From Podarcis muralis (taxonomy: Eukaryota): DNA of 64,000 nucleotides. The DNA lies in the NCBI RefSeq assembly GCF_964188315.1, contig NC_135667.1:21142001-21206000 (forward strand), written 5' to 3'. The notes beneath the pieces were generated by a model. It was given only the letters and a program-made list of their open reading frames with translations, did not search any database and had not been told where the DNA came from. How positions within the stretch are numbered: the stretch's first letter is position 1; each line of letters opens with the position of its first letter. The position numbers and the translations under genes were made by a program. Positions 1-64,000 of the stretch are shown here, piece by piece.

Positions 1-333
1 TTGCGGATTGGAAGGTCGGCAGTTCAAATCCATGCAAACGGGTGAGCTTCTGTAGCTCTGTCCCAGCTCCTGCCAACCTAGCAGTTTGAAAGCACACCAG
101 TACAAGTAGATAAATAGGTACTGCTGTGGTGGGAAGGTAAACAGCATTTCTGTGCATTCTGGCACTTGTCATGGTGTCCCGTTGCACCAGAAGCAGTTTA
201 GTCATGCTGGCCACATGACCCAGAAAGCTGTGCACAAACACTGGCCCCTCAGCTGGAAGCGGGTTGAGTGCCACATCCCATAGTTGCCTTTGACTGGACT
301 TAACTGTCCAGGGGCCCTTTACCTTTTTACCTT
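1..333 (+). mobile_element. Sauria SINE (Squam1-type), 5' end cut by window edge
   Basis: Same body (cctgccaacctagcagtt...gtagataaataggta...gtcatgctggccacatgacc) and (ACCTTT)n tail as the fuller copies at 4547 and 7470; more diverged. Confidence 0.85.
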
Positions 334-989
334 CTCCTTGTTCCTGACACTACTCACTTGCCAAGAGGGGACAACTGAATGGGCAGCAATGGCAAGGAGA
401 AGCAGCACCAAGGCAAGGGGCTTCACACACATACACACGGCTCTGCTAGACCATTGATATTTTTGGGTGGGATTCAATCATATACCAACAAATACAGGTT
501 GCACCATTATAGTTAATTAGGCAGTCTTGAACAACAAAACCACTTATCCAAAGATCAGACTTTTGCAATATGAAAAGTAACACAGAAATCCACTTTTTGT
601 AATAAGAAAAATGATGGGAAGTGCAGAATAACACTTGGTTTGACACAGGATCGTCTAACCTCCCTGCAAACAAATCAGCACAAATGCTCAATAAACAGCT
701 CTTCTGGAAGTGTCCACCTACACACCAGCAGGGAATGTCAAGGAAGACTTGTCCGCTAGGGAGAAAGCTGAATAGTATTGTGCATGTTCAGGAGCGTTTG
801 TGGACATGGGAAACAATCCAAGAATCATGGCTTCTGTATTTTGTCTCTTTTCTATTAACTAGAACTAGATCTGTTCATCAAACAAGAAACCCCGTGAGTG
901 GAACTGATATTAAGAATCTGAAGCAAAGGTAGTAGATTCCATAGAATGGGAATAAAAGGAGACTCACCCAAAAAGAGAAGTCAGAGAGA

Positions 990-5728
<4,739 letters not shown>

Positions 5729-7469
5729 TTAAAGGAAAGTGGGCTGCTTGCACCCTTGGGCAGAGTGAGTCCCCCCCCCCGCCGCCATGCAAGGAAGGTG
5801 TACAATACATGAGTGGAATCTGAGCTTGAAATTCAACCAAACGTTACGCAACATCTGGCATTCGCTACCTTCCCCTTTGACTGGAGTTGGCAGGGATTTC
5901 TGAGGCTGGGCTGAATAATAGGATCAGATAACTGCAAGGAACTGGGATTTCACTGCGAAGGAACTGAAATATCTGCTGAAGAAAAGGGAAAGTCTCACCC
6001 CCATCCTCAACCTCATTTGCCACCTGCAAGCGAAGCAATTTGTCCTCTCTCTCTGCGTCCTTTCTCGAGGGTCAGGACGGACCAGGATTTTTAAAAACAG
6101 CCTCATTATCCCATCCCTTTCTACAAGTCCTTCTGTGTTCAGTCGGTCTTTCTGCCTGGGAAATGGGTCGACGAGGATTGAAGCCTTCATGCAGGAAAAT
6201 AAGACCCAGGCTCTCGCTCCCTCTCAGCCTTGAATACTAGTCGTCCACCAGGATATTGGACGGTCTTGTTCTGCCCTCATCATCCCAGGGACACCAGGAG
6301 TCCTGCTTGCCTTGTGCCCTGACAGCTCCTCGCTCCTCCACTGCCCGCAGTCCGGAGGCAGCTCAGCTTCCGCGGGTGTCGGTTACCTTGATCTTGATGC
6401 GCTGGTGATGGTTCGGCGGCTGGCGCTGATTTGGGAGCTGAAGCGCGCCGGAATCCGGTTTGTGGGGCGTGGACCAGCAATGGGCGGAGAAGATCTCCCG
6501 GGGTGAATTATTCCGGGGTGGGACAGTGGAGAGCTGGTAGCTTTGCCGAGGTGCCGCTGAGATCAAGGCAACCCTTCTGCTTCAGCAAAGCAGAGGGAAG
6601 GGTTTTCACTGTAAAACACTAAATATATATGGCAATCTTTGATGCTGGGAATTCCTACATCCCCACCCACCCCCCAAACAAAAACGAACCCAAAGCAGTG
6701 CTGGCATTCCGACCAAGGCTTAAGGGTTGCTTTCAAGCACGGTGGCTTAACGGAGTGCTGCCTCTTTAAGAGCTTCCCAGACCCCCAAGTGCCCTCTCTT
6801 CGCTTAGCCCCAGAGAGAATAGATCCCTCTTCCAGGTGTCTGTTCGGAAGGCTGCCAAGGAGCTTATGCAACAAGCCTGTTAAGTAACCTGCCCCTTCAG
6901 AGTCACCGTTCAACAGCCAACATAGTTTGGGTTGGACTTTCCTACTCATTTCTACAGGGAAAACACTCTGCACATGCTCAGGAGGTCAACTCTGCATGTT
7001 CTCACCTATCAGTGAGGACTGAAAATGGACTCAATTTAAGATCTGCGGTTAGACAGCAGTTTAAAATGGTTTCGAGGCCCCTCCGTGTGCACACTCTCTC
7101 AGCTCACCACCACCATGTTAAGTAAGCCCACTAATGATCTCTTGATACCAGGCTTCCCAAAACAATTTGGGTAGTTTTAATTTGAGCAATGGAAGAAGCC
7201 ATTATAATGTGTTGATCTGGCTAGAGAAGCAACTTGGGTGTGCTGCAGGGGTCCTGATATGTCTCTGAAGCTGCCATGCCTGCTTGACTTCCGGCTTGCT
7301 TCCCACCTGTTCAACTTGTATATTTCGAAGCACATAGATGTCACAAGTGAGCCATAAAGTCTCCATTAGCCTCCCATTTCTGGCTCTACAAAGGTGCCAT
7401 GGGCTTTGCTGGCACTTGGAGAGTTCGTACAATGTGCTATATGTTTAGTAGTGTGCACCTGTCTCACAC

Positions 7470-7816
7470 CACGGGTGGCGTTGTGGGTTAAACCACAGAG
7501 CCTAGGACTTGCCGATCAGAAGGTCGGCGGTTCAAATCCCAGCGACGGGGTGAGCTCCCATTGCTCGGTCCCTGCTCCTGCCAACCTAGCAGTTCAAAAG
7601 CACGTCAAAGTGCAAGTAGATAAATAGGTACCGCTCCGGCGGGAAGGTAAACGGTGTTTCCGTGCGCTGCTCTGGTTTGCCAGAAGCGGCTTAGTCATGC
7701 TGGCCACATGACCCGGAAGCTGTACGCCGGCTCCCTCGGCCAATAAAGCGAGATGAGTGCCGCAACCCCAGAGTTGGTCACGACTGGATCTAATGGTCAG
7801 GGGTCCCTTTACCTTT
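7470..7816 (+). mobile_element. Sauria SINE (Squam1-type), near full length with TSD
   Basis: Complete body; 13-bp direct repeat ACCTGTCTCACAC at 7457-7469 and 7817-7829. Confidence 0.95.
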
Positions 7817-10184
7817 ACCTGTCTCACACAGGTAAAAAAAAGAGGCATTTCAATGCATAGCTGTCAATTTCCCCCTTTTCTTGCAAGGAATCCTATTCAG
7901 AATAAGGGAATTTCCCTTTAAAAAGAGGAAATGTTGACAGCTATGTTTCAATGCACATCTTTAAGCATGCTTTGCATAGTGCAAACATGGCAGACTGCAC
8001 TCATATGATTGGCTCTGGTTCTCTATGGTATACACCCATATTTGGCTTAACAATCATGGGCCACCCAGTTGGGTCAAGGTTGAGTAAATATTAAAAATGC
8101 TTGTTTTATGATGTTATAACTTATTTCATGTTTATAGTTGTATATAAATGTTTCAGATGTGTTTATAGGGATGGGAGGAAGAATAACATATTTGTTCCTT
8201 TGCTCAAGGTGGTTGGTGGAAGGGGTTGAGAAACCTCTGGCTTAAAAAGGCTGTAGCTGAGAATTTTCCAGAAGCTTCCTACCAATCCAAATAGAGCTGG
8301 CCAGCCTACCATTAGGCAGAGTGAGATGGTCACCTCAGAAAGCTGGTTTTGCTTGTCATCAAAGGGCAGCAAACATCAAGTGCTCAAAAGGCAAACATTT
8401 AATTTTTTTACAGAAAATAGGTCTGCCAAGTACAATCTCAGGGGCGTAGAGGGTGGTAGTTGAATGTATCTGAAACAATAGAAAAAAGTTTCCCTCAGAG
8501 CAGCACCATAGAAACGCTTACATCAATGATATTTTGAGGAATTGGCAAGAGTTAGGCTCTTGGCTGTTGGGTTCTGAAACCCAAGAGAGCTGGCTGTGAG
8601 CCTAAGTGGACCAAGGAGTCTAGGAGTTAAGTTGTGAAACAGCAAACAAAGACCAGAGGAACCAGAAGAAGATGCTGCTTCAAAAGTTAGGAGTAAAAAT
8701 CCCTGTTTAGGGCATTGCGATTTTGTGTGAGAGCGTGATCTCGCATGTTTTGCCCCAAAACGTGTGTTTTTGAGCTCTGTGATATTGCGCAGGTCACATG
8801 ACTTGCTTGGGAGCACGGCTGGGAAGATGGACATCCCAGCTTCTGGCAACAACATGTACATTAAAATTAAAGCAGTATCATACCACTTTGAACAGTCGTT
8901 GCTTCCCTCAAAGAATCCTGGGAACTGTAGTTTGTTAAAGGTACAGAAAGTTTTTAGGACACCCTTATTCCCCTCACAATTCTTAGTGCGGTTTAACAAT
9001 TATTCCCTCTTTGGGGACTTCTGGGGATTTTAGCTCTGTGAGGGGAATAAGGGTCCCCTAACAACGCTCAACACTCTACAATTGCCATGATTCTTTGGGG
9101 AGGGGGAGCCATGACTCTTTAAAGTGGTTTGATAACTGCTTTAAATGTATAGTACAGATGGGGTCCAAGTCAACAATCAAAAATAGGTAGCCAGTGTGTA
9201 TTCATACCAGCAATAAGTTGCTCAGAGTGAGACATTAACTCTGAGGCCTCAATCATCAGAGCGCAGTGGGCCTCATGGAACACATTGTGAAATAAGCAAA
9301 GTAAATGCACATTACTACACAACAATAAGATCCATGATAAAAGACCATAGGTCCAGAGTCTATGGCTACCTACACATTAGTAGCTCAAAATGAAGCAAGA
9401 ATGGTTTCCCCATACTGTGTTTCAAGTCACATTTTCATATTGCAGGAATGCCTTCACCTGATGTTCATTACCTGTATGGTTCCCTCACACCTGCAACCCC
9501 CGTCAACTCCTATTCATGAAGCTGCCATCTGCACATGCGCAATGGCTGTCTCAAATGACGTACATGCCTCAGTTTAACTGCTAAATGAATACGGCTTACG
9601 TTGTTGAATTGGATGTAAGCCGGTTTGAGGGGGAAACGCATCAAATAGCATTTCTCAATAAGCTGCAGGATATGTCTGGGCTGTGTCAAATGCCCTATGT
9701 ACACACAGAGCCGTCTTTCCCATAGGGCTTAGTGGTGCATCGTGCCAGGGCACTGGCCTCTCAGGGGCGTCCCGGTGAGTGGGGGAGCTGCATGGCTTTG
9801 CCAGCGACCTCCCCTTTCCCTGCATGCCCACCAGCTGCGCCCCACCAACCATATGGCTGGCAGGTGCACAGCTTCCCTCCCAAGCCTCTGCAGGGATCAC
9901 TCTTCTCCTGAGGAGGCTTGGGAGGGAAGCTGCGTACCTGCCAGCTATATGGTTGGCAGGGTGCAGCTTTCCTCCCAAGCCTCTGTGGGGATTGCTCTCC
10001 CGCAGTGGAATGGGGGAGAGTTGCATACCTCCAATGGCTGGCAGTGCGCAGCTCTCCCCACCCCCATCCATGGTAATTTGGGGCCACTGGGCAGATATTT
10101 GCACCCCAGCACCGCATCTGCTAAAGACAGCCCTGTGTACACAGCTTCAAACACCAGGTGTGGGGGTGTGCCCGAGTCAGTGTA

Positions 10185-10391
10185 CAGTGGTACCTCAGGT
10201 TACAGACGCTTCAGGTTACAGACTCCGCTAACCCAGAAATAGTACCTTGGGCTAAGAACTTTAGGATGAGAACAGAAATCACACGGCAGCGGGAGGCCCC
10301 ATTAGCTAAAGTGGTACCTCAGGTTAAGAACAGTTTCAGGTTGAGAACAGACCTCCGGAACGAATTAAGTTCTTAACCCGAGGTACCACTG
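10185..10391. mobile_element. Tc1/mariner (Tigger-like) MITE
   Basis: TA-CAGTGGTACCTC...GAGGTACCACTG-TA termini. Confidence 0.88.
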
Positions 10392-10429
10392 TAATGGGAA
10401 TGTAGAATCCGAGTAAAACCTGAGACCCT

Positions 10430-10550
10430 TCATCTCTCAATCTCAAGGTCGTGGGTTCCAGCTCCACATTGGGCAAAAGATTCCTGCATCGCAGGGGTTC
10501 AACCACCTGACTCTCGTGGTTCCTTCCAACTCCACAATTCTATGATTCTC
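10430..10550 (+). mobile_element. tRNA-derived SINE fragment (Squam3-like) with CR1-type tail
   Basis: B-box-like gtcgtgggttccagctccac followed by gggcaaaagattcctgcat...ccttccaactccacaattctatgattc. Confidence 0.7.
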
Positions 10551-11189
10551 GTGTCTCAGGGATAAATATATTGACTAATTTTAAGATTTATTTAACTTAA
10601 TTTCTGGTTGGTAGTCAAAATAGTGTGGATTAGATATTGAGCAAGTTCTGCTGTCCATTGGGATGAAGAATGGTGGATCTGACATCCTCGACTGTTTTCC
10701 TGAATGTGCTTGTGTTTGCTTTAACAGGCAGTGTCACAGGGCTCCCACAGCTGTGCTTGTGGCTACTGCCTAGTTCTCTGTGGTAACGAGACAGACGTGG
10801 CCCTAGCATGAGTGTATTGGCTACCCCTGTGTCCTTGTTGCACATTGGCCTTGTCACCAATGCAGTTCCCTGATTGGGAGGCTGTAATTAACTTTGCTGT
10901 GAATCTCGTCCTTTACTTTTGCTGACAAAAAAATATGAACTGTCATCTCTGGTCATCAGTAGATTGGGCTGGAGGGAGCCACAAACTGCCCCCTCTTTGC
11001 ATGAAAAGTGTTTTGATCTTCCATGATTCAGTAGCCAGCAGTTATGTGTGGTTGAGCCCTATCTTTACTTCTCAGTCATTCACCTTAACCTGAGGCCTTC
11101 ATTCCACGAGCCAAAAAACAGCACACACTGGAGTTCAGGGACTTTTAGACTGTTGAACTCTTGCCTCAAAATTCCTTCTGAATTAGTAA

Positions 11190-12440
11190 GTAAGTAGTAA
11201 GTAAATTTTTATTTATACCCTGCCCTCCCCGACCAAGACCGGGCTAAAGGTGGCTAACATCAAATATCAAATACATTAAAACACAATCAAATGATTAAAG
11301 TACAGCTTAAATATTAGAATCAGGATAAAATTAAATGACTGCCCACGAATTACAGTGGTGCCTCGCAAGACGGAAAACCTGCTAGACGAAAGGGTTTTCC
11401 GTTTTTGAGCTGCTTCGCAAGACGATTTCCCCTATGGGCTTGCTTCGCAAGACGAAAACGTCTTGCAAGTCTTGCGATTTTTTTTCGCTCCCCCCCCCTT
11501 TTGCTAAGCCGCTAATAGCCTTTTAGCCGCTAAGCCGCTAAGCCTTTAATAGCCGCTAAGCCGCTAAGCCGCTAAACCGCTAATAGCGCTAATCCGCTAA
11601 GCCGCTAACAGGGTTGCTTCGTAAGACGAAAAAACCGCTAGACGAAGAGACTTGTGGAACGGATTAATTTCGTCTTGCGAGGCACCACTGTACAACCATA
11701 GGGGTCGGAAACCTCAAGTATTCATCAGGGCCAGCTATCCATGTTGGACCCACATGAGCCAATAAAAGGGCCTGGACCTGAACCAAAGGCCAGACGGAAC
11801 AGCTCTGTCTTGCAGGCCCTGCGGAAGGATGTCAAGTACCGCAGGGCCCTGGTCTCCTGTGACAGAGTGTTCCACCAGACTGGGGCCAAAGCCGAAAAGG
11901 CCTTTACCCTGGTTGAGGCCAGTTTAACCTCCTTGAGGTCCGGGACCTCCAAGATATTATTATTTGTGGACCATAAGGTCCTCCGCGGGGCATACCAGGA
12001 GAGGCAGTCCCGTAAGTACAAGGGTCCTAGGCTGTATAGGGCTTTAAAGGTTAAAACCAGGACCTTAAACCTGACCCTGTACTCCACCGGGAGCCAGTGC
12101 AGCTGGCATAGCACTGGATGAATGTGGTCCTGCGGCAAGAACCCTGTAAGCACCCTCACAGCGACATTCTGTACCCACTGGAGTTTCTGGGTCAGCTTCA
12201 AGAGTAGTCCCGCATAGAGCAAGTTACAATAATTGAGCCTGGAGGTGACTGTCCCATGGATCACAGTGGTTAGATCAGGGTGAGAAAGGTAAGGGACCAG
12301 CTGCTTAGCACGGTAAAGGTGGGAAAATGTCACCTTTGCATTAGCTGCAACCTGTGCCTCCATAGAGGGGGATGTGTCGAAGGTTACACCCAAACTCCTG
12401 ATGGAAGGCACTGGCACTAATTGAGCACTCACAAGAGATG
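11190..12440 (-). mobile_element. 5'-truncated L2-clade LINE, interrupted by a MITE
   Basis: ORF 11725-12432 has the L2/CR1 ORF2 C-terminal signature (VTSRLNYCNLLYAGL..KLQWVQN.A.R.L.G..DHI.PVL..LHWLPV..R..FK.L.L.FKAL); 3' UTR and AT-rich tail at ~11190-11350; boundaries approximate. Confidence 0.85.
11353..11690. mobile_element. Tigger-like MITE with internal (TAAGCCGC)n repeats
   Basis: TIR CAGTGGTGCCTCGCAAGACG / CGTCTTGCGAGGCACCACTG with TA TSD; same family as 23372-23712. Confidence 0.92.
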
Positions 12441-14349
12441 GGAGTTGACCCCCATATATATCTTTGTTTGATGCAGGAATTAAAGAAAGTTCACATTCAC
12501 TTCTGCAAGGACTGCTAGAATAATCTCTTTAGCAGCTTCTTCAGCTAAGGGGACATTTGATTGAATAGAAAATACTTTGCATGCTTTTTTGAAACGTGTT
12601 GGGGTTTTTTTGCACTTTCCAAAACAATATGCTATCTGAAACACAACCATCCTTCAAAATGCGCTTCTCCGAAATTTGCAGCACCGTTCTCCAGCAATGC
12701 AATTTGTTCAAAAATGCATACGTGAAAGTAAACTCCACACATCATTGTGTATATTAGTGAAAATAGCATTCCAAAGGACATTTTATTAGGAAAAACTGTC
12801 AAAGGTGTGCACATTGGGCAAAACCGTATATTAGAAGAAATTCACACGAAGATGCTGACGAATTTTACTGAAGACTCTTTTAAAAAATTGCACAGTAGCG
12901 TGGAAATGTGAATAATTTAAGATCTGAAAAATGTGAAACTGAGAGGAACCCAAACTGACAGATTTGCCTACCCCTAGTCGTAGGCGTGGGCCTGCCCAGC
13001 TGCAGCCCAGAATTCCACCTCTGGCACCTGTGCTATGTTTGTTCTTGTTTCTACTGACAGGAAAAAAATGTCTTGGCTGGTATTATAGTTTTACATTCTC
13101 CTATTCTGACCAGGCGAGTAAAAATGTCTGAGTTTGGGAAGCAGCGGGGCCTTCTCGGTTGTGACACAGCTGCTGTGGAATGCCATCCCCTGAGAAGACT
13201 GCCCAAGTCAAAGCCAGCAAATGCTAGGTCCGCATGCACAGACAAATAAAACATCCTTATTCCCAACAGACATTTTTAGGCCAAGGATTTGGGTGTAGAT
13301 CTCTGTGTTCAGTTTGGCTTTTATTGTGTGGAATGTTCCTCACAGTGAGCTTTGTGTCATTTTACCTGATGTTTGGCTGCATTTTTATGGTTGTTTTGAC
13401 AGCTGCTCGGCCTTTCATTTGGAAGGAAGGGCTGGGAAGATATTTCAAAACTAAATACATTAAAACATATTTGTTCTAGACTCGAAGGAAGTCTAAAATT
13501 ATGTGGAGAAAAGGGTTTTGAAGACATTGGCTCCCCCTTGTGGCCCAGAATTTGACAACTGTGAGCAGCAGAGGCAGGCATGTGTTTGAAAAGCTAAATA
13601 AACATGTTATTGTTATAAATAATATCTATATTATTATTAATTTTTATTATATTTACATTATACTATTAATTAATATTCATAATATTTGATGTCATATTGT
13701 GTTTTCATTTGTTAGAAGCCGCTCAGAGAGTGTCTGGGCTAACCCAGACAGATGGGTGGCATATAAATAAATTGTTGTTGTTGTTGTTGTTGCAGCTGCG
13801 ATCCTAAGCACCTATACCCACAAGAAAATGCTATTGCAATAAACAGGTTTATTTATCTATTGCAATAGATAAGGTTTATTTATTTATTGCAATAAACAGG
13901 TTTATCTAATTAAAAATGGATATGGGTTAGGAATATTAGACTTGGAGGAGTCACTTCTGAATGTTGTTGATACATAATACAAAGTTGCCAAAAGTTATTT
14001 GTAAGTCCTCTAGTTCTGGTCCCTAGTGAGGAAACACAAAAGGTCTGGAGGGTGGCAACATTAGACATGGGCCTTTTCCGCAGTGGCTGCCCATTTATGG
14101 AACTCTCCCCAGGAAGGTTCACTTGGCACCTTCATTATGCTGTACAGCTTTAGGCACCAGGCAAAAACAATCCTTTTTAAGCACGTTCCTATTGACCGTA
14201 CATGTTTCTTTGATAGATTTAGTGTTTTTAGGATTTTGTGAGCTGCTTATGATTTGTGGTTTCAATTGTTGTAGAAGGCTTTTTGAATACTATAATAGGA
14301 AAGCATGTCATAAATGAAACTTTATAAGTTTATTATTAAGATTGTTTAC

Positions 14350-14900
14350 TGATCTTCATTTGAGGGGCGGATGGGGCTCGCTAACCTGGGAAGGTAGCCC
14401 ATCTAGGAGGACAACTCAGACCATAAACCTCTGATGCCTTGCGGGATATCGTTGGGAGAAGAAAAGGCTAAGGAGTGGACCCTACACAAATCTGGAGTAG
14501 AGTCCCACGAGGGTAGGATGGCAGCTTGTACGCCTCCTTCCGGCAACTCCTGCAGCCAAGCTGGTGCCAAACATATTGCTCTGCTTTCCTTTGGAGCACA
14601 TCAGCAAGGCCGAGAGATGGATCTTGTCATCTGGGCAGCCCAGGACCTCCATACACACTGCCCAGGCTTGTGCCCCAGGGGTTCACTTCAGTGCTACCAC
14701 CCTGGTTTGACTTCACCCCTAGAGGGGCGCTCCATTGTCTTTTGAGACAGACACATGCCAACAACTACCCAAGTGGAGGGCCAGGAGCATGGGCTAGGCC
14801 AGAGGGTCACTTGTTTGGGCCATAAGCCGATGGCCTCCAGTTCCTGGAGTTAGGAACAGTTACACCTAATATGGCCAATCACTTGAAATTTGTCACTTAA
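14350..14900 (+). mobile_element. Probable RTE-clade LINE 5' fragment
   Basis: gctaacctgggaaggtagcccatctagga...aactc...ataaacctc resembles RTE 5' regions; recognised from memory, no intact ORF. Confidence 0.4.
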
Positions 14901-17020
14901 GTGTTGAGGCCCAATAGGAACCTCAAGTGTTTTTGCCCTGGCTGGAAGGTTTCCTTGAACTCTGATAATGCTCCTTGCTTCCCTGGATTGAAGATAGAGA
15001 GGGGAGTGCCAGTGCAGAAACGAGCAGACCATACGAAGACAGAATTCACATTTATTGCTCTTCGCACTTTTAACTCTGGCCCACCCCCGCCAGCACGCAG
15101 TCCTCTAGCTGAAAGATTTCCCTACCTGCTGCTCAGAGTCCTATTAGAGATTTTTATAAGAAATCTTGTGCTAACTGTAAGTCTGGATTCTGAGGCGGGG
15201 AAAAACCTGGTGCTACTTCCCTCCTCCACAAGACAGAAAATTGCACACAAGAAGCCGTTTGTAGAAACCATTTATTTTTAAGTTATTTCCAAAAATGAGT
15301 TCGTTCTTGCTTCTTTAGGAGGTTCAGAGCCTCAAATGTGGATCCAAAAGAGGAAAAGAAGAAATGCAGCTAAAGTTTTTTTTGTGGGGGTGGGTGGGAG
15401 GGGTGCGCCGGGGCAGGAATACACTCTCCTCTTTCCTTCACCAAGGGTCAACAAAGAGAGAACCTGAAGCCTATAATGGGACACGGGCCTTCTCCTAGAT
15501 TCCAACCGTTGTGGGGTTATTTGTGAGGCAAAGCCAAGTTCAAGCTCAAAATGTCCCTCCCTGCTCAGAAAAGGCAGCAGGCCTAGGCACACCCCAATTC
15601 CTCCCTGTTCATCTACAAAGATCTGCTTTCTTAGGCTGCAATCCCAAATGCACTTACTGAGGAGTAAAAGCCCTATTTAACATAGATCAGGATGCCTTTG
15701 TCTTCCTCTCCAGCATTTAACCCAGGGTGGTTGTACTGATTTTCTGCTGAAACCTCTTAAAAACAGCCACTTATATAAGGCTGTAAAATAGCCCCCGTCC
15801 CCTAAGAAGGAAACCTTGCCCCCTTGATTTCCAAGAAGGGAAGGAGGAAATAGAAGTGCCTTTCAAAAAGTGCTCTGGAGGGGAAAAGTTACACAGCCAG
15901 CCCTGCTGTTAGGCAGCATGAAACAACTGCCTCAGGTGGCAGATAAAGAGGGGTGGGGAGCAGGCAGCGCTGTGTGCCACACACCCAAGCTAATCTGCTG
16001 CCCTCAGGTATGCAGGATGCTGTCCTGTTGCCAGTGCTGGAGCAAGATGCAACCTCCAGCCTAACTGGCATGGGAGGCGGCGACTTTGTCCCTTGCCTTG
16101 GGCAGCAAAGTGTCTTGGGCCAGCCCTGGAAAAGTACCGCTGATGACAAGGAAGGATCACTCCTGCTTCAGGCTCTTTTAAAAATCAGATTTATTAGTCG
16201 GAATCTTTCCATAAGGGAGGGGAAGTAGGAAGGAAAGAGAAACTGTTATTGGGAATTTGCCAGATTTCATCCAGAACCAGGCTCTGTGGGGGAATCAGGG
16301 AAGGTGCTGTTTTCCCTAGTGCTGCAACCAGAGAAGCAGAGCTTGCCCAAATTCTCTCCCTTTTGCACATGGAACGCTCGGAAAGCAAAGGCGCCTTGTG
16401 CCACGCAGACACCAAGCCGTCCTTTGGCTCCACAGCATACAAAGTCACCCTTCACAGTCCTCTCATGGTGTGGACCCACTGATTCAACTCACTGTGTGTG
16501 GCAAAGCAGTCAAACAGGAGGGCAGAACTAGCTGGGAGAGGCGGGGAGGAAGGCTTCTGTCACATGATTCAGGAAATGGACAGTAGTGTTCTAGCTGCTG
16601 CAGGTAGCAAGGGAGACTCCCCCCCCCAACCTCCCCACAGATTTTAAGTGCTCCCTGTAAATGCTACATGGGGGCAAAATCTAGAGTTAGTGCAGCGGGG
16701 CTGAACCTGGCCACACAAGTGTCCCAAACAGTTGCCCCAAATTTTGGGCGACAGGAAAGTAGCACATGATCAGAGATGGGTGTGTGGGCGTCCCTGTCCC
16801 AGAATCCTTTGCAACGTGATCCAACAAGGCTGGCTGTCCACTGCTGTACCACAAGGAGCTCTGAGGCACTTGTGTCTCTGACCAGGTGGGGCAGTCACAC
16901 CGAGCGGCAACCTTTCTCCGTTCTGCTCTGCGTGGAAAGGACTCGGGCGGCCAGATTCTGTGCGCATTGTCCGACTCACCCATCCAAAGGTTCCTCCCCT
17001 ACCCACCTAGCATCCAAATT

Positions 17021-20000
17021 TCAGATTGTTACATGGATGGGGCTCTGGAGGTCGTCATCAAGGTTCTCCATGTCAGGCATGTTTGGCATGTCCGCTCCGC
17101 CGTTGGCCTCTCTCAAGTGGATCCTCTGGTGGTAGATCATGCTGTGCCTTCGCCGGAACCTCACCCCACACTCCCCACACTGGTACGGTCTCTCCCCGGT
17201 GTGGATTCTCAGGTGGCGCGTCAAGTGAGACTGCCGGCCGAACCTTTTCCCGCACTCGACGCAGGGGTAGGGCCTCTCCCCGGTGTGCGTGATCCGGTGG
17301 CGGGTCAGGTGAGACTGCCGGGTGAAGGTTTTCCCGCACTCGGCGCAGGGGTAGACCTTGCTCCCCAGGTGGGTCTTCTGGTGCCTGGTGAGCCCGTACA
17401 GGTCGTGGAATATCTTCCCGCACTCCATGCACTGGTAGGACTCCTTCTCGGTGTGGGTTCGCTGGTGGGCGGCCAGCTCCGACGGCCAGATGAACCCTTT
17501 GCCACACTCGGTGCAGAAATAGCGCTTCTCCCCCGTGTGGATTCTCTGGTGCGTGGCAAGTTCGGACGGCCACCGGAACGCTTTGCCGCACTCCCCGCAG
17601 ACGTGGCGCTTCTCGGCCACGTGGCCTCCCAGGTAGGCGCCCAGAGAGGGCAACTGCCCGTTGCCGTTCCTGCAGTCGGCGGCGAGCGGGGAGTTGTCGC
17701 CGGTGTGCATTCTCTGGTGCGCCGCCAGCTCCGACGGCCACTGGAACCCTTTCCCGCACTCGGCGCAGAGGTAGTGTTTGTTTTTGTTGTGGGTTTTCTG
17801 GTGCGTGGCCAGCTCCGACGGCCACCGGAACCCTTTCCCGCACTCGGGGCAGAGGTGGGGCTTCTTGACGGTGTGCGGCTTGGCACAGTCGGCAGCCGGA
17901 GGGGTCTTCTCGCCTGTGAAAAGGCTCTGGTGCATTGTGAATTCCGGCGGCCACTGGAACAGCGCCTCGGTGTCCATGGCGAAGTGCGGCTGTTCGCCTG
18001 CATGGATCCTCTGGTGGATGGCGAGCTCCGTCGACCACCGGAACCTCTTGCCGCACTCTGTGCAAAGGTGGCACTCCTCGCCCATGTGCGTCTTCTGGTG
18101 CCTGGTGAGGTGCGAGGAACGGCCAAACTGCTTTCCGCACTCGGCACAGTGGTAGGACTTTGGCCTGGTGTGAACTTTCTGGTGCAAGGCCAGCTCGGAT
18201 TGGCACCGGAACCGCTTCCCGCACTCAATGCAGGGGTGGCGTTTCTCTCTCACTCGGATCCGCTTTGGGTTCAGGTGTTGCACCATCCCGTTGAGCCTTT
18301 CTCCAAATTCAAACTGGGGGTCTGCTCTGCTGGGAGTCCTGGCACCTGGTTTGGGTGGTTGGGGGGGGGGGGGAAGGCAAGAGAAAATTCACAAATTTCA
18401 TAGGTATGAATTCTAGAGCTGTCGCTCAATTAAAGCAACGATAGTCGATCAATGAATGTGTTTTAGATAGAGGTTTAAGCCCTGCAGTCCTGTTCACTAT
18501 TATCTGGCAGCAAGTCCCACTGAATACCGTCATACCTTGGTTCGTAATCCGTCCCGGAACATTCAAAAACCAAGGCACGGCTTCCAATTGGCTGCAGGGG
18601 CTTCCTGCACTCAATTGGATGCCGCAGAAGCAATGTCAGATGTTCGGGTTCCAAAGAACGTTTGCAAACCAGAACATTTACTTCCGGGTTTGTGGTGCTC
18701 GAGAGCCAAAACGTACACGTACCAAGGTGTTCGAGAACCAAGGTACAGCGGGATTTACTTCAGAGCAAACATGAATAAGATTGTGCCGTAACTGGATTAA
18801 GTCGGCATACAAAAGAGAGGAAAAAAGAGGATAGATAAATAATGCTAATTGCTTCAACATGATTTGTGTGTTTTTCACAGCAAGCACTGCCTTCGAAGAC
18901 ACGTTTCCCCTTCTCTCTCCATCATTAGAAAATGCATCTTCTAAGATGCTGCTTGCCACCTGCAAGACCCACCTGAGCCTCCTTCATCGGCTGAAGAATC
19001 CCATGTTGCTTCGGTGTCAGAAGAACCTGTGCAGGGAAAGAAAAGAGTCAGGTCCAACTGTGACATGCCTTCCGTCACACACATCCACACAGTATAACAG
19101 GATGTTTTTTGGACAGAGTACTGATATGCCTTCATCTGGATACGTTTAACTCCATCCTACAAGTGCCCCAGAACTACAAAAGAAATTCATTGAAACAGGT
19201 CTACAGTACAGACTGACAACTGAAGAGGATCTCTAATGCACCTGAGGCAAGGGACCTTGAGAACTGTGATCGTCTGTATGGCCTTGGAAAGTAGAGAAGA
19301 GTCTGGATTTGATATCCCGCATTATCAGAGCCAGCTTGGTGTAGTGGTTAAGAGAGGTAGACTCCTAATCTGGGGAACCGGATTCGTGTCTCCGCTCCTC
19401 CACATGCAGCTGCTGGGTGACCTTGGGCCAGTCACACTTCTTTGAAGTCTCTCAGCCCCACTCACCTCACAGAGTGTTTGTTGTGGGGGAGGAAGGGAAA
19501 GGAGAATGTTAGCCACTTTGAGACTCCTGAAGGGGAGTGATAAAGCAGGATATCAAATCCAAACTCTTCTTCTTCATCATCACTACCTGAAGGAGTCTCA
19601 AAGCGGCTAACATTCTCCTTTCCCTTCCTCCCCCACAACAAACACTCTGTGAGGTCAGTGGGGCTGAGAGACTTCAAAGAAGTGTGACTGGCCCAAGGTC
19701 ACCCAGCAGCTGCATGTGGAGGAGCGGGGAAGCGAACCGGGTTAACCAGCTTACGAGTCTACCACTCTTAACTACTACACCACACTGGCTCTCACTTTCA
19801 AGTAGAAAGTGTACTACACGTGTTACTACTGTGTCATTTTTACAGAAACAAAAAGACCCAGATTTATTTGCCCCTAGACTGTTTCCTTCCCAGAAAGGTC
19901 TTCAAGGGTTATATAATACAATCTTTCTGGTTGTAGATACACAGCCTCATAGAAGTGAACCAGTTGCAAAATGTGCAAAAGCTATAGAGATCCATATGCA

Positions 20001-21825
20001 GCTTTCCAAGAATTGCTGTGGGGTACTGCTTTCAATGTTGATGTTTATTTAAACATCTCACTGAAAAGTGTACTGTTAGCATGCTTTCTCGTATCTTTTG
20101 TGTTTCTTTTCTACCAGTTGTATAGAATCACATATTTGTTTTTGGAATTTGAAGGTCTGTGGGCTACTAAAAAAAACTTTACTGGAGTTCAATTAAGGCT
20201 CAAAGACCTAACAACAAACCTGCTCAAACCAGAAACTCACTTCAAACTACAGTTTTCAGCTCTGGCAGGCAGCAGCCCAATGGTTTGCACAATCTGGTTT
20301 GGATGATTTGGGTGACACAGCAAAGTGGTTTGTATGAAACCAGAGAGTGAAATTAAGCTCACAAAGGAAGGAGGGAGGAAACTTACGTCTGATAATCCAA
20401 GCCACAGTTTGGAGGATAATCTCAACCATCTGGGTGTGATGCTAGCCATCACCTTAACCTTGAAAGTAGGGTGAGAATAAATGTTTAGCTCAAGGGTGGG
20501 GAGTTTGTGGCTTTCAAGAAGTTGTGAACTCCCATCAGCCCCAGCCAGCAAGGTCAGCAGTCGGGTATAATGAATAGTCAGGAATGATGGGAGCTGAAGT
20601 TCAACAACACCCTTGGCATACATAATAGATAAAGGCATTTGTGTACCAAAGAGAAGTAGGTCAAGGAGCTAAGCCAGGCTTCCTCAACCTCGGCCCTCCA
20701 GATGTTTTTGGCCTACAACTCCCATGATCCCTAGCTAGCAGGACCAGTGGTCAGGGATGATGGGAATTGTAGTCTCAAAGCATCTGGAGGGCCGAGGCTG
20801 AGGAAGCCTGAGCTAAGCACAGAGAAGCGAGGATTCTTACCCAGCAAACAGATATCCACATCGCCCCTCTGCTCGGCCTCCATGCATGCATCTCCCTGCT
20901 CGGCATCTGATAAGGCTTGGTCATCATCGGGGAAATTCACAACCACCTCCTCAAATAGGTCTGAATCCTGAAATAAGCAGAGAGACACATTCGACAAAAA
21001 GATCGATCAAAGACTGTTTAATGTTAAACTAGCTAAACAAACGAACGGACAAAAAAGTAGGGCTTTTAGCATGGGTGCCTCTGTTCTGTGGAACAGCATT
21101 CCTGTCCAGGTAAGACAGGTGCTCACTAGCGGAACTTTCCAGAAACACCTGCAGACATCTTTGTTCCGACGGGCTTTCCCAGCTGGCTAAGTGGGTCTTT
21201 GCCACAAGTGTCTATTTTGTATGGTTTTTAATTCACCATTTTTAATGATCTGTAGTGTATATCACCTTGAGATGGTTGTTTAGAAAGTGATTAATAAATC
21301 AGTACAGTCGTACCTTAGAAGTCAAACAGAATCCATTCTGGAAGTCGGTTCGACTTGCAAAACGTTCAAAAACCAAAGTGCAGCTTCCGATTGGCTTCAG
21401 GAAGCTCCGGCAAACAATCAGAAGCCGCGGAAGCCCCATCAGACGTTCGGCTTCCAAAAATAGTTCGCAAACCAGAACAGTCACTTCCTGGTTTGTAACG
21501 TTCAGGAGCCAAAATGTTTGAGAACTAAGCTGTTCAAAAACCAAGGTACGACTGTAATATTGTTTTTTTTTTGGGGGGGGGGAAGGAAAGCAACTAAATC
21601 CAGCTGCCATCCCATGTACTAAGGTTTGGCTTTAATAATGTTTTTAGCTCTGCCTTGATTCATTAAGAGCTGCACGAAAAGCAGAACTCTATGGTACAGT
21701 TCTTACTAGACTGTACCATTTTACACTGCAAGCAGGGGGATATCCCAGATTATTTGTGCTTTTATCTTGTATTTTTATTCTGTGAACTGCCCTGATATCT
21801 ATAGATGAAGGGTGGTATACAAATT

Positions 21826-21876
<51 letters not shown>

Positions 21877-24339
21877 TACAGAGAAGAGCAGGAAATTTGG
21901 GAGTAGGCATTTCACTCAGATATGAATTCCCCTACCAGCAGTCTAAAGATTAACAACCCAGCAAATTATAACATGTGATTCCGCTGATAGCAATTCCACC
22001 CTTATGAGTTCTTTTGGAAATGTAGATTTTATAAGTGCTCTTCTAGGATGCGCCAAGGCAGCTTCATTAGGATGGTTTTTAGAGACAATAGGACAGCTAC
22101 TCCATGAACCAATATTCCTCAGCCTAGAGTTGAACGCGATACATCGCCCTCAAGGTGGCTCACAAAATAATATTAGCACGATAAATACACACAAACAGAA
22201 CACAAAGAACAAGCCAGAATTGAGATCCTGGAATTTTTGCTAGGGCTAACAAATGCTATGTTAAAGTCCATATTCTGCATTTCATTGCCATGCAGATTTC
22301 AGAACTCTGGAAGGGTGGAGGAAAAGGCTGGGGCTTCTTTGCTTCATATCCTAAGAATTGGAAGGCAAAACTCTGCCTTTTGTGTGTTCTCCATCTGCTT
22401 CTTGATTTCCTGCAGGAAACCTGCACACACAGAGAGAATTATGCCAGTTGTGCCCTTCTGTCAAATCACACAAATGACTGGTGCAAATCCATCATTTCTG
22501 ATGCAGAGTCACAATTCCTGACTGCAAGGGGGGGGGGCTCTCTTAGCAAACAGCTCTTTTCTTTCCCCCCAATATGCCCCAGCCTGGGAGAGGAGACATC
22601 TTGCCCACAGTGTTGGCTTGTGGAGAATGGCAGATGGCCAGCGACTAGGAGGAAACCCTTTGTTTCTGGGCTGCAGGACTACAACTCCCAAAAGCCTTTG
22701 TGTGGATTTCGGTGAATCCGCTGTGAGCGGCAGGTGCAAAAGTCCTCTGGGGTTTGTAGGCAGCCGTAACAGTGTTTGTAGGAGACCAGGAGGACTGAAG
22801 AGGGAAAGCTGGGAATAAGAGATAAGAGGCGCAGCTCTGAATTGAGAGCTGGGTTTGTAGAGGCTGCCTTGAGGTCCTGAAAATAAGAGAGGAGTCTGAA
22901 TGGCCAGAGGAAGGAATAAAGAGACGTGAGACTTTGGAGATGATTCAATATATTTTGGTGCCTCACGCACAAAGCTCAAGCTGGAAAACTATAAAAATAA
23001 ACAAAACTATTGACAATTTGTTCTCTTTAGTGTCACCCAGCAACACAGATTTTCCAGAAAATTGAAAATTTAAAACGGGGGGGGGGGGGGATATCTTCCT
23101 TTGTAAATTAGGGCAATTTGTGTTGGAGAATTTCCAGTTTGCATCAGAAAATTTCCTGATACCCTAGAGAGCAATCTAATTTAGCATGTTTATTTGACTT
23201 GTGTTTGGTAAACAAAGCTATATTTATTTATTTATTTATTTAAAAAAAACCTTCTAAACAGCCACACTTGCAAATACTTATTTGCAACTGGCACCCATTC
23301 ATTGTTTACAAATCAACTTGCAAAATGGGGAGGGGGGAATTCCCTGGAAAAATTGCCTCTCTCTCCAAATACAGTGGTGCCTCGCAAGACGAAATTAATT
23401 CGTTCTGCGAGTTTTTCGTCTTGCGAATTTTTCGTCTTGCGAAGCACGGTTTCAAAAGAAGTTTTGGAAAAGCTTCAAAAATCACCAAAGTCTTCAAAAA
23501 CCTCAAAAAAGGCGTACAACTACACCTCTTCAAGCAATGCACCCTGGGTATTAACGGTTTTAAGAAAAAGGAAACAAACTTGCAAGACGTTTTCGTCTTG
23601 CAAAGCAAGCCCATAGGGAAATTCGTCTTGTGAAGCAACTCAAAAAACCAAAAACCCTTTCATCTTGCGAGTTTTTCATCTTGCGAGGCATTCGTCTTGC
23701 GAGGTACCACTGTACCTGATGGTAGCCCTAAAAGTCACCACTCCTTGAGGTAAACTGCCCTGCATGGCTGAATGGAAGGCAAGCCCTGAGGGACACTAAG
23801 GAGGGAGGCAGAAGACCATTTAATGTTAACAAGAGCAGGACAAACATAGTGCTGCCATTCACACCCTTTGACCTTGATTCCATACTCCTGGAATCCCAGT
23901 TATTTGCGATTACTCTACTGTTAAGGAAGACACCCGCTAGGCGCCTCAGAAAGCAGCAGTCCCTCTCCCTACAAAACATCTCCATCCTCTGCAATGCCTA
24001 ATATAATGTAATGTCCACAGAAGGCCTGTGTTGTGACATCAACACTGTTTGAATTTGGCCTGTTCTGGTTCCACTTTGCTGGCTGCTACTTAGGGCGAGT
24101 GGGAAGACTTGGAACGATGTGACGTCATGTCTGCCATTTTGTATTGCTAGCCAATACCAGAAGAAGTAAGGAGACAAGACACAAGGGCTGCTGTTATTGG
24201 AGGTAGCCATGACTCCTCTGTAACGACTAGTTCTGAGAAGGCTAAAAATTCGACAACTGCACCAGCCAAGGCAGAAAATATGGAATATATCATGTATTAT
24301 GGGAAATAATGAAAACATAGCAATTTTTTTAAAAGAAGC

Positions 24340-24372
<33 letters not shown>

Positions 24373-27300
24373 GCAGCAATGAAAACCTTAGTGGAAGAGC
24401 TCCCTGGCATCTTGATTGAAAAACAAACAAACCTCATAGAAGGTGATGCAGAAGAGACCTGTCACCTGAGACCCCAGAGAGCCTCTGCTAAGTCAGAGGT
24501 GACAATACTGGGCTACAGTGACAAATATTCTGGCCACGGTGCATAAAAGTTTCCCACGTCCCAAACCATCTCCACATTTTAATTACACCAAAGGGCAGAA
24601 ATTAAAGCAACCAAGCTATGGCTCTGTTTCAATTACCAAGCATTTCAGCTCCTTTCCAAAACCCGGCTCCACGTTTTGATGCAGGTAATGAGGAAGAAGC
24701 CACTGCCTTGGCAATTTTACCGTGCAATCCTATACAACAGGATTGGGGCAACTGTGGCAGGGGGCGTCATGAGGATGTCAAGCGACTGATAGGCGTGTGG
24801 TCTCACCCACCTGTCAAAGCTGACCTATGGGGTGAAGGGAGGGGTCTGCTTCACCTGTGCATTCCCTGCAGAGAATATGCTGGAGAAAACAGCAGGATCG
24901 AACCAGGCCCACTGCCTATCAGCTGACGTCACCCAGGTGGGAGGAGATGGCCTCATTGGCCGGTGGCCTGGAGGTTCCCCACACCCACTAAACATGTCTG
25001 CTCAACCTTACTGAATTCGAATAGGGCTCCCTAAATTTATAAGCATTTCTAAACTGCTTAATATTTAAAGATCTCTAGGCAGTATGCAAATAAAGGTAAA
25101 GGTAAAGGTACCCCTGCCCGTACGGGCCAGTCTTGACAGACTCTGGGGTTGTGCGCCCATCTCACTCTAGAGGCCGGGGGCCAGCGCTGTCCGCAGACAC
25201 TTCCGGGTCACGTGGCCAGCGTGACATCGAGCCAGAGCCGCACACAGAAACGCCGTTTACCTTCCCGCTAGTAAGCGGTCCCTATTTATCTACTTGCACC
25301 CGGGGGTGCTTTCGAACTGCTAGGTTGGCAGGCGTTGGGACCGAGCAACGGGAGCTCACCCCGCCGCGGGGATTCGAACCGCCGACCATGCGATCGGCAA
25401 GTCCTAGGCGCTGAGGTTTTTACCCAAAGCGCCACCCGCGTCCCTAGTATGCAAATACAAAACATTTTTTTAAAAAAAATACAAAACATTAAAAAAACCA
25501 GTATCCAATAAAGAAAGATGCAACATGCTGTAGTATTATAAGAACAAGAATTTGGTCATAGGAAGATCCAATCCTATGGGTCAGAGAAAGCCTGAGCAAA
25601 AAAGGCACATCTTCTTTATAAGACACCTGAAGCAGACGACAGGTGATGCCTCACAAATGGCAGAGGGAAGGATATTCCCCAGTGCAGGGGCAGTGGTGGA
25701 AAAAGCTCATTTTCAGGTCACTGCCCTGTGATCTTTCGTAAGGTGAATATAGAATTACAAACTTAGAATCTGAAGGCCTGGATCCTGGGCATTATCAGGT
25801 CATGGGCCTCATCCTGTATGAACCTATCCAAAGTATTAAGTTCAGCTGACAAAATGCTACGGATGGGTCCAAATTATCCAGAAACTAAACTAGCTTACCA
25901 ACAAGGCAGAGGTTTTTTGGTGATTGTTCCAAAACGCCCTTCCACAGGCTAAATGTTTTACTCCTCTCTCCCTCCTGGCATTCCAGAAGTAAATAAAAGC
26001 TTTGGGGACTTTGCTGTGCTTTGGGGACTTAGCGCAAAATACATACTCCCATTGTTTGATTGTTTTATCATAGGAGCTTTCAGCCCAAACACTGAGGTCC
26101 AGCTCAGAGGGCCTTCTGGTGGGACGTGAAGTTACAGGGAACCAGGCAGATGGCCTTCTTGGTGGTGGCATCTGCTCTGCGGAATGCCATCCAGTCAGAT
26201 GTCGAGGAAATAAATACTATGCAACTTTTAGAAGACATCTGAAGGCAGCCCTTTATAAGAAAATTTTTAATGTTTAATGTTTTATTATGTTTTTATATTC
26301 GCTGGAAGCCACACAGAGTAGCTGGGGCAACCTGTTCAGATGGGCAGGGTACAAATAATAAAATTGTTGTTGTTGTTGTTTTATACTATTTATATTTTTT
26401 TAAAAAATGTTTGCAAGGCTGATTGTACACGATTTTGAGAGCCTTAGCTGGAAAACAAATATGTCATCTTTAAACAGAGATTTTATATCACCTTATGTAA
26501 ACTGCTGAGGTTTTTCTTATCAAATTGTATATAAATCTTTTTGTATAAATAAAATAACCATTCGCCACAGCAATAACAACATTGTAAAGGCAGCCCATGC
26601 CCCAAGGACAAAATGTGCCCGTCACACCTGCCCCCCATCTGTTGCTAGCACCCCACCGCCATTTCCCTCCCATCTCCGCCATAGTTATGGGCCCATCTCA
26701 GCAGGTCAGCCCTCACAAAGAAACTTGTCCCATCCGTGAGCCACAAGATTGTCCTTGGGGGTGGCGTATGGGATGAGAAAGGGGGTGGGGGACGAAAACC
26801 ATCTCACCTCCTCTTCTGCTCTCTCCGCCTCCTGCTGCTTCGACAGGAACTCCTCTGCCAGGGCCACGGCCCGTGCGCAAGTGTCCGGGCTGCATTCCCA
26901 CACGCGGCTCCGAATCCCCGGAGGGAGGACCGCCAGGAACTGCTCCAGGATCAGGACGTCCAGAATCTGCTCCTTGGTGCGGTTCTTCGGCTTCAGCCAG
27001 TGGTTGCAAAGCTCCCAGAGCTGACCGCAAGCCTTCCGCGGCCCCTCCGTCTCTTGGTAGCAGAACTGCCGGAAACGCCGGCGGGCCGTCTCTAGGGTGA
27101 AGCCGCCCACTCCCGAGGTGGACGTCCGCGTCTTACCGATGCTCCCTCGGTCCGCGTTGCCTGGGGTACTGGGCTGGGTTTCTTGCTGGCTCTCCTCTGT
27201 GTATGGAGCTCTCCATGGGGAGGAGGCAGGGTTCTCCGCTGGCTCTAATGCCGTGGTAGAGAAGGCCCCCGACTCAATGTTCATGGGTGCTGCCTCAGTC

Positions 27301-27929
27301 GCTGGGGAAGCATCTTGCGTTGGTGGTGGTGGCGGCGGCTGCTGCACAGTTGCAGGAGGCGGAGCTCGTGGGGCCTGAGACACCTCCTCCCACTGGACTT
27401 CCCAGCGCTGAGGTTGTGGGGCTTCTTCTAGGGCCTCTGGCTCAGCGGCGGGTGGCACTTCCAAGCCCAGAAGTTCCTCCACAGTCCCAGTGCACACCAC
27501 AAGTAGGGAGTCATCTCCTTCCTCTGCTCCCACAGCCTCTCGTACCGGCCCCGTTGGATNNNNNNNNNNNNNNNNNNNNNNNNNNNNNNNNNNNNNNNNN
27601 NNNNNNNNNNNNNNNNNNNNNNNNNNNNNNNNNNNNNNNNNNNNNNNNNNNNNNNNNNNNNNNNNNNNNNNNNNNNNNNNNNNNNNNNNNNNNNNNNNNN
27701 CTTCCACCACGACTTCCGCCTCCGCTTCCGGTTCCTCCTCCTCTTCTTCCTCCTCCTCCTCAATCGTGATTTCCGGATAGACCCCTTGCTCAAGCAGCAC
27801 TTTAAAATGGAGATCCAGCTCTCCCGATCCCTGCTCGGGCTCCATTTTGTCTTCCAAAAGGTAGGCCGACTTCTCCCAGTTGTAGACGGAGGTCTGGCCA
27901 CCGAGGCCCCAAGTCTCACACGCAAACAT
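17021..27929 (-). CDS. SCAN-domain C2H2 zinc-finger protein (ZSCAN/ZKSCAN-like), 4 coding exons, 11 intact fingers
   Basis: Exons 27929-26808 (gccATG; SCAN ARRRFRQFCY..GPRKACGQLWELCNHWLKP..TKEQILDVLILEQFL; contains N gap), 20967-20841 (127 nt, degenerate KRAB-A-like LFEEVVVNFP), 19026-18973 (54 nt), 18345-17021 (C2H2 array, TGEKR/TGERP linkers). All GT-AG, phases 0/1/1 compatible. Confidence 0.9.
18527..18751. mobile_element. Tigger-like MITE (degenerate)
   Basis: Termini CCGTCATACCTTGG / CCAAGGTACAGCGG; body similar to 21305-21554. Confidence 0.75.
19329..19572 (+). mobile_element. tRNA-derived SINE (Squam2-like)
   Basis: agccagcttggtgtagtggttaagag head, ctgggtgaccttgggccagtcac core, (CTT)n tail. 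Confidence 0.8.
19575..19790 (-). mobile_element. tRNA-derived SINE (Squam2-like), inverted partner of the previous copy
   Basis: Reverse complement of 19329-19540 (gtgactggcccaaggtcacccagcagctgcatgtggaggagcgg...actacaccacactggct). Confidence 0.8.
20675..20810. mobile_element. hAT MITE, palindromic
   Basis: TIR CAGGCTTCCTCA / TGAGGAAGCCTG; perfect 8-bp TSD AGCTAAGC at 20667-20674 and 20811-20818. Confidence 0.92.
21305..21554. mobile_element. Tigger-like MITE
   Basis: TA-CAGTCGTACCTT...AAGGTACGACTG-TA. Confidence 0.9.
21827..21874. repeat. (AAT)n microsatellite
   Basis: Direct reading of tandem aat units. Confidence 0.95.
23372..23712. mobile_element. Tigger-like MITE
   Basis: TA-CAGTGGTGCCTCGCAAGACG...CGTCTTGCGAGGTACCACTG-TA. 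Confidence 0.92.
25093..25445 (-). mobile_element. Sauria SINE (Squam1-type)
   Basis: Reverse-complement body with (AAAGGT)n tail; TSD AGTATGCAAATA at 25081-25092 and 25446-25457. Confidence 0.93.
27560..27700. other. Assembly gap (141 N) inside the SCAN-coding exon
   Basis: Run of n flanked by low-complexity Glu-rich coding sequence. Confidence 1.
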
Positions 27930-29433
27930 GGCGGGAAACTAGGAAGTGTTTACGGGGGCGTTGTCTCCCTGAAAGGGGGTGGGGGAAGGAAAAAAAAGAA
28001 AGGCTATCACCCAGTTTTAAGAAACCTGAGCCATTAAATCAATTGAAAGTCATTTTCCTGAATTGGGTATATGAGTAAGAGCAAGAGTTCTGAAGAAAAA
28101 CAAAACACTTTTGTTTTTAGGTGATGCGATGCACGTGCCAGAGGGGGGCCATCTTAGGTAAAACGTTCCCTCATGTGTGTGAGGGAAGAGGGAACACCTC
28201 TTCTAAGAAGGTACCAGCTGCCCAGTTTTTGTATTTATAATTATATAGTTTTGCATATAATAATAATAATCTGCCACTCACTAATGCGGGCTACTTCAAA
28301 ACATATAACTGATTCATTAATGAAACATTGCAGTCCATTAGAAAAGGGGGGAACAGAGGAAGGGGGGAAGTTGAGGGGGAAAACAGCCGGTGTTGAGGAA
28401 CATCTTCCTTACACAGCCACCCCTAACTCCACCGCAAAAGGCCCAGGGAGAAATTGTTAGGATGGCCATCAGTAAAATCTCCTCCCTGTTAAGATTCCAG
28501 AAGAGAGATACACAGCCACCGTCTCTCTGCTTCACTCATGGCTCTCTCACTCTGAGCCACTCTGCACATTTAGAATCTTCACCCAGCCCACATACTGCAC
28601 CTCTTCAAGAGGCAGGTAGGAAATCGTACTATGGAGTGATTCCCCAAGGCCAAAAACACCATGTCCCTGGATACTGGAACGTTAGACAGAAGAGTTATTA
28701 TAGCCCAGCCTTCTCTGTTCTGTGCCTAGGGAATTTCTTATTACGGTGCGCATTCAAACATGCAACACCTCCACCCACAGCATTCCACAACGGGACAGCC
28801 TTCGCAGGGTCTCTTTTTCTGAACATGTAGATCAGGTTCTGTGTCTTCTGGCCAGATGGATAAGAGAACGGCAAGTACATCTACTGCAACACAACGCAAT
28901 GTATTTTCCCAGCTTGGAAATACGGTGCAGCACTCTGGAGGCTATAGCAAGGCCAGGAAGTGCCATTCTTTTGCCATTTAGCTACTTGCCCAATGAAAGC
29001 AGCAGACTTCATGGCTCTGCTGCTGTTGCTTCAGTCTCTCTCTCTCTCTCTCTTTCTTCTTTTCAGAGGCTCAAGTTCCCATTTGTTTGTACAGTGCCAT
29101 ACTCAGTGCTGATAGGGTGGTACAAAGAATGATAATAATTTACCAAGGCCACTTATTAAGCCAATATAGCACAGTGGCTGGAATGTCTGCACTCCATTAA
29201 ACATTAAAATTTCAGAGTACTGGGTTTGACCTCAGGTGATTTCCCCCGATTTTCAAAATTATGCAAAATTTCTTTGCAGTTCTGTTTTAAGTCCTCGGTC
29301 ACATATGATCACACAGACCCCATTTGGTGTGACTTAGCATTACATCCAAACCCAGGGCTCATGGTTTGTCTTGCTCCAAAAAGCTGTAGCCAAAGGTCTG
29401 TTATTGGCTTACTGGCCCATGGTTAGTCTGGAG

Positions 29434-29569
29434 CAGGCTTCCTCAAACTCAGCCCTCCAGATGTTTTGAGACTACAATTCCCATCATCCCTGACCACTGG
29501 TCCTGCTAGCTAGGGATCATGGGAGTTGAAGCCCAAAAGCATCTGGAGGGCTGAGTTTGAGAAAGCCTG
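29434..29569. mobile_element. hAT MITE, same family as 20675-20810
   Basis: CAGGCTTCCTCAAA...TTTGAGAAAGCCTG; 8-bp TSD GTCTGGAG/GTCTGGGG. Confidence 0.88.
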
Positions 29570-30917
29570 GTCTGGGGGAACTGGGGTTTATTGTAACACT
29601 AAGCCAAACCCTGGCTTAGTTCTGTATAGTGCAGGAGGTGGAGGACCACTGGAAGAGAGACGTGGCCACTATTTCCCCTCCAAGTACCTGCACACTCATT
29701 CATCCATGTTTAGCCGTGGTTTGGATTAGTGTTACAAGCAAATGAGGCCATGGATGAACTCTCCCCCCCCCCCCCGCCGCCACACACACCTCTACTCCCC
29801 TTAGGGTGGTGACACCTGTTGACATTTGGTAACTACCTCAAATACAAATGCCTCCATCATCCTTCAGCATCAAAATATTCACAAATATTCCCTCCTATTA
29901 ACTATGACGCACCTCTGCATGTGGTCAGTCTCACAGCTCAATAAACTAAGCAAATGTAAGCAGCAACAGTAAGTTGTACAGAAATGTAGGAACTTTATAC
30001 TAGCAACCGATACATTGTGCTTACAGATGACTATGTACCAAATTCTAACTTCCAAAAAAGCAACAAAAATGGAAACTTTCCACATTTACAATTAGCTAAA
30101 GGACAACTACTAGGAAATGTTCCCACCCTCTCACCATACTTTTTCATTTTAACAAATGCAATCTTTCTTTCCCCTACCCCCACCAGTGTTGAAAAAGTAT
30201 TGTTCATCCTCAGGTGTATAAGCTAGGTGCCAAATGGCTCCTTAAACCAAGGCTACAGCCATCAAAACAGAATGTCTACTTGCCATTTTGGGGCAAGATG
30301 GATCTAAAGTCTTATTTTTTTCAAATGACTGTCTGACTGTGATTATCAGTTAAACATCTGGCTAGTTCAGATGAAAACCTTGAGTTACGGTAGGTTAAGA
30401 ACTCTGAGAACTTAAAGAAGAAAAGTTGTTTTATCCAGGGACAGTTCACATATATATTGCCCTTTTCCTAATTCTTTTTCTCAGTGGTGACAGGGGCCAT
30501 TCATAACATAAGAATATTATTCACAACCGTGAGCAGGGCAGTGGGGTGGGGTAAGTGAGGACAAGATACAACAATTAACTATAACACTGTTTGCTGCTCT
30601 TGCACAGGCTGCACAGAAAAAGCATTTTAGTTCCTGAAATTCATTCTGAAAAAGCATTTTAGTTCCTGAAATTCATTCTTGCAAGTGGCCAATAGCAAAA
30701 TGTGCCTGGCGCCTGGCTAATTTCGAACACTGTTCATCAACATATTTCCATCAAACCTGACACGGCCAACTTCAAGTGATTATTAATTTGATAAAACAGG
30801 GGTTTTTTTACTCCAAAATGGAATGCTGGCATATGCACCCTTTCAATTAAAGTAACTCTATATTCAACACTGGAGATTCCCTTTCCTCAATATTTCTTTA
30901 AAAAGATTCACCTAGAT

Positions 30918-31149
30918 CATGCATGTCCAACCGGTTGATCGAGATCTACCAGGCGACCACGTGTTGTCTGTGGTCAAACATGGTTGACTTGCGTGATCCT
31001 GAGCGATCTACCCCCCAAAAAAACTCAACAACTTTGGCTCACCCCCCCTAAAAAAACCTCAACAACTCTGGCCAATCCAATGGGTAGATCAGTGCCAGCT
31101 TATTTATAGTGGGAGTAGATTGCAGTCTCTTGGAAGTTGGACGTGCCTG
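30918..31149. mobile_element. hAT MITE
   Basis: Termini CATGCATGTCCAAC / GTTGGACGTGCCTG; perfect 8-bp TSD ACCTAGAT. Confidence 0.85.
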
Positions 31150-32299
31150 ACCTAGATGTTTCCAAATCTGCCCGCCCCCCCTAAAAATTTCAAAGCATAT
31201 ACAGAAGCAAGACCAGCACTAGTAATCTTTTGGAAAACAAAGCATGTGTTACAAAAGGAGCACCTTTCATATGCAGATTTGGACATACAAATTTCTACGT
31301 AAAGGGATTTCAATCTTAAAAACAGAAATAGACACTCATCCTTCCAATGGGTATCAGCTGCAAAATTCACACTGACAAATCTTCACAGCAGACTTTAAGA
31401 AATGAGTCAAAGTATTGGAACCACTGGGAAGAATCAAAATTAGCTTCAAAGACTTTTCACCTGGGAGTTATAATAGCAGACTTGAAGCACAAATATTTAG
31501 AGTCAAATCTATGCCCAAAAGATTCCCAAGCTGCACTGCAAGTCATCCAAGCAGTCCCTGCATGGCTGGGCCACTAACTAATGAACACTAATGCCACAGA
31601 AGCCACAGAGTGGCAGCCAAAGTGGGGGGGGGGGCAGCGAGGGGAGGAGCCAGGGCCTCTTGGGGGAAATGAGCATGTTTACTAATGGTGAGAACATAGT
31701 TGATCTACTACTGCCTGCCTGCTCACTTTAACAGAAGGACTTAGACCAGACATTCCATTATTTGTTCACCATTAGGGCGAAGCACTTGATTGATCTGTTA
31801 ATTAATTAATTGGCAAAAGGATTACTGTGCTAACACAAAAAGGGGGAAGGGGAGCTGAAGTGGTGGTTCAGCCTCCTTGTCATTTTTGTTAGGCTGCTTC
31901 CACTAAACAGGAAGCTCCCACCTCTTCCCAAAGACCAGGGTAAGGCAATCACCCACACCCCCTATACAGAGTGGGGTGCACTCCGCTCCCCACCATCAGA
32001 TGCAGAGAAACAGCCCCCCACCTCCATCTTTCTAACTGTAAACCTCCTTCCTTCCCAGATGGCTCAACTTTCCACCTCTCCCTCCCTCCACCCCCCTACC
32101 AGCCACCCACATCTTAGCTCCCTGTCCTCTTTCTCCTACCAGAAACATTTCTGCCCAGCCCTCCCCTGATTAACCCCTTCCCCTCTCCCAGGAGAAGGGT
32201 CTTGCCCCCCCCACCTCCCATGTGGCTGAAAAAAGGCCACCTCCCTGCGACCACCACCCTTCCCAAGAACAAAAAAGAAGGACCTTGACCATTCATTGC

Positions 32300-34250
32300 C
32301 CGGCCTTCCCCCCGCCCCCGAGCCCATCCCTTCGCCCTTACGCACAGCTCCCCCTGCCTCTCCACCCCATCGCGGCAGAGAGAGGCCCTGGTGCATTTGC
32401 CAGCCCTCCCACTAGACTCGCCCCCCCCCCCGCCACCCCGAAACTGAGACAAGGGGAATGCAGCCATTTTGCTTCTTTGATGTGGCTGGGGGTGGGAGGG
32501 GCAAAGCGATGGCTCATGTTGCGCTCCCCGCTCGCTCTCCCCTGCGCTGCCAGCAACCAACCCCCCTTCCAATCGGTGACATCTACCTAGGATTTTGGGG
32601 GAGCAGGAAAAGAGCCCCCCTCCAAATCCAGCCCACCCACCTCCCTCTCCTCCCCCACCCCCGCTTTGCACGTGGCTTTGCAATATGGGGAGGCCGGCCG
32701 CTGCAACTCACCCTTCGGCGAGGAGAGCCAGTCTTCCCTCTCCCGCCCCCTTGCACCAGATGCGGCTACTTGGGGGTGTTGCAACCCCGAACCTCTCTCT
32801 CTCTTCCGTGCCCCCCTCCTCCCCCAAAAAAGGCGGAGCAGGAAGGCGCCTCCTCCTCTTCCTCCCTCCCCACGTGGGCGCCAGGGCATTAACCCTTTGC
32901 GCGCTTCGGACGACCAGCTCTCGCCCCCGCCGCTCATCAACGCGCAAATCAGATGCATGTTCCTCCAGTTGATGGTCATTTTCCTCTTGTCGTGGATTTA
33001 TAGGAGCCGAACCAGTGTGCAAATTGGTTTTTTGGAGGGCGATCCCACCTTTTTCTAATCTAGGAAAACGTATTTCGAAATACAATCCCTACGCATTAGA
33101 AATAATAATAATAATATTTCACTTCTGAGATTTTTCAACGCTGCTCACAGGAAATTCTTTCTCCAGCGTGGAGTTCTTTCATCCTCCCATGGAGATCACG
33201 CTTCATTTTGTTCAGGCACAATCGTGCAATTTCTTCCTTTGTAACCATTTCCAGAGGGACAGGCCTGTGGGTCTGTTGCAGCTCACCCTACAAAGGAAAG
33301 TCTTGTGGCATCTTGAAGACTTAACAAATTTATTATGGCATGATAAGCTTTCATCACTGGACTACAGACCATTTGATTAAATGGACTCCATAAAAGCTTA
33401 TGCTATTAAAAATAATTTGGTTATCTTTTCAGGTGCCACAAGGCACTCTGTTAATTTCTCCTTTTACACACACACACACCAACCTCCCCCATCCCCCAAC
33501 TAGCTGGAGAAACCTAACTTTTTTCAACGTCTTGGACTCAAATAGTCTGTCTAGCACAGAGTAACAGTGATTGAAGCCACTCAAACACAGCACAATAAAA
33601 ATGATTTAAATTGAAATTAAAAAAATTAAGGTCATATATATATATATATATATATATATGTTCATAACTGCATATATAAACCACATGTCTGAAACCCCAC
33701 AGAAAAAGTCCTGAAACCATTTTGTCCCCCCTCCCAAATTGACCTCAAATATTTCTCTGATAGGTCAAAGGAAAATGGAAAAGCCTCCCCATTGTCTTTT
33801 TGTTCACAAATCCTGTCTTAAGGGTATGTCTGTGTATGAATAGGGTGAGCCTAGGACTTCTGGGTTGGTGGAATTCCTCTGATCGGGAGGAATTTGCTCT
33901 GTGGGAATCTGGGTTTGGCCGCCACGGCGAAGGCGGAGACCCGTAAAAATCACAGGCAGGAGAAGCCTGTGAGCGTGGGATTCGGCGGGCACCCCTTGCG
34001 CCTCCCCTACTCGCGGGGAAACCCAGTTTCGGGGGTCCGGAGCGACGTGGGGTGAGTGGCGCGGTGCTTTGAATCGTTTGCTTCTTCCACAGAGCGGAGC
34101 CGCATAGCTGTTGCTGAAGAGCACTGACTTTTTCCTGTGGACAATTTGACTTCAAAGTAATTACCCGTGAGTAGAGCTGAAGTGGGAGAATTGGACTTTT
34201 AAACGTTTAATTTGGCATCGAAACGGGGAGGTTCAATACAGTAAGTCCGC
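32300..34250. promoter_or_regulatory. GC/CpG-rich patches, candidate promoter and non-coding first exons of the minus-strand SCAN-ZNF gene and/or a plus-strand transcript
   Basis: CpG-dense segments at ~32300-33000 and ~33900-34120; splice-donor-like sites on both strands (minus gtagat at 32586; plus gtgagt ~34051, gtaagt ~34241). Assignment to a gene is inference. Confidence 0.45.
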
Positions 34251-35379
34251 CTCCCCCTTTTGTAAATAGACTGAAGCAATGAGGCTGCAAGCTGAAGTCT
34301 TGGAAAGCCTTTTGTAAAAGATTAAAGTTTCATCGGTAAAGAACATATATCCCCCCTTGGAGACAGGAGAAGAGGTGGGGAAGTGGTAGACTGAGTTGCC
34401 TGTAGGAGAGAGCGAAGAGAGTTAAAATACCGCCGCTCTGACCCTGGAAACGGGCTGCTAGCAGGATTGATGTCTTTTGGAATGTTCATTGACAGCGTTT
34501 AGAACGTTCATTGACAGGTAGCTAAATAAGAGAATACATTGTTTCTACTGTCTCCGGCTGCTTTTAAAAAGGAGTAAAAGTAACTGAAAACTGAAACTAA
34601 TTTTGGATTGTTTGATCTGTGTTTAAAAGAGGACATTACTGACTAATACAAATAGAAACTGTTTCCCCCTAGTGCAGGGGTCTGCAACCTTTAAGACAAA
34701 AAGAGCCACTTGGACCCGTTTCCGAAGAAGAAGAAAAAACTGGGAGCCGCAAAACAAGCCAAATGTAAATAACCACACATTCTTCCCCTTCCCCCATTCT
34801 CTCTCTTTTCCCTGAGTCTATTTCAGATAGCAAAGAGGGGTATGTAACTCTCATATCCATTTTTTGCAAAGCACCATGTGCATAGAGTGCATTATACAAA
34901 TTAATACATAGAAAAGTGTCTGTCCCTCCCTGCAGTTCAACTCCCTCCCTTTTTACTAACAGCACATATCCATTCCTTCTGCTGGTGCAACTTTCTCATC
35001 ATTTCTACATAGCAGCATTTATAAACCAGTGCCAGAGAAACTGGGTGAAAGGAAGGTGAGAGGGAAGAGATATGAATATTTATGTGTGTATATGTATACA
35101 TACATACACCTACACAATTACAGGTTTGAAGCCAACTTAAAATAAAAAGAGCTGGTAAGCAAAGGAATCTGTGGTGCTTTCCATGGGATCCGGGGACATG
35201 TCAGCTAATACTCTTCCCTTTCTTCTTCATTTGCTTGTCTCTGCAGCAAATCTCGAGGGGGAAGGGAGAAGGGCAGGAATTGCATAGGCACGAGAGAACG
35301 GGGGAAATCCCGCATGCAGGATTTTGGTGCCTAACGGCCCCCCCCTCTGCAATTGCTCTCGTGCTCCCCTGCCTCTCCT

Positions 35380-35950
35380 GCTGGCTACCTCTGGACCCCC
35401 TCCTCGTCACTGACGTAATTCACCCCTTCCTCCCTGACAGGGCGGGCGGGCCCATTTTGTGGTTCACTTCAGGTGCTCTCCATCAACTCAGTGGCCACTC
35501 AGAAGCAAGGCACGGAAAAGGATCCCGAAGCACCACCGCCACCCCACCCCCCACAAAAACCCCACCCCGCCATTTCCCTCGAGCGCGCACGCGCTCTCTC
35601 TCTCCCTCGCCTCAGGTGACTCGCGTGCGGGGCTGAGGAGAGCGTGGCCTGGGAGAGCGTTCCCCCTCGCCGCCGCCCGTCCTACCCCGGGGGAAGCTAT
35701 GAACCATGAAGCCGCCTGGCAGAACTTCCTTCCGGAGGCAGAAGCAGCAGCAGCAGCAGCAGCAGCCCTTCTCCGGCCACCGCCTCTTCCTCCTCCATCC
35801 CAGCAGCCGCCGCCTCTCGAGCTCCGCTGCCCCCGCCGCCTTGCTTTGCCCGGCTCGGCTGCCCAGCTCCATCCCCCTCCTCTTTCTGGCGCTTCTGCTT
35901 TTCTGCTCAGGGTCTCCGAGGATCTGCGGAGCCGCGGCAAAGGTGTAAAA
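35380..35950 (+). promoter_or_regulatory. CpG-island promoter with possible first exon
   Basis: TGACGT (CRE half-site) ~35410, GGGCGGGCGGG ~35440, GCGCGCACGCGC (NRF1-like) ~35583, then a (CAG)n-containing GC-rich segment. Confidence 0.55.
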
Positions 35951-36239
35951 GAGCCGCATGTGGCTCCGGAGCCGCGGGTTGCCGACCCCTGCCCTAGTGG
36001 AAGCCTTTGAAACTGGTTGCATTGCAAGAGCTGGGCTAGGGGAATTTCCAGCTGCAAGATAAAAAACTGTGAGACTCTGGGATTGACCTTGAATCCTTTA
36101 AGTGTTATGGCAAATGGAAAGGGAAAAAACAGACTAGTCAACTGCTGAAAAAACATTAAACACCAGGCCTTCCCGCCTTTTCTGTTGCTGCTTTTGTACC
36201 AGTACATTCAAAACCAAGAGGAATGTCGACAGAAGAGGC

Positions 36240-37565
36240 CTTAGCGGTTGCATTAGTTAGGATAAATGACTCACTGGTATAGCTTCACAAGAAAATAGAC
36301 GTGATAAATGCGAAACTGGATGCTGCAACTATTCAAATCGACTTAAATACAGAAAGTAGAAATAATCTGGGACAAAAGGTGAATACCAATACAGAAACCA
36401 TCCAGAAATTGATACAGGAGTCTACTTTGATACGGCAAACTGCGGATGACACCAGGGAGAAAACCGTTGCTGCTGAATGGAAAGTAACACAATTGAAGAG
36501 AGAGAGAGTTCCAGCCCTACAGAGGCAACTTGATGAACATAAGTTGATGCTTGCTATGATTGAACTTAAAGAAAAACAGACGAACCTGAGGATCAGAGCC
36601 CTACCTGAACTGGAGAAGGAAAGTCTGACAGAGTTTCAGGAGGAGACAGGACTAACATTGGTTGAGAAAGTGAGGTATTTGGGGGTTAGCGTGACTGCCA
36701 AAACTGTGAATCTATTTAAGGATAATTGTGAAGGATGTTGGATTGTTGTGGTGGGGATGAGTGTTGCTGTGTTGCCGGGGATGTTGTTTCTGTTTCAAAC
36801 ATTGCAAGCTTTGGATGGGATGGAGTGTTTCAAGAGGTGACAAAGGGATGTTCCCAGATTTGTTTGGCAGGGCAAGAAGCCTCGAGTAAAAGTTAAGATA
36901 TTGACTGATGCTAAAGAAGGAGGTGGATTTGCCCTGCCAGACCTTAAACTTTGTTGTGAATCAGCTGCTTTTTGCTGGCTGAGAGAATGTCTGCTTCTTG
37001 AAAACTCTGAAGTGTTGAATAATGGCAGATGAAGTTGATGGACTACATGGAATTGGTGGAAATGACTGGAAGAATCCGAGACCAGGGAGAAGAGTCGGTG
37101 GAAGAAGACTGGAAAAAGCTTAAAGACTATCTACAGAAATATTGTAAAATTAATGAATGTTAGAAGAATGTTGGAATGAAGTTATATGGCTTTAGTAGAA
37201 ATGTTATAAGGAATTAAGTATAAATAGATTAATAGAATATTAGAGGAAAAAATAAGGTTAGAATGTGTTAAGATAATTATAGGATAGATGACAGAGGGAG
37301 ATGGAAAGGAATTGCTGAAACAATTAATAGAAGTGGAATACAAAAAGGGAGGCGTGAGGAGGTCGTGGAAATAAGTGAATGAAAGATAAGATATTGAAAA
37401 TCTTTTAAATGTGTTTTAAACTGTTTTTGTTTGGTTTTGGTTCTGTTTTGTTTGTTTAATGTGTTATTGTTATGTAGTGTTTTTGTATTGTATTGTTCTT
37501 TTTTTCTTTTTTTTTCTTTGTAGTGTTTAAATGGTTGGAAAAATAATAAATATTATTATTTTAAA
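36240..37565 (+). mobile_element. Internally deleted L1-clade LINE (ORF1 fragment fused to ORF2 fragments, long 3' UTR)
   Basis: ORF 36301-36840: coiled coil ending KQTNLRIRALPE (L1 ORF1-like) then VRYLGVSVT..NLFKDN (ORF2 post-RT); downstream FVWQGKKPRVK.KILTDAKEEGGFALPDLK (ORF2 C-terminal); A/T-rich tail. Confidence 0.8.
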
Positions 37566-37569
37566 TAAA

Positions 37570-38074
37570 TGAATAGGGTGAGCCTGTGACCTGGCTCAGT
37601 TCCTCCATATTTATCATTACAAAAGACTGGCCAAGCTACCCAGGTAATCCAATCAAGTGACCATTAATAGGTAACCTGCCAGACAAGAGATAAACAAGGC
37701 ACTCAGATTTCTGTTGCAGACCGCCTCTTCTGTGATGTAGGTATGATGTATCTGGGGGGTAGTTTTGGGCTACACCCCTTCTGTGATGTATGTATGATGT
37801 TTCTGTGGGTGGTCCTGGACTCCAGGGCGGGCAACTTAAAATGTCTATATAAGGGCAGGCACACTTTTGTTCTGGGTCCTCCTCCTTTCCTGCGTGTGAG
37901 GGGAGCACCCTGTTGCAACAGTTCAACAAAGATCAGCTTTAAGAGCTGCTTTGCTCCCCAATATTCTCTGGTTGGCGTCTGTTATTTTCTCTGACTGACG
38001 GAGAACCTACAAAGGACTCTATAAGGGCTCTTGTGTTCCCCATAAGGGAATAAGGGCAGATTTTTGTTTATTAC
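37570..38074 (+). mobile_element. Probable solo LTR
   Basis: TG start, CCAAT-like ccaatcaag, TATA box tctatataaggg ~37846, degenerate polyA signal (caacaaa), ends ...TTACA; TSD not resolved. Confidence 0.55.
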
Positions 38075-38950
38075 AAAATAAAATGAACAGGACCTGTACA
38101 TTCAAAACAAGCAAAACTCAGGCTGGCACCAACTTCAAACAAGGCTTTTTTTGAAGGGAAACAAAAGTAAGTTAATAAAATAAATAAATGATATTAATGC
38201 TAGTTAGCACTATGCAAATATGTCATATAATCTCTTTTTTCCTTGAAAACTTGATTTTTTTTGCAATTAGGAAAGTGACTGGAAATGAACTGAAAAGTAT
38301 GGGATGATGTATAAATGCCCCACATGAATTATGATGAATGATCAATAAAGGGGCATTCTGGAGGAGCCCTCTCAACACACTTAAGCCACATTCATACTGA
38401 TTTAAATGTCATGGCTCCCATATATGGATGAGTGAACCTGTCAGTTCTGGTTTCTCTGTTTCTCATTTTCCCAGTCTCAAATTCAAATCCCCACATTTCT
38501 GCAACAATTAGCAATTAAAAAAACCCAAATTTATCAGTATTTTTAGGATGAATTTCTCCTAATTAGCATATTTGTGTATGTTGTTTTGGCACACACACAC
38601 ACACACAGAGAGAGAGCAATTCCCCCCTAATAACACATATTTGTGTGTTATTTTAATTAATATATGCATTTTATGTGCATTTCCCTCAACATAAGCATTT
38701 TTGCACACACAGTTTGGCTGGCAAATTGCATGACACAATTTCAAAGGGCAGCTGTGTTTTGGTTCGTGTATTCGTCCAAGAAGTGCCAGTTAGTTAGCTT
38801 TTCATTAAAAGACAAGCTTAATCAAATTTCTGCCCCATTCCTACAATTCTCAGGCATTCAATACTCTCATAGAGCAACAGTTCTCAAGTTGATTTTAAGG
38901 AAGCTGTGATAGTTAAACCAGTGTTAAATCAGTTTTCATGAGGAGTCTAC

Positions 38951-38991
<41 letters not shown>

Positions 38992-39001
38992 TACTACTAC
39001 T

Positions 39002-39363
39002 AGGGACGCAGGTAGTGCTGTGGTCCAAACCACAGAGCCTAGGGCATACCGATTGGAAGGTCGGCGGTTCGAACCCCTGCGATGGAGTGAGCTCCTGTTG
39101 CTCAGTCCCAGCTCCTGCCCACCTAGCATTTCGAAAGCACGTCAAGTGCAAGTAGATAAATAGGTACCGCTCCAGCGGGAAGGTAAACAGCGTTTCCGTG
39201 CACTGCTCTGGTTCGCCAGAAAGGGCTTAGTCATGCTGGCCACATGACCTGGAAGCTGTCTGCGGACAAAATGCTGGCTCCCTTGGCCTATAGAGCGAGA
39301 TGAGCGACGCAACCTCAGAGTCATCCGTGACTGGACCTAACGGTCAGGGGTACCTTTACCTTT
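39002..39363 (+). mobile_element. Sauria SINE flanked by (TTA)n and (ACT)n microsatellites
   Basis: gggacgcaggtagtgctgtggtccaaacc head through ggtacctttaccttta tail. Confidence 0.9.
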
Positions 39364-41701
39364 ACTACTACTACACTACACTACACCACCACTACTACTA
39401 CTACTACACCATTACTACTACTGCAACTGCTACTACTAGCACTACTGTACTACTACTGCCACTACCACTGCTAGTACACTAGTACTACTACTACACTCCT
39501 ACTGCCACTTCTACTATCCACTCTACAATTTCCAGAGTGGATTAACAGTCAGCCCCTCTTCTCATGGAACAGCCATGTAATAGATCCTTCAGGAAGGAGC
39601 ATTGGGATTTCAGCAGAGGGGCTGGTCCATTGGGGTGAATGGCATTTCCCCCCCTTAACCTCAGCCTGCCCTCAGCCAACCACCACCTGCCACCCTCTCA
39701 CTTTCCTCTTGCCCAGAGGGTGGCACTGCCTGCCAGTTTCTCCCTCCTTAGTCCCTGCACAACTACTCAGCAGGGAGGAGGAGGAGGAGGAGGGTGGGAA
39801 CTACACTACAATTACTGTGGTGATTTGCCAGCCATCGGCTCTACAGCCAACTATTACTGACCTTTCCTTCTTCCTCCCTCCCATTCCCGATGGGCACTAG
39901 CCACCACTGGCATTCCTCGTTATTCTGTTATAATTTAGCGTTATTCTGCTGTACGGGAATTATGGTTGCATCCGCACGGCATTCCTGGGCTCATTCTGAC
40001 ATTCGGCCTGGATTTAATGTGCATGGGAGAAAATTGTGGTCTTCGGGGCATGAACACCCTAACGTAACGTGTGAACGGGCACTCCAGTGCACGCACATAA
40101 ACCCATGCTACTGCGCCGAAGAGCCAGGTTATCGCGCATACAAAGGCATTGGCTTAGCCTGGGCTGGATTTTTGAACCTGCTTTCAATTCTTAAACCGCA
40201 GATCTGTCCCCCACCCCCCTCTTTTGTTTTATTGTATGGAAAGAGCGTGAAAAGTTAGATGATTTGAGCCAGCTTTGCGGCGACGCCGATCCGGTTTCTC
40301 TTTTCTATTGATAACGTGGCGACGAACGAGATTTTCCAAGGGTTAATATGATAGAGCAGGGGAGCGCGAGAGGGGCTTCGGAGAGGAACCTTCCTGCTCC
40401 GCCTCTCTGGAGATGGAGGTGGGAGGGGGGCAGGGTTTCAGCAGGAGAATCAGGAGCTTGTGCTGGAGGCGAGGCAGTCCTAGGGGTGAGTTAAAAAGAG
40501 GCGCCTGGAAGATGGAGAACGCAGCACCCATAGGGTGCTTTAGCTAGAGAGAGAAAAGGGAAATAGATGTAAATGCATAAAGATCAGGGGGTGCTTAGCA
40601 GCTACCCCTGTGATTATTAATTTCCCAACCATACATGCTTTCTAATCAAGATTGTTACCCTCCACCATCCCACCCGCCCACCCCCGCAGACCAAAATCTC
40701 CTTTAGCTGCTTGAGTTTCAAGCCTGTGCAGCCGAAAGGGATGTGCTTTGCTTTCAGAAAAGTTGTGCAATTCATGCATACAAATGGGCAGGAGAACAGA
40801 CCTTTTATCAGCTAGATAATAAACAGACACCCCTTGGATATCTCTACCATGGACAGAACTGAGTGCAATCCTGAGTCAATGCTGGACTCATAAATACCCC
40901 ATCCCTTGCCTGAGCCATTTCTGGAAACAGTTTGAAGCCAGGTTAAATGCCCTGGATTCCCCCAAACAACTCTGAAAAGTACTGGTGATGCAAAGAGTGA
41001 TGAGGACATTATTAGAAGCCTCTGATTCCTCCCAAGAACTACAATACCAAAAGATCCTTGGGCGGGAGCCCTGAGATTAAACAGGTTTCATTTAAAAGCA
41101 TAGTTTGAGAATGTTGAGAGAGGGCCAACCCTGGTTCACTAGCCTCTCCCTGATCTACACCAATATTTCTTTTTTTAACCATATCTCATCATTTCAGGCA
41201 CAGTTGGTTCTCATCGCTCAGAGATGTCACATTACTCTACAGATCATCATATCCTAATTAGGGCACTCACTTGAGTCAAGAAACGCTAGTTGATCCATTG
41301 TAGCTGTTTTAATTGATCGAATCTGCACCTTCATAAAACAACAGCCCTGGAGGAAAAAACTATTTTGCTCTTCATTTTTCAGTAATGCACACACACAGGC
41401 GCTTTCTTAAAGAGACGTACCCTGCTACGTAAGATAGAAAAGGAAAACGTCTTTCCTGAGATGGTTGCCTGCCAGCACACATGCTGTTTGTAAGTCCTTG
41501 CCTTAAAAAAAATGATTCGTTCACACTTGTTATCGTACAAAATAATTTGTAATTGGCTGATCTGATGTCTATTTAAACGATGTTGCTGTTACGATTCTTC
41601 CATGGCTGCCTCAAATCGCCTCATGTAGTCACTGATGGATGTGAGAGAGGGAGTTTCGGGGAGCAAGAATGCAGGTTTGAAGAGAGTGTGAAGGTGGTAC
41701 C

Positions 41702-44443
41702 ATGAGAGAGAAGATGGCCACAGAGGAGGGGGCCGAGGCAGACCTGGGGGCTGTGACCCAAGCGCCACTGAGCCTGCAAGGCATTAAAATGGAAGAGCAA
41801 TCACCAGCAACCCTCAGAATGGGACAAGCCCTAGAAAAAGCAGGACAGGCTTCTTGTGTCCTTCGTGCCAGGAAGCTCTTGCAATGGAAGGTGTCTCCAC
41901 TGGTCAAGGAGGAGCCAGATGCAGGAAGGATCCAGCACTGGGAGGTCCAAGGCCCAGAGACAGAACATCCCTTTTCTTTTGGATGGGGGAGAGCAAGGCC
42001 CACTGAGGCTGAACCTTGGGATGACATCCTGGCACTTTTTGCTTCCTTTGAGCACGTGGCCTACGCCTGCCGGTGGCCGAGGGAAGAGTTGGTGGCCCGG
42101 CTTTTGCCAGCCCTGGGCGGGGAGGCCCAAGAGGCTTACCTCAGTTTGGACACTAGCGACAGAAGGGACTATGGGAAAGTGAAGGCAGCCATCTTGAAGA
42201 GGGAACCCGTGGTGTCGGAGAAGCAGAGGAGGCACTTCCGGCAGTTCCAGTACCAGGAGTCAAGGGGACCGAGGGATGCTTGCCGGCGGCTCTGGGAGCT
42301 GTGCCGTCGTTGGCTGAGGCCGGAGAGCCGAAGCAAAGAGCAGATCCTGGAGCTGCTGATCCTGGAGCAATTCCTGACCATCTTGCCAGAGGAGGTCCAG
42401 AGCCAAGTTTGGGAGCAAGTCCCAGAAACCTGTGCCCAGGCGTTGAACCTGGCTGAGAATTTTTTGGCAAGGCAGCAGGAGGCTGAGAGGCAGGTACTCC
42501 AGGTGAGAGGATCCTGCAGTTCCTTCTTGATCCCTGGGGTCCCAAGTTGGTCTAACCATGCGGGAAGTTTTCCTTGGGTGCTTACGCGAGGGGAGACAAA
42601 GCACCTCTCTCCCCCTGATCACCATCTAATAAAATCCTTCTCATGTAAAATGTCTTCATAAAGGCAAAGATGGTCAAAGCTGCTTTATGAGCTGTGAAAA
42701 TCTGGTGCACGAAGGCTTGGAATAATATATTTAATTTGTATAGACTTTAGCTGTATGGAGAACGATGTAAGTGCCCAAAGTTAGAAGCAAAGAATGTCCA
42801 TGTCCAAAGACATAAAATCTAAACAGACAGGACACAAAAGGCAGGGAAGAGAATTAGGAGATCAGGAGTGGGGAACCTGCTGCCCCCCAGATGTTGATGG
42901 ACTCTGGCTCCCATCATCCCTGACTACTGGCCATGCCAGCTGGAGACCCCCAAAGAAAGAAGGCTCAGAGCGAGGGGACTGGTGGTGGGATTACGATGGG
43001 AGATCAGAGGGAGAAGAGGGACAGGCTTGGAGGAAGCAGTGTCAGAAGCTGAAGAGGTAACAGGGTTTAGTGAGCTGGGAGAATCTGTGGCAGAGAGAAG
43101 TCGAGAAGCAGAAGCAGGAGAGGAGGGAGGCAGATAAAGAAGTCAGGGGGTCTCCCCTCCTACTGTGACCAGCTCCCTTCCCTCTGGTATCCCAGGAGCA
43201 GAAGGGGTTATGAAGAGGGGGGAGCAGAGACAGGCGTGCCAGCAGAGTCTCAGGTTGCTTGGGAAGGACCCAGAGAGAAGGAGATTTTGGCATCTTCTGA
43301 GTAGGAGCAAAACCTACTCAGAAGAGTTGCTGTGCTCATTAGGACTGGCTTCCCTGAGTTTATAATTTGTATGATTTATTGCTGGCTGGCTTCCTGACAT
43401 TCTGTCATCAAATCATGCTGACTCGTGAGAGTCCCCAGTTCTGTCTCAAACCCAGTGAAGTCCTTTGCTCCCCCAAGCTGTTCCAGGGAGTTTGTGCCAG
43501 GATGTTGAATGCTCATTCCTACCAACCCTGTTCCTGCACTGACCTTCCCTGCAATTTCAGGTGTCAGGGCCATTTGAGGACACCCTCGTGGCAAGGGCAG
43601 TGCTGGCTCCGTCAGACACCAGGCAGAGCCTCTTCTGCAGGAAGGCCAAGCAGGCAGGTGGCGGAGGAGATGCCAGCTCTCTGGGTGAGTAGTTGCTGCA
43701 TTTTTGAAATTCAAGTTTACATAGGCGTTGCCATCTTCACGGGCGCAGAGCTTGTACTGTTGTTTTAACTGTTGAGTGTTGAGTTTAACTTGGAGTGTTG
43801 TTCTAAGTGTTAAGTCGCATGTGATTGGTGTGCCCCCCCCACAAAACCCAGAACTGCAGGTGATCAACTGGGTCACCCTACCCCTACATTTGCCTCCAGC
43901 TCTCCCCTTGAGCTCTCCCCAGTTCTGTAAAATTAGTGTGCAGCAACCCTGTTCACAGAATTTTTTTATGGGGCCATCCATACCAGCTGTTTCCGCCATG
44001 TCTTGGAAACAGCAGTACTATGTTCCAGTTCATGTGATGTCCCTTATTGGAGTTCCACTTCCTGGTTTTCAGGCCAGGGCTGATATCATTCCTTGCTCTC
44101 TTCAGCCAGTTTTGGCCAAACCACACTGCGTTTCTTTTCTGATGCAGGTTCTTCTGACACAGAGGCAACATGGGACTCCCTGGCCGACGAAGGGGGCCCT
44201 GGTGGATGTGGGAAGCGAGACCCTTCTGCAAGAGCAGGTGGGCAGGGTACTAGACTGCTGTTATATACAGGAGACATCCCAATCCTTACAGGGGAGGCTA
44301 ACAGCTTGAGAATTATGCAGCACAAAGTTTTACCTTTGTCATGAACTTGCTAGGCAGTCTTAGGCAAAAGCCACTCTCCGTTTCAGCTCCTATCCCCCAT
44401 GCTCAACACGGGCAAAATAATGTTGAGATTCCTGCATTGCAGC

Positions 44444-44478
<35 letters not shown>

Positions 44479-46124
44479 ACTTGATGACCCTTGGAACCCT
44501 TTCCAATTCTATGATTTTTACAGAGTTGCCATAAGAAAGCCAGTATGGTTAGTGTTGGATTAGGACCTGGGAGACCCAGGTTCAGATCCAGATGCAGCCA
44601 TAAAGCTTACAGGGTGACCTTGTGCCAGTCACACTCATTCTCTCTCCTCTATTCCCCTTTATAATAATAAATAAAAGACTGGGCTCAGGGCGGCTAACAC
44701 CAGATATAAAAACAATTGATTAAAATACAACTTAAAAACAAGATTAAAATACAACATTAAGATGCAGCCTCATTTCAGTAGAAACTCAAATCAAAAACCT
44801 TTTGGGGATGAAAACATCCCCAGGCTACAATTAAAAGGTAAAGGTAAAGGTACCCCCCACTGCCCATATGGGCCAGTCTTGCCAGACTCTAAGGTTGTGC
44901 GCTCATCTATAGGCCGGGAGCCAGCGCTGTCCGCAGACACTTCCGGGTCACGTGGCCAGCGTGACATCGCTGCTCTGGCTTGCCAGAGCCGCACACGGAA
45001 ACGCCGTTTACCTTCCCGCTGGTAAGCGGTCCCTATTTATCTACTTGCACCCGGGGGTGCTTTCAAACTGCTAGGTTGGCAGGCACTGGGACCGAACGAC
45101 GGGAGCGCACCCCGCCGTGGGGATTCGAACCGCCGACCATGCGATTGGCAAGTCCTAGGCGCTGAGGTTTTACCCACAGCGCCACCCGCATCCCTAGGCT
45201 ACAATTAGAGAGCTACAATTCCCTTCAAAGAGGGATTGACTATTAAACCACTCTGGGAATTGAGAGCATTGCGAAGGGAATAGAATGGTTTCCCAACAAC
45301 TCTTTGCACCCTGAATAAACTGCCCTTCCCATAATTATTTATGGAAAGGGATGACCATTTAAAAAGGAATCACTGTGCTTGAGATGTAGGGTGTGAATGT
45401 GGGAGGAAAAAAACGAGAATTAATTGACTTGGCCAGTCATTGGCCAGACGCTACTTGCTACTGGGCTCCCTACTTTCTGCCTTGCTGGTCCAAACGGGCA
45501 CCAGCTGTTCCTTACGTAAAACATTTCTTTTCTTTTTATTCATTAGTGCATTTACACCCCACGCAGGGTTGGCTGGCTGCAAATACTCGGCTGTATCGTT
45601 TAGAGCCTTCCTCCTGCCAGCTTCAGGCCTGCAGTCTTCTTTTCTCTCTGGCAGCTGGTAGCTGTGGAGCGGCGTCCGGATTCTCTCCCCTCCCTGCACC
45701 AACCAGAAATGAAGAGTATGGAGAGAGGCTTGTGGGAGCTGAGGGGCTCCCAGCACACCTGGGCGCCGCCAGCAGGGGCAGCGCGTACCTGTGTTCCCAG
45801 TGCGGGAAAGGGTTTTGTTGGCCGTCGGCGTTGGCCGTCCACCAGAAGACCCACATGGGGGAGAAGCGGCACCGCTGTGCCGAGTGCGGGAAGCGCTTTG
45901 GCCAGCGCAGCCATTTGACGGTGCACCGGAGGATCCACTCGGGAGAGAAGCCGTACGGGTGTCCTCAGTGCGGGAAGCAGTTTGTCGACTCCTCTCACCT
46001 CACCAAGCACCAGAGGACACACTTGGGGGAAAGGCCACCCCACTGCGCTGAGTGCGGGCGAAGGTGTGCCAATAAACGCTCGCTCGTGCAGCACCAGCGA
46101 ATTCACAGCAGGGAGAAGTCCTAG
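41702..46124 (+). CDS. SCAN-domain C2H2 zinc-finger protein with extended Gag-capsid-like SCAN, 4 coding exons, 4 fingers
   Basis: Exons 41702-42502, 43561-43684 (124 nt), 44148-44201 (54 nt; alternative donor after 44237), 45655-46124 (strong polypyrimidine acceptor). Phases 0/1/1 compatible. SCAN core [45 protein letters not shown]; four CxxC..HxxxH fingers. Confidence 0.88.
44447..44477. repeat. (GT)n microsatellite
   Basis: Direct reading. Confidence 0.95.
44834..45195 (-). mobile_element. Sauria SINE (Squam1-type)
   Basis: Reverse-complement body; TSD AGGCTACAATTA at 44822-44833 and 45196-45207. Confidence 0.93.
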
Positions 46125-47699
46125 GCCTGGGGATGAGCCTAGGCCCCTCTTGAGATTCAGGGACTGAGTTATATTGCTGTAAGGCGGAGATTTGGCCCTC
46201 CAGGTATCACTGGTCTGCAGCTGCCATCATCACTAGCCATGCTGGCTGTGACGGAGGACCAAAGGTTCAGTTCCTCATTCCTGGTGTAACTGAAGAGAAA
46301 GGAGCCCCTGTTTCCACCCTTTGTCCACCTGGGGGGAGAAAGCAACAATTCTCAGGGGTCTCTGGGGGTTTTCCTGTTGTTATTCTGTCTCTCACAGCTA
46401 CAATAAACCTACCATTAAAATTATGGACTGGTAATTTCTTCGTCAGAGGGCAAACGGGCAAATTTAGCAGGGGATCAAATACTTTCCCCCCTCTCACTGT
46501 ATATAGCAATGAGGAAGCATGCTTGGGTGAGCGGCTCCTGCAGGTCGGTAGTAGCAGCCAGCTGTGCCTAGCGCTCTGAATATCAAACAGAATTCTTCCC
46601 AGCCCTTGGAGCCCTTTTGGAATGTAAAAAAATATGTTTTCTTTTAAAATTAATGCATTGACAAATAAGTGGATAAGAAGGCGTTCATGTTTCAGCCTAC
46701 TTGAAGCATAAAGGGAATGACAGCTGAACCAGTGTTTGATTTGGCTGTATGTATATCATTCAGTTCTGAAGGTGGGCTGAAGAATTTGTTGTTATGTTAT
46801 ATCTGCCTTCACAACATGAAAGTGTTTGTGACTGGATTTTACCCCAGGTCAGAGAGGTGTCATTGAGGAGAGGAGGTGTGATCAGAATCCATATTTGTTT
46901 CTCTTAAAAACAGGCATGACCTCTAACAGAAGAGGTGATTGTAAATGAACTTAACGGAAGATAGTCAGGTCTACCAGACCAATGGGCCTGTACATTTATC
47001 TCTTCCCCCTCCCCATTACACATCTTTTAGAGTGGTCAAAAAAATTGAGTTCTTTTCCAGGGCCAACACTTGGGCAAAGTGATGTCAGGTGCCCCCCCCC
47101 AATCGATCAGTCCTGGTGGGCTATCCTGACTATGGCAAGGGCAAAAACAGCAGTGGTCTAGGCAGCTCGAGGCAGCCATTTTACGTGGGGCATTGTGGGT
47201 AATTAAAATGGCTGGTGCTGGGCTAGAAAAATAATGATGACAAGCAAGCATCAGCGATGGACTCCAAGGATGCTTGGTAGTTTACCAGCAGGAACTCACC
47301 GTTAAGACAGTGTTCATGGAAGACAATCTTACTTAGCTACGAGCGACTGCCAAAGAAGAAGATGAAGGCGAGGTCCCCCGCTTCAGCGCTGTAGACCATG
47401 GACAGGACTCTCCTGGGAGGTGGTAAACTCGCCTTTCTGGGAGGTATCTTTTTCTTAAAAAATAAATAAATAGATTTTATTAAAGGATTTACTTGGGTTA
47501 CAACAGTTCGTGCATTGTTTCTATTTTCAGTTGGTAGAGTCTTTTCTACAGATCAATTATTCTGGGAGGTTTTTAAGCAGAGAAGTTTTAGTTGAGATAC
47601 CTGCATTGCTGGGGGTTGGAGTAGATGACTCTGGGGGTCCCTTCCCACGCTACAATTCCATGATTCCCTGCCACCCCTGGATCAGCTCAGCCCAAGGAG

Positions 47700-47960
47700 A
47701 CTCCAGGAGAGCAGTGAGAGAGCTAAAAGCAGGATTGTTGCGGGGGGGGGGGGCATTGGGGATTCAAGGGGGCAGCATGAAGACGGCTCCTCTGCAGTGG
47801 GCGCTGGTTGCTTCTGTGGTCTAGAGGTACTTAGAGGTCAGCACCGGACAGCGATGAGGCCGTCTGCATGCTTTGGTTCAGCATCTGTGAGAGAGTGGTG
47901 GAAGCAAGGAGAGTTAGGCAGCAAAGCAGAAGCAGCAAAGGAGGGACGGAGGTGTGGGAA
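47700..47960 (-). pseudogene. Relic third copy of the globin-derived gene (intron 2 remnant, exon 3, 3' UTR)
   Basis: Acceptor ctctcacag then 47884-47821 ATGCTGAACCAA...GTG CTG ACC TCT AAG TAC CTC TAG (VLTSKYL*), out of frame with the acceptor; 3' flank ctccaggagagcagtgagagagctaaaagcagg matches 50042-50072; polyA signal mutated. Confidence 0.8.
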
Positions 47961-48400
47961 TGTTAAGGAAGGCAGGAGGGGATATATTGTTTTGATATCC
48001 CTTCTCACTCATGCTAGTGAATAAACAGCAGAGCACATTCCCTTTGCATCTGACTGGAAGTAAGTTGATGCTTCATTAGAATCCTTTAATTAAGCAATCC
48101 AGTCTGGCTTGGCCAGTCTGAATGGTTCTCGGTAACTTTCCCCTTTACTTCCCTCTTAATATAATAACGACACAACACAGTCTTCTTTAAAAGTAAGATT
48201 TATTTTTTAAACTCACATTCAGTTCACAGCAGTAATCTGAAGGCAGGCTTTATCTTGTGGTTACAGTGAAGAGAAGTCTGAGCTACATCTCAGACTTTCT
48301 GCTTGCGGGCTCCATCCTATGTGAAGGTTGAGTCATGTGCTGGCTAAGAGCCAGAAGAGCGAGAGTCTAAGACATGGATAGGCAAACTAAGCTTAATTTC
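47960..48400. mobile_element. LTR-like fragments truncating the relic globin copy
   Basis: TGTTAAGG...AATAAA...ACGACA segment followed by an opposite-strand segment with tttatt; family not identified. Confidence 0.4.
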
Positions 48401-48789
48401 CCTGTTGTTGTGCAAACCACAGGGGTGTGGGGCCTCCCCCCAAGCCTTGTGGCCCCTCCCACGTCTGTGTCGGCAGCGCTAGTTGGGCTCAGTAAGCAAC
48501 TACCCTCTTGGCTGAAGAGGTAGAAAAAACAATCTGGGCAGCTTGGCAGGTCCCAAGCCCAGACCAGGAGGCTCTTGCTTCAAGGCCCCTTCCCTCAGGC
48601 CATGAGCCCGCTGCTTGGAAGGGCCCATCATTGCAAGGATATCTGCAGCTCCTCCTAACTGACTGATATTCCAAGGACGAAATGAGAGTAGCAGCACTTC
48701 ACCTCTGGCGACTGAGCAACCTCTGATATCGTTCCTTGTTCTCTTCAGCCAGTTTTGGCCAAACCACACTGTGTTTCTTTTCTGATGCA

Positions 48790-48860
48790 GGTTCTTCTGA
48801 CACTGAGGGGACATGGGACTCCCTGGCGGATGTGGGAAGCGAGACCCTTCTGCAGGGGCA
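48790..48860 (+). pseudogene. Orphan copy of SCAN-ZNF micro-exon 3 with a 19-nt deletion (second copy at ~53251-53321)
   Basis: 48730-49060 matches 44080-44440 including acceptor tttcttttctgatgcag and GSSDTEGTWDSL; no SCAN or finger exons accompany it in the unit. Confidence 0.8.
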
Positions 48861-49305
48861 GGTGGGCAGGGTACTAGATTGCTCTGATCTACAAGAGACA
48901 TCCAAATCCTTACAGGGGAAGCTGACACCTTCAGAATTATGCAGCACAAAGGTTTTACTTTTGTCATGAACTTGCTAGGCAGTCTTAGGCAAGCCACTCT
49001 CCATTTCAGCTCCTTTCTCCCATGTTCAACATGAGCAAAATAATGTTCGCATTCCTGCATTGTGGAGGTTGGACTGGGTGCTCTTATTCAGTTTGTTAGC
49101 CTCTTTTGTCCACCATGTTGTCTCCATTGCAGCGGTTCTATGAGGTAGCAAGATGGCTGCCATTGCCACCTCCTATTTCCATAATAATTAATTTTTGTAC
49201 CTCTTCCAACTGACTGGGTTGTTCCAGCTACTCTGGGTGACTTACTAAAGAATTATTGGGCAGAGCCCATGACTGTTCGAGTGTTATAGTAGTGTTTTGA
49301 ATGTA

Positions 49306-49455
49306 CAGTCGTACCTTGGTTTTCAAACAGCTTATTCCTCAAATGTTTTGGTTCCCGAACATTGCAAATCTGGAAGTGAATGTTCCGGTTTCCAAACGTT
49401 TTGGAAGTTGAACGGATTCTGGAATGGATTCCATTCGACTTCCAAGATACGACTG
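49306..49455. mobile_element. Tigger-like MITE (duplicated at 53766-53915)
   Basis: TA-CAGTCGTACCTTGG...CCAAGATACGACTG termini. Confidence 0.85.
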
Positions 49456-49879
49456 TGTAGAGCCGGTGTGGTGAAGTTGGTGGTGTGTGGTTTGAAGACA
49501 TTTGGAAATAATAGAGAAAATGCAGCAAAAAAATAAGACTATCTCCTGGCCAGCCAGAAAATGGGAAGCCCCATTAAATTAATCAATATGAAATGTTTAA
49601 TTGGATTGTTTTTATTTTTTTTATTTTGGATATGACATGGCAAGATTTGAGATGTTATTAATGAAAAAATAATAAAAATTTATTTATTTATTTATTTATT
49701 TTAAAAGAGGCCAATGAGAATCCTTGTCTCCTCTTCTGGTGAGCCTCCAGCTTGGGTCCTGGGCATTGCCGGTTAAAGGGAAGCCCTTCTCAAGAAGCAA
49801 AACGGTGTTTCCTGCCATCTTGGGCCCCTCCAGGGCTGCAAGCTCCCCTGCTATAGAGAGATTCTCCCGTGGAAGGGGC

Positions 49880-49995
49880 ATTCCCAGGAGGTGGTGGACT
49901 CTCCTTCCTTGGAAGGTTTTAAGCAGAGGATGGATGGCCGTCTGCCAGGGACGATTGCGGGGGTTGGTCTAGATGACTCTTGAGTGTCCTTCCCA
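49880..49995 (+). mobile_element. CR1 3'-end fragment (also ~54340-54455 and, more degraded, ~47405-47665)
   Basis: ggactctccttccttggaaggttttaagcagagg...ctagatgac...cccaactcc is the CR1-type 3' terminus. Confidence 0.7.
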
Positions 49996-50072
49996 ACTCC
50001 ATTATTTGCCAGCACCCCCCACCCCGTTCAGCCTAAATAGACTCCGGGAGAGCAGTGAGAGCTAAAAGCAGG

Positions 50073-50078
50073 TTTATT
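50073..50078 (-). terminator. Polyadenylation signal AATAAA of globin-derived gene copy 1 (copy 2: 54533-54538)
   Basis: tttatt on the plus strand ~90 nt beyond the stop codon. Confidence 0.75.
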
Positions 50079-50165
50079 GAGGGCGGGGGGGGGGGGACGT
50101 GGTCGAGGCTGCCACGTCCAGGCGGCACTTCTGCGGAGGGCGCCGGCTCCTTCTCTGGCCTAGCG

Positions 50166-50699
50166 TTATATGGAGATCAGCCCGTTGAGGATGAGCATAG
50201 CCTGGCAGAAGATGTTCACTTCCTCCTGGGTGTCTTGGTTCGGCAGCTGTGGGAGAGGCGAAGGCGGGGGAGCGTTAGAGAGGACGGAGCGGCGCGAAGG
50301 GGCGAAGGAGGGACCCACGTCTGGAGCCCCCGCCCGACGGGGAGGGAGAGAGACTCACCCTGGAGTTGACGGGGTCCGCGAGCAGGTTCTGGGTGGGCAG
50401 GGCGCTAGGGTTGTCGAAGGCGCTGCCGAATGAGTTCACTATGATGCTGCAGATTATCTTGGAGCTGTACTCCCCCAAGGTGACGATTCTAGGGGAGGAG
50501 GGGGAGAAGAAGGTCAGCTTGCGGGAAACGAGAGTAAAGAGGAGAAGGGCCGGGCCATGGCATCGCCACCGGGAGAGGGTCCCTGCCCGACGGGGCGGGC
50601 TTACCTGGGCACAGTCCGGGCGCCGATGTCTGCGGAACGGGACGGGATCTCAGCCCAAACGGGCTGCACGTGGCTCTGGTTGACTCCGCTCAGCGCCAT
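50166..50699 (-). CDS. Alpha-globin-derived heme-less mini-protein, copy 1 (101 aa, 3 exons)
   Basis: Exons 50699-50605 (95 nt), 50488-50359 (130 nt), 50246-50166 (81 nt); GT-AG introns of 116 and 112 nt, phases 2 and 0 as in globins. MALSGVNQSHVQPVWAEIPSRSADIGARTVPR/IVTLGEYSSKIICSIIVNSFGSAFDNPSALPTQNLLADPVNSR/LPNQDTQEEVNIFCQAMLILNGLISI*. Confidence 0.8.
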
Positions 50700-50742
50700 C
50701 CTGCCAGCTCAACCTCTTGGTGCCGTCGGAGCAGCGGCAGCC

Positions 50743-50780
50743 CTTTTATCACCGCCCGCCCTGCCCCCCGGGTGGCGTCT
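50743..50780 (-). promoter_or_regulatory. Globin-like proximal promoter, copy 1
   Basis: Minus strand CACCC (50774-50770), GGGCGGGCGG (50761-50752), GATAAAAG (50750-50743), 44 nt upstream of ATG. Confidence 0.65.
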
Positions 50781-53700
50781 CCCTCGGCCTCTGCCAGCGC
50801 CTCCTTCCCTCCCTCGGCCTCGGCAAGGATCCGGGACGGGGCGCACGAGCCCTGGCAAGTGAGCATCCTCCTCGCAATTCCCGCTGCCTGCTGCCAGGCG
50901 GACACCGTCGAGCATCTTCGCTGGACGCTCCCTGGGCGATGATGACTCGGTAGTCCTGACACCCCCCCCCCCCCGCCCTGTGAGGTCGGCCAGTCAGTCT
51001 TCTACCCCCATTGCTGCGCGCGGCTGAGGGGCACGAGGGGAGGGGAGGGGAGGGATGGCGCCTCGCAGAAAGCCGTGCGCGGAGGTTCTCTCTCAGGTCC
51101 TCTCCTGCGGGGGGTGAGGGTGGAAACTACGACCCAAATCGAACCAAATGGGTCGCTCCTTTGCCCGCCAGGCCAGTTGCCGGCAGGACTGCAGATGCGG
51201 GAGAGAGGAAGGATCAGTCCATCCAGCTGAATGGGGGCATTTGGCCCTCGGCGTCCTCTCACCAAGGGACTCCCAGGAAACTTGGCTGGCAAGAAAGAAG
51301 GGGGGCGGGTCCTTGTGGGGATCAGGACTGGCGAAGCAGCAGGAAAGCAGAGACCGTTCTCCCCATTCCAAGTCACCCAAAAGGGGAACATATTGAGGGT
51401 GGGGCTGAGAATCTAGTTCAGTTTACTTAAAAATACGCAGGACTGAAGAGTTCATGGAAGGCCTAACAGGTTTATGGAAATCAACAAAGGAGCAGATTTC
51501 AAGCAACAACTTGGAACATGAAAAGAAAGAACAACGCTTACCCAATCTATAGTTCAGCCCATCTAATTAGTGAAGTTAAATATATGTGGGAAGCAGACTG
51601 GATTATTAGAAATATATTTTAGGTTACTAAACTGCAGCCCAGTTCCAAACTGACCATTTCCTACCCACCCTGAAATGAGAAAGAAGAATTTTGTTTAATT
51701 GCTTATTTGTTAATTAGGATTCATGGGGAAATGGTCCAGTTTGGAACTGAGCCCCAGTTCAGTAGCCTAGAAATTACTATGTGTTGAGAGTGCAAAGTTG
51801 GAGGCAGCAGGGAGCCCTCAAGACTGTCCTGGAAGGAACTCCAGGGGATGAGCAACCAGGGATGATAAATTGACACCTTCGCCACAGACTGCAAGCAATG
51901 GTTCATTTCCTGTGTTCACCAAAGTGGGTGGTCATTATAGGTGTCCAAGGTGGGTCACCTACACATACATTCCTATCCACACCAAACCAAATGGTTATTA
52001 GAGGTCATTATGCAGGCCATTATGCAGGGACCTGCCCATGTATTCCTATCCAAACACAGACATACACTTTTGGTGCACACTTATGAGTGGCAGAGTGGGT
52101 GTAGGCCACATCTATGAGAAGGTGGAAGTGTGAGTGGCAGCAGAATTCCCCGGTTCAGCTAACCCAGAAGCTAAAAGAAGAGGATCGTCTGTGACCTTGC
52201 AGGCCATTTCTCCCCTTGTCCACCAAAGGCTGAGCATGGAAGCCAGGCAAGAAGACACCTGCAGAAGAGTCTCTTGGGAGGGCAGCTGTGGGGGTAATGT
52301 GGGGCTGGTGCTCTATGCAGGCTGGCCATACTGGGGGAGGGAAGGAGGAGGAGAAGGCGTGAGCACTTTGGGGCATCACAATTTTGCATGACACCCCCCC
52401 CCCAAGAAGACAGGATGTCCCAGACTGTTGACGGGTATGTGCCAGCCACAGACCCTCTAGGTGAGTTTTGCAGACTACCAATTGGGAACCGCTGATCTAC
52501 AGTATTCCAAGTGTTTTTGCACCACAGATTTGTAGAATGGCATTCTGGGAGCCACAGTCTTGTTTTTAAATGCATGTTCAAGTGACCCCCACCCAGCACG
52601 GAATGGGCCTTTTTCACAGCTGCAGAACACAGGGTTGGCCTTTTCATCCAGCTCTCCACTACCATCTTAAGGTCTCGATCCAGATTGGCCACTGCCAGTT
52701 CAGACCCAGGAATATATATGTGTGGAGTTAAGATATGTCTTTTTGCATCACAGAATCATAGAGTTGGAAGGGATCCCGAGGCTCATCGAGCCCAACCCCC
52801 AGCAAAGAAGGAATCTCAGCTGAAGAATCCCAGACAGATGGCCAGCCAACCTCTGCTTTAAAGTCTTGTTGTGCAAACCACAGGGGTGTGGGGCCTCCCC
52901 CCAAGTCTTGTGGCCCCTCCCACTTCTGTGTAGGCAGCGCTAGTTGGGCTCAGTAAGCAACTACCCTCTTGGCTGAAGAGGTAGAAAAAACAATCTGGGC
53001 AGCTTGGCAGGTCCCAAGCCCAGACCAGGAGGCTCTTGCTTCAAGGACCCTTCCCTCAGGCCATGAGCCCGCTGCTTGGAAGGGCGCATCATTGCAAGGA
53101 AATATGCAGCTCCTCCTAACTGACTGATATTCCAAGGACCAAATGAGAGTAGCAGCACTTCACCTCTGGTGACTGAACAACCTCTGATATCGTTCCTTGT
53201 TCTCTTCAGCCAGTTTTGGCCAAACCACACTGTGTTTCTTTTCTGATGCAGGTTCTTCTGACACAGAGGGGACATGGGACTCCCTGGAAGACATGGGAAG
53301 CGAGAGCCTTCTGCAGGGGCAGGTGGGCAGGGTCCTAGACTGCTCTGATCTACAAGAGACATCCAAATCCTTACAGGGGAAGCTGACACCTTCAGAATTA
53401 TGCAGCACAAAGGTTTTACTTTTGTCATGAACTTGCTAGGCAGTCTTAGGCAAGCCACTCTCCATTTCAGCTCCTTTCTCCCATGTTCAACATGAGCAAA
53501 ATAATGTTCGCATTCCTGCATTGTGGAGGTTGGACTGGGTGCTCTTATTCAGTTAGTTAGCCTCTTTTGTCCACCATGTTGTCTCCATTGCAGTGGTTCT
53601 ATGAGGTAGCAAGATGGCTGCCTTGCCACCTCCTATTTCCATAATAATTAATTTTTGTACCTCTTCCAACTGACTGGGTTGTTCCAGCTACTCTGGGTGA

Positions 53701-54629
53701 CTTACTAAAGAATTATTGGGCAGAGCCCATGACTGTTCGAGTGTTATAGTAGTGTTTTGAATGTACAGTCGTACCTTGGTTTTCAAACAGCTTATTCCTC
53801 AAATGTTTTGGTTCCCGAACATTGCAAATCTGGAAGTGAATGTTCCGGTTTCCAAACGTTTTGGAAGTTGAACGGATTCTGGAATGGATTCCATTCGACT
53901 TCCAAGATACGACTGTGTAGAGCCGGTGTGGTGAAGTTGGTGGTGTGTGGTTTGAAGACATTTGGAAATAATAGAGAAAATGCAGCAAAAAAAATAAGAC
54001 TATCTCCTGGCCAGCCAGAAAATGGGAAGCCCCATTAAATTAATCAATATGAAATGTTTAATTGGATTGTTTTTATTTTTTTTATTTTGGATATGACATG
54101 GCAAGATTTGAGATGTTATTAATGAAAAAATAATAAAAATTTATTTATTTATTTATTTATTTTAAAAGAGGCCAATGAGAATCCTTGTCTCCTCTTCTGG
54201 TGAGCCTCCAGCTTGGGTCCTGGGCATTGCCGGTTAAAGGGAAGCCCTTCTCAAGAAGCAAAACGGTGTTTCCTGCCATCTTGGGCCCCTCCAGGGCTGC
54301 AAGCTCCCCTGCTATAGAGATATTCCCCCGTGGAAGGGGCATTCCCGGGAGGTGGTGGACTCTCCTTCCTTGGAAGGTTTTAAGCAGAGGATGGATGGCC
54401 GTCTGCCAGGGACGATTGCGGGGGTTGGTCTAGATGACTCTTGAGTGTCCCTCCCAACTCCATTATTTACCCGCACCCCCCACCCCGTTCAGCCTAAATA
54501 GACTCCGGGAGAGCAGTGAGAGCTAAAAGCAGGTTTATTGAGGGCGGGGGGGGGGGGACGTGGTCGAGGCTGCCACGTCCAGGCGGCACTTCTGCGGAGG
54601 GCGCCGGCTCCTTCTCTGGCCTAGCGGTA

Positions 54630-55157
54630 TTAGAGCACCGCGTTGACGATGAGAGCAGCCTGGCGGAAGATGCTCGCTTCCTCCTCGGTGTCTTGGTTCG
54701 GCAGCTGCGGGAGAGGCGAAGGCGGGGGAGCGTTAGAGAGAACGGAGCGGCGCGAAGGGGCGAAGGAGGGACCCACGTCTGGAGCCCCCGCCCGACGGGG
54801 AGGGAGAGAGACTCACCCTGGAGTTGACGGGGTCCGCCAGCAGGTTCTGGGTGGGCAGGGCGCTAGGGTTGTCGAAGGCGCTGCCGAATGAGTTCACTAT
54901 GATGCTGCAGATTATCTTGGAGCTGTACTCCCCCAAGGTGACGATTCTAGGGGAGGAGGGGGAGAAGAAGGTCAGCTTGCGGGAAACGAGAGTAAAGAGG
55001 AGACGGGCCGGGCCATGGCCTCGCCACCGGGAGAGGGTCCCTGCCCGACGGGGCGGGCTTACCTGGGCACAGTCCGGGCGCCGATGTCTGCGGAACGGGA
55101 CGGGATCTCGGCCCAAACGGGCTGCACGTGGCTCTGGTTGACTCCGCTCAGCGCCAT
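54630..55157 (-). CDS. Alpha-globin-derived heme-less mini-protein, copy 2 (99 aa, 3 exons)
   Basis: Exons 55157-55063 (95 nt), 54946-54817 (130 nt), 54704-54630 (75 nt). Exons 1-2 encode the same protein as copy 1; exon 3 is LPNQDTEEEASIFRQAALIVNAVL*, followed by TAC CGC TAG (YR*). Confidence 0.8.
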
Positions 55158-55200
55158 CCTGCCAGCTCAACCTCTTGGTGCCGTCGGAGCAGGGGCAGCA

Positions 55201-55238
55201 CTTTTATCACCGCCCGCCCTGCCCCCCGGGTGGCGTCT
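55201..55238 (-). promoter_or_regulatory. Globin-like proximal promoter, copy 2
   Basis: GATAAAAG (55208-55201), GC box and CACCC at the same spacing as copy 1. Confidence 0.65.
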
Positions 55239-57236
55239 CCCTCGGCCTCTGCCAGCGCCTCCTTCCCTCCCTCGGCCTCGGCAAGGATCCGGGACGGGGC
55301 GCACGAGCCCTGGCAAGTGAGCATCCTCCTCGAAATTCCCGCTGCCTGCTGCCAGGCGGACACCGTCGAGCATCTTCGCTGGACGCTCCCTGGGCGATGA
55401 TGACTCGGTAGTCCTGACACCCCCCCCCCCGCCCTGTGAGGTCGGCCAGTCAGTCTTCTACCCCCATTGCTGCGCACGGCTGAGGGGCACGAGGGGAGGG
55501 GAGGGGAGGGATGGCGCCTCGCAGAAAGCCGTGCGCGGAGGTTCTCTCTCAGGTCCTCTCCTGCGGGGGGTGAGGGTGGAAACTACGACCCAAATCGAAC
55601 CAAATGGGTCGCTCCTTTGCCCGCCAGGCCAGTTGCCGCCAGGACTGCAGATGCGGGAGAGAGGAAGGATCAGTCCATCCAGCTGAATGGGGGCATTTGG
55701 CCCTCGGCGTCCTCTCCCCAAGGGACTCACAGAAAACTTGGCTGGCAAGAAAGAAGGGGGGCGGGTTCTTGTGGGGGATCAGGACTGGCGAAGCAGCAGG
55801 AAAGCAGAGACGGTTCTCCCCATTCCAAGCCACCCAAAAGGGGAACATATTGAGGGTGGGGCTGAGAATCTAGTTCAGTTTACTTAAAAATACGCAGGAC
55901 TGAAGAGTTCATGCAAGGCCTAACAGGTTTATGGAAATCAACAAAGGAGCAGATTTCAAGCAACAACTTGGAACATGAAAAGAAAGAACAACGCTTACCC
56001 AATCTATAGTTCAGCCCATCTAATTAGTGAGGTTAAATATATGTGGGAAGCAGACTGGATTATTAGAAATAATTTTAGGTTACTAAACTGCAGCCCAGTT
56101 CCAAACTGACCATTTCCTACCCACCCTGAAATGAGAAAGAAAAATTTTGTTTAATTGCTTATTTGTTAATTAGGATTCATGGGGAAATGGTCCAGTTTGG
56201 AACTGAGCCCCAGTTCAGTAGCCTAGAAATTACTATGTGTTGAGAGTGCAAAGTTGGAGGCAGCAGGGATGCCCTCAAGACTGTCCTGGAAGGAACTCCA
56301 GGGGATGAGCAACCAGGGATGATAAATTGACACCTTCGCCACAGACTGCAAGCAATGGTTCATTTCCTGTGTTCACCAAAGTGGGTGGTCATTATAGGTC
56401 TCCAAGGTGGGTCACCTACACATACATTCCTATCCACACCAAACCAAATGGTTATTAGAGGTCATTATGCAGGCCATTCTGCAGGGACCTGCCCATGTAT
56501 TCCTATCCAAACACAGACATACACTTTTGGTGCACACTTATGAGTGGCAGAGTGGGTGTAGGCCACATCTATGAGAAGGTGGAAGTGTGAGTGGCAGCAG
56601 AATTCCCCGGTTCAGCTAACCCAGAAGCTAAAAGAAGAGGATCGTCTGTGACCTTGCAGGCCATTTCTCCCCTTGTCCACCAAAGGCTGAGCATGGAAGC
56701 CAGGCAAGAAGACACCTGCAGAAGAGTCTCTTGGGAGGGCAGCTGTGGGGGTAATGTGGGGCTGGTGCTCTATGCAGGCTGGCCATACTGGGGGAGGGAA
56801 GGAGGAGGAGAAGGCGTGAGCACTTTGGGGCATCACAATTTTGCATGACACCCCCCCCCAAGAAGACAGGATGTCCCAGACTGTTGACGGGTATGTGCCA
56901 GCCACAGACCCTCTAGGTGAGTTTTGCAGACTACCAATTGGGAACCGCTGATCTACAGTATTCCAAGTGTTTTTGCACCACAGATTTGTAGAATGGCATT
57001 CTGGGAGCCACAGTCTTGTTTTTAAATGCATGTTCAAGTGACCCCCACCCAGCACGGAATGGGCCTTTTTCACAGCTGCAGAACACAGGGTTGGCCTTTT
57101 CATCCAGCTCTCCACTACCATCTTAAGGTCTCGATCCAGATTGGCCACTGCCAGTTCAGACCCAGGAATATATATGTGTGGAGTTAAGATATGTCTTTTT
57201 GCATCACAGAATCATAGAGTTGGAAGGGATCCCGAG

Positions 57237-58230
57237 TGTAGTAACGTTCCACTCGCCCACGCTACCCTTCCATCACCCGACTCTGCTCTCCGGCCAGTCC
57301 AGGTTTCTTGAGTAGGTTAGCGAGGGAGTTACTTTTCACAAACACAGGCCGAAATCACACCGGTAGGGCTGCCACCACTCCCTTTAGTTCAGGGGAACCC
57401 AAAGACACAATCCAGGGAGAGGACTGTGTCCAATTTAACCTGGCAATTCCCCCCCTCCACAAGCTGAATCCACAGACTTGCAGACAGAAATTCTTCGGTA
57501 GAGCGTAACTAAGCGGAAGGCTAGGATTTAGCTATTCCCTTGGAAAAGGCACAAATACCAACAGGCTCTAATATAAAAGTTTATTTTAAAAGAATAACTG
57601 AAAACATGTTGAAAACCAACAGGCACATCTTAGAAGTCTTACAAACATAAAATAACAACGTTGTACACTATAACTAGCTGTTACATACTCGCAAAGGAAC
57701 ACAGATAAAGTTGTGAGAGTCCTTTCAAGCTGTTGCGTAATGGAGCTGTTTGAGGATTTCCATTTCAAAAGGACGTAACGACGGCTATCGGTGGAAGTTA
57801 CAGCCGGGCATCTTTGCAAGTTGCAGAGCAATGGCAGAGAGCAATTCACAAACAATTCCTTGATCCTTTTATTTACAATTCTGACTTGGCGTCGTAACTT
57901 TTAGCCAATCAAGAGTCTTAATTTGATTAGCTCACTCTTTTGCAGCTGGGTCAGTTTTAGGTTTGAACCCTTAATCAAAGAATCTTCCTCCCACCTGTGG
58001 AAATTAACCAGATCCCCAATTCTCAGCAATTTGAAAACAAACAACCTCCGGGAAGGAGGAAGAGATTCACACCACCAGCCCAGGTGTCAAACCTTTCATT
58101 AATCAAGGACCCCTTTCCTCCTATAAACCTCTCATGGCAAGGAGCCAAAAAGTCTGGGGTTAAAGATACACAGCTCCCTTTCCCAGGGTCCTTGCGGCTG
58201 ACAAAGCCACTTCCGGGCATGCCCCAGGAG
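57237..58230 (-). mobile_element. LTR (ERV/Gypsy type), 3' part, interrupted by the Ngaro element
   Basis: Minus strand reads GATTGG, then GTAAATAAAAGG (TATA-like), AATAAA (~57580), a long U5 and a ...TACA terminus at 57237; no PBS follows. Confidence 0.6.
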
Positions 58231-60041
58231 GTGGGGTTGCGGGCATCACGCCCTCCCCACGTGAGCGGGGGCTGGGTGCAGCCCCCGCGAGAGCAGGGGA
58301 ATCCCGGCCGTCCACGCCTCCCGGCCAGCCAATCGGCTGGCCGGGGGGGGGCGTGGCCTGCCCTATTTAGGGCCGGAGCGGAGGGGGCTCGCCCTCTCTT
58401 CTCCGGCTAGCCACCAGGTTTTTGCCAGCTGATTTTGCTATTGCGGAAACTACTCAGCCACGTGGATCATCGGACGGCAAGCTTTAGCCTGCTGAAACGG
58501 AGTTGCGATTAATTTTGGATTGGCGTGTGTGGATCGTTTTTCCCGCCGTTATTTTTCGGGAGCCTTGCTGAGCTACCGCTGCGGAGCGGAGCTAGCCTTT
58601 CTTTCCAGCGCCGCTACAATTTTTAGGAGATTTTTGGCCAAGCCGCGACTGCGCTGTTGTAAACAGCTGACTGGCGGGATCGCAGCCGTCCCTTGGTCAC
58701 CTCAGCTACCGGCAGCGCACACGCAGCCTTCCGCACGCCATCAGAGCGCTCAGTCGGCTTACCACACTCGCTGCCCCAGGGTCGCCCAGCCTTCGGATTG
58801 CTCAGCCGCCAGCCTTGGTACTTCGCGAGGGACACCCACCCCATACTCCTGGAGGACTGCGCTCACGTCGGATCAGGTCTGCTAAGAGCGTAGGGGGGGA
58901 TTGCGCTGCTCCCGGGGCCAGAGGCTTGAAGCGCCGGCGAGGGGAGGCGGTCAGTTTAGCTCACGGTTTTAGCCAGTAATTTTAGCTCACACTGCCTGGG
59001 CAACAATATTCCTAGGCGGGGGGGTTTCGAATTGCTACACTCACGCAGTGCCCCCCTTTCTCAGTTGAGGCTAGAGTAACAGCGCTTCTGAATTTCTGAA
59101 TTGAGCTGTTCTGTTGCTAGGCGACGAGTCCGCACGCGGCCATTTAAAAAAAACAGCCCACGTGGCCAGCCGGCGGTCGCCATCTTGCCATAGGCAGCAG
59201 CGCCTGGGAAGTTAGCAATCCTAGTGGGAAGCATAGCGGCGGTAATAATTAATTACAACGCGCAGAGTCTGCATTATTTACAGCCGCGCCTGCTATCACC
59301 GTTTGCGTTCAATTGCCTTTAATTGTGCTATTTTGGAAAGTCATTCTACGGAGGACAACTTAGGTGGGGGGTTCCATTCAGCGCCTTCCCGGTTAGTGCA
59401 GCGGCCATCTTTATAGTCACGTGGCCAGCTGCAAGGGCAGCCATCTTGCCAGGGGCAGTCGAGCGTGGGAGGTGCTTGAGCACAGTGCTCTGCTTGGGGT
59501 TTCCTTTGTTGCTGCCTGCCTGCTAGCCGCATAAGATCTAACCCGGCTGCGCCATCATTGGCTTGTAGTTCATATAGATCCCGCTCATATAATTTATCAG
59601 AGCAGTTTAATAAAGGCTTTAGCGTTCTTTGGTGCTTACTCATTTGGATGATAATCGATTGACTGTTTTAATTAAATTTCTGGATTCAGATAAGACAATT
59701 TAGCTGGCATTTAATTAGGGGCTGAATTTAAATAAGTCATTTAAGGTGCTATAATTAGTTTTACAAGAGTGTCTAGTCGCATTTCAAGTGCTTTCTCTGC
59801 AGTCACAATTTATTGACATTATCAGGTGGAGTTACCCTTCAGTGGGACCAAACGAGGCGCTGCATAAAGCAATTTGGCCAGTGCTGCTTTACTGTTTATT
59901 ACTTTGTATTACATTGTATATATTCTTTACCTCACTTTATTTGATTACCTCACTTTATTTTACTTTGCTGCTGCTGCATTTAAATAAATTCTAATTTAGT
60001 TTAGACATAAATTAAGAAGGGTAATTAAGGGGCAATAGGAA

Positions 60042-60042
60042 A

Positions 60043-60081
<39 letters not shown>

Positions 60082-60082
60082 G
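60042..60082. repeat. (TAAA)n microsatellite within the element's 5' leader
   Basis: Direct reading. Confidence 0.95.
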
Positions 60083-60451
60083 TAAATAACCACCCTTAGT
60101 CCCACTCTGCTTCCTGCGGATTCCGGCCTTTAGACCTTAGTCTGATTTCCTTCCTGCCTTTAAAGCAGGACTGCTTTGTTTCATTTGGACATTAGGGCAC
60201 ATTGGGACAGTCCCTGCTTCCTGACTGCAGCGACCCCCCTTGCCTTTTAGAAAGCACTGCAACGCTTTACAGACAATTAATACTCAAATTACAAGGTTGT
60301 ACTGGTGCACGCAATATTGAACTGGTTCAGGTGTATTTAATTATCTTCCCTTGAAGTTTTGCCAGTGCAGACAGTGCTGAGCTACGCGTATTAGCTGAAC
60401 TAAGGGGCCGGTGTTTCATTGATCAAGGTAGGCAACAGTCTAGATCACATC

Positions 60452-62047
60452 ATGTCTGGTCAAGGAAACCAAGCAAATCCCACTGCATCTGGGGGGCCTA
60501 ATGGGAATCAGGAGGATCCACAACCCTTTATAATCCCAAGTAACCCTCAAGCCTTGGCAGAGTTTTTCACTGCTTTCCAGGATTTCTATAGGAACAGGTC
60601 CTCTGGACAAGTGGCAGCGGCACCGCCAGCAACAGTGGCAGGGGCACCATTGGCACCAGTGCTATCGCCAGCAGCACCGATGGCAGCGGCACCAGCGGTG
60701 GCAGTATCGGTGCCAGGGGTATCGAGAGCGTTCACACAGGACTTCATTCCGGATACACAGCCCAACGAGGTGCAGCTTCCCGGCACTTCGGCGGTCACGG
60801 TGGCAGCTCTGAAGGCGGCCAAGGAGTCAACACCTCGGCCCAAAAGGAATACCCGGGCACAGTCGGCCGCCCCGACCAAGGCAAAAGGGGCCCCAAGGGG
60901 GGGTAAAAAGGGTAAGGCTTCTGTGCATTGTCCAGGGGCGGCTAATCTGCAAAAGGATCCAGGTGTTCCAAGTCTCTTTCAGAACCCACCACCGCAGGCG
61001 GCAGCAGTCGAAGATGCATCGAGTTCTACCGACGAAGAAGCCCCAGGGCCGCAAGCAGCACAGGCGACCACAGTGCCGGATCAAGCCATACCCGAGGCCC
61101 AGTCAGGGAAGAGGAAGGAGAAGAGAAAACACACCTCAAAGAAGAGTAAGAAGAGTAAGCATTCGGACTCAGAGGAGGATTCAGGTACCTCTTCTTCTTC
61201 TGATTCGGATAGCGATGTCCCCAGGGAGGAGTACTGGGGTCACGGGGAGGATTGTGTGGGTCTTCCTTTATGGGTACATGAGAGAAGGGCCAATTCCTAT
61301 AGAAAATCATTTAATGGGACCCTTGAGTGGAAGAACGGCGCCTTGGTACAGGATGTTAAAACGTCCACTAATCTGTCTACGGACGTTATCGTAGGCGCTC
61401 ACTTATCTCAAAAAAAGAGGAATAAGATCCTCAACGGGGAGTATATAGATATATTCAGATTGCTACCTCCAGCAAAGATTATGGGTAGAGGGGAAAAGAG
61501 GCGCCAGCATGGTAGACGCAAGTACAGGACACCTAGAGCGGAACGCACTTTTGACAACTGGATGGACGGGTCCCAGGTGTTCATGGGCGTCGTCAGCGCG
61601 GCTTATCCGAAGCGCGCGATGCATTTGATTGCGTACCAGTCTCATGTTAGGAGGGCGCGGGATTTAGCAGGAGATATTGCTGCCATTAATTATGATGAAG
61701 ACTTCCGTAGAAATGCGTCGCTGTTGTCATCCACCCGCTGGGATCTGAGGGACCAAAACTATTGGTCAGAGCATGTGGGCCCCTTCGTTGAGAAGAAGCC
61801 TCAGGAGTCCTCAAAACCTTGGAAGACCGCTGCGAAGCAGAGGCGACTGTGTTGGGAGTACAACAAGGGGGTTTGTGCACGGGCTGTTTGTAAGTACAGC
61901 CACGAGTGCGATAAGTGTCTGGGTAACCACCCAGCCACTGCCTGCGTTAAAGGGAGGCAGCCCTTTCGGGGTGGGAGAGGTGCATACAACCAGGGACCTA
62001 GGGGTGGCCACGGAGCACCATTTGGACCCCAGGGAAACAGGCAGTAA
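60452..62047 (+). CDS. Ngaro gag-like ORF1
   Basis: First ATG 60452 (MSGQGNQANP); Ala/Pro-rich, K/S/D-rich middle, C-terminal Cys/His knuckle CWEYNKGVC...CKYSHECDKC..NH...C and RGG-rich tail; uninterrupted. Confidence 0.88.
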   Translation: MSGQGNQANPTASGGPNGNQEDPQPFIIPSNPQALAEFFTAFQDFYRNRSSGQVAAAPPATVAGAPLAPVLSPAAPMAAAPAVAVSVPGVSRAFTQDFIPDTQPNEVQLPGTSAVTVAALKAAKESTPRPKRNTRAQSAAPTKAKGAPRGGKKGKASVHCPGAANLQKDPGVPSLFQNPPPQAAAVEDASSSTDEEAPGPQAAQATTVPDQAIPEAQSGKRKEKRKHTSKKSKKSKHSDSEEDSGTSSSSDSDSDVPREEYWGHGEDCVGLPLWVHERRANSYRKSFNGTLEWKNGALVQDVKTSTNLSTDVIVGAHLSQKKRNKILNGEYIDIFRLLPPAKIMGRGEKRRQHGRRKYRTPRAERTFDNWMDGSQVFMGVVSAAYPKRAMHLIAYQSHVRRARDLAGDIAAINYDEDFRRNASLLSSTRWDLRDQNYWSEHVGPFVEKKPQESSKPWKTAAKQRRLCWEYNKGVCARAVCKYSHECDKCLGNHPATACVKGRQPFRGGRGAYNQGPRGGHGAPFGPQGNRQ

Positions 62048-63695
62048 TCTTAGTCTGGGTCTGGCCTGGTCCCCCATCAAGTTGACCCCCTTAAAAAACC
62101 TTTTAGACCACTACCCCAACAGGACTGCAGCAGTGTACTTATGGGAGGGTTTCAGTACCGGTTTTAGAATCCCAGTTGCCTTTCTCCCTAATTCGGGAGA
62201 CCCTCCAAACCAAAAGTCAGTGAGGGAGATGCCCGAGGTTGCCCAAAAGAAGATTAGTAAGGAAATCAAGGCAGGAAGGGTAGCCGGCCCCTTCCTAGTC
62301 CCCCCAATTGAAGGCCTCCATATATCCCCGTTAGGCATAGTCCCCAAAAAAGCGCCCGGTGAGTATCGCATGATTCACAACCTTTCCTACCCTAAGGGCG
62401 GGTCGGTCAATGATGCGATACCGCAGGAACTCTGCACAGTGAGATATGCCACTTTCGATCAAGCCGTACAGCTCATACGCAAGTTCGGTAAGGGGGCGCT
62501 GCTGGCAAAATGTGACATTGAGTCAGCCTTTAGACTCCTGCCAGTTCATCCGGAAGATTTCCGGTGGCTTGGCTTCAAATTTGATGGGGCGTATTTTGTA
62601 GACAAGGCAATGCCCATGGGCTGCTCGGTAGCCTGCGCAGCCTTCGAGGCATTCAGCACCTTCCTGGACTGGGCACTCCGCTTCAAAACTGGCGCGGAGG
62701 GCGTGTCGCATTACCTGGACGACTTTATCCTCGTGGAGGATAGCAGGCCCAAATGCGCAGAGCTCCTTGAAGCATTCACATCGCTAGCGGGAGAATTGGG
62801 GGTGCCGCTAGCCGCCGATAAAACGGAGGGCCCGGCAACGACAATGGTGTACTTAGGTATTGAGCTGGACACTGTCGCTCAAACCTCAAAACTTCCCAGG
62901 GAAAAACTCACTGCACTTGGTGATCTCATTAGGCAACTACTCCCCCTAAGAAAAGTTACACTCAGGCAAATCCAGTCACTGTTAGGACACTTAAATTTTG
63001 CTTGCCGTGTGGTTTCCCCTGGCCGCCCATTCTGCGGCCGCCTTGCGAAGTTGTCAGCAGGACTGCGTTCCCCTCATCATAGGGTTCGGCTATCCAAGGA
63101 AGTGAAGGCTGACCTGGAAGTCTGGTTGGAGTTCTTGCAGAACTATAACGGTATTTCCATGTGGCAGGACAACCTTGCGCTGCAGGTCGACTTCCAGGTC
63201 CATTCGGATGCTTCCGGCTCCCTGGGGTTTGGTGTTTACTTTAGGGGCCAATGGTGTGCCCAGCGCTGGCCCGCCGCCTGGCAAGGGGGTCCCATCACGA
63301 GAGACTTAACCTTCCTTGAATTCTTCCCGATTGTAGTGGCGGTGCACTTGTGGCCTGAAACATTTAGTAATCATAGGGTGTGCTTCCACACCGACAACCA
63401 GGCCGTAGTGGCGGTACTTTCCAGGCAGGTCGCACGGTCACCAAGGGTAGGGGGCCTCCTGCGTTCTTTCGTTCTCAGGTGCTTAGAGCTCAACATACAC
63501 TTCTCAGCAAAATTTGTCCCTGGTGTAAATAATGACATTGCGGATGCTTTATCTCGCTTTCAGATGGACCGCTTCCGCTCGTTGGCACCGGATGCAGAGC
63601 TGCTGCCTCAGCCATTCCCGGAACATCTGTGGAAGCTCGGGGACCAGAGGCGTGGGGACCTGAGTCCTGGGAGCCAGAAGTCATTCAGGGAGTAA
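61773..63695 (+). CDS. Ngaro reverse transcriptase-RNase H ORF2
   Basis: ISPLGIVPKK, YRMIHNLS, KCDIESAFRLLP, MPMG, HYLDDF (RT); HSDASG, LEFFPIVVA, TDNQAV, NDIADALSR (RNaseH). Frame open from 61773, overlapping gag by ~275 nt; the true start is unknown. Confidence 0.93.
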   Translation: MWAPSLRRSLRSPQNLGRPLRSRGDCVGSTTRGFVHGLFVSTATSAISVWVTTQPLPALKGGSPFGVGEVHTTRDLGVATEHHLDPRETGSNLSLGLAWSPIKLTPLKNLLDHYPNRTAAVYLWEGFSTGFRIPVAFLPNSGDPPNQKSVREMPEVAQKKISKEIKAGRVAGPFLVPPIEGLHISPLGIVPKKAPGEYRMIHNLSYPKGGSVNDAIPQELCTVRYATFDQAVQLIRKFGKGALLAKCDIESAFRLLPVHPEDFRWLGFKFDGAYFVDKAMPMGCSVACAAFEAFSTFLDWALRFKTGAEGVSHYLDDFILVEDSRPKCAELLEAFTSLAGELGVPLAADKTEGPATTMVYLGIELDTVAQTSKLPREKLTALGDLIRQLLPLRKVTLRQIQSLLGHLNFACRVVSPGRPFCGRLAKLSAGLRSPHHRVRLSKEVKADLEVWLEFLQNYNGISMWQDNLALQVDFQVHSDASGSLGFGVYFRGQWCAQRWPAAWQGGPITRDLTFLEFFPIVVAVHLWPETFSNHRVCFHTDNQAVVAVLSRQVARSPRVGGLLRSFVLRCLELNIHFSAKFVPGVNNDIADALSRFQMDRFRSLAPDAELLPQPFPEHLWKLGDQRRGDLSPGSQKSFRE

Positions 63696-64000
63696 TGGCC
63701 TCGGTGGCACCTTCCACTTTGAGATCGTATAAGAAGGCTTGGTCGGATTTTTTAAAATTCCGCAACAAAACCTGCGCCATCAGAAACAATGCCCCTCCCG
63801 TCAAACCTGAGGTGCTAGCTTACCTAGTTTACCTGAGACGCTTGGGCCGCGCCCCTAGAACCCTCAACCTTCAAGCCGCGGCAATTTCGTTCTTTTGCAA
63901 GGCGGTATTTTCCACCGATCCTTGTGACGATTTTGTTATACGAAGGACGCTAGAGGGTTGGCGTAGGCTACAGCCCCCAAGCCATGATATGGGGAGGCCG
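63695..64000 (+). CDS. Tyrosine recombinase ORF3, N-terminal part (truncated by window)
   Basis: MASVAPSTLRSYKKAWSDFLKF...VLAYLVYLRRLGRAPRTL..QAAAISFFCK..F..DPCDDFVIRRTLEGWRR resembles the SAM-like N-domain of DIRS/Ngaro recombinases; frame is open from ~63535. Confidence 0.85.
   Translation, partial: MASVAPSTLRSYKKAWSDFLKFRNKTCAIRNNAPPVKPEVLAYLVYLRRLGRAPRTLNLQAAAISFFCKAVFSTDPCDDFVIRRTLEGWRRLQPPSHDMGRP

Follow-up and report, generated by a model that had tools for sequence, protein, structure and literature searches.

An alpha-globin-derived tandem gene family in Podarcis lizards that appears to have lost its haem pocket and to encode hypervariable small proteins

The globins are the standard example of a gene family that evolves conservatively, and to our knowledge duplicates of vertebrate globin genes either retain haem-based functions or die. 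Snake-venom phospholipase A2 and conotoxin genes form tandem families that show 'accelerated evolution' and birth-and-death turnover, and they encode secreted proteins that have signal peptides and disulphide frameworks. Mouse psi-alpha-3 is a processed, intronless alpha-globin pseudogene. The canonical alpha genes of lacertid lizards are under purifying selection with no diversifying sites, and the survey of lacertid haemoglobins lists only canonical alpha and beta genes, with no mention of the Podarcis family described here (bioRxiv 10.1101/2025.06.04.657811). In icefish, Hb-alpha-3'f is a truncated alpha-globin without the iron-binding portion, for which continued expression as a protein with a non-oxygen-carrying role has been proposed (PMC6861181); it is a single 3' remnant that a deletion left behind, whereas the Podarcis family retains the entire gene layout in at least eight copies with two hypervariable segments. 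The bacterial RsbR N-domain and photoglobin, as outlined in PMC8717448, descend from globins, lost haem binding and gained another role; they are ancient prokaryotic proteins with a complete globin fold, whereas the Podarcis family is truncated, young and specific to a vertebrate lineage.

The window analysed here comprises 64,000 nucleotides of Podarcis muralis DNA (NC_135667.1, positions 21,142,001 to 21,206,000), and all coordinates given below are positions within it. Gene A, read from the sequence on the minus strand at 50699-50166, has exons of 95, 130 and 81 nt, GT-AG introns and intron phases 2 and 0. Coding exon 1 (50699-50605, minus, 95 nt) starts with ATG and ends in the AG of a split Arg codon; its codons 1-26, corresponding to the globin A helix, are almost invariant across the family, and the last ~6 open hypervariable region 1. 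Intron 1 (50604-50489, minus, 116 nt, GT..AG) shows a mean pairwise difference of ~5% among copies. Exon 2 (50488-50359, minus, 130 nt) consists of a 5' part belonging to hypervariable region 1 (50488-50413, minus), which derives from the E helix, has Tyr at the E7 position and shows a mean pairwise difference of 0.35, and of the conserved tail NPSALPTQNLLADPVNSR (50412-50359, minus), which covers the F helix and FG corner and has Pro at F8. Intron 2 (50358-50247, minus, 112 nt, GT..AG, phase 0) is conserved among copies, exon 3 (50246-50166, minus, 81 nt, i.e. 26 codons and TAA) is the G/H-helix-derived hypervariable region 2, and the AATAAA polyadenylation signal at 50078-50073 (minus) is conserved in all copies. 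Direct reading confirmed the structure proposed in the first-pass annotation, with three exons, canonical splicing, introns of 116 and 112 nt in phases 2 and 0, a TATA-like box and AATAAA. The layout resembles that of the alpha-A and alpha-D genes of sauropsids (three exons, a 95-nt exon 1, phases 2/0, short introns, a CpG island), and the three exons, the 95-nt exon 1 with its split Arg at the end and the 2/0 phases recur in all eight P. muralis copies. The spliced frame is open (101 aa), and its translation matches at every residue the RefSeq "uncharacterized protein LOC144325098" of P. muralis (P0001). No account of the family turned up in literature searches; the suggestion that it is an undescribed lizard gene family therefore holds for the literature, but not for annotation, where LOC144325098 already stands as uncharacterized. 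We give a probability of about two in three to the reading that gene A is a member of a Podarcis tandem family of former alpha-globin genes that lost the haem pocket and encode hypervariable small proteins.

Two tandem repeat units of 4.4 kb each (48405-52780 and 52866-57236), 98.4% identical, contain one gene copy apiece. In the second, copy B (minus; exons 55157-55063, 54946-54817 and 54704-54630) is open and encodes 99 aa; its exons 1 and 2 specify the same protein as those of gene A, and its exon 3 differs at 13 nt and by a 3-nt deletion. The gene table for locus L001 has no entry at its position, and copies B, D and H are all absent from the gene tables examined, though intact. P. muralis has at least eight copies over ~65 kb, at 21.19-21.26 Mb of OZ076966.1, with open frames and intact splice sites in 8/8; the P. 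lilfordi cluster has four, three of them open with intact splicing and one (lilY) clearly degenerate, giving 11 of 12 open in total. The open copies of both species encode 93-108 aa and have GT-AG at both introns. Start, splice and polyadenylation signals, which had been claimed intact for two copies, are without lesion in all eight of P. muralis: frameshifts, internal stops and lost splice sites or starts are absent from these, and were seen only in lilY and in a frameshifted relic of an exon-3-like segment with 3' UTR (47910-47687, minus), one frame of which ends in VLTSKYL and a stop. The P. lilfordi gene model P0009 ends with the same peptide (AEPKHADGLIAVRC), and the relic is therefore older than the split between P. 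muralis and P. lilfordi.

No member outside Podarcis was found when 1.84 billion representatives were searched exhaustively with a profile, or in a word-seeded search of 5.8 billion proteins. No globin surfaced in these searches either, on their E-value scale. A 1735-aa bacterial S-layer protein (P0011, E=1.6e-4) was rejected as a relative, the match being a repeat artefact.

Descent of the family from an alpha-type globin gene is supported by profile comparison. A family profile matched 106 chains in the PDB, all of them alpha-type haemoglobin and colinear, with a best single-chain E-value of 6e-6. For the retrocopied member P0008, the E-values are 1.5e-8 against PDB alpha chains and 5.5e-14 against P0001. 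P0001 alone reaches only E=0.1, with its top 10 matches all alpha chains and in register; significance in the PDB required either the family profile or P0008. Neither P0001 and P0002 nor any of the three exons taken alone matched a Pfam family at E<=10, and the threshold of Globin (PF00042) was not reached, so that the profile check proposed at the outset came out negative for Pfam Globin and positive for alpha-type chains in the PDB. A sub-threshold match of P0003 to DUF4702 (E=0.019) was dismissed as noise, and single exons gave nothing significant against PDB or Pfam, which is uninformative for pieces of only 26-43 aa.

The alignment of exon 1 to alpha-globin is gapless, as had been claimed, and covers residues 2-33; the exon-2 tail matches residues 72-99, and profile positions 55-100 correspond to residues 72-117. 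Remnants of the former coding sequence can be read in non-coding positions. The last 30 nt before the AG of intron 1 (50520-50491), translated in the exon-2 frame, read KLTFFSPSSP, compared with MFLSFPTT in globin. The stop codon of gene A is a TAC-to-TAA change at a former Tyr codon, with the fossil codons CGC TAG immediately following (50165-50160), and fossil tails of the type YR-stop or VLTSKYR lie downstream of stop codons in the family.

The predicted protein is colinear with vertebrate alpha haemoglobin in the A helix, E helix, F helix and FG corner (DPVN) and the G/H tail; unlike it, the family lacks the proximal His and the CD region, has a distal His only in lilX and is ~40 residues shorter. 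In HMM alignments Pro stands opposite the proximal His F8 (His87), and Tyr39 of copy A stands opposite His58 (E7), in agreement with both replacements claimed for gene A; the motif LP[AT]QNLL is present in 12/12 copies that have the exon-2 tail, and only P. lilfordi lilX keeps CAC at the E7 position. The CD region, with Phe CD1, is missing from the mRNA, and the alignment offset shifts by 20 residues between exon 1 and the exon-2 tail. This agrees with the ~20 C/D codons that had been reported missing, but about ten of them were not deleted and persist as the 3'-terminal part of intron 1. The supposed loss of ~13 helix-G codons from the start of exon 3 did not hold up: LPNQDTQEEVNIF is colinear with alpha residues 100-112, the alignment of the retrocopy agrees, and the actual loss in exon 3, of ~14-16 codons, affects the GH corner and H helix downstream of it.

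Mean pairwise differences among copies are 0.043 in exon 1, 0.047 in intron 1, 0.354 in the variable part of exon 2, 0.055 in the exon-2 tail, 0.070 in intron 2, 0.223 in exon 3 and 0.051 in the 3' UTR. Differences are ~2-7% in codons 1-26 of exon 1, the two introns, the tail of exon 2 and the UTRs; at the intron-1 acceptor the value leaps from 0.05 to 0.34, and past the stop codon it drops to 0.02. The rate contrast is thus tied to the coding boundaries, and it is significant in every pair tested, between-species pairs included (Fisher P 2e-4 to 1e-17 for variable coding against flanking non-coding DNA). As in phospholipase A2 and conotoxin families, the introns, UTRs and constant coding parts are more conserved than the variable coding parts, which in those toxin families specify the variable surface of the protein.

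The strongest of the alternatives, which we consider unlikely, is an array of unprocessed alpha-globin pseudogenes, perhaps transcribed from a promoter that survived, with open frames owed to shortness, recent duplication and gene conversion, and with no protein function. It would account for the loss of the haem ligands and of much of the fold, for the missing Pfam Globin match, for degenerate lilY and the relic at 47687-47910, and for the poor structural model obtained with AlphaFold2 (pLDDT 56.7, pTM 0.23, from a 9-sequence alignment; helices only at 36-55 and 79-100). The C-termini are also ragged, with independent early stops just ahead of the old one and a premature stop in the long exon-3 form of three P. 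lilfordi copies, which suggests weak constraint on the protein end. Under neutral decay, however, exons and introns should diverge equally, yet divergence in the two variable coding stretches exceeds that of the adjacent non-coding DNA 4-8-fold, with edges at the acceptor and the stop. The length changes likewise respect the frame, as had been claimed: exon 2 measures 127, 130, 139, 142 or 151 nt, all 1 mod 3, and the four coding indels (21, 9, 12 and 3 nt) are all multiples of 3, whereas most of the non-coding ones (1, 7, 8, 10, 16, 22 and 31 nt) are not. Within hypervariable region 1 (26 codons), at least 119 substitutions have left no stop codon, against 3.9 expected (P=0.02), and 11 of 12 copies are open in two species.

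Codon-based estimates of omega were obtained with our own M0-type likelihood under several codon-frequency models, in a family in which recombination is present. The conserved coding parts give 0.24-0.46, the lower value differing from omega=1 at P=0.002 under F3x4, which again speaks against pseudogenes. Hypervariable region 1 gives 1.3-3.4 (24-26 codons; P=0.44 under F3x4, 0.0012 under F1x4, 7e-5 with equal frequencies) and exon 3 gives 2.1-4.3 (24-26 codons; P=0.11, 0.004 and 0.0008, respectively), so that the significance of omega >1 varies with the codon-frequency model and is not reached under F3x4, a point in favour of the pseudogene reading. Pooled NG86 counts give pN/pS of 0.45 for the exon-2 tail and 3.35 for exon 3. 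With the proximal His lost, frames open, indels in frame and omega below 1 in the conserved parts, the initial proposal of a non-oxygen-binding derivative rather than a decaying pseudogene stands, and the data support the product of gene A as a putative alpha-globin derivative of this kind, kept as a gene.

Neutral concerted evolution, in which conversion homogenises most of the repeat, early-diverged segments resist and drift, and the coincidence with coding limits is accidental, is quite improbable. Exchange between copies is clear: D and F hardly differ in intron 1 or in the variable exon-2 part, yet are 29% different in exon 3, A and B differ nearly exclusively in exon 3, and tail types cross species. 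The 3-nt deletion and TAA tail of copy B are common to D and P. lilfordi lilZ, and the tail of copy A, ending in SI and a stop, to C, E, F and H; the A/B difference therefore reflects exchange of pre-existing exon-3 types between paralogues, and a burst of fresh mutations was rejected, as these older types are shared with other copies. Hypervariable region 1, which is near saturation, also has a pS of 0.25, well above intron divergence, as if it escaped homogenisation. Concerted evolution leaves unexplained, however, why the islands of divergence end at the intron-1 acceptor and the stop codon, why a conserved intron 1 splits the variable coding region, why indels inside the islands are in frame, and why exon 3 combines a pS of 0.079, close to intron divergence, with a pN of 0.265. 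Finally, a function at the DNA or RNA level (non-coding RNA, promoter or CpG-island element) with an irrelevant reading frame is highly improbable: promoter, introns and UTRs are the best-conserved parts, every copy is a CpG island, and human HBBP1 is a globin pseudogene with a functional RNA, but recency and conversion by themselves would keep the non-coding parts of young paralogues alike, and the kept frame, the omega below 1 in constant parts and the confinement of variability within coding limits indicate that a translated product is under selection.

Upstream of gene A, inspection of the minus strand identified CCACCC (50775-50770), GGGCGGG (50761-50755), the TATA-like GATAAAAG (50750-50743) and an overlapping TGATAA (within 50751-50743). 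By these motifs the CACCC/GC/GATA arrangement may represent an erythroid-type promoter. P. muralis copies A-F share these promoter-proximal motifs; the upstream sequence of three P. lilfordi copies is different. Each copy lies inside a CpG island of 1-1.5 kb (observed/expected 0.72-0.84, against 0.04-0.47 in the background).

The P. lilfordi locus L005 is an intronless copy that shows a target-site duplication of 13 nt and, following AATAAA, an A-run, from which it follows that family mRNA was transcribed and spliced in an ancestral germline. It ends ~20 nt past its AATAAA counterpart and still uses an older intron-1 acceptor. Like mouse psi-alpha-3, L005, alone in the family, is an intronless sequence of alpha-globin type whose homology reaches upstream of the normal cap site; the source of L005, however, was the haem-less family, with its own type of exon 1 and Pro at F8, and not a working globin gene. 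This processed copy and the RefSeq models with isoforms, of which LOC144325095 has three, indirectly support expression of the family, and we infer that the proteins are made.

The products, of ~100 aa, are mostly acidic, with net charges from -10 to +2. Inspection and hydropathy of the N-terminus, MALSGVNQSHVQPVWAEIPSRSADIG, revealed no hydrophobic core of the kind expected for a signal peptide, and the cysteines are few and variable. In these respects (no hydrophobic N-terminus, few and variable cysteines, acidic charge) the proteins are unlike those of the phospholipase A2 and conotoxin families, and the role as a secreted or antimicrobial peptide that had been considered is unsupported. 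Unlike vertebrate alpha genes, the family consists of tandemly arrayed copies with hypervariable segments, and the low-confidence AlphaFold2 model shows no globin fold.

Under the preferred reading, that of a family of former alpha-globin genes, the ancestor would have retained the globin promoter region, CpG island, three exons, intron phases and poly(A) site. The haem pocket would have been lost in four ways, by His-to-Pro replacement at F8, His-to-Tyr replacement at E7, loss of the CD region and shortening of the GH corner and H helix, with the CD region partly deleted and partly made intronic through the shift of the acceptor. Two constant parts, the first 26 residues and the 18-residue F/FG-corner segment, would be under purifying selection, and the two hypervariable parts would form the sole predicted helices. 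Gene duplication, the swapping of exon-2 and exon-3 modules among paralogues and rapid amino-acid replacement would generate new variants. We infer that the proteins act as small binding modules, in which the constant parts grip a fixed partner and the variable helices face fast-changing targets in a genetic conflict. A candidate for that partner would be beta-type globin, given that the family retains the DPVN contact of the FG corner. Our best guess for the site of action is the nucleated red cell, on account of the inherited CACCC, GC-box and GATA-TATA promoter; we give about the same chance to a germline or reproductive role. That the family acts within lizard red cells as an intracellular, hypervariable two-helix defence or decoy against blood-cell parasites or erythrocytic viruses, with variants shuffled among paralogues, is a rather improbable proposal.

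At the level of annotation, the analysis flags 'uncharacterized' RefSeq loci and three unlisted intact copies in a well-studied lizard model. An alpha-globin duplicate appears here to have taken a third path, in which it shed the haem pocket, kept the regulatory and exon-intron shell, multiplied, and converted two former helices into fast-changing surfaces. The intermediate stages are readable in the fossil codons of the intron, in the fossil tails after the stops and in a retrocopy that preserves an earlier state. Provided that the proteins are made, the family would represent a clean and datable birth of a new protein family from a housekeeping gene, and if the reading of red-cell defence is true, it would be a previously unknown form of cell-autonomous immunity built on a globin scaffold.

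Copy A is read on the minus strand from an ATG at 50699 to a TAA at 50166. Direct sequence reading gave a first exon of 95 coding nt ending AG/GT, introns of 116 and 112 nt enclosing a second exon of 130 nt, and a third exon of 26 codons, with both introns GT-AG and in phases 2 and 0, a TATA-like box (GATAAAAG) at 50750-50743 and an AATAAA at 50078-50073. Layout, intron sizes, phases and signals are exactly as proposed in the first-pass annotation. Splicing yields a 101-aa open frame. In a word-seeded protein search, queried with an open frame of copy B as the exon 2 carrier, this product proved identical to the 101-aa RefSeq entry 'uncharacterized protein LOC144325098 [Podarcis muralis]' (P0001), in whose genomic record the window is OZ076966.1:21,142,001-21,206,000 of assembly GCA_964188315.1. 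The window has a 141-base run of N at 27560-27700.

Copy A lies inside a 4.4-kb tandem duplication. With the loci of related RefSeq proteins and of one neighbouring retroelement protein, about 100 kb of the chromosome were covered, holding eight full copies and several fragments. In extended window numbering, the copies lie at 50.0-50.9 kb (A), 54.5-55.4 kb (B, 54461-55358), 67.4-68.3 kb (H, 67435-68333), 87.4-88.4 kb (C), 96.6-97.5 kb (D, 96593-97510), 98.4-99.3 kb (E), 103.6-104.5 kb (F) and 112.0-112.9 kb (G). All eight have a 95-nt exon 1, GT-AG at both introns and open frames of 99-108 aa; exon 2 spans 127-151 nt and is always 1 mod 3. Copies B, H and D, with intact frames of 99, 100 and 106 aa and good splice sites, have no gene listed in the gene tables of the four loci searched (L001, L003, L004, L008). 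Between B and H, a retroelement (60419-63695, plus strand) comprises two ORFs, one gag-like (531 aa) and one for a reverse transcriptase (RVT_1, E=1e-12), both annotated as genes in the record. Two interspersed repeat families (~360 bp, 77-88% identical) occur in and around the duplication units, one at 44080-44439, 48723-49062 and 53184-53523, the other at 44834-45197 with copies at 25092-25447, 7472-7820, 4549-4896 and 39000-39365; 186-aa ORFs at 48500-49060 and 52961-53521 overlie one of them.

The genomic comparison covers two species, P. muralis and P. lilfordi. The latter has a syntenic cluster of four copies (lilW-lilZ; three open, one degenerate) beside a SCAN zinc-finger gene. A gene with SCAN (Pfam, E=8e-37) and zf-C2H2 domains adjoins the P. 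muralis array (41702-46124, plus strand), and the presence of such a gene beside both arrays supports synteny. Among 1.84 billion cluster representatives, no relatives outside Podarcis were found. In three of the four copies of the P. lilfordi cluster (L006:2660-3660, 14420-15340, 18730-19700), the sequence upstream of about -40 is different, and a ATTAAAAGG/ATAAAAAGG box replaces the CACCC/GC/TGATAA arrangement. In lilW, lilX and lilY, exon 3 is longer, contains a premature stop and has the fossil tail MLT[SA]KYR-stop. In P. lilfordi, the 145-aa gene model P0009 has at its end AEPKHADGLIAVRC, a peptide also encoded by an ORF (47838-48008, minus strand) over an exon-3-like relic in P. muralis; the model is probably an annotation artefact, seemingly joining a family copy to the orthologous relic by splicing.

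Single exons of copy A were too short to give a scorable match, and a Pfam Globin match, the check suggested with the first-pass annotation, failed to materialize: whole family proteins did not reach the threshold. Against the PDB, P0001 alone gave E ~0.1, with all ten best matches being alpha chains; the alignments are colinear over two segments, with globin residues 2-33 opposite query 3-34 and residues 73-102 opposite query 49-78. When nine family proteins were combined into a profile, it matched 106 chains, every one an alpha-type haemoglobin (best single chain E=6e-6). P0008, the 98-aa protein of an intronless P. lilfordi copy, aligned to alpha chains over nearly its full length, VLTSKYR included (E=1.5e-8); it shares with the other members both the family-specific exon 1 and Pro at F8. 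In copy A, translating the final 30 nt of intron 1 (50520-50491) in the frame of exon 2 gives KLTFFSPSSP, the counterpart of globin (R)MFLSFPTT, with the former acceptor CAG/G now CAAG; codons of the old tail (Y, R, stop) persist downstream of new stops. Such stretches, at the end of intron 1 and after the stops, are readable as fossil globin codons. The claimed alpha-globin origin is thus borne out by the family profile, P0008, colinearity and fossil codons.

The claimed losses in the haem pocket likewise hold. Every copy has Pro in place of the proximal His F8, the distal His E7 is Tyr in copy A (His being kept only in lilX), and the mRNA lacks the CD region. The proposed loss of helix G codons needs amendment: 14-16 codons are missing, but profile and P0008 alignments show the start of exon 3 kept and colinear with alpha 100-112, with the loss further on. 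By Pfam threshold, F8, E7 and CD1, the family does not qualify as a working globin, and an unconfident structure model predicts no globin fold; it descends from haemoglobin alpha.

The P0008 locus (L005:9807-10653; P. lilfordi OX395140.1, ~9.29 Mb) lies on another chromosome. It has no introns, carries a 13-nt target-site duplication on either side (AAGGTAATCAGGG, 9807-9819 and 10641-10653) and ends in a short A-run ~20 nt past AATAAA; it is therefore a processed retrocopy, derived from a family mRNA, and a tRNA-like SINE is inserted in its 3' UTR (10316-10561). Its source mRNA already had Pro at F8, with the older exon-2 acceptor, RLFAASP and the VLTSKYR tail still in place, so the retrocopy preserves an earlier stage of the family. 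Its 5' end lies 181 nt upstream of the ATG, which places the start of the source transcript upstream of the TATA-like box. Isoforms X2 and X1 of LOC144325095 (P0010 and P0012, 231-232 aa) begin well upstream, in a different frame, and continue across intron 1 into exon 2; they resemble models with a retained intron more than real proteins. Their upstream start, resembling that of the retrocopy's parent, is a hint of upstream transcription initiation. Every copy lies within a CpG island (o/e 0.72-0.84) amid CpG-poor DNA, consistent with a locus unmethylated in the germline. The retrocopy shows past germline transcription of the family, of an ancestral member rather than of present-day copy A.

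Mean pairwise differences among the first seven copies analysed were 0.083 in the 5' flank, 0.043 in exon 1, 0.047 in intron 1, 0.354 in the 5' part of exon 2, 0.055 in the exon-2 tail, 0.070 in intron 2, 0.223 in exon 3 and 0.051 in the 3' UTR. In a 15-nt sliding profile, divergence rises from 0.05 to 0.34 precisely at the intron-1 acceptor, drops to 0.03 within exon 2 where the F-helix tail starts, climbs again across exon 3 and falls to 0.02 past the stop. As exon 1 is variable too in its final six codons, the conserved intron 1 divides a single hypervariable coding region (region 1). Variable coding sequence is 4-8x more diverged than the flanking introns and UTR in every pair tested, P. 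muralis versus P. lilfordi included (Fisher P 2e-4 to 1e-17). Coding indels measure 21, 9, 12 and 3 nt, non-coding ones 1, 7, 8, 10, 16, 22 and 31 nt. At least 119 substitutions (parsimony minimum) in 26 codons of region 1 produced no stop, with 3.9 expected (P=0.02).

Pooled pN/pS (Nei-Gojobori) was 0.45 in the exon-2 tail, 1.48 in region 1 and 3.35 in exon 3, where pS (0.079) is near the intron value and pN is 0.265. Omega was estimated with our own one-ratio codon likelihood under F3x4, F1x4 and equal codon frequencies and compared with omega=1. For the 44 constant codons it was 0.24 (F3x4, P=0.002) or 0.46 (F1x4, P=0.08); for region 1, 1.27, 2.67 and 3.4 (P=0.44, 0.0012 and 7e-5); and for exon 3, 2.1, 3.5 and 4.3 (P=0.11, 0.004 and 0.0008; F3x4, F1x4 and equal, respectively). 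Estimates for the variable parts all exceed 1, with significance varying with the codon-frequency model and the segments being short and recombining. The best case for selection on a translated product rests on three features together: coding-bounded variability, indels that keep the frame, and constant parts with omega below 1.

The variable modules have been exchanged between copies. D and F have the same intron 1 and almost the same region 1, but their third exons differ by 29%; in copy H, an exon 2 of the A/lilX type is joined to an exon 3 of the E type. Differences between A and B are almost confined to exon 3. A 3-nt deletion and TAA tail are common to B, D and lilZ, and a tail ending in SI-stop to A, C, E, F and H. 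As the tail types of A and B occur in other copies and in P. lilfordi, the A/B difference reflects a swap of pre-existing exon-3 types, which predate the split of the two species. A burst of new mutation as its source is ruled out by these shared, older types.

No hydrophobic N-terminus was found in the family proteins, which vary by copy in net charge (-10 to +2) and cysteine count (0 to 3). An unconfident AlphaFold2 model (pLDDT 56.7) has helices only at residues 36-55 and 79-100, the two hypervariable segments. By inspection, a few hydrophobic positions within them are constant: those at the old E11 and E15 (I/L/V), an aromatic one, and I-F in exon 3. This fits predicted helices in which an invariant packing stripe is combined with a variable face.

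The contrast in rate between exons and introns resembles 'accelerated evolution' toxin-type families, from which the lizard family differs in having no signal peptide. The nearest published idea is the alpha-globin 3' fragment of icefish, a retained haem-less remnant (PMC6861181), which is a single deletion remnant, whereas the Podarcis family is expanded. A lacertid haemoglobin survey that included P. muralis describes no haemoglobin genes beyond the canonical alpha-A/alpha-D and beta genes, which are under purifying selection (bioRxiv 10.1101/2025.06.04.657811). Copy A is already annotated, as uncharacterized LOC144325098; no description of the family was found in full-text searches.

The sequences document an intact globin-derived gene family devoid of haem ligands, with constant and hypervariable coding modules. 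That it is a functional protein-coding family we put at about two in three; any specific cellular role is unlikely to be the right one. By motif reading, CACCC, GC and TGATAA/TATA-like boxes are retained in the copy A promoter. Erythroid genes typically have this arrangement, which suggests nucleated red cells as a first guess at where the proteins would act. Since the retrocopy shows past germline transcription, a reproductive role is about as likely. The proteins, if made, would be intracellular and may act as small binding modules, in which the constant N-terminal and FG-corner parts would engage a fixed partner and the variable helices would track fast-changing targets.

Follow-up and report, generated by a model that had tools for sequence, protein, structure and literature searches.

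Globins are the textbook case of function conserved after gene duplication. Accelerated evolution is known from toxin and defence families such as snake venom PLA2, three-finger toxins, conotoxins and mammalian defensins. A previous report documented gene conversion among lizard globin genes (HBB) (PMC12504858). In this study, we analysed a tandem array of small genes of alpha-globin origin on chromosome C13 of Podarcis muralis, and compared two adjacent copies, genes A and B, which differ most densely in exon 3. A literature search found no description of an alpha-globin-derived gene family on C13.

The window, the whole 64,000-nucleotide stretch of DNA analysed (C13:21142001-21206000), contains two directly adjacent tandem units of 4.37 kb each. 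Unit A lies at 48405-52780 (self-BLAST against unit B) and unit B at 52866-57236 (self-BLAST and the list of differences from unit A). Self-comparison over 4379 aligned columns gave 98.4% identity, and 72 of these columns differed in a global alignment of both units. Outside exon 3, the divergence per 100 bp was uneven along the unit and ranged between 0 and about 4%. Each unit carries one minus-strand gene of three exons with canonical GT/AG splice sites; the gene A product has 101 amino acids and the gene B product 99. A 141-N run at 27560-27700 of the window is an assembly gap or a masked stretch.

In gene A, exon 1 was located at 50605-50699 (ATG at 50699-50697, 95 nt, phase-2 donor) and exon 2 at 50359-50488 (130 nt, placed by its GT/AG sites and by a spliced contig of run X15 ending at 50359). 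The coding part of its exon 3 lies at 50166-50246 and consists of 26 codons plus TAA, encoding the peptide LPNQDTQEEVNIFCQAMLILNGLISI. In gene B, exon 1 lies at 55063-55157, where a contig of run X15 spans 55217-55063 and then joins exon 2. Exon 2 of gene B lies at 54817-54946 (130 nt), and its 5' 86 nt form a hypervariable part within the paralog family. The coding part of exon 3 at 54630-54704 has 24 codons plus TAA and encodes LPNQDTEEEASIFRQAALIVNAVL. All these exons are on the minus strand, as are the polyadenylation signal AATAAA of gene B (54534-54539), which is conserved in 13 of 13 paralogs, and its ATAAAA box (55202-55207), about 45 nt upstream of the ATG. Read-through from exon to exon across the introns met a stop in each in-frame intron.

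A search of the genome (1.52 Gb) with gene B found 13 gene copies within about 110 kb of this one chromosome (C13:21.19-21.30 Mb). Nine of them (A-H and J) are intact, with open frames of 99-108 amino acids. The mean pairwise difference among these nine was 4-7% in the 5' flank, exon 1, the introns and the 3' UTR, 32% in the 5' part of exon 2, and 22% in exon 3. The segments at 53717-53893 and 54248-54424 had a summed contig depth of 2600-5900 in a DNA run, against about 50-100 elsewhere; they are high-copy dispersed repeats between the gene copies. A relic exon 3 was also seen on the minus strand at 47820-47886, with a ..VLTSKY-like end and a recognisable 3' UTR, and with no upstream exons.

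The same genome search gave weaker matches to true globin genes on other chromosomes. One of them, at C14:54849301-54850158, encodes a normal alpha chain, and it matched at 69-76% DNA identity in three stretches. The first comprises the promoter and exon 1, the second runs from the final part of exon 2 into intron 2, and the third is the 3' UTR. The 5' flank of gene B was 76% identical to its counterpart in a true alpha-globin gene outside C13. The alpha-globin cluster and the C13 array lie on different chromosomes. The intron phases of the small genes are 2 and 0, as in alpha-globin, and both the exon-1 peptide and the FG-corner motif (..L.AQ.L..DPVN..) aligned with the true alpha chain. At the proximal histidine (F8) site, the alpha chain reads ..DLHAQKLRVDPVNF.. 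and the array copies read ..ALPAQNLLADPVNS..; Pro stands in place of His, and the motif is LPAQNLL in the copies against LHAQKLR in the alpha chain. The region before this site is shortened and hypervariable in the copies and stands where alpha-globin has the C-E helix region. Searching the genome in six frames with the Pfam Globin model (PF00042) recovered true globins on C14, C4, C10, C9 and C2 and no C13 copy even at E<=10, and hmmscan of the separate exon peptides of A and B against Pfam returned 0 families. Gene structure, together with nucleotide homology that reaches the non-coding parts, indicates that the array genes descend from alpha-globin. By sequence, the copies have lost the haem pocket and would be globins by descent, not by function. 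Exon 3 had been described in the sequence-only reading as an H-helix-derived C-terminus. In the DNA alignment, this fits codon 17 to the end, which align with remnants of the H helix, but not codons 1-16, which are colinear with the start of alpha-globin exon 3 and belong to the G helix. Two 21-nt deletions relative to alpha-globin follow codons 1-16.

We determined where the A/B differences lie. A patch of 82 bp at 54627-54708 (minus strand) holds 13 substitutions that lie within exon 3 or next to its stop, together with a single intron site (54708) and a 3-nt indel, and is flanked by 32 bp and 154 bp without any A/B difference. In all, 16 of the 72 differing columns are concentrated here. 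No other difference cluster in the unit was as strong: an 80-column window held 16 differing columns, a number that none of 20,000 scan permutations reached (P<5e-5). With the background set at 48 substitutions per roughly 4300 bp, the Poisson P was about 1e-9. The global alignment agreed with the counts of the sequence-only reading elsewhere in the gene: one silent difference in exon 1 (50652/55110, GCT/GCC), one in exon 2 (50380/54838, CTC/CTG), about two in each intron (50546 and 50562 in intron 1, 50250 and 50283 in intron 2), and a 3' UTR identical between A and B from the stop region down to 50011/54472. Besides exon 3, the divergent patch includes the intron site 4 nt before the exon (54708).

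Among the first 24 codons of exon 3, nine differ, by 11 nt in total, and each of these encodes different amino acids in A and B, as first reported: Q/E, V/A, N/S, C/R, M/A, L/V, G/A, L/V and I/L. The 3-nt indel near the stop is likewise present, with two substitutions adjoining it (50173/54631 and 50166/54627). The label "entirely non-synonymous" is correct at the level of these codons but slightly too strong for the mutations, as ATG/GCT needs three changes and one pathway step is silent; counted by NG86, exon 3 of the pair has an Sd of 0.7 and an Nd of 10.3. Third positions changed at 1 of 24 sites, compared with 10 of 48 first and second positions. Taken on its own, the A/B pair gave a marginal bias toward replacements (P ~0.06-0.10), and significance came from adding the other paralogs. 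Six of the nine replacements are conservative hydrophobic swaps. The nine changed positions showed no helical-wheel clustering (R/n 0.31, permutation P 0.22), so we make no claim of one helix face as the target. Decay of CpG sites was considered as a source of the exon-3 changes and rejected; the derived states of B create CpGs (GCG, CGC) and do not destroy them. In the hypervariable 5' part of exon 2, 0 of 86 nt differ between A and B, which has a probability of about 6e-7 at the exon-3 rate. This points to an episodic divergence of exon 3 and is hard to fit with steady selection on both segments.

Selection was counted across the family using the nine intact paralogs, which comprise 8 distinct exon-3 sequences. 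At least 0.96, 0.71 and 0.21 mutations per site were needed at codon positions 1, 2 and 3 of exon 3, and introns plus 3' UTR needed at least 0.21, the same as position 3. Positions 1 and 2 changed 3-4.5 times faster than position 3, and only 5 of 45 inferred exon-3 mutations fell on third positions, a shortage with a binomial P of 0.0006. Over all pairs, NG86 gave a pN of 0.257 and a pS of 0.076. The codon-bootstrap Z-test on the 8 distinct sequences gave a dN of 0.337, a dS of 0.091 and a dN/dS of 3.7 (Z 3.6). For the A/B/E/H cassette type, dN/dS was 7.4 (Z 3.3), and for the type II cassettes (C, D, F and G) it was about 1.2 and not significant. The one-ratio codon model M0 fitted exon 3 better with an omega of 2.6 than with omega = 1 (LRT 5.5, P 0.019), a result to be read with the caveat that exon 3 has only 24 codons and that recombining paralogs violate the assumptions of tree-based codon models. 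These results demonstrate that the replacement rate in exon 3 of the family exceeds the silent and neutral rate. A broader sample with synonymous changes at a similar rate would have spoken against the sequence-only reading, and the nine paralogs instead showed an excess of replacements.

The 3' part of exon 2 behaved differently. At 54817-54860 (..LSALPTQNLLADPVNSR), which corresponds to the alpha-globin F helix and FG corner with the proximal histidine changed to proline, position 3 had a rate of 0.40, compared with 0.13 for positions 1 and 2. This was the only coding segment with a classical purifying pattern throughout the family. The pattern indicates that the genes are constrained and not dead or decaying.

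The array is also a mosaic. Paralogs E (C13:21238693-21239494) and J (C13:21269803-21270543) share an identical 95-bp tract over exon 3 (B positions 554-648). Outside it, their flanking intron and UTR are 9% and 12% apart, and the variable part of exon 2 is 36% apart. The tract contains 41 consecutive concordant polymorphic sites, a run that none of 5000 permutations matched (P<0.0002). It is a clean, exon-sized gene conversion of about 95 bp. E and G show the opposite arrangement, being 2% apart through exon 2 and 30% apart in exon 3. An ungapped run-length test of the GENECONV kind was significant for E-J, E-G and A-B, and not significant for the tail shared by B with E and J (P 0.34, with the indel excluded). 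Nearest neighbours assigned segment by segment conflicted among the paralogs. In the non-coding DNA, B was as close or closer to C, D or G than to A in many 100-bp windows. A second, non-coding cluster of A/B differences lies at 53265-53340 in unit B and 48804-48879 in unit A (8 differences per 80 columns, permutation P 0.002). Here B was 95-96% identical to the units at C13:21250177 and 21244457 and 93% identical to A, which suggests that this segment is another imported patch in unit B.

The sequence-only reading had offered diversifying selection and homogenising conversion as alternatives. Both are supported, and they appear to act together. We consider diversifying selection on exon 3 combined with short-tract gene conversion, in an array that evolves in concert, to be the best account of the A/B difference, with a probability of roughly 0.6. 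In this account, the tandem array would comprise at least 13 genes that derive from alpha-globin and lack a haem pocket, with A and B as its two youngest members. Recent duplication and repeated gene conversion or unequal crossing-over would keep the non-coding DNA, exon 1 and the 3' part of exon 2 of the array alike. Exon 3 would encode a C-terminal peptide of about 24 amino acids built from remnants of the G and H helices, and this peptide would be under positive, diversifying selection for amino-acid change, presumably acting on a binding or recognition function. Exon 3 would also be exchanged among the paralogs, whole or piecewise, through short conversion tracts. The A/B difference would be a local case in which each lineage acquired replacements of its own (at least 3 in A and at least 3 in B), and the reference B copy would carry a stop-proximal block of the E/J type that varies between individuals.

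Conversion might also have done all the work. A paralog or allele absent from the assembly could, once or a few times, have overwritten exon 3 in A or B, with no selection on the difference. Exon-3-sized conversion is proven within the family by the E-J tract, and the A/B patch (B positions 553-634) has almost the same boundaries as that tract. The untouched hypervariable part of exon 2 and the second patch in unit B, which looks imported too, would be expected under such an event.

The stop-proximal tail of B fits a transfer. The block at 54627-54640 (minus strand) carries the states of the E/J type, namely a GCG codon, the 3-nt deletion and AATACC, and the site-sharing table showed that among intact copies B has these in common only with E and J. 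The tail block of A is common to C, D, F and G. A contig of run X15, from another individual, has B states up to 54635 and then an A-type tail. Within a few bases it shows 54627 G>T and an inserted A and GG, and it would encode ...NAVLSI. Because these changes lie so close together, the contig is not an assembly chimera; it shows that the tail is a separable block that still varies between individuals. It represents either a segregating recombinant allele or an extra paralog, and as a recombinant allele it would imply that unsampled variants exist, as an unseen donor requires. The tail block of B is probably a recent micro-conversion tract of 6-27 bp. Which copy received it we infer and do not observe.

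The rest of exon 3 agrees less well with an unseen donor. A genome-wide search for a donor returned only the 13 known copies, with a best match of 90% for exon 3 of B (to E, whereas A was 86% identical) and 88% for that of A. The relic exon 3 at 47820-47886 was also tried as a donor and rejected as too diverged. A and B share three states that are absent from all other copies (B positions 584, 587 and 599). As these are interleaved with the differences, the A and B exons are sisters in their 5' half; had a foreign tract covered it, the shared states would be gone. In the gene region outside exon 3, 6 of 8 A/B differences are singletons, as expected after a recent duplication. Within exon 3, five differences are singletons, of which B has three and A two. 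Comparison with outgroups gave A at least 3 derived changes over 72 nt of exon 3, where 0.4 would be expected (P 0.008), so that unique derived changes are found on both lineages. Finally, conversion merely moves variation and cannot create the shortage of third-position changes across the family. We therefore regard conversion without selection, the main rival account, as unlikely, although it keeps a real share of the probability.

If A and B were instead products of an older duplication whose flanks were homogenised later, exon 3 could simply retain older, neutral divergence beyond the reach of the conversion tracts. The concerted state of the array, with B as close to C, D or G as to A in many 100-bp windows, would agree with this, and neutral sites within the patch show a small excess of divergence over the flanks (2 of about 29, compared with 1.1%). 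Older neutral divergence, however, would have made third positions as diverged as first and second ones. The 1/24 against 10/48 of the pair and the family-wide 0.21 against 0.71-0.96 both speak against it, and we hold this history to be improbable. The same observations bear on the proposal that conversion homogenised everything except exon 3. The mosaic of the array supports homogenisation, but it fails as a sole explanation, because the silent sites within exon 3 are as similar as the flanks. These sites are interleaved with fast replacement sites, which makes their separate homogenisation impossible. Escape from homogenisation is therefore insufficient, and preferential retention of amino-acid changes is needed.

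Another explanation would be that the copies are decaying like pseudogenes, under relaxed constraint or with a local burst of mutation. This would be in keeping with the missing Pfam match, the lost haem ligands and the mostly conservative replacements. Decay is also visible in the array itself. Four of 13 copies (I, K, L and M, at C13:21.26-21.30 Mb) have early stops in exon 3 (..APR*), caused in L and M by a 2-nt deletion relative to alpha-globin. K, L and M keep a fossil ..VLTSKYR coding end behind the stop, and the exon-2 acceptor of M is broken, reading GG instead of AG. Neutral decay, however, cannot exceed the intron rate, and replacement sites evolve at 4-6 times that rate. In addition, the reading frames of the nine core copies are open, their splice sites are GT/AG and their indels are in frame, purifying selection acts on the FG-corner segment, and spliced transcripts exist. 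We consider decay very improbable as an explanation of exon 3.

The transcripts were seen when contigs from four public runs were compared with window positions 50000-55300. Spliced joints occurred in small, transcriptome-sized assemblies at the predicted GT..AG sites on the gene strand. In X15, exon 1 ends at 55063 and continues directly into exon 2 (from 50488 in A coordinates). X25 shows gene A without intron 2, the 50359 end of exon 2 leading straight into exon 3 at 50246. Genes A and B are transcribed and spliced, the joints seen being exon 1 to exon 2 and exon 2 to exon 3 of A. A low-depth contig of X25 joined exon 2 (50359) to a position 3 nt upstream of the exon-3 acceptor of gene A (50249); the end of this intron is not AG, and the joint may be an assembly quirk or a variant acceptor.

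Both exon-3 versions are real, as independent public assemblies contain them. Near-identical 4.4-kb repeats are prone to mis-assembly, but an artefact of assembly or base calling, with the tandem repeat collapsed or wrongly phased, has next to no probability, given that exon 3 of B was matched exactly, with 0 other letters, in contigs of two different studies (X20, 54600-54697; X25, 54580-54692), that the exon-3 start and splice junction of A were found in further data (X25), and that an independent DNA run (X29) covered all bins without variant letters in exon 3 of A or B.

Selection acting together with short-tract conversion, our preferred account, can be extended to a bolder one. The array might form a new class of small, haem-free proteins on a globin scaffold, with exchangeable recognition cassettes at the C-terminus and in exon 2 that are diversified by selection and reshuffled by micro-conversion. 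We regard this extension as doubtful. As part of it, homology of the promoter to the alpha-globin promoter would point to putative production in red-cell precursors. If the extension were true, the pattern would be that of an arms race with parasites or protein partners, for example parasites inside lizard red cells or the partner chains of haemoglobin, and A and B would be fresh duplicates caught while acquiring different specificities.

Compared with known systems, the array is closest in structure to alpha-globin itself, with which it shares three exons, intron phases 2 and 0, a homologous promoter and UTR, and the FG corner. It differs in the length of its products (99-108 against about 142 amino acids) and in having coding parts that evolve faster than introns. 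In its mode of evolution, it resembles the toxin and defence families, in which introns and UTRs are more conserved than the exon parts for the mature protein, dN exceeds dS, and the genes stand in tandem arrays. Unlike those families, the array has no evident signal peptide, its scaffold is a globin remnant, and it has only two short hypervariable segments, one of them adjacent to a segment under purifying selection. The micro-conversion mosaics of MHC and KIR genes are similar in that short tracts shift motifs among tandem paralogs and leave relationships that conflict from segment to segment; the tracts in the array measure 95 bp (E-J) and 6-27 bp (tail block of B). The combination of dN above dS with a conversion mosaic in a tandem family is an already known kind of evolution.

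The comparison with classical globin duplicates gives the reverse picture. There, conversion homogenises the coding regions, whereas in the array it is the flanks that have been made alike, and a single coding exon has remained or become distinct. The A/B pair combines one exon-2 type and identical flanks with two exon-3 peptides. Since nearly all else is constant between the two genes, the pair is a natural experiment on what the C-terminal peptide binds, and it would show selection and short-tract conversion jointly making exon-sized cassettes. A vertebrate globin descendant that lacks the haem pocket, has expanded into an array and carries coding tips that evolve faster than its introns would be an unusual case of new function in a family known for conserving the old one.
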